From Octopus bimaculoides (lineage: Eukaryota): 33,696 nucleotides of DNA. The notes below the pieces were generated by a model. It did no database searches. It saw only the letters and a list, made by a program, of their open reading frames with translations, and was not told the DNA's origin. The translations under genes and the position numbers were made by a program. The stretch is taken from assembly GCF_001194135.2 (NCBI RefSeq), contig NC_068988.1, positions 39,746,734 through 39,780,429 of the forward strand, read 5' to 3'. Shown here one piece after another: positions 1 through 33,696 of the stretch (the stretch's first letter is position 1; each line of letters begins with the position of its first letter).

Positions 1-4
1 ATAT

Positions 5-45
<41 letters not shown>

Positions 46-313
46 CATATAGATATTTACGCACACACACACACACACGCACATGTGTATTTGCATTTGA
101 CCCTCTGGCCGATAAGTGATGATGAAATGGTGAGTTTCTTTGTTTTCTATTCGCCTGTCTACTTGGTATATGTTCGCTTCTTTATTTACTACACCTCTTT
201 TGGAATTATATATATACATGTGTGTGTGTGTGTGTGTAAAATATTTTCGTTTTGTTGCCTTCTTTCAATTTAATAGTGAATATATACATATACATACATA
301 CATGCATACATAC

Positions 314-368
<55 letters not shown>

Positions 369-370
369 TG

Positions 371-403
<33 letters not shown>

Positions 404-455
404 ACAGACAGATAGATAGATAGATAATACATACATACATACATACAAAGATACA
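1..455. repeat. Compound microsatellite mosaic: (AT)n, (AC)n, (TG)n, (CATA)n, (AG)n, (GATA)n
   Basis: Visible simple-repeat tracts; they produce the YIYI/VCVC/SIYL ORFs in the track. Confidence 0.95.
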
Positions 456-779
456 TGCATGTATGCAAATATACGATGTACTCTCCTGTGGAAGAGAACG
501 CATGAGCGTTTAGCTTTTGCCAAACGACCTGCACAAATGATTTGTTTAAAGTGATCAAATGTTTGTGCCGCACATTAGCTCACTATTTCTACCAAATCTA
601 TGTTTTCTGAAGATGCGCACAGTGCAAAATATACAATGCAAAATATTCACACAGTAAAACAAACTGCTGTTGTGACTCACAGCCATTGAGTTTAAGTTCG
701 ACTGCGTGATGACTTCAATAACGTTTAGCAATTCAAAACTGAATAGTGAAATGCAGAATTAAGTCGGGTGATCGTGAGA

Positions 780-1246
780 ATCAAATATTGATTACTTCGC
801 TAAAAACTGCAGGTAGTATGGGTTATTTCCCTTGGGTTGTTTAAATAAAATATTAGTAACATATAGCAGATTTGAAGGATCCATTGGAGGGACCCTATTA
901 TCGATATTTTTCAACAATCTAAGTATGTCACGAGATTTCTAGATATGAGTTCTACTTACGTGTCAAATAATGTATAAAAGTGATATTGTCTGCAAAAATT
1001 AGAATTTGGACACACAAATAATCAATATTCAAAGTAATTGAACATAAACAATGAAATGAGTAGTTTCCCTTGAGTATTTAAGAAAAAATATTGCGCAGGT
1101 GCTATGGGTTTTTTTCCCTTGGGAATGAAAAAAAATTAGTTCTATGAGGTAGATATAAAGGTCCCTTCCAGGGGCCGTATTATCGATACTTTCAACAATC
1201 TAAGTATGTCACAAAGTTTCCAGACATGAGTTCTACTTACCTGTCA
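780..1246. repeat. Diverged direct tandem duplication, offset ~281-286 bp
   Basis: AACAATCTAAGTATGTCAC at 913 and 1194; GAGTTCTACTTAC at 947 and 1228; GCAGGT...ATGGGTT...TTCCCTTGGG at 809 and 1095. Confidence 0.85.
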
Positions 1247-1358
1247 AGGTTCATCAAAACCAATAAAACGATATAGGAGGAGTTAGCTAACAACGACACA
1301 AACACAAACCGATTTTCCACATATGTAGTAGATATACTTACTTAATCATGTAGGAGTA

Positions 1359-1371
1359 TGTGTGTGTGTGT

Positions 1372-1467
<96 letters not shown>
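1359..1467. repeat. (TG)n followed by a long (GA)n microsatellite
   Basis: Seen directly. Confidence 0.97.
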
Positions 1468-1470
<3 letters not shown>

Positions 1471-1780
1471 CGAGAGAGAGTATGCGTTCAAATTGATATA
1501 GATAGATGTAGATATATTAATACATATAAACGGACAGGCGTGCTTATATGGGCATTTTAAGAAAACCTAGTTAGACAAAAAATAACTTGCTAAATCAAAT
1601 TGAAGTATTAGCTTAAATTAAATTTATGTTATGGTTACAGTTTGATATTGAATACAGCACTTTTCGAATTATTGCGTTGGCCTTTTCATTAAGGATAACT
1701 GTTGTTTCCTCTCCATACGTGTCTGTTTACTGCAAATTCTATATACTCGCATTAACATTAACTTATATACACAGACATAC

Positions 1781-2079
1781 CTTTTACCTCTTTCAGTCAT
1801 TAGACTGCAGCCATGCTAGGGTACCACCTTGAAGAATTTTTAGTCGAAAATATCGACTCAAGGACTTATATTTCTTTCAGCCTGGTAGTTATTTTACTGG
1901 TCCCTTTTGCCGAACTGTAAACACTTCAGGACAGGTTGTAAAGCGGTGGTGGGATAAAAACTGATACACACACACAGACACACACTCACACACACACTAA
2001 ATCTATGTGTGTATGTATGTATGTATGTATGTATGTATGTATGTATGTATGTATGTATCTACCTATCTATCTATCACTT

Positions 2080-2127
<48 letters not shown>

Positions 2128-2293
2128 ACGACGGACATCTTTCATTTTCTGTCAACCAAATCCACTCACAAGGCTTTGGGCGGCCTGAGGCTATAGTAAG
2201 AGATACTTGCCAAAGTTACTACGCAGTGGGACTGAACCCAACCCGGAACCATGTGGTTGGGAATCAAGCTTCTAATCACACAGCCACGCCCGC
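1781..2293 (-). mobile_element. tRNA-derived Octopus-type SINE (family 1, CORE-like centre) with internal microsatellite
   Basis: Minus strand reads GGCGTGGCTGTGTGATTAGAAGCTTG...GGGTTCAGTCCCACTG (A/B-box-like head), then ...TTGGCAAGT...TATAGCCTCAGGCCG..., a microsatellite spacer and a 3' tail ...GACTGAAAGAGGTAAAAG. The same layout recurs at 23550-24071 and 33277-33696. Confidence 0.88.
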
Positions 2294-2962
2294 GTCCCTT
2301 TTGGCGTCAAATTTTGGGATTGGTATATTTTAGGGGTTCATAAACGAATGTAAGTAAGCAGTATGTTTTAGCTAGTCAGTTTCTTTTCCTGCTGTTGTTA
2401 TTAAGGGCATACTGTCTTGTTATTTTGAAGGTGGGCGTTATTATTTGTCCATGTCATGGTATAAGAATTTGATGTTCACAAGAGGATATGGGTAGCTGTA
2501 AAGTTTGTTGGTCTGTATGTTTCTCAGTAGGTATTCATTGTTCGATAACCAATTAGATTAGTATGCAGAAATTTCAACCCATGTGTTTTATGGACGTAGA
2601 CTTTGTGGGATATTTGTTTATATCTCTTTACTTTTGTTTCAAAGGTGCGTTTTTCATAATATATTAATTTAGGCCTTCCGATATTTAAGAAAGTGGGCAT
2701 TATAAGAATTGTGTATATATTCATGTATAAAAATGAGAATACAAATAAATTTCATAAAGTTTTGATTTAAAAATGAAAAGTTTTAACTTTAAAGCTACAA
2801 AAGACAAAAAGAAAGAAAAAGGATTAAAAAAGGTTTTCCAACCTGCATACATTTTATGCATACAATTTTATACAATTTTATGTGCGTGCATGTAGGTTTG
2901 TGTATTGGGGATAGTAACCCATCAAATTAATGTAAAATTGTTTTTGTTATCACTGAACATAA

Positions 2963-3077
<115 letters not shown>

Positions 3078-3299
3078 ATGCATCAGAATCAAAGAAAACT
3101 GGTGACGATGTTCGTCGGCAAGACACACACTCTCGCACACAGACGCAAACAAATATTATTTATATGATGGTTAAGTGCAGGCATCTAGAAAATAAAATTC
3201 GTCAAATTTCAGCGAGTAGGAAGAAAGATTTGCGTGAATGTTGTACCGGCCATGTATTACCGTAACACCTATAGCCATAAAATATCGGAAGGTGTCAAT

Positions 3300-4420
3300 A
3301 ATTTTAATCAGACCTGGACGCAGTTTTGGTTAGCAGGAGAAGACTGTGGGTAGAAATCTGCGATTATCAATCATTGCAATACGACATATTACAAAGGTAT
3401 GTATTGAGAATGCCATTAACGCTATAGGTTGTTACATAAGATTACACCTTACGAATGCATCGTACGAATACATCTTTCATGTATTACATCTTACAAATTC
3501 TTGAAAATTCTTTATAATTTTCAGGAAGCTTTTGTCAGCTGATGTAGCCTTTTGTAAGATTATGGCGACTGACTCTGTCTTTGAACCATTTGATTCCAAG
3601 TATGTATTCTGCTTCAAAACGTACTGTCTCCCCTACATGTAGTGATGTTCACTGTGTATTTGATGCAGGAAGACAAAGAAGATGTGGCATAGAATGTATA
3701 GAAATTGTGATCTTAGCCACTCTATATTATGATGTCGACCTGGTGATCCTGGCATGAGAGCAGTAGAAATGCAACTATTATTGGATAGTTTAATAATAGA
3801 AGTAAGCATGTTTGATCTGGGTTTTAACTGTTCAATTACAGATATAAAATTATGAATATAAATTATTCCATTCCATACAATTTGAGTAGAGAAAGAGAAA
3901 TGATAAAAATTCTTTATTATCTCGAGTTTTTGAAGACTACAGAATAAAGTAATGAACAGCATGCCTTGGAGCTTGAGGAAAGTCTTAAAAGAGTATATCG
4001 TGGAATGTGAATATTTAAATTTATATGGTAATTTTACTGTCTCTTGGCACACAATCTAAGATAAAATTACTTTATGGATATCGATACTGATACAGTACAG
4101 CTACATTTAATGCTAAACCAAAAGCTTTTGAATACAAAGTCTTACGTGAGGAAGTGACAAGAAAGAATGAGGGTATAGTAAATGTGACATGGACTTTATA
4201 ACATTTTCGCTATATGGATTGTTGGCACAAATATATAGACGAGATGGATGCCGAGTGTGAGACGTAAAATTGGATTGCTGGTGGTAGAATAGAAAGAGGG
4301 GGTGCAAAAGCATGAGTAACAATGACGAGACAATGTGGTACAGATAGCTTAAAAGAGATGGTTCATGTTTGGCGACGATTTATTGAAGCTGTATGCATCT
4401 CATAGACTTTGTAAGAATTT
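3300..4420 (+). mobile_element. Heavily decayed RTE-clade LINE: RT domain plus C-terminal region
   Basis: Manual translation across stops and frameshifts gives RT landmarks in the expected order: SIIAIRHITKVCIE (cf. DAIFxLRxIxEK), SVFEPF, VLSPL (3621-3635), LYYDVDLVILA (3722-3754, cf. LYADDLVLLA), EMQLLLDSL, LLYG, KAFEYKVLR, GGRIERGG, VWRRFI. Confidence 0.72.
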
Positions 4421-4879
4421 TACACAGACACATTTGAGAAAAGCTGTCACCGTTCGTTATCGATTTGATCGAGTGGAATATTGTATGAGAACAATAAGCA
4501 CCTTTGACAGAAACGTTTTAAACAACAAACTACCGATCAAATCTCCCTCAAATTACGCTCAGAATATAATTATTTAAAAGAAGAATGATATAGGCTAAAT
4601 AATGTAGTCTCAGGCATCTCAAAACAAATGCAATGACCATTGTTAGAATGTCATTTACTATGTCTGATTAATCAGGTTTGATGTAGATCAAAGAATGTAA
4701 TGAATAGACCTCAACTTCTAGGTACACAGGTATGATTTAATTTCTCCTTTTGTCACGAAGGCACGTAGTTCCTGTCGCCATTCATAAAATCACTACAATT
4801 TATAGAAGGGAGGTAAGAAGATATCCTCAAATAAGAGACCTGTCTCTCATGCTTGAAAAAGATACTTACAAAGGATGCT

Positions 4880-6895
4880 TGCGTTAAAGCAAACGAGTTA
4901 AGTTTAATATCAAAATATACGCCTAATAGGAAGGTGCAGCTATCGTTATCAGTATTGCTGGTGATGTGGGTAAACTATATATGGTATGGTGGGATAGGAA
5001 ACTTAGAGAGAAATTAGCAGAGAGCTCCATAAACCTAACCATATACTCCCGCTATGTGGATGATATCAATATAGCAGACAGAGCCCCGCAACATTCCCCC
5101 GACGAAACAATGTTGATGATCTAGAAGCTATCACTATGGAGAGCATCCAGCAAATAGCCAATTCCATCCACTAGAGTATAGAAATAACGATAGACTATCA
5201 TAGCAAGCACCCTAGCTATAGATTACACGTTTTAGACGTAGAAACGAAGAACGGTAAGGCCCAGATCCTTCACTTACATTATGCCAAACCCATGTCCTCT
5301 AAGTACTTTGTTCACAAGAACGCAGTGATTGAGGACAACGCCAAGTTCAACATTCTGATAGCTAACTTGGTGAGAGTGATGAGCAATGTGTCTCGCACGT
5401 GCGATCCTAGGGATTTGGAAAGACACATACAACACTTCATCCACCGCATGCAGTTATCTGGCTACAACCAAAGGACAAGATTAAAGTGTCCTAAGTAGAC
5501 AGGACGAAGTACAAAGCCGTCATAGAGAGTGATGCTAAAGGGATCTGCCCGCTGTACAGGAGTAAATCTTGAAACAACACGGAAAGAACTAGAAATAAAA
5601 TAATAAGGCCAACATTTGGTATGACAACAAAAAAGTACCAGGGTGTCATCTTCGTTGATGCTACACCTGACGGCGAACTGGCACACCTTTTTAGAAAAAC
5701 ATTAAGGCTAATCTATGAATTAAAGTAGTAGAGAGGCCTGGTACTCTTTTAAAATCCCTGATCTGCAATACCTATCCTTTTGATAAGTCACCCCGTACGG
5801 AGTACAATTGTTGTATGTAGGATGTGCACACAGGTTAACTGTAAGGTTAGAGATGTAGTGTATAGCTTGGATGTTCTGAGAGCAAACTACCTACTTTGGA
5901 GAGACTGGACGCAGAATAGGAGAGTGAATAGGTGGACACTGGCGAGAGCTTATAGAAGCGAAAAGTTCGTCAGTGATATACCAACGTGCTCAGGCAGAAT
6001 ATGGAGGCTCCTTTAATGGCATAGAGGTTAAAGTACTATCAACACATAGAAGTGACACGACACTTCGACAGATTACAAAAGCTACACACATAACATTAGG
6101 CAGATCGAGCCTCAACAGAAAACACGAATGAATGGAATAGTGACACCCCTACCGCTATAGTACATGATTGGAGACAGTAGGCATGAGAAGAAAGAGAGTA
6201 AAGGGGAAAAAAACCGTAAATAATACACAGAAATATACAGGGTAATAGACACACAATAGACATATATGCACTTACCATATATAGAGATAGATGTATAAAA
6301 AGAGTAAAAATGTAAATACATATATAAACACATAAATAAATAAATATATAAATATATCTGTCACATACCTGTGATAAATGTAAGACAGAGGAGATAAAAT
6401 AAACAAAACACACACATGACACTTCATGGACGGCCATAACAATGTCAACAACACAACTAACCCGGTCAGCAGCAGCGGTGGTGCTAACAACAACAAATAC
6501 CACGATGGTAACACTGTAGGCGAACCCAGACACGCAGAGAAATACAGGAACTGGGGGTGGGGTCGGACAGCAGCAGTACATGGGGTGAGGGGATGGGGCT
6601 GAGGGAAAGGCCACATTGCTGCTAAAAACTATGAGACACACACACACATACACACACACACATGCTCACACGCGCACACAAAGTCAAGGACACAAACACG
6701 TACACACATAAGTATACACATCTTAGAAGAACGGAATGGAGTTAGAGGAGCAAGATCACACAAAAAAAAAAAACGAAAACTGTCGCTGAAGAGGTCACAG
6801 ATGTGTGACGATAGATTTCCGGAAGATGTATGTGAGGTAAAATAATAAAATCAGAACTATAATAAACAAACGAATGAAGCAAAAAAATATATATA
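4880..6895 (+). mobile_element. 5'-truncated Penelope-like retroelement (RT + GIY-YIG, 3' UTR/pseudo-LTR), disrupted
   Basis: Frame from 4930: EGAAIVISIAGDVGKLYMVWWDRKL...YSRYVDDIN (YVDD 5053-5064). Then ANSIH*SIEITIDY...VLDV...HYAKPMSSK...RMQLSGY, VIFVDATPDGEL, NCKVRDVVYSL, YFGETGRRIGE (from 5892), VKVLSTH...LRQIT...LNRKHE. Followed by a hammerhead-like motif and AATAAA. Confidence 0.92.
6780..6825 (+). ncRNA. Degenerate minimal type I hammerhead ribozyme in the Penelope 3' end
   Basis: CTGTCG-CTGAAGA-G-GTCACA/GATG/TGTGAC-GATA-GATT-TC-CGGAAG: CUGANGA core, perfect 6-bp stem II, GAAA changed to GATA, UC cleavage site, stem I 5/6 paired with one wobble. Penelope-like elements are known to carry such hammerheads. 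Confidence 0.7.
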
Positions 6896-6968
6896 TAGTG
6901 CGTGTGTTTAGTATGTTTATTTGGCAAAAAAGAAAATGACCATCCCGAAATACAACACTATATATATG

Positions 6969-7028
<60 letters not shown>

Positions 7029-7513
7029 NNNNNNNNNNNNNNNNNNNNNNNNNNNNNNNNNNNNNNNNNNNNNNNNNNNNNNNNNNNNNNNNNNNNNNNN
7101 NNNNNNNNNNNNNNNNNNNNNNNNNNNNNNNNNNNNNNNNNNNNNNNNNNNNNNNNNNNNNNNNNNNNNNNNNNNNNNNNNNNNNNNNNNNNNNNNNNNN
7201 NNNNNNNNNNNNNNNNNNNNNNNNNNNNNNNNNNNNNNNNNNNNNNNNNNNNNNNNNNNNNNNNNNNNNNNNNNNNNNNNNNNNNNNNNNNNNNNNNNNN
7301 NNNNNNNNNNNNNNNNNNNNNNNNNNNNNNNNNNNNNNNNNNNNNNNNNNNNNNNNNNNNNNNNNNNNNNNNNNNNNNNNNNNNNNNNNNNNNNNNNNNN
7401 NNNNNNNNNNNNNNNNNNNNNNNNNNNNNNNNNNNNNNNNNNNNNNNNNNNNNNNNNNNNNNNNNNNNNNNNNNNNNNNNNNNNNNNNNNNNNNNNNNNN
7501 NNNNNNNNNNNNN
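7029..7513. other. Assembly gap (N run) next to a (CA)n tract
   Basis: Seen directly; other gaps at 18863-18872, 23749-23896 and 31034-31197. Confidence 1.
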
Positions 7514-7651
7514 TATAAATGTGCATGTATGTATAAGAAGGTAATTTTATAACTTCACTAAACCGAAAAGCAATTTCGTTAACCCGAAGAACAAAACTAA
7601 ACATAGGACTGCATATTGGAGTGGTCAGCTGGCACCGAGGCGAAAGGAGAA

Positions 7652-7866
7652 ATAAATTGAAAGGTATAATGAATAATCGCTCCAATCGGTCAAAACAATT
7701 TACATCATTCCCAATATATTATAAACCGAATATAGATATATATTAAATATATATTGGGCGCCCTGTTGTTTTAACATATATTTATATACGATTTTGGATT
7801 ATTTGGGAATGATATAAAGTTGTTTTGACCGATTGGAGCGTTTATTTATTATACCTTTCAATTTAT
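7652..7866. mobile_element. 215-bp palindrome with ~95-bp inverted arms, probable MITE with TA ends
   Basis: Left arm ATAAATTGAAAGGTATAATGAATAATCGCTCCAATCGGTCAAAACAA... matches the reverse complement of the right arm ...TTGTTTTGACCGATTGGAGCGTTTATTTATTATACCTTTCAATTTAT; central GGGCGCCC; TA at 7653-7654 and 7864-7865. Confidence 0.8.
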
Positions 7867-7890
7867 ACGTGCACTGCAAACTGCATCGCT

Positions 7891-8111
7891 AATAACAATC
7901 ATTTTAAATTTTGGTACAACGCCAGCAGGTTCGGTGGCAGAGGGCTAGTTGATAACACCGAGCTCAGTGTTCAACTGATACTTATTTTATCGACCTTGAA
8001 ATGATGAAAGGCGAAGTCGATCTTGGGAGATTTTGAACTCAGAACGTGCAGACAGATGAAATGCCGCTAAGCATTCTGCCTGTTGTTCTAACGAATTTGC
8101 CAGTTCGCCGC
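7891..8111 (-). mobile_element. tRNA-derived SINE (family 2, Meta/MESC-like centre)
   Basis: Minus strand: GCGGCGAACTGGCAAATTCGTTAG...GTTCTGAGTTCAAA (B-box-like)...GTCGACTTCGCCTTTCATC...GTCGATAAAATAAGTA (read through mismatches), short AT-rich tail. The domain name is recalled, not searched. Confidence 0.75.
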
Positions 8112-8203
8112 GTTAACAACAACCACAACATAAACTACAACAACCGCAACAAAAACAACAGCAGCACACATACGCACGCACACACACGCACAGAGTCATA
8201 TGC

Positions 8204-8241
<38 letters not shown>

Positions 8242-8335
8242 GGATTACTGTAGTGGTTCAAATACCTATAATTTAGTATTGTCATGTGCTCCGCATATAA
8301 GAGTAACACTTCACCCTTCACCCAATAACTGAATC

Positions 8336-8430
8336 CGCGTCTACACGCTATAAAATATAATCACACGACCAGTACGACGCTGTATGACTGTGCTCAGCGA
8401 ATCGAATTCGTGTCGAGTTCAGTTTATTTT
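8336..8430 (+). promoter_or_regulatory. Possible TATA-containing promoter in a small CpG-rich patch
   Basis: TATAAAA at 8349-8355, 10 CpGs in 8336-8417, Inr-like CCAGT/TCAGT downstream. Motif evidence only. Confidence 0.22.
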
Positions 8431-9279
8431 TCCAGATTTTTTGTACTTAGTTTATGTTCCTGAGAGTGACACAAATAATGCGTTTTATATTTATCTCTAC
8501 CTAGAAATAGATATTTTAGAAATGTGTTTGTTTTTGAAAACTGATTTGGTAAAGAAAATTATCCAAATAATTTATGCTAGTGTTCTTAAATGTATTGTTT
8601 CACGTAACTAGGATTTTAAACCAGGCCGAATATCAATAAATCAATGATACATAGTTGATACAATAACGTCTATCCGCTTAAAGTAATAAATCATATAGCC
8701 ATTGTTCTGGAAATTAGACTGACACTACTGGAATGTATAAGTAGCTCATATGAAATCTAGTAAATATTTCGATTCCAAGCTGAGGTTGTTTCATTTCGGA
8801 GTTTGTTGTAAATAATACTCTTTCCTTAAGTCTGGAAATATTCTTGACAGATAAAAAAAAATTGATTAATAATCTCTTTTAAATCTTTAGTTATTTTAAC
8901 AAAAAGAAAAAAAAACACAATTACATAATTCATGCATGCACTGTTTTGCTAGCAAGGAACCAAAGCAGAGTACATACGGTGACATGAGGTTTAATAAAAT
9001 TGGTGTAGTATAACTAGAACTTGGAGTAGACATTTACACCCCATAAAGTATACTTTATTTTATTAATATAAAAAAAAAACGTTTCGTGATTTAATTACAA
9101 TCGGAATAAGCTGAATAGATATATATTTTTGATATTAAATTGATGTTTTTGACTTCCTTTTAGAAAATAAAACAGAAACATTCCCATTATCAAATAAACT
9201 GATAGTAAAAACTAATCTGTTCAAAACTTTCTCCCGTATGCATATTCGTTCATTTTCCTGAAGTCTATAGTAGTGGCCA

Positions 9280-10443
9280 CTGGAAATTAATACTGTGAAC
9301 TGTCGTGTAAGTTTGAAGGGAGATCAACTGCAAGCATACCGTAGAAAATATAAAAAACAACTTTTGGGAACAATAGGGGTTTAATGTGGAGTAAGGTTGT
9401 GTATTGTTTCCGTATCGAAGTATGGTAACCTGAAAAAAAGGTTTTATATTTCACGGTTTGCAAAATTTCGTTCTGGTAACTTTGACCTCACAAATGAGCA
9501 ACGCGGTCGACCAGAAACAAAGGTGGATAATGACGAACTAAAAGCCACAGTCGAGTCAGATCCATCTCAAAGTGCCCGTGAATTATCGTTGTTGTTTGGT
9601 GTTAGCAAGCAAACAGTATTGACTCACCTAGTTCAAATCGGTAAAGTGAAAAAGTTGAATAAATGGGTTTCACATGAACACAATGCAAATCAGAAACAGC
9701 AACGTTTGGAAGCCTGCATCATGCTACTTTCTCGTCACAAAAATGAATAAATTTTGAATGGAATTGTAATATGTGATGAGAAATGGATCCAAAACAACAA
9801 CCGTAAACGTTCAGCACAATGGTTGGACAAAGACGAGCCACCAAAACACAGTCCTAAAAGCATCAAAAGTAGCTGATGGTGTGTGCTTAGTGGTCTGGAG
9901 CAGGTGTGATCTGTTATGATTTCATTAAACCTGGTTCATCAATCACGTAGAAGTTTACTGCTGCCAACTGGACCAAATGATGCAGAAACTTACAAAAAAG
10001 AAAAAAAACAACCTAGGTTAGTCAACAAATCCACTCCTATTTTATTGCAAGACAACGCCAGACCATACATCGCAAAAATGACATTGGCGAAATTAGAGGA
10101 GTTGGAATTGGAAGTTCTCCATCATCCACCATACTCACTTGATCTTGTCCCCTCTGACGACAACTTCTTCCAGAGTTTGGATAACTTTTTGATAGGAAAA
10201 ATATTAATTCCGACGATGCTGTAAAACAGGCCATCCAAGATTTTATTGACTCTAGATTGCCAGGCATTTACAGTTCCTGGATGGTCAAGCTACCGCTGAA
10301 ATGGCACAAGTGTATTGACAATATAGGTGCATACTTTGATGAATGAAACTATTTTTGTGTTTATAAAACATTATCAAACTGCTTTTCCTGTACTACAAAT
10401 TTCATACTTGAGGATCTGAAAATCACATAATTTTGTCTTACCC

Positions 10444-10446
<3 letters not shown>
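9280..10446 (+). mobile_element. Decayed mariner (DD34D, Hsmar1/cecropia-like) transposon
   Basis: RFAKFRSGNFDL...GRP...KVKKLNKWVSHEH (WVPHEL); ICDEKW (D at 9775); QDNARP (D at 10051); HPPYSLDLVPSDD (D at 10156), so 34 residues between D2 and D3; ends YFDE* at 10346. Stop at 9748 plus frameshifts. Right TIR-like sequence 10418-10446; left TIR not found. Confidence 0.95.
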
Positions 10447-10482
<36 letters not shown>

Positions 10483-10517
10483 TACACACACACACACACA
10501 CATACACACACACACAC
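10445..10517. repeat. (CA)n microsatellite abutting the mariner end
   Basis: Seen directly. Confidence 0.95.
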
Positions 10518-10753
10518 GAGTGCTTAAGAGATTGCTTCACAAAAATAAGGTCCTTTATTCGATCCCTTTTGTTTGGGATTTTAAGCAAATCTCATTTTGT
10601 ATACTCTTGAATCGAAACGCCTTGCGAATGAACCAGGGTAGACGTAAATACAAAAAGAAACTTCGTTTATAATCGTTTGCTTTTATCATTTATTACGTCA
10701 GCAAGTAACTGTAATTTCTGAGTTCATGCCACTGGCCTACTTGACTTTTATAG

Positions 10754-10771
10754 GAAAAAGAATAAGCGCAG
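10754..10771 (+). CDS. Candidate 18-nt microexon (KKNKR) of an unknown gene
   Basis: TTGACTTTTATAG|GAAAAAGAATAAGCGCAG|GTAAAT. Splice motifs and phase compatibility with 11627-11664 only. Confidence 0.25.
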
Positions 10772-11626
10772 GTAAATGATATATACATACATGTACATAT
10801 GAATATATATTTGGATGCACATTTAAGTTACAGATAATAATTCTCTTCAAGTATAAAACTAAAATACTGTTAACATTATAATTTTCACTCGGTATGGTAG
10901 TTGTTTTTCGAGTCTCATCTTGAAAAAAATTAGAAATGCATTTGTTTCCATGAACTCAGGTCAATAATATGTTTAGACAACCTGACGCAGTAAATGTTGT
11001 ATCTGATAATTCTGTTTTACTTTAATATTCAACCGATGAACCGAGCTTTTAATTTTATTCGTGTCATACAATGCCTCATAAGATAATTAATTTCTAAAGC
11101 TCTCTGATTCAGCAGCCTTGTCGATATATTGGAATAATCATCTTATTCAGAATATATGCCGTTTGTCCAGAAGCGGTTTTTCTAAAATAAAAGAACGTGT
11201 AATTTCACAGTCTGGAATATATTGAATTACCATAAAAGATTAGTGGTGTACTTTCTCTTGTCGTATTTAAATAAAATTAGCATGTAACGTTTATATTTCT
11301 TACGTTGGTTCCATTGATTCCAATAACGTGCATATTAAAGTCACAGATATGAGAAATATGTTAGTCATTCCAGGATAATAATTGCTGCTAGAAATTTAAA
11401 GTAATTATTCTTACATAACATTCTCATTTAACTCATTAAGAATAGGAGCGGATTTTTTCTGTTAAATCTGGTCACCATTTATTCAGCAGCTATATGGTAA
11501 AAAAGCGTTCCGATCCTGATTATCATGATGTTTTTTATAACAGAGATATCACTATTTAATATTCAAGTTTTAAGACTGTGGTTGCTAAGGCGTATTACTT
11601 GGTTTGTTTTGTTTCTACACGTATAG

Positions 11627-11664
11627 CGACTATACAGAGGCTTTTGCTGCATTACATGTAGAAG
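11627..11664 (+). CDS. Candidate 38-nt exon (DYTEAFAALHVE) of an unknown gene
   Basis: Polypyrimidine tract GTTTGTTTTGTTTCTACACGTATAG| and strong donor GAAG|GTATGT; open reading frame. No protein family recognised. Confidence 0.33.
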
Positions 11665-14600
11665 GTATGTTAAATTTTGGAAGATGCAAGATTAAGTTGA
11701 CTATTATAGAAGTTAAGGGTTCGGTGAACCATGTGCCCGAACTTTGTGCGATTCCATTTTGAATGACTTTTGCTTTACGTTCTTTTCCTTATTTAGATGT
11801 TATACCAGTAAATGCTCTTACCTCACCTGATTTTATGTAATTTAAACATATTTGTCAAAGAAATTAGTTCTGAGCAAATTGGTTTTAATGTAATAATCCC
11901 CAATTGCTATAACAGTTCCTTATCAGGATTACATCTTTCTGAATAAGATAGTATATTTATATTTAGACTACGTTAAAGCATGAAGACAAAACTAGATATT
12001 GTTTCCCACTCCCGATCAGTTCTAATCACTCAAACCTGTAATCAGTTCCATCCAGCTACGCAACTTTTTATACTTTGCATATCAAATCTTATATTATCGG
12101 ATGCAAACTATATCCTTACTTTTTAAAGAGGGTTTGTAGTGGTTTGAAAGAGATTTGATTGAAATTTCTACATAATCGAGTGACCATGTAGACACAATGC
12201 CGCTATATGTTCGCATGCATTTTGTAAAATGTGAAGAAAGAGACAGTGCGTTTATAGTTGAACGTTCTTGTTTTCATATGTTGTAGATACCTTGTTATTC
12301 AAGAACTGACAAACAATAGATTGTTATAAATTTTTGAATAAGCACAATTTAAATAACTAACCTGCAGAATCTAACACTAAAATCTTTAGGTCTTTACCGA
12401 TTGAAGCAATATGTCCAAGTCATGGCCTTGGGAATGTAATAATTCTGGGAGTACATACGAGAGACAATTAACCATTTCAATTATCTCAACAATATTAATG
12501 TAGACGTAGGGTCACCGCTGAATTCTACCTTCATGGATAGCAGCTAATATAAATCTAGTAGTTTGTTCCAATAATTTCCAGTCTATAATTTTAGATTTTA
12601 GCATTTATCACAAATCTACACTTGCAGGTATTGAATTCTGGATTGGTACTTATTGCTCTGCTTTTGGCGAGTTGCTTGTTTAGCGTGGCTCGTTATTCGT
12701 ACAATACGGCGTCAATTTGCAGTGAGATAGACGAATCTGTTTGAGCTAGGTCTTTTTTCCTACGGATACCCCGCAGTTCCTGAGAAGCCTCAAACTGCTA
12801 AGTTCTCAATTAAGTTTTCTGTATCTTATCATCTCAGTCATTCAAACACCAGTTTTATACATACCACAGAGCAGACGAAAATGTATAATATAAAATAAAA
12901 AAAGTACCGGCATCATATGATTTTGTAGTGAAGTGTATATACGATTAGTAAATTAAATTGGATCTGGCGAGATAATACAATTATTTCTGGTCGAATATAA
13001 ATTCAGAGAGTAGAGAAGCAGATCACACTACTATAGACATTTTTCTACATCCAAACACTTCAGTTCCTTTACTGTTCTGTATTATATTTAACATTTATAA
13101 TTTAATAAAGTGTACACCAATTTATTTCTGTACATAAAAGAGAGAGAGCTGCTATAACAATAATATAATGTTAATGGCCTGTAATATAATTTAAACGAAA
13201 GTATTCATTCAACCAATATACTAATTGAACAACATATGTGTGCGTAAGTATTTAGTATATGCAGCTGAAACGGAATTAGAATAAACATATATACAACTTT
13301 GAAAGGTATGACACTGGATTTTGTCTGGGAAAATCTTCTTCACACATACTGTGCGTAATATAATACAACACGAGTATGACAAGCAAGACGAACACCGACC
13401 CATATTTACATCATCAGACACATTTTCTTCTTCTTGGGCCGAGTCAGTGACAATCTCTTTTTTTTTTTTTTTTGCCTGTTACATGCCTCGTTGAAATCCT
13501 TTTTCATTTGGTGCTTAGGAAACTGAATAATACATGTAAAATGTCTAGAAAAGCCTGGTGAGTAAATCGAAATTTGGTAGGTCTTCAGTAATCTCAGTTT
13601 CCTATATATATTGAAGGAAATAGATTTCATTTCGTTATGAGACTAGGGAGCTCACGGTATTTAAAAGGACCAAGAAGGCTGAAGGAGGCTGGATGTTCTC
13701 GAGAGTTACCGTTGGGACTATGTTCATCTCGCCCCGATGTTTGCTGTTTCGTAGCACAGCTTTTCTTTGAAGGCTTTTCAGACACACATAGAGCCATACC
13801 TTTCAAAGATGCAATTATGTTAAGTAGGCTCTGTCTGTCTGTCTCTCTGCGTATACGTTTTTAGCTACCCATACTTTCTCCCTTCCTTCCTCTCAAAAGA
13901 ACCACCAAGGAAGCCGAAATATGATTGCTTGGTTCGCTAGAAAATGTCACCAAAACTTTCTCGTATTGACTGCTTAATGGACATGAACAACGGACTGAGT
14001 AATGTAGTCCCAGATACGGTGTTTTAAAAAAAAGAGTAAGGTGGTCATTGATGAAATGCGATTGATTCTATATCTATTCTACCTGTGCGGTCCTTAAGTA
14101 ATATTAAAAACATGCAAATCCCAATTTTACCTTTTATTCTTTACTGTACTCCTTAAACTGATATACTTCTACAACTACACTAGTTTAAGGTATTTTGGAA
14201 ACTATATCTCGTGCCACTTCTAATCAGGCCTTCTGGATATATTTGTCTCTCGTCACACGATATTGTGTATACACACTCAAGTATTGAATAAAAATTTCTC
14301 AGTTCACTCTTCCCAGAAATTCCCCTGCTATCCATGTCTTCCTCGTGGTCGCAGGTTTTGTTCGAGAATAACATGAGCTACATCGTTTTCGTAAATCTAG
14401 GATGACATATTCCTTCACAGCATAGCATTAAAAACAAAATTACTCGTCATCTTAGCGAAATTTTGTTTCAAAAATTAATATTTCATGTTGAAATAGAAAC
14501 AATTTCAACCCTTACAGCAGGTTAAGCAAATTACATAAAAATGAAATAATCTAAGAGGAGAACTACAATGAGACATAGGAATGAACTTCGATAAATAAAT

Positions 14601-16299
14601 TTAAGGAATCATTTACTGAATGAGGTACAGACACAAAATTAGAAAGTTCGCTTAGTGGAGAACTATAACATAAATTTAGCGGCAATTGTTAGAAACTTCT
14701 AAAAGAAAGGGAAGATAATATCAAGAATTTTAAATTAATTTACATGCTATGCTTAGAGGAAAATACTAAAATTATATGTCTTTCCTGAATATATCCTTAT
14801 AGCTGTCTAAAAACTAATTCCGAAATAACTTGTGCGATATATTTTAGTAGGCAGTCATTATTAACATGGGGTGCGATATATGGAAATTTGGCTCCAAATT
14901 GTAGCGGTCGCTTACCGACCTATATTAATAGGCAACAAATTCGATGGCCATGCGTGAAATATTGAGCACAATTTATTTTCTATAGCATGCCGCCGACCAA
15001 TAAATTACGCGTGAAAACTGACGGAGACTGTATAGAAACATGGCGTACAGAGTGTAAGTCAAAGCAGCAGCCTTGACACACTGTATTCCTGAAATTATGC
15101 CTGAGAATTATGTAAAGGTTTCACGACTGTTGAACTCTGGGGTTATTTACGCGTAAATTCAGGAGTGGCTAATTCAGTTGATATCATTATCAAACGACAA
15201 AGTCAGCCATATGGCTGTGGATAACGGAAGTTACAGAACGTAGGACAAAATATTATTTAAATGTTAGTTCAAACAGAGTCAGACTAGAAATAAATATATC
15301 AGTTTGAACAAATCGGTGTTGTAATCGAGTTACGGCACATTAGCAGCTACAAAATATCGAAATAGGTACACATATTTTGTAGTTTAATTCAAAAGTCGTA
15401 CAAAGTCACTTATATAACTAAAAGTACTTTTAGAGAATGACTTGCTAATATTGGTATCTGTAATATAACTTAATGACCTACAACACATGATTTTTTGTTC
15501 ACTGTTGTCTCGCTGTAGATGGCAATGGAGTAATGACAATTGCACCTAATCAAATAATTTCAAAACTAGCACTCGTTTTAGTGGCAAATTTGTTCCCGGG
15601 CTTAGGTTTTCGAAACTTTTTTTTTTACCGAAAAGACAGATCAAATACAATTTTATAGGAAAACAGTTCATAGTCTCGTAAAAATCTCCACATGGGTCAA
15701 AATTGTTTAGTGTACATTTATAGAGTTACTAACGTTAGGAAACCATACACTATAAAAGGTAAGACATGATTATTCATTATTTTTAATTACAAATCTTAAT
15801 TTAAAAATATACCTCATTTTTTTAATTCCTTATAATTCACAAATTTTGCCCAATATAAAATGTTAACCGCAGTAGTTACATATTTTGTTGCTTAATGCAT
15901 AAAAAATTGAGATTTCAGAATCGATAGAGTATCGAGCAAAACATTCCTTCACGACATGAATAGGAACGTTGTCAGAAATGATTCTATTGTTCATTCTTCC
16001 ATGGTCTATATGTGCTAGCCATATACCATATTCGAAATAATCGATTATGCACATATGCAAGTAACGATGAGTGGGTGCATTTTAAAAACGTCAGTTTTAT
16101 CTTAAGCGATTCGACTGATGGAGTACATTATAAATGCATTTGGGTGTTCATATCCAAGAAATAAATTCATCTGAATCAGTTTGGAGTACTTTGCGACCCA
16201 TTACCAGGAGAATTTCCCAGTTTAAGATTTTCAAGATATATGTGATATTTATCACCTCTTTCCAGCAGAAATCTACGATACAATTTAGTTATTTATATA

Positions 16300-16530
16300 T
16301 CACATAATTTCATTTAGGTATCAAAAAAAAGCTCCTGGAATTTTGCCGTGTGCCCAGAAAACTATTTTCAGTCACATATGCGGAAAAATCTGTCATCCTC
16401 ATCTTAAACCTAAGATGTGTTTCAAGGTTGCTAGATTATGTCCAAAACAGAAGTATGAAGACAGATTAACAAAAAATAATCTTTTGGAATTAGCATATTC
16501 AGAAGTGCAATCTTAAACATGTGCCAGATT
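16300..16530 (+). mobile_element. Possible hAT (SPIN/EPM2AIP1-like) transposase C-terminal relic
   Basis: Across frameshifts: LLEFCRVPRKLF...KQKYEDRLTKNNLLELA, resembling LLEFY...KxKYRxRLT. Weak, judged by eye. Confidence 0.35.
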
Positions 16531-17072
16531 CACACAGTTTCTTCTTTTAGGTTTTGTTCAACTTTTGTTTGGCTACTCCGTTTATTTGCTAAATTAAAAA
16601 AAAAATTAAAATATTTATTTTAATATTTATTTCGACTGACAGTATGTTTTAGAAATGTGTGTGTGTGTACATCTGTGTATACACACACAATGCGGAAAAT
16701 GTATGAACATCTGATGCACGGCATTTGCAATTATTCGCTTACCTTCAGTAATTAAAAAGCATAATCTGAAAAATACTTGAGTTTAAACTAATCGATGAAG
16801 CAGATATTTTTAAAAGCAGAAATTAAAACAGAAGTGAAAAATGTTTAGAGTTAAATATTGATTTCTATTTTTTAAACTATTTATGATGCTTTGAAATGGG
16901 TGGCTAAGTTTTTGAGCAGTTAATTTTTCGTGAAAAGTAGACACCATTGATAGAGATAATGAGATGGACAAAAGTTTAAACAGTTGCAAAATTATAGAAG
17001 ATGGCTGGGTATCAGGTTTTTCCGAAATCGGTTATATTATATAAAGAGAGCAGTTTACAAATTTTCGAAGAT

Positions 17073-17312
17073 TTAGGGTGTAGTTCACATGCGCATTAGA
17101 TCGTGGTTTCGATCACCGGAGTTGGCGGTGGGGTGTGTTCATGAGCAAATCAATTGCTTTCACTTTGCTTTTCAGTCCACTCAGACGTTGTTTCGGAGTG
17201 GAACCCTGTTCAAAGGAGTTGTCGTGATCTCGTAACTTACACACCATGGAAACCGGATAGCCAGACCTGTTAGTCTTAGGACACTACAGTAATGTCCAAA
17301 TGGATAGGAGTA
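17073..17312 (+). mobile_element. tRNA-derived SINE (family 3), head truncated, inside arm A
   Basis: GATCGTGGTTTCGATCACCGG (B-box-like), GTGTTCATGAGCAAA, CAGTCCACTCAG, CCATGGAAACCGG; matches 30128-30385 on the minus strand. Confidence 0.75.
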
Positions 17313-18291
17313 ATAAAGAATAATTATAGAATTACGGTTGGAGAGCATGACTTCGGTGATTATAATTTTTATATCATTTTAGACCTTTATCATAGTGATT
17401 TCGAAATTTAATTACAGTTGCTGGTACGAATTCGAGAATTTTTTTTTTTGTATTCAACTTTTTAAATGATGCAAGTTTTGAAGAACAAGTGATATATTCG
17501 GTATGCATAAGCTTTGTTGAAATTTATAGTAAACAAATATTTGATCTGTTTAAATTCCAGTTTAAAAACAACTACAACAGAAACCCCTGAAACAGACGAG
17601 AAAATACTTCTATGAAAGGTTAATAGTATCTTTAGTGTTGCGCAGAACTTCCGATCTGATATAAATATGTGCATATTTATTTCGATTGTCCATTTGTATT
17701 TTGAAAAAGATTTGTCTACACGTATATAATGCATATTGAATATGGATTTTCATGTCATGCTTGAAATTTAAATAAGTGCATATTTAGTTCATTACAAACT
17801 ACAAATGAACGAAATATATATATACACATTAATATAGCTGCATGTATATATACACACACTCAGGAATACGTAACAATGCATGTATTTACTGTATGCTTTG
17901 CGCATTAGATTGTTGATGTCTACACTACATTTTCATTGCTCAGTGGCATGCATATTTTCTATAACCAGATCATAAACAATATATTTTCATCGGTTCTGTG
18001 TTAGATCGACAAACACAGTACAATATTTATATGATATGCAATAGAATTATTAATTCCACACTAGAAATACATTTTAATCTTATATAAAACACTCAGATTA
18101 AATAGAGCGGAGGTGACAAATATTAGTGCTTAGGTTTTTCAGTACAATTAATTGAATATTTGCTGTAAAATAAAGCATTCTGCTTTAAGTTTTACTTCAA
18201 GCTAAAACGTTAATTTTAAGCGAGTTGATTATATAATGTATAGAATCTGCACTAGACTGTTAATGGTATTAATTTTGTGTTATTTGTTTAG

Positions 18292-18338
18292 AACTCATCG
18301 ACAACGAGACTCACTTCGTTACTATTGCACTAATGTAA
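18292..18338 (+). CDS. Candidate terminal exon (ELIDNETHFVTIALM* in phase 1, or NSSTTRLTSLLLH* in phase 0)
   Basis: Acceptor TTTTGTGTTATTTGTTTAG| is kept in arm B (29055-29054, minus); AATAAA at 18497-18502 is kept at 28868-28873 (minus). Confidence 0.27.
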
Positions 18339-18789
18339 AGACTGTAGTGTCCTGTAACGATGATTTTAAAATATTGTAGGCTGTCTATATAGCTAGGCGA
18401 TAACTCATACAGACTTAGAACAATTAATGGGCTACATATTGTTGGCATTTAGAATTATACAAATATGAAAGAATTAAGTGTGGGCTAGTGTAAAATAATA
18501 AATGACAGCAAATTCAATATATATGATGCTATTTATTTTCTATAATAATATTTTAAAGAACAAATTTCCCTGATAGAATTAACTATATAACTAATATGTT
18601 ACTTTCGCCTCAAACTCTTAACAGAAGAAATTAAACCAATATACACCACTACGCAAAATGTGTGTAGATTTATGGACACACTCTCAAATTCAAAATTACT
18701 CATAAACAATCGGACACAGATCTACCGAATCATGGACATACGCATTAATACTGTACGACACGTCACATAAACACATACAGGCGTATATA

Positions 18790-18898
18790 TTTTTCAGAGC
18801 CAGAGAGTGTTTGTTTGCGTGTGTGCTTGCGTGCGTGTGTGTATGTGTGTGTGTGTGTGTGTNNNNNNNNNNGTTTGCGTGTGTGCTTGCGTGCGTGT

Positions 18899-18930
<32 letters not shown>

Positions 18931-19016
18931 CTGTGTGTGTGCGTGCGTGTGTGTGTGTGTCTGTGTGTATGTGTGTGGCTGTGTGTATGTGTGTGTGTGT
19001 GCGTGCATGTGCGTGT
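18790..19016. repeat. Imperfect (TG)n/(TGCG)n microsatellite spanning a 10-N gap
   Basis: Seen directly. Confidence 0.93.
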
Positions 19017-19089
19017 TCAATTATGAACCAAGTATTCTTATCAATTATCATTGAATGGTTTCCGATTGCAAATTAATGCGATCACTTGC

Positions 19090-19740
19090 CCAGAAATATA
19101 GAAGTAAACATTGAGTTCTCTGTTGATCTGATTTGCAATCTTTGTATGTCGTTTCATAAGAACTTTCCTCTCCCTAGGAATCTTGTTCTTATGTGAAGTG
19201 GCCTTTCTCTCTGGAACTAACTTGTAGCATATAGCTTACATTACGGATATGAATACTTTGTCGGTGTCAGGTTCTGAGATATTGGGACCAATCCTGTTTG
19301 ATCTTTCTCAATTGATTTCCATTCTGCTTCGTGGAAGTTTAGATTGGATAGATTTTGGGTGCTTCTCGTAGGCTGCATGTATGCAGATTCCTTTGGTCCG
19401 TACGTGGTCACTTTCATGATATGGATGAGATCCATATTGTTTGTGAAGCAGACATCAAGTGTATTGTTTGCAGTGGTTGGTTGGAGTATTACTTGTTCCA
19501 AATATAAATTGTTGGTGAGGTTGAGATTGGATTCCACCTGAATTTGCTCACATTGCGCCATTCCTAAGAGAAAAAGGCATTGAGTCCATTCTAGATTTCG
19601 CAGGCTGAAATCTATGAGAAGTACAATGTTGTTCTAGTTTGGTTAAGGTTTCTATTTTTGTAAGGTAGTGTTCAAATAAGCCCGTGTGATTTGGAGCACC
19701 TGGTGGGCAATAAGGGTACATATAACGAAATCTAGTTGTG
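19090..19740 (-). mobile_element. CR1/L2-group LINE fragment (AP endonuclease C-half and linker)
   Basis: YCPPGAP (YRPP), IVLLIDFSL.NLEW (ILLGDFNL), LEQVILQPTTANNTLDVCFTNN (PTRxxNxLDLxFTN), NLNFHEAEW, NKIPRERKVLMKR. Confidence 0.85.
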
Positions 19741-22700
19741 TTATATGTACAATTAGTCACATAGTGAGTTTGAGTGTGACAAAAGGAGCTACGTGTATCC
19801 TTTACATATGTAAGAGCGTGAGAGCGTTAAACTTTTACGGCAAGCAATTTATGAGATGCGTCACAAAATTGGTTCCTATTTATAACTAAAAAAAGTTTCT
19901 CTTCAATAATGTTTTTCTAATTCTGCATTATTTCAATTACTAATGCTGCCCTACCGAAGCATGGTTTGAACATTAGGACTTCAAATTTCCAATTTCATGC
20001 GGTTCTGAAGAATTGCTTTTATATAATGAGAACAATAAGAAATACAAATGAATTTTAAAACAGCATTTCGCTGTGAAACACAAGTCAAATATTGTAACGT
20101 TTATATAGAGTGACTAAGTTTAACATACTTATAAAGATTATAATCTGCTTATGGAATCTATACCTAGCTGTTCTTCTTTAGTTGCTGTCTTCTTTGAAAC
20201 TCTTTGTTATAGTCAATGTGTTCAGTACGACAAAACGAAAATACAAATCAAAGAATCAAATATACCCCTCGTCCTATGATACTACCAATCACTTAATACA
20301 CAAAGAAAGAGTTAGCCAACAGTGAAACGAACAATTATATATAAATTTTAAAATTATCGAATTACCCTACAAATAGCTGAATTGATGAATAGAAAATATA
20401 AAAGGGATTTATATTCTGTATAGATCATTAGAATCAACTTAAAAATAAAGTTAATACACTGATCAATAACATTTCACTCGATTCATGACCTTACTCATAA
20501 TATATAGATCTAATTAGTGAATAGCACAGTAGAAAGTCCAAAGGGAAAATATGAAATAATTAGTGTAATCATTAAAATTTTAGCGCATTAGCGAAAATAC
20601 AAAAGTAGATATATTGAAGATTTCAAAATATATAATTATCCTATAATGAAATAATATCACCCGATTAGTAAATAATTTAGCGGTCCCTTGCATCAATATA
20701 ACCATGCATAATGATTCCGTCATGACTAATTCAACAAATATAATGATGCTATACTTCGCTGATTACGTCTAATATTGCCTAAACACATCTTAACGAAATG
20801 GTTGCAATAATGCTAGTTATTGAGCTTAAGTTCTCTCCCTAGTATTTCTAATTAGATTTTGTTTGCATTAAATATTTTCACTCTACTTATTTCTCGATAT
20901 AAAAGGGCTGAAATCTCAAAATCAGAAAATACTTTCATATTAATGAGTTTATTCATTTAAAAAGGTTCAGACAACAACATAAATGTTATAGATTGGAGAC
21001 CTTTAGAGTTATCAAAATTATTCAATAAAAGATCACAATATAAATGATACTATTTAATATGAAAGGAATTATCATTTACCATATAAATAAATTTTACAAT
21101 TAAGATCTTCTCCTATACATGCTCATCGAACTAGGAAATATCTTTCAGGCAATAATTGATGTCTAACATCAGAATGTGTGCGAATTAAACGAAAATTAAA
21201 ATAGAGTTTGAGGATGAAAAATACAAAAGATGAATCTGCAATTTAAAATTTATTTCTAAGAGATTATAGTGATAATAGAAAATATACTGCAAATATCGGA
21301 CAAAACGTTCATAATTAAATTTCTTATGGTTTATCTCTGTTAAAACGTAATATTTGTTACGGTAGATTCAAGGCGATCTTTTCCACCTAAAAAATGTAAT
21401 CTAATTTGATATTTTGTACCGTCATACACTTTATAGCATATTAATTTTACACCATCTGTTTTGAATATGAATACATACTTCCTCCTGAATTTAATCATGT
21501 TTTCAACCTATTATCAGAAATATATGAACTTATTACAGTAGCTGAATACTAGATAAAAAGGAATAGCAAAAATACTCAGCTTATAATTTTCCGCTGGATT
21601 TTTATGTTTATCGAATCAATATATTCAATTATAACGAGAATCATTGAATAAGTAATTTTTTCCTATAATAAAACAATAATTCTACTTTTCCGTCAATAGA
21701 ATTCACATCACTTAAACTGCTATTCATCTTAAAATCGTACACTATTGCACTGCTGCCTTGCCAAAATATACTACTATTATATTATAGAAGATTAAAATCA
21801 ATCACGTATAATCAAACAGTCGCCCTTACATAAGATTGTGAAGGCTCATGACCTACAGGTTAGAACATTGAAGTCATCCTCAATAAGTTACGGGGTTGAA
21901 GGCGCGGAAACCGGGATGATGTCCATGCTGCTCACGATTTCTCAGGAATAGAAAAAGATTAGCATTTGCATGGTAAATAATTTTGTCATTCCTGCCTGCG
22001 AGTGGCAGCTGTAGTTTTATAGCACATAACAATAAAAGCTGATTCTTCTCAGTATGCATTTGGGTTATCTTGATCCACCACTCGTAACCACTTACTATTG
22101 GAAATACAATGAATGTAATGAGAAATACAAGAAAATTCAAATAGGTGTGAATTGAAAAATAACCGATTACAATTTTTAATAGCAACAAAATTCTACACTT
22201 TAAAAAATGCTATTACCATTGTATACATTTTTTTCTTATATATTTAGATACGTATTTTGCGTATTTTCGCGCAAATTAATATGTTACTCGATTCATAAAT
22301 GTATATTTTCAGAAAATATTGGCTACTTTATCGTTCCTTGTTACATGATTTATCAACTGAGATAAAAAATAAGAAACGAAAAGCAGACTATGTGAAGTAA
22401 ATCGGTTAGAATCTAGAGATTAGAAGTGTACATCATACGAAAAGAGACCACAACTTTCAAACCAGAGGAATTCTTTTTCTGACAAAAAGAATATTTTTAT
22501 TTTTCGGAGATGGGAGAGTTTTAACTGAAAAGACGAACAATTTATCGACTTCTACTATTAATCTTTTATTGAAAAAGGAAACAGGAACACAGCTTGCTGT
22601 CAAAATGTACTCCACTGTATTAGTTGTATTTATAATCTAAGATACCTTTTTCAGGGTAACTGTTTCACAGAAGTATACACATGTATTTACCCATTAAATT

Positions 22701-23549
22701 ATAGTTATTAAATGTATACGGGCCAACAAAAGCCGCTAAGTCGCTGTTCAACCTGCAAGAAATAAGCCAAATTGTTGCCAAGAAACAGTCTACCACTTTA
22801 CACAAAGATATATTTCATGATGTGATCCCAGATAGGCTTTTCTTAATAGACCAAATAGATGGGACGACTACAACATGAATATCTTCCATCATAGGTTTTC
22901 TATCACAAGAATGACTAGGAAAAAATACAGGTATCTAAGAGTATATCAAATGGCTATTCTATATTAATTTTTGATGCAACAAACACCATTCAAATGCAAT
23001 ATCGTCGACCAAAAGTAAAAATAAGCAGTTATGACGCATTATGTGACACAGAAATCTATGCATTTTTGTGTTACTAAAAATCGAATGGGAAACCAGAATG
23101 AAAGAGCATATTTAGGACATCGATGTTCGAACATACTTGATGCACACGATGAAATCGTAAGAATAAAATGTTCAGTTCCTAATATGCATTGATCATGAGT
23201 AAAATACACACCATTGAAAAATGCAATATAACTTGAAGAATAATTGTCAAATATACAGAATCTTTGAAACGCCTAGTTTAGAATAGAGGCAGCTGACGAA
23301 GGAAAAATTCCATAAGTGGCTCGTCTGTTTTCCTATGGGTTCGCTCTGTTGTCTGTAAACAAAGTCCGTTTTTGTGCGTTTTGTTCCCGTTTATTTTTCT
23401 GACGTCCTGTACCCGGATATGCATCTATATATACATGTAGATGTAGGTATGTACATATATGTATGTATACGTGCATATACTCATATATCATTTGTATTAT
23501 ATATATATATATATATATGCACACATATGCATATATATATTCTTTTTTT

Positions 23550-24071
23550 CTTTTACTGGTTTCAGTCGTTTGACTGTGGCCATGCTGGAGCACCGCCTTT
23601 AGTCGAACGAATCAACCCCAGGACTTATTCTTTGTAAGCCTAGTACTTATTCTATCAGTATTTTATGTCGAACCACTAAGTTACAGGGACGTAAACACGC
23701 CAGCGTCGGTTGTCAAACGTTGGTGGGGGACAAACAGCGACACACAAANNNNNNNNNNNNNNNNNNNNNNNNNNNNNNNNNNNNNNNNNNNNNNNNNNNN
23801 NNNNNNNNNNNNNNNNNNNNNNNNNNNNNNNNNNNNNNNNNNNNNNNNNNNNNNNNNNNNNNNNNNNNNNNNNNNNNNNNNNNNNNNNNNNNNNNNTATA
23901 TATATTTACGACGGGCTTTTTTCAGTTTCCGTCTACCAAATCCACTCACAAGAGTTTGGTCGGCCCGAGGCTATAGTAGAAGACACATGCCCAAAGTGCC
24001 ACGCAGTGAAACGGAACCCGGAACCATGTTGTTGAGAAGCAAGCGTTTTACCACACTAACACGCCCACGCC
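23550..24071 (-). mobile_element. Family 1 SINE, well-preserved copy; internal microsatellite is an N gap
   Basis: TTTCAGTCGTTTGACTGTGGCCATGCTGGAGCACCGCC...GTAAACACGCCAGCGTCGGTTGTC...[N]...ACGACGGGCTT...CCAAATCCACTCACAAG...GGAACCCGGAACCATG...CACGCC; same layout as 1781-2293. Confidence 0.92.
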
Positions 24072-24088
24072 GATACAGATAAGAAGCA

Positions 24089-24335
24089 GTTTCAATTCCA
24101 CTGTAATGCACCTTGGCCAATTATCTACCATATCCTCTGGCATGTCAATACGCCACGAGTGAATTAGATAGACGGGAACCGTGTGGAATCCCGTCGTGTG
24201 TCAGTGACAACAGTACTGTTGTACAGCACTATGGTTCAACTAATATGTTCGACCAAATAAATACCAATTGAGACACTGGAACGCAAAGTGAGCAGCGTAG
24301 CCTCAGTCCAACGACAGGAACAGGTAAAAAAAAAA
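24089..24335 (+). mobile_element. Older, diverged family 1-like SINE, inverted relative to the neighbouring copy
   Basis: TTCAATTCCACTG...GCACCTTGGCCAA...GAGTGAATTAGATAGACGGGAAC...CCCGTCGT and a tail ...GGAACAGGTAAAAA. Confidence 0.7.
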
Positions 24336-24799
24336 CAGAAAGATCAACTTCATTTTTCATAACAACCCACGTATTCCAGAAACTAAGGAATTCTCAGATC
24401 TCTTTAGTTTAAATTTATGTACATTTTTATTCAAGCGAAAACACCGGTCAACAATGTAAATATTATTTGGAAACAATTTGTGACAAAGTAAAATACACCG
24501 CTATCCTAAACTACCAAATTGATGAGTAGAAACATGTTGTCACACTAAAATTAAGTTTCCCCCAAAACAAGATTTAATCGAAAAATGGAATTGAGTTGCT
24601 GACCAATTAGAGAAATTCGATAAAAAAGATTTTCTCGGAAATTGGATGCATCAATATCAAGAGTTAGCTCTCCCTGATCGCCCACATATTCACGATGATT
24701 TGTAGCAATATTAATAGTCCCAATATAATCTGAAAGTATGAATACTGCTCATTATTATTCAGCTAGCAGTCAAGTGCTATTACACACGGTATCTGTTCA

Positions 24800-25400
24800 T
24801 TGCTGAAGCTTACAACATAAAGATGAATTTTCACAAATACGTCTTCAGTCATGTCTCTCCACGAGGGACACAGCTGAAAAGTTAATACCAGAGCAGTTAC
24901 ATTATAAGACACAATGTACATTGCTGATATATTTTGATGAGAGAACACACTAACGATAGATAAAATATTAAGTAGGTCGTATTCAGTGTAAATGTATACG
25001 AGGACTCAGTGAATTTGAAAGACACCTTGCCTTCACTGAATCCTTCAGAAGTTACGAAACAATACAGGTGTTTGTGAACTATTAGCTCTGAGAAAGGTAT
25101 AAGAATAAAAAGGTTTACGTTATTTGAACTAATTTCAGATACTTTTAATGACTCTATCATGGAGCTTGTACCTACAGAGAGTGACCTGAAGAGAGATTAG
25201 ATATTTTAATTTGTTTTTTAGTACAAAATGTATATCAGAAGCAAGTAAAATAAATCAATTCGATAATCTTGACAGACTGGTTTATCCATGTTCACAGCTT
25301 GTAATAATTTGAAAGTGAGATGGATAAAGTTGGATCAAGAAATACAGTTTAAAAAATGTGTTACATGTATTAGTGTGTGAATTACGACACTGTAAAATAG
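24800..25400 (+). mobile_element. Possible hAT transposase relic (C-terminal half)
   Basis: In order: SLQHKD...EKL...QL (LQGK...KL...QL), LSEFERH (EFxRRF), IMELV...SDLK (QMELIELQSD), LSMF (LSMFGSTY); many stops and frameshifts. Confidence 0.45.
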
Positions 25401-26079
25401 ATAATGCATTTACTCCGTTCTTTCTATATCTGCAATATTGTCTTGACAGCAGTCTTGATTGAAATGTGGTGTGTAAAATCATTATAAAATGTTTTAGGAA
25501 CACAGTTTCTAAGATTATGATGGTCGACTATTTCCTCTCTGCCGTGTTATTACTAGTGATGTAGGTCAACCATGCAGAATCTCGTGAATGAAAGTGTTGT
25601 TTAAACGAAGGATAGGAGACAAAATTAAGAAAATTATATAAGGTGAAACATCTTAGTTTTCTGGCTCTATATCTTTGGTAGACATATCCTGGCAAGTGTA
25701 ATTTAGATAGGAATGGCTAATTTTCGATGAGGTATTAAAATAGTTATTGTAGTAAATCGGGTTTGTATACAATGTATGATGCTAAGAACTACGCCTAAAT
25801 AAAAAAAATACATGGTACTAACAATTATGGTTGGACACTTAGCCAGAATGTAAGAAAGAAAAACTGCAAATCAATTACTTTGTGAATATTGACATACAAG
25901 CAAAACAACAGATGGTTGATAATCAACGTTGAATTGCTCGTACGTGGATTAATCGGGAAATCAGTAAAAACTATTAAATGAAACTAACTTCAAGTGATTT
26001 TTATACTGACGACCCCTTAATATTTGGAAGATACTATAGGACAGCAAATCGTGTTTAGAAAAGAATTTATTATACAGTG

Positions 26080-26450
26080 AAGACGCAAAAATGGCTAAGT
26101 AATTTAGAATGAGATACATAACTGCTACATCACCTACTAGATGATAGAAGGAAGTGTTGGACAGGTTCAATGTTATCTTGAATTTCAGATTAGACGAAGT
26201 TTTTTTTATTAAGACTTCTCTTATGTGAAAGTACACTTGGTGCAGAAGGAGAGATTAGAATAAGATCTAACTTATGTTTTCAAACAGGCACAACAAAAGA
26301 TCAGTAATCTGGATAAGACATTTTGGAACTGAGAACTTGGAGAAATACAAAATTCACGGACTAAATGGTATCAGTGTATGGATTCATACGCCCAGCAAGA
26401 AAATACTCAGCCAGGAGTGGACAACAAAGTAAAAACTGTTATAAGCTCGT
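26080..26450 (+). mobile_element. Possible decayed RTE-like LINE RT fragment
   Basis: KEVLDRF...GAEGEIRIR...LRTWRNTK...YGFIRPA..Y resembles ExVxxFxYLGS...EIxxRI...IW...LYG. Confidence 0.4.
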
Positions 26451-26644
26451 AGAAAAAACAAACATTACTTAGAAAGACACCGTCATCGTTGTTCGTTATC
26501 AATCACCAAATCATAGACCCATTACTTCGATGCAGAAATTACACCTCTCACACACAACGCCAATCCACCACGCTTGTGTGTGTATGTCCATGTGTGTGCA
26601 TGTAATTATGTATGTATGTGGGTGAGTGTAAGTGCATATGTGTA

Positions 26645-26838
26645 TGTGTATGTGTGTGTGTACCACCACCGCTACATAACCGGTGTAGGTGTGTTTAAGT
26701 TCCCGTAACATAGCGGTTCAGCAAAAGAACCTATAGAATAATTACTAGGCTTAAGAAAACGTGCTGGGGACGATCCTTTCGACTGAGGGGGTACCCCAAC
26801 ATGGCCGAAGTCTAATGATTGAAACAAGTAAGAAAGAA
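26645..26838 (+). mobile_element. 3' half of a family 1 SINE flanked by microsatellites
   Basis: GTGTTTAAGTTCCCGTAACATAGCGGTTCAGCAAAAGA...TACTAGGCTT...CATGGCCGAAGTCTAATGATTGAAACAAGTAAG is the reverse complement of the tail at 23550-23748. Confidence 0.85.
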
Positions 26839-26878
26839 TCCACACAGTCAGACACACACACATTTTTATGCACATACG

Positions 26879-26925
<47 letters not shown>

Positions 26926-27499
26926 TATGCACGATGAAGAAGCCACACGTGAGTATATTTTTTCTGTAATATATATTTTAAGAATTATGAAAATGATAAT
27001 TAGAAGAAAGACTGTGGTAGATATTTTTACCATCTAAAGGGGAAAAAATTAACAATCGGTGTGACTAGAAACCAATCAAATTGGGAAGTGAAAATGTTAA
27101 TGTTTTAACAAGCAGAATTTATGTACCAGGCTGAAATTCGTTATATTTCTGACAATTTATTTGACGTTTTTGTTTCGCTTGGTCAGAGTTTCTTAAAATG
27201 AAAGAAATGTAATGGGAAACATCAAGACATTTATGTAACTAAACATAGATTTTAATAGTAAATGTTACTCGCAAACTGAGTTTGTGAACTTGTTTCAGCT
27301 TTCAACTATACTAAAAAACATGAAAATAAACGAAAGATTAAATTATAATTATTTGCCTTCTCACTTATCACCACGACCTAACGAAGGAGCTCCTATTTGG
27401 TTACTTGACATGCTAGATATAGAAGTTACGTAGTCCTAAATATATTTTTAATAAACGAAAGGATTATTAAATGAATTTTTTCCTATATTATACGCGAAA

Positions 27500-27850
27500 A
27501 AACCTTGACATGCTCCGAGCTAGAACTAAACAACAGTAACACATGGCAAGTTGTCCAGAAACTGATTATCACTTATGTTTTTCTTTTTGACATATATGCA
27601 CCCATAATCACAATATTAATTTCTTGGCGTTAAATACTTGTTGTGATTTCTGCTAGAAGGTAGTTTTGATTTAATGAAAATGATTTCTAAAATTCATATG
27701 AGTGTATCTACCATCGTGAAGAATTATTACTGAAGTTTCTTGTAGCTTTGCACAAGTCTTTCTGGCTCAATGCCATTTACATGGTAAGCTTCTTCAGCGA
27801 ATTTTAGGTTGACGTCTGTTAAATCAGTTTCATAAACAGAAAAATCTTAC
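27500..27850 (-). mobile_element. Possible hAT transposase relic
   Basis: DFSVYETDL...KKLQ*, then YEF*KS (EFWKS) and VIMGAYM (FGSTY-like) in the expected order. Weak. Confidence 0.33.
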
Positions 27851-28737
27851 TAAAATATGGAAAAAGCTTATCAAAATCTAACAAATTGGTCAGATGAAAA
27901 TGTTAAGGAACGATAAAAAATTGAGTTATTATATTGATTCCTGTAAATCTAAATCTATTGTGAGAGATTTGGTAACTGTAAAAAAGCTTCAGTGATATAT
28001 AAATGTAGTTTATAATTAATTATATAAGGAGAGAATAAAGGAATAAAATATATGAAAATTATTTCAAAAATGATGCTATAAGATTGAATAGGACGCAGAG
28101 ACTAGAATTCGGCTGCATGCATTTGCTGCTGAGGTTCAGCTCAGTTATATTTGACGTAGCTAATGAAAAATGTTGCAGTTGTTTTGCGTGTTTGTAAATA
28201 ATTTGTCCAATGAGAAAAGTTTGTAAAATAATGTGATAGATTTTTGCTTTGGTAATATATTTCAAATAATTCGGCCAGGAATATGAAATAAGGAACTCTC
28301 CTCTTTGTCAATTTCTTTATATCCAATCAAATTTTGGAATCCCTCAAATTATACAATGTAAGATGAATAATTACATTCAGCTGTTTGTATCTCCTCGACA
28401 AGTGGCTTTGGAGGTAGTTTGGTTGCAGTTATTCTCCACGAATGGTGAATTCTTATTAGGGGTACGACAAAGACCATGAGGTCTCTAGATCTTAAAAAGT
28501 TGTAGACGTGGTAGAATCTGGAATTACTGCTCATCTGATGGTATCCATGTTATTGTGGTCAATCTCATCCGTTGATCTAGTTCATAATGTGACTACATCT
28601 GTTTTGCCAGTCATACCACACGGCTAGTATAAATATATGGCACATAGTAACCATGGACATAATTGTCCTTGGTTTTAAGAAGACAATCCTGACAATGAGA
28701 TCCTGGGTGTGAATCTACATTACCCTAGTGAGATCCC

Positions 28738-30850
28738 TTTAATATTTTTCCATTTAGTGTTTGGAGCGAAAGTGATATATTAGATACGCAGTTAACTGTA
28801 TCGTGGAAATGAAGGTTCTTTAAAATATAGAAAATAAATATCACAATATATTTTTAACTTACAGTCATTTATTACTTTAGCGTACAATCCTTTCATATAT
28901 GTAACCCATTGATTGTTTTATGCCTGTGTGAGGTATCGCGTAGCTATATAGGTAGCCTACAATATTTTAGAATTATCGTTATAGGATGCTATAGTCTTTA
29001 CATCAGTGCAATAGAACTAAAATAAGATCAATCAGTCCCGATGTCGATGTGTTCTAAAACAAATCAATACTATTAAAATTCTAGTGTAGATTCTATTCGT
29101 TATATAATCAACTCGGCAAAATTTATGTTCCGCTTTGAAGTAAATGTAAAGTAGAATTCTGTAATTTATTGCAAATATTCAATTAATTGTGCTGCAAAAC
29201 CTAAGCACTAATCATATTTGTCTACTCGGCTCCATTTAACCAGAGAGTTTATATAAGATGAAAATGTATTTCTAGTATTGGATTAATAATTCCATCACAT
29301 AATTACTGCGTTGTGCCTATCAGTCTAACACAAAGCCGATGAAAACAAATTATTTATGATCTGGCTAGGAATAACAGGGATACCGCTGGAGCAACGAAAA
29401 TGAGGTGCAGACAAAACATGTAATGTGCAAAACATATAGTGAATACATGCATTATTACGTATCCCTTTGTGTGTATATACATATTTCTATATGTATTTAT
29501 GTACTTATATACATTTCGTTCATTTGTAGTTTGCACTGGAGCTAAACATGTATTTGTTTAAATTTCCAGTGTTTGAATTCGCACTTAATAGCAAGACATG
29601 AAAATCCATATTCAATTAGAATTACACGTTTGTAAGCATAAGGTATATTCGAAAAAAAAAAAAAGAGAAAAAAGTCAGAAAATCAAAAGAAACGGACAAT
29701 CGAAATGATGGACTACGGAAATAGGATTATATTTAAATCATCAGAAGGAGTTCTGTAATACAAACAAAAGATACTATTTATTTTTCACATATGCATTTCC
29801 TTGTCTGTCAAGTCCAAGTTTAAAGGGGTTGCGTTTCATTTTTCGATTGAGAATTTCTAGCAGATCAAATGTATGTCCGTTTTCAATTTCAACAAAGTTG
29901 AATATTTAACGTGTTTTACAAAAACTGCATAATCTATGAAGGTTGAATGAAAGGACTTCTGGAATTCGTATCAGAAACTGTAATAAAAATTCAATATCAT
30001 TATAATAAAGGTCTAAAATTAAATAAAGATTACAATCATCGGAGTTATACGTTTCAACAGTTCCACCGTATTATTCACTTATTAAACAATAGTACAAGAA
30101 TGATCAACATTCACCAGATCGTGTAATGCTATTCCTATTCATTTGGACATTATTCCATTGTCCCAAGATTCACAGTTCTAGCTTTCCGGTTTCCATTGTG
30201 TAAAAGTGACCAAGATCACAACAACTCCTTTTGAACGGTCATTCATTCAAATCTTAGTTGACTGGAAGCATAGTGAAAGGAATTGTTTTGCTCAAGAACG
30301 CAATGCACTGCCAAATCCGGTGAGCGAAACCACGATCTAATGAACACGAGGGCTGCAACCCTAACGTCTAGGCCACACTCCTTCACTCCTGAACATTTAG
30401 TCGCATATTTACCATATATTTACTTTTTCTACCTCTTTTGGCCATCTCCGCAAATTTGTATAAATTGTTCTCTTTATATAATAAAACCGATTTCTGAAAA
30501 AACCGGATACCTAACCCTCTTCTGTAACTTTGCAACATTTTTAACATTTGTACATCTCATTACCTTTATCAATGGTGTCTACTTTTCACAAAACATTTAA
30601 CTGCATAAAAACTTAGCTACCCATTTCAGAGCATCATAAATAGTTTAAAGAATAAAAATCAATATTTAACTCTAAACATTTTTACTTCTGTTTTAATTTC
30701 TACTTTTAAAAATATCTGCTTCATCGATTATTTTAAACTCGAGTACTTCTTCAGATTGTAGTTCTTAATTCCTGAAGGTAAAATGCCGTGCATCAGATGT
30801 CCTTCGTACATTATCCGCATTGTGTATGTATATACAGATACACACACAAG
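28738..30850 (-). repeat. Arm B of the ~2-kb inverted duplication (partner 16650-18635)
   Basis: Same anchors as arm A; weak similarity may extend to ~31030/16500. Confidence 0.95.
30128..30385 (-). mobile_element. Family 3 SINE with intact tRNA-like head, inside arm B
   Basis: Minus strand GGAGTGTGGCCTAGACGTTAGGG (A-box-like)...GGTTTCGCTCACCGG (B-box-like)...TTCTTGAGCAAAAC...ATGGAAACCGG. Confidence 0.78.
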
Positions 30851-30873
30851 CACACACGCACACATACACACAC

Positions 30874-30911
<38 letters not shown>

Positions 30912-31237
30912 GCAAATAGATAGATAGACATAGGTTGACGTACACAGGGGAACGGAGTTGAAAACTTCATTGCTTTGCGTAAAAGAAAATAAAGGAGGAG
31001 CAGCTGATTAAGATTTTATTCAATATACTCCCGNNNNNNNNNNNNNNNNNNNNNNNNNNNNNNNNNNNNNNNNNNNNNNNNNNNNNNNNNNNNNNNNNNN
31101 NNNNNNNNNNNNNNNNNNNNNNNNNNNNNNNNNNNNNNNNNNNNNNNNNNNNNNNNNNNNNNNNNNNNNNNNNNNNNNNNNNNNNNNNNNNNNNNNNGTG
31201 TGCTTGTGTGTGTGTGTGTGTGTGTGTGTGCTTGCGT

Positions 31238-31291
<54 letters not shown>

Positions 31292-31639
31292 ACGATAGAA
31301 ATATGTTTCAAAAAGGAAATAGAAACTACACGTGGAAAATGTATGGGGAAAGTAAGAAGAAAAAAGCAAAAATGCACATTCTACTGAAATTCAAACCTTC
31401 AGAGATGGAATATTAAAGATGTCAATGGAATTGTTTTACAAAACTGGATTTGAGAGTGCGTGGTGTCTATTTATTTCTGACATAACTATATGCGTTTGAC
31501 AAAACAATTGTGAAAGAAAAAAATGCATATTTATACATTTGACAAAGGACTACATAACGAGAAGCTTTTTCTCACCCCTGCAGAATGGTAACGAAGGCAT
31601 CAGTTGGTGAGTATAATGGGATATAAATTACAACAGTGC

Positions 31640-32040
31640 TGAAGTGGGTCTTCTGACAGTATGTACCTAAGAACAACTCTTCTGAGATGTTCTGTGGATA
31701 TGCGATCTTTCATCGATGAAATGATAGTTTTTGGCAAATGTAATTGGAATACAGATCGAGCATTTGAAATTAAAACTGATCCCAATAACGGACAAAACTT
31801 CACGATATCTCTCCTGCTGTAACAAAATCTTTCGTAAATGTCAGCATAAACTCGATAAAAGTACAGTTCCTGCTCAAAATATATATCCCAACGAGGCAAA
31901 ATATATCTGGTGTGCCCTTATTAGATTTGAGTCCATCGTGAACCTCTACACAAACAATGGAACATTTGTCAATCTGGAAAAGTTCTAAGTGTGCACATAT
32001 CTTACCACTTATAGGCACTTTTCCCTTGAATGGCGACATC
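31640..32040 (+). mobile_element. Possible decayed L2/CR1 endonuclease fragment
   Basis: Across a frameshift: MYLRT (YRPP?), MIVFGKCNWN (IILGDFNxN), IPTRQNISGVPLLDL (PTR...LLDL). Confidence 0.38.
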
Positions 32041-32549
32041 GCTATTTCAGCTCTGCAGCCTTTACAGCTGGCAGGTCGTTTTATACGTTGAAAATGAGAG
32101 TATTCACAAGGTCATTTATTATATTCTAATTATGCTTTGATCAGTTGTCTCTGGGACGGATTTATTTTATGGCAATTTTGACATATTTTCGGATTACTAA
32201 CCATTTTCTCAATAACATGGTCCAACAGGATATTTGTCTGTAATACTTTTCATCTATTTTGCGTGGGTTGTGTAGATATAACATTCTCTTTTCATCTCAT
32301 CATTTAAGATTTCTTTCAGTATAATTGACCAAGGTGAGCCCATCTTTTTAATATAGGTGGCGTAGCTATATAGTTTATTGGTGAGCAGTAAATTTTGTGT
32401 TCATAAACTGTATATTATTTTGGAATAATTTTATAAAAGAGTAATTGTGTAACTGAAAATGTTCACTCACCACACTTTTTTAAGTCTTCGCACTTTCCCC
32501 CTCTAGCACTAATTTATATTGCTTCAGCATCTCTTCTTTCGGTGTTCCT

Positions 32550-32591
32550 TTTCAGATAATTATATTCAAATTTCAGATAATTATATTCAAA
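32550..32591. repeat. Exact 21-bp tandem duplication
   Basis: TTTCAGATAATTATATTCAAA twice. Confidence 0.95.
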
Positions 32592-33165
32592 CACATTCTA
32601 ACGTAATTCTTGATTAATGACTAGATCTTAGCATTTTCTGAATTATTCATGTAACATACATTTATTTTTGATGTTTTCCGAAGCTCAAAACTATGGCAGC
32701 TATGACAAACATTTTGTTTGGAAAATGAAATATCAGGCAGAAAATTTGCATGAGCTACACCAAATGATGAAGATATTACAGGATCACAGAAATATTCACT
32801 TTTCTCGAAAAAGCCTTATTGAGTGTAAACTTTTCTTGACAACCAGTTTAAGCTTTATTTGGAAGTAAATACTGATCTGTCCTTCATATGGCTCCACGCC
32901 AGATAACACTGCTGAATTAAAGAATGACATTCAATAGCCATATTTGTAACGAATAGAATATATTCTGAAGTTTAGTTCTTTTCGATACATGGTTAGGTAA
33001 CTATACTATTGTGTGTTTGAATATATAATAATATATATATGTCGTATAAGAAGTGTATACACCTTCAAATTAGAGTGAATGAAGTAACCGAGTGCGAAGT
33101 ATGAAGTGTCTGTAAACATACGAAATAAAATATTTTTGGCCTCTATTTCTTCCTAAATTTAACTG

Positions 33166-33166
<1 letters not shown>

Positions 33167-33221
<55 letters not shown>
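33167..33221. repeat. (AT)n microsatellite
   Basis: Seen directly. Confidence 0.97.
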
Positions 33222-33224
<3 letters not shown>

Positions 33225-33276
33225 GGTACCTAGAGTAAATATGGTTTATATCCCTGGGGAGCAGGATATAAAACAT

Positions 33277-33512
33277 AACTTGTGAGAAATTCGTCGGTAT
33301 ATGCTTCTACTATATGTGTATCTTTGTGTTTGCCCACTACATATGGCTTGACAGTCTTTCTTTGCTTCTCGTAAATTAGCGGTTCGGTAAAAAGAGAACT
33401 ATAAAATAAGTACCTTCCTTTTAAAAATAATTACTAATATCGATTCGTTTGACTAAGACCCTTCTATGTGGTGATCCTCCATGTCAAAAGCCCATTGGCT
33501 GAAACAAACCAC
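33277..33512 (+). mobile_element. Diverged, head-less family 1 SINE
   Basis: CTTGTGAG...GTGTTTGCCC...GCTTGACA...TAGCGGTTCGGTAAAAAGAGA...CGATTCGTTTGACTAAG...GGCTGAAACAA. Confidence 0.72.
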
Positions 33513-33515
33513 GAT

Positions 33516-33696
33516 AAGACTGGCTGTGTGGTAAATAGCTTGTTTACTAACCACATGGTTCCGGGTTCAGTCCTACTACATGGCACCTTGGGCAAGTGTC
33601 TTCTACTATAGCCTCAGGTCGACCAGGGACTTGTGAGTGAATTTAGTAGAGGGAAACGGAAAGACGTCCGTCGTATATATATATATATATATATAT
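33516..33696 (+). mobile_element. Family 1 SINE head and core, running off the window end in (AT)n
   Basis: TGGCTGTGTGGTAAATAGCTTG...CCACATGGTTCCGGGTTCAGTCC...GGCACCTTGGGCAAGTGTCTTCTACTATAGCCTC...CCGTCGTATATAT. Confidence 0.92.

Follow-up and report, generated by a model that had tools for sequence, protein, structure and literature searches.

A hidden inverted repeat in Octopus bimaculoides as the probable scar of an old inversion within a kinesin-6 pseudogene

A stretch of 33,696 nucleotides from Octopus bimaculoides, referred to here as the window, carries two ~2-kb segments that face each other in opposite orientation across ~10 kb of other sequence. The locus raises the question of how these two arms arose, and whether the sequence between them still lies in its original direction.

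Limits and divergence of the inverted duplication

Self-BLAST of the window aligned the left arm with the reverse complement of the right arm as two collinear inverted HSPs, and a separate repeat search of the window returned identical collinear blocks. The outer HSP pairs 16656-17072 with 30856-30444 (84.5% identity, 427 columns, E=6e-130), and the inner HSP pairs 17094-18635 with 30342-28738 (68.7% with gaps counted, 1695 columns, E=0). The features of the repeat are as follows:

16656 to 18635, plus strand: left arm, consisting of intron, one kinesin-6 exon relic and then intron
28738 to 30856, minus strand: right arm, matching the left arm when reverse-complemented (16656-18635 against 30856-28738)
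18636 to 28737, no strand: spacer of 10,102 nt, including 158 N and ~60 redundant nt
16672 to 17072, plus strand: low-divergence outer block, with its partner at 30444-30840
18807 to 19016, plus strand: interrupted (TG)n repeat in the spacer, 170 nt from the left junction, containing a spurious 10-N gap
18636 to 30856: putative inverted segment (spacer plus right arm), ~12.2 kb
18635/18636 and 30856/30857: novel junctions of the putative inversion

These limits lie within 6 nt of those given in an initial annotation of the window. Its by-eye estimate was roughly 70-85% identity with many indels; in a global alignment the arms agreed at 79.0% of 1868 aligned sites (K2P 0.25) and differed by 37 indels, 9 of them with lengths divisible by 3. 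The exact 16-28-nt anchors that it described are collinear, as claimed, but the alignment contains 14 such runs and not five. The local alignment score of the arms was 741, compared with 17.2 ± 1.3 for shuffles. With (TG)n set aside, all pairings of the flanks, in either orientation, were shuffle-like, showing no homology beyond the arm ends, and self-BLAST found no third copy of the arm sequence in the 33.7-kb window. The (CA)-rich end previously noted as shared corresponds to microsatellite at the arm ends, (TG)n on the left (16657-16670) and (AC)n on the right (30840-30909). Tracts related to the (TG)n tract at 18807-19016 occur at 30840-30909 and 31198-31289.

Divergence between the arms is uneven. 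The outer block, which terminates at an 80-nt indel, has a K2P of 0.11 as compared with 0.27-0.29 elsewhere, and is likely to be a gene-conversion tract; the contrast (0.11 vs. 0.29) obliges the inversion account given below to assume gene conversion in addition. A segment next to the outer block (17094-17290 and 30342-30150) had been called a shared SINE. It is indeed shared, but its identity as a SINE was not borne out: ARAGORN found no tRNA in it, Rfam gave no match even at E<=10, and self-BLAST detected no further copies in the window. It may belong to a SINE family absent from the libraries used.

Relics of a kinesin-6 gene inside and outside the arms

The window was searched for gene relics with a kinesin-6 HMM and by tblastn with 27 full-length proteins; the highest null scores were 25.8 bits when the window was reversed and 23.5-31.2 bits over 40 shuffled versions. 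The relics recovered, in window order, were:

15550 to 15766, plus strand: pre-P-loop and P-loop relic exon(s), in unduplicated sequence to the left of the left arm
16319 to 16513, plus strand: relic exon with GILPR and the start of loop 6 (KKAPGILPCAQKTIFSHICGK…LKPKMCF…), in the same unduplicated sequence
17418 to 17618, plus strand: left-arm exon relic, reading …YSVCISFVEIYSKQIFDLF…
22055 to 22111, minus strand: candidate switch-I exon relic in the spacer (HCISNSKWLRVVDQDNPNA compared with HCIFNIKIIRVIDKDNPHA)
27733 to 27840, minus strand: probable relic of the exon after YIKG (DLTDVNLKFAEEAYHV…), in the spacer, at a distance of 0.9 kb from the right arm
29782 to 29977, minus strand: right-arm exon relic, reading …FVEIENGHTFDLLEILNRKMKRNPFKLGLDRQGNAYVKN

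To the left of the duplication, the HMM matched 15680-15763 (E=4e-7; 36.6 bits vs. a null maximum of 25.8-31.2) and 16325-16504 (E=1e-8). The first of these relics has RVTNVRKP in place of the kinesin-6 motif GVTNSGKT and contains two frameshifts, at ~15620 and ~15685. Within the duplication, the same kinesin-6 exon and its flanking intron have decayed in both arms, and the disabling lesions differ between the copies. The left-arm relic retains an acceptor AG (17416-17417) and a donor GT (17619-17620), and is interrupted by an in-frame TGA (17588-17590) and a 12-nt deletion. The right-arm relic, recognized by the HMM on the minus strand (E=2e-8), carries a TAA stop in frame (~29907-29905) and a frameshift, has lost ~9 nt, and has its donor changed from GT to AT. 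Both arms are non-coding today and, with its ruined P-loop, its frameshifts and stops in both arm exons, the kinesin-6 gene is a pseudogene.

On the Pfam Kinesin profile the left-arm frame alone scored 19.1 bits (E=7e-4), and addition of the portion open only in the right arm raised this to 24.1 bits (E=2e-5, profile positions 101-165). The combined arm exon aligned with KIF20A over 49 residues without a gap (E=1e-5). In many animals KIF20 exon ORFs end in …GNPY(I/V)KG, and the donor site of the arms lies at exactly that point. A conceptual splice of the relics, judged against the curated Pfam Kinesin cut-off of 29.3 bits, scored 56 bits with plus-strand pieces only and, once the right-arm and 27.8-kb pieces were added, 64 bits (E=1e-17), the match then reaching profile position 179. 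KIF20A was the best match of this chain (E=3e-23), with alignment extending through …YVKN/DLTDVNLKFAEEAYHV, and annotated molluscan KIF20A/B proteins were the closest full-length relatives; the nearest contigs found share only 33 nt, which are exonic. The chain keeps the kinesin-6 (KIF20A/MKLP2, KIF20B) signatures GQNCLV.Y.VTN, GILP…FNSI…LKP and DLLE…KR..L.L.ED.NGNPYVK. Unlike a working kinesin-6, the relic gene is apparently split by rearrangement, and its motor is recognizable over only ~220 residues. By these sequence comparisons the relic gene is a kinesin-6 of the KIF20A/B type.

The two spacer relics are short and weak. The switch-I candidate (22111-22055) scored 31.6 bits on the kinesin-6 HMM, a value reached by none of the 40 shuffled windows, the best of which scored 31.2. 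The piece at 27733-27840, probably the exon that followed the arm exon, scored 23.5 bits alone, which is within noise; it nonetheless lengthens the chain alignment, to which a control ORF and the 13.6-kb ORF added nothing. Neither relic was detected individually with Pfam, whose general Kinesin model did not pick up the 22.1-kb piece. Exons past switch I were found nowhere in the window.

A probable inversion breakpoint and the competing explanations

The left arm adjoins only 5′ exons of the one dead gene, and the right arm only its 3′ exons; in the window, no copies of 5′ exons were found to the right of the right arm, and no copies of 3′ exons on the plus strand to the right of the left arm. 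When the segment 18636-30856 is turned back, all relics fall on a single strand in protein order. The spacer therefore appears inverted relative to the 5′ half of the gene, although support for this is only moderate because both of its relics are weak. We consider it reasonably probable (roughly 60%) that an old ~12-kb inversion divided the kinesin-6 gene and left the arms as its duplicated breakpoint. Two short relics in the spacer, at 22.1 kb and 27.8 kb, carry the argument for an inversion.

Such an event would have begun with a gene on the plus strand in the order P-loop exon, GILPR exon, arm exon, post-YIKG exon and switch-I exon. A first break, staggered by ~2 kb around the arm exon, would have reached from a (TG)n tract in the intron before this exon to a point ~1 kb into the intron after it, with a second break ~10 kb further downstream. 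Fill-in and rejoining would have flipped the intervening segment and left opposed 2-kb copies at its ends, giving A-B-(D′..C′)-B′-E. Both copies would then have decayed neutrally, with the outer 0.4 kb probably homogenized later by gene conversion. A two-step route, in which an inverted duplication came first and recombination between its copies then flipped the spacer, would be equivalent and is not distinguishable here.

The arms sit on different contigs (7514-18862, left; 23897-31033, right), so that their relative orientation rests on the joins at 18863-18872 and 23749-23896, both of which are gaps outside the arms. The main rival, possible although unlikely, is that the block comprising 18873-23748 and 23897-31033 is mis-oriented by scaffolding; the arms would then be a direct, near-tandem 2-kb duplication of one exon, and the pseudogene would be collinear. 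Small mis-oriented blocks are frequent in short-read scaffolds, tandem duplication is the commonest kind, two gaps lie between the contigs of the two arms, and flipping the block likewise yields a collinear exon order. The joins themselves favor the present layout. The gap at 18863-18872 is spurious, because the preceding 50 nt are exactly repeated after it; this distinctively interrupted overlap is the sole one among all pairings of contig ends, and neither join of the flipped layout has any. Its support is not unique, since the (TG)n variant recurs with at most five mismatches at 31218-31230, placing a near-copy of the microsatellite behind this join at the start of the last contig. The second gap falls in a composite repeat, within its internal microsatellite; the halves of this repeat flank the gap in the same order and on the same strand as in the intact copy at 1781-2294, and so bridge it collinearly. 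A tandem layout would furthermore leave at least 400 nt of unrelated sequence between the copies, and the sequence after the first copy (18636 onward) has no homology to that after the second.

Another alternative is that a 2-kb gene fragment was simply duplicated nearby in inverted orientation and the spacer never flipped, the minus-strand matches being due to chance and the 3′ part of the gene deleted or outside the window. The weakness of the spacer relics (23.5 and 31.6 bits vs. null maxima up to 31.2), which Pfam does not detect individually, speaks for this account. We regard it as improbable, as the strand, interval and order of both pieces are those predicted, their protein positions come directly after the arm exon, the 27.8-kb piece extends the Pfam and KIF20A alignments of the chain where the two comparison ORFs do not, and no 3′ exons were found on the plus strand. 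Of the three origins originally proposed, none is correct as worded, and tail-to-tail paralogues came closest: the arms are paralogous copies, but of one exon and not of two genes.

The geometry of 2-kb inverted termini with ~10 kb between them recalls long-TIR elements, and the window is rich in TE debris. The two further origins proposed, long TIRs of a ~14-kb foldback-type element and paired insertions of a composite repeat, are both very unlikely, as are the variants in which the element is Maverick-like or a dispersed repeat once captured a kinesin exon. No TSD was found at the ends of the putative element or of single arms, as the flanks (…TTTAGAAA before (TG)n and GCGCAAATAG after (CA)n) have no common direct repeat, a test weakened by age and by the microsatellites. 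The 147 frames of arms and spacer, scanned singly, gave the kinesin frame and weak matches to Exo_endo_phos_2 (E=0.0096) and DUF645 (E=0.0092), with no transposase, integrase, polymerase, RT or capsid domain, and the spacer appears to carry host-gene exons. Independent insertions do not explain why the two arms run on into different halves of a single host gene, and the 33.7 kb contain no third copy. A foldback, long-TIR or Maverick/Polinton element is not supported, with neither TSD nor element-encoded proteins or remnants found, and neither is a composite repeat.

A transcript through both arms had been expected to form a ~2-kb imperfect duplex. In the predicted fold, the outer block and its partner (16672-17072 and 30444-30840) do pair well, with 360 of 401 nt paired, helices of up to 49 bp and a dG of -472 kcal/mol vs. 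-93 ± 7 for shuffles, but the remaining 1.5 kb is only ~72% paired, with many bulges and 226 gap columns. As modeled, a dsRNA or ADAR substrate is physically possible, only in part. That selection and not gene conversion has kept the outer 0.4 kb, with the pseudogene transcribed through both arms and the hairpin used, is very improbable; if true, the hairpin would be a source of endogenous small RNA or a hyper-edited dsRNA, and the locus an inversion-born hairpin-RNA locus in a lophotrochozoan. Hairpin-RNA and endo-siRNA loci and long-range ADAR substrates are likewise inverted duplicates of gene fragments that can fold if co-transcribed. They differ from the octopus locus, whose arms lie 13-14 kb apart and in which only the intron-derived 0.4 kb pairs well, the exon part being ~70% matched.

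A probable genome scar of an ordinary kind and its meaning

At 17 of 29 inversions in Drosophila, stretches of unique sequence, often partial genes, were found as inverted duplicates (Ranz et al. 2007, PLoS Biol 5:e152, PMC1885836). In most cases only one breakpoint carried the duplication, of up to ~1.9 kb, and substitutions and small deletions accumulated as the copies decayed (PMC1885836). An inversion by staggered breaks in the octopus would share these properties: inverted copies of putatively once unique sequence would bracket the flipped segment, a partial gene is duplicated, one of two breakpoints would be involved, and decay has proceeded in the same manner. The ~2.0-kb arm stands at the top of the Drosophila range (up to ~1.9 kb aligned; PMC1885836). 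Apart from the taxon, the octopus case differs in that ~12 kb within one gene would be inverted, as opposed to a cytologically visible inversion between species (PMC1885836), in that polarity is deduced from pseudogene exon order and not from an outgroup, and in the greater age of the copies (79% vs. ~88% identity).

NAHR inversions, such as human polymorphic ones (PMC3961182), resemble the locus in that an inverted pair flanks an invertible spacer, and conversion between arms could explain the outer block. In those cases the repeats were present before the inversion and share high identity (PMC3961182), whereas here they are 79% identical and a single event would explain both duplication and inversion. 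The initial annotation had also remarked that the arms could invert the spacer. Of its remarks this one comes nearest, in that the spacer does appear inverted relative to the 5′ half of the gene, but recurrent flipping today is unlikely at 79% identity, with no exact run longer than 28 nt.

There is no indication of a function today, and the scar has no evident functional consequence. Its practical implications concern annotation and assembly: the kinesin-6 pseudogene could be mistaken for exons, the 10-N gap is spurious and accompanied by 50 duplicated bases, and the orientation of scaffold block 18873-31033 hinges on long-read confirmation.

Taken together, these data indicate that a puzzling hidden inverted repeat is most likely a known and ordinary kind of genome scar, explained by a known mechanism. 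They also provide a rule for reading other hidden repeats, which is to seek a host gene whose halves adjoin different arms. If the assembly is right, this locus would be a kilobase-scale, intragenic case, outside Drosophila, in which the breakpoint duplication left by an inversion preserves the polarity of the event with no need of an outgroup.

Extent of the inverted pair and the joins behind it

Self-BLAST of the window recovered two collinear inverted matches, 16656-17072 against 30856-30444 (84.5% identity, E=6e-130) and 17094-18635 against 30342-28738 (68.7% including gaps, E=0), and a repeat search of the window returned identical blocks. In a global alignment of the left arm (16656-18635, +) with the right arm (28738-30856, -), 1868 sites were aligned at 79.0% identity (K2P 0.25), with 14 exact runs of 16-28 nt and 37 indels, only 9 of which were multiples of three. 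The local alignment score was 741, compared with 17.2 ± 1.3 in shuffles, and the inverted duplication proposed in the initial annotation is real. Self-BLAST detected no third arm copy in the window, and flanks beyond the arm ends, compared in every pairing and orientation, gave shuffle-level scores once (TG)n was set aside.

The assembly gaps within range of the pair (18863-18872 and 23749-23896) both fall outside the arms. The left arm lies on contig 7514-18862 and the right arm on contig 23897-31033; their relative orientation therefore rests on the joins at these two gaps. The first (10 N) is spurious, as the 50 nt preceding it are exactly duplicated after it, which graph-adjacent contigs would give. 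When all contig ends were paired in every orientation, no other exact end overlap emerged. The second gap falls at the position that the internal microsatellite occupies in an intact composite repeat (1781-1896, microsatellite, 2118-2294), and the gap flanks align to both halves of that repeat with order and strand preserved. Both joins thus have internal sequence support, with some caution remaining for the first because its (TG)n variant recurs at 31218-31230 with at most 5 mismatches.

The artefact at 18813-18922 comprises ~60 redundant positions, and the 60-nt "period" reported by TRF at 18807-19015 is partly due to the duplicated 50 nt and the gap. Further gaps outside the pair, at 7029-7513 (485 N) and 31034-31197 (164 N), are both edged by (CA)n/(TG)n; the latter parts the outer flank of the right arm from the last contig, at a join without sequence support.

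Other elements in the window
1781-2294 (+); 23550-24069 (+, split by gap 23749-23896); 26645-26838 (-); 33526-33685 (-): composite SINE-like repeat
4930-5495 (+): putative reverse-transcriptase-like remnant, recognized by eye ('…YSRYVDDINIA…'), Pfam giving no supporting match
9385-10343 (+): Mariner/IS630-type transposase remnant in several frames (Transposase_1, E=5.7e-4; HTH_Tnp_IS630, E=4.6e-3; both under curated Pfam cut-offs)
19244-19633 (-): 130-codon open frame with a weak Exo_endo_phos_2 match (E=0.0096, below cut-off)

In the composite repeat, a microsatellite separates the first half ('…tttgactgtggccatgctgg…') from the second. Four or more copies, complete or partial, occur in the window with 70-82% identity, and the family has no tRNA or Rfam match. 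The 130-codon frame lies ~0.6 kb inside the left junction; Exo_endo_phos_2 is the endonuclease of non-LTR retrotransposons. The window contains no tRNA, and its only matches to known RNA families were microsatellite-driven miRNA hits far under gathering scores.

A kinesin-6 exon in each arm and relics around it

Relics of a kinesin-6 (KIF20-type) pseudogene were mapped by tblastn and a profile HMM, both derived from full-length kinesin-6 proteins. The nearest of these are molluscan (Sinanodonta, 41.6% identity; Ruditapes KIF20A/B), followed by nemertean and sea star proteins.

Kinesin-6 relics
15550-15766 (+): pre-P-loop and P-loop, 'GQNCLVYIYRVTNVRKPYTIKG', two frameshifts (HMM E=4e-7)
16325-16504 (+): GILPR/loop-6, 'APGILPCAQKTIFSHICGK…LKPKMCF' (HMM E=1e-8)
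17480-17578 (+): arm exon, left arm (E=8e-7); lesions, TGA at 17588-17590 and a 12-nt deletion
29899-29780 (-): arm exon, right arm (E=2e-8); lesions, TAA at ~29906, a frameshift, a ~9-nt deletion and loss of the donor
27840-27733 (-): 27.8-kb spacer relic, 'DLTDVNLKFAEEAYHV…' (23.5 bits)
22111-22055 (-): 22.1-kb spacer relic, 'HCISNSKWLRVVDQDNPNA' versus 'HCIFNIKIIRVIDKDNPHA' (31.6 bits)

The reversed window reached at most 25.8 bits and 40 shuffled windows 23.5-31.2 bits, with 0/40 at or above 31.6. On the basis of these controls we grade the first four relics as solid, the 22.1-kb relic as marginal by score and the 27.8-kb relic as within noise. Both weak spacer relics have the strand, interval, order and protein positions of pieces directly after the arm exon. 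A chain of the + strand pieces alone scored 56 bits against Pfam Kinesin (cut-off 29.3); once the right-arm and 27.8-kb pieces were included, it scored 64 bits and the alignment reached profile position 179, while a control ORF placed in the chain gave no gain. The spliced chain matched KIF20A at E=3e-23, continuously across '…YVKN/DLTDVNLKFAEEAYHV'. Single relic ORFs had no Pfam match, and the relics show only by family-specific comparison or in the chain. A switch II-like ORF at 13619-13831(+) would have broken the protein order; it was rejected as noise-level, with no kinesin match alone and no chain gain over the control. Kinesin-like segments at 752-606, 25031-24903 and 31859-31750 are also noise-level and are not claimed.

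Pfam searches of concatenated open frames were empty; these are ~10 bits less sensitive than a single-frame scan, and the search was rerun frame by frame. The only lead in arms and spacer was frame 17399-17587(+), matching Kinesin profile positions 101-145 at E=7e-4, which is borderline given the ~440 frames tested. The right arm is interrupted upstream at the homologous place and is open where the left arm has its stop and deletion. When the left-only and right-only open parts were joined, the Kinesin score was 24.1 bits (E=2e-5, profile 101-165), compared with 19.1 bits for the whole left frame and 16.9 bits for the left part alone in the same run; against KIF20A the joined frame aligned over 49 residues without gaps (E=1e-5). 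The start of the left frame is not a 'GIIPR' motif, as initially read; GILPR proper belongs to the separate relic at 16325-16504.

Exon boundaries were referenced to animal KIF20 exon ORFs (loci L001-L011), which occur in public metagenome assemblies as sequences of host origin. Exon-sized KIF20 ORFs from many animals, found by profile search, all terminate in '…GNPY(I/V)KG' followed by intron read-through, and this end coincides with the donor in the arms (left AAAG/GTTAAT, right AAAA/ATAAAT). Because the exon ORF ends match the arm donor position, each arm is, on this comparison, an upstream intron, one kinesin-6 exon and a downstream intron. Both exon copies are dead, through different lesions. 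In the search for a parent locus, the closest exon ORFs (P0019 and P0022) are 50-58% identical and lie on short host-derived contigs with just 33 nt of exon in common with the window. One of the reference ORFs was found on at least 24 metagenome contigs; the reference loci likewise match the window over no more than those 33 nt. As to copy number, neither of two exact anchors of 25-28 nt matched any metagenome contig. Against protein collections, the left-arm frame concatenation had no match, not even to itself, a result that carries no information on copy number, and the left exon frame alone gave no candidate; exact look-ups of four window ORFs returned nothing on record.

Divergence of the arms and predicted pairing

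The outer 0.4 kb of the arms (16672-17072 / 30444-30840) is 2.5 times less diverged than the remainder (K2P 0.11 vs. 0.27-0.29). This block is intron-derived, shows no open frame common to both arms and stops at an 80-nt indel; we infer later gene conversion, halted by the 80-nt heterology, although selection or a conserved non-coding function may, less probably, account for it. The exon region (60-73% identity per 100 columns) is no better kept than its surroundings, and neither copy has therefore been under coding constraint since duplication. Assuming that neutral sites change at a few 1e-9 per site per year, K ~0.29 would very roughly translate into tens of millions of years. At the 80-nt indel (17071 / 30444-30365) the left arm lacks the 5′ edge of a segment initially annotated as a SINE, together with upstream sequence; this segment therefore predates the duplication and was not inserted twice.

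A ~2-kb imperfect duplex had also been envisaged as an ADAR substrate. In a transcript reaching from one arm to the other, nearly all of the outer block would be base-paired (360/401 nt, -472 kcal/mol against -93 ± 7 in shuffles, with helices of up to 49 bp), while the other 1.5 kb is predicted to be only ~72% paired, with 226 gap columns; such a duplex would be physically possible only in part. The pairing partners are 13-14 kb apart, a distance that, judged by the editing of Alu pairs, disfavours pairing. There are shorter-range competitors close by, among them (AC)n at 30840-30909 with (TG)n at 31205-31289, an inverted pair that is 81-86% complementary and ~286 nt apart across a gap.

A probable inversion with a duplicated breakpoint

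On the + strand, the 5′ half of the pseudogene leads into the left arm; its continuation extends leftwards on the minus strand from the right arm into the spacer, where the relics are weak. In frame scans and the kinesin-6 search of the window, 5′ exon copies were absent from the sequence to the right of the right arm, and the + strand showed no 3′ exons to the right of the left arm. When 18636-30856 is conceptually re-inverted, the relics all share one strand and follow the order of the protein. This complementary exon pattern would be the signature of an inversion with its breakpoint segment duplicated in inverted orientation, a reading to which we assign a probability of roughly 0.6. The same end state would also arise if the segment were first duplicated in inverted orientation and its two copies then recombined.

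Flank comparisons found no second (distal) breakpoint duplication; one candidate, the left-inner flank against the inverted right-outer flank (26 vs. 16 ± 1.5), was rejected, its signal being wholly (TG)n. Interrupted (TG)n/(CA)n tracts (16657-16670, 18807-19016, 30840-30909 and 31198-31289) lie at or near every rearrangement junction, three of the four sharing a 'GTGCTTG(C/T)GTG' interruption. They may have been the fragile sites of the rearrangement; they also render contig joins there ambiguous.

Alternatively, a scaffold block could be mis-oriented, the arms then being a near-tandem direct duplication within a collinear pseudogene. The 50-nt overlap, the composite repeat bridging the second gap and the absence of homology after the two copies argue against this, and we consider it unlikely. 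An inverted duplication without inversion would make chance matches of both spacer relics, the marginal and the noise-level one, and seems less likely still. A transposon or composite repeat, as in the foldback and composite-repeat options of the initial annotation, is highly improbable: there is no target-site duplication outside the arms, no element protein in arms or spacer and no third copy in the window, and each arm adjoins a different half of one host gene.

In Drosophila, inverted duplications were reported at 17/29 inversions and explained by staggered breaks; mostly one breakpoint was duplicated, with aligned lengths up to ~1.9 kb, and the copies were often decayed partial genes (Ranz et al. 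2007, PMC1885836). The octopus arms share with these duplications the complementary pattern around a probably inverted segment. Conditional on scaffold orientation, the inverted pair would probably be explained by a known mechanism.
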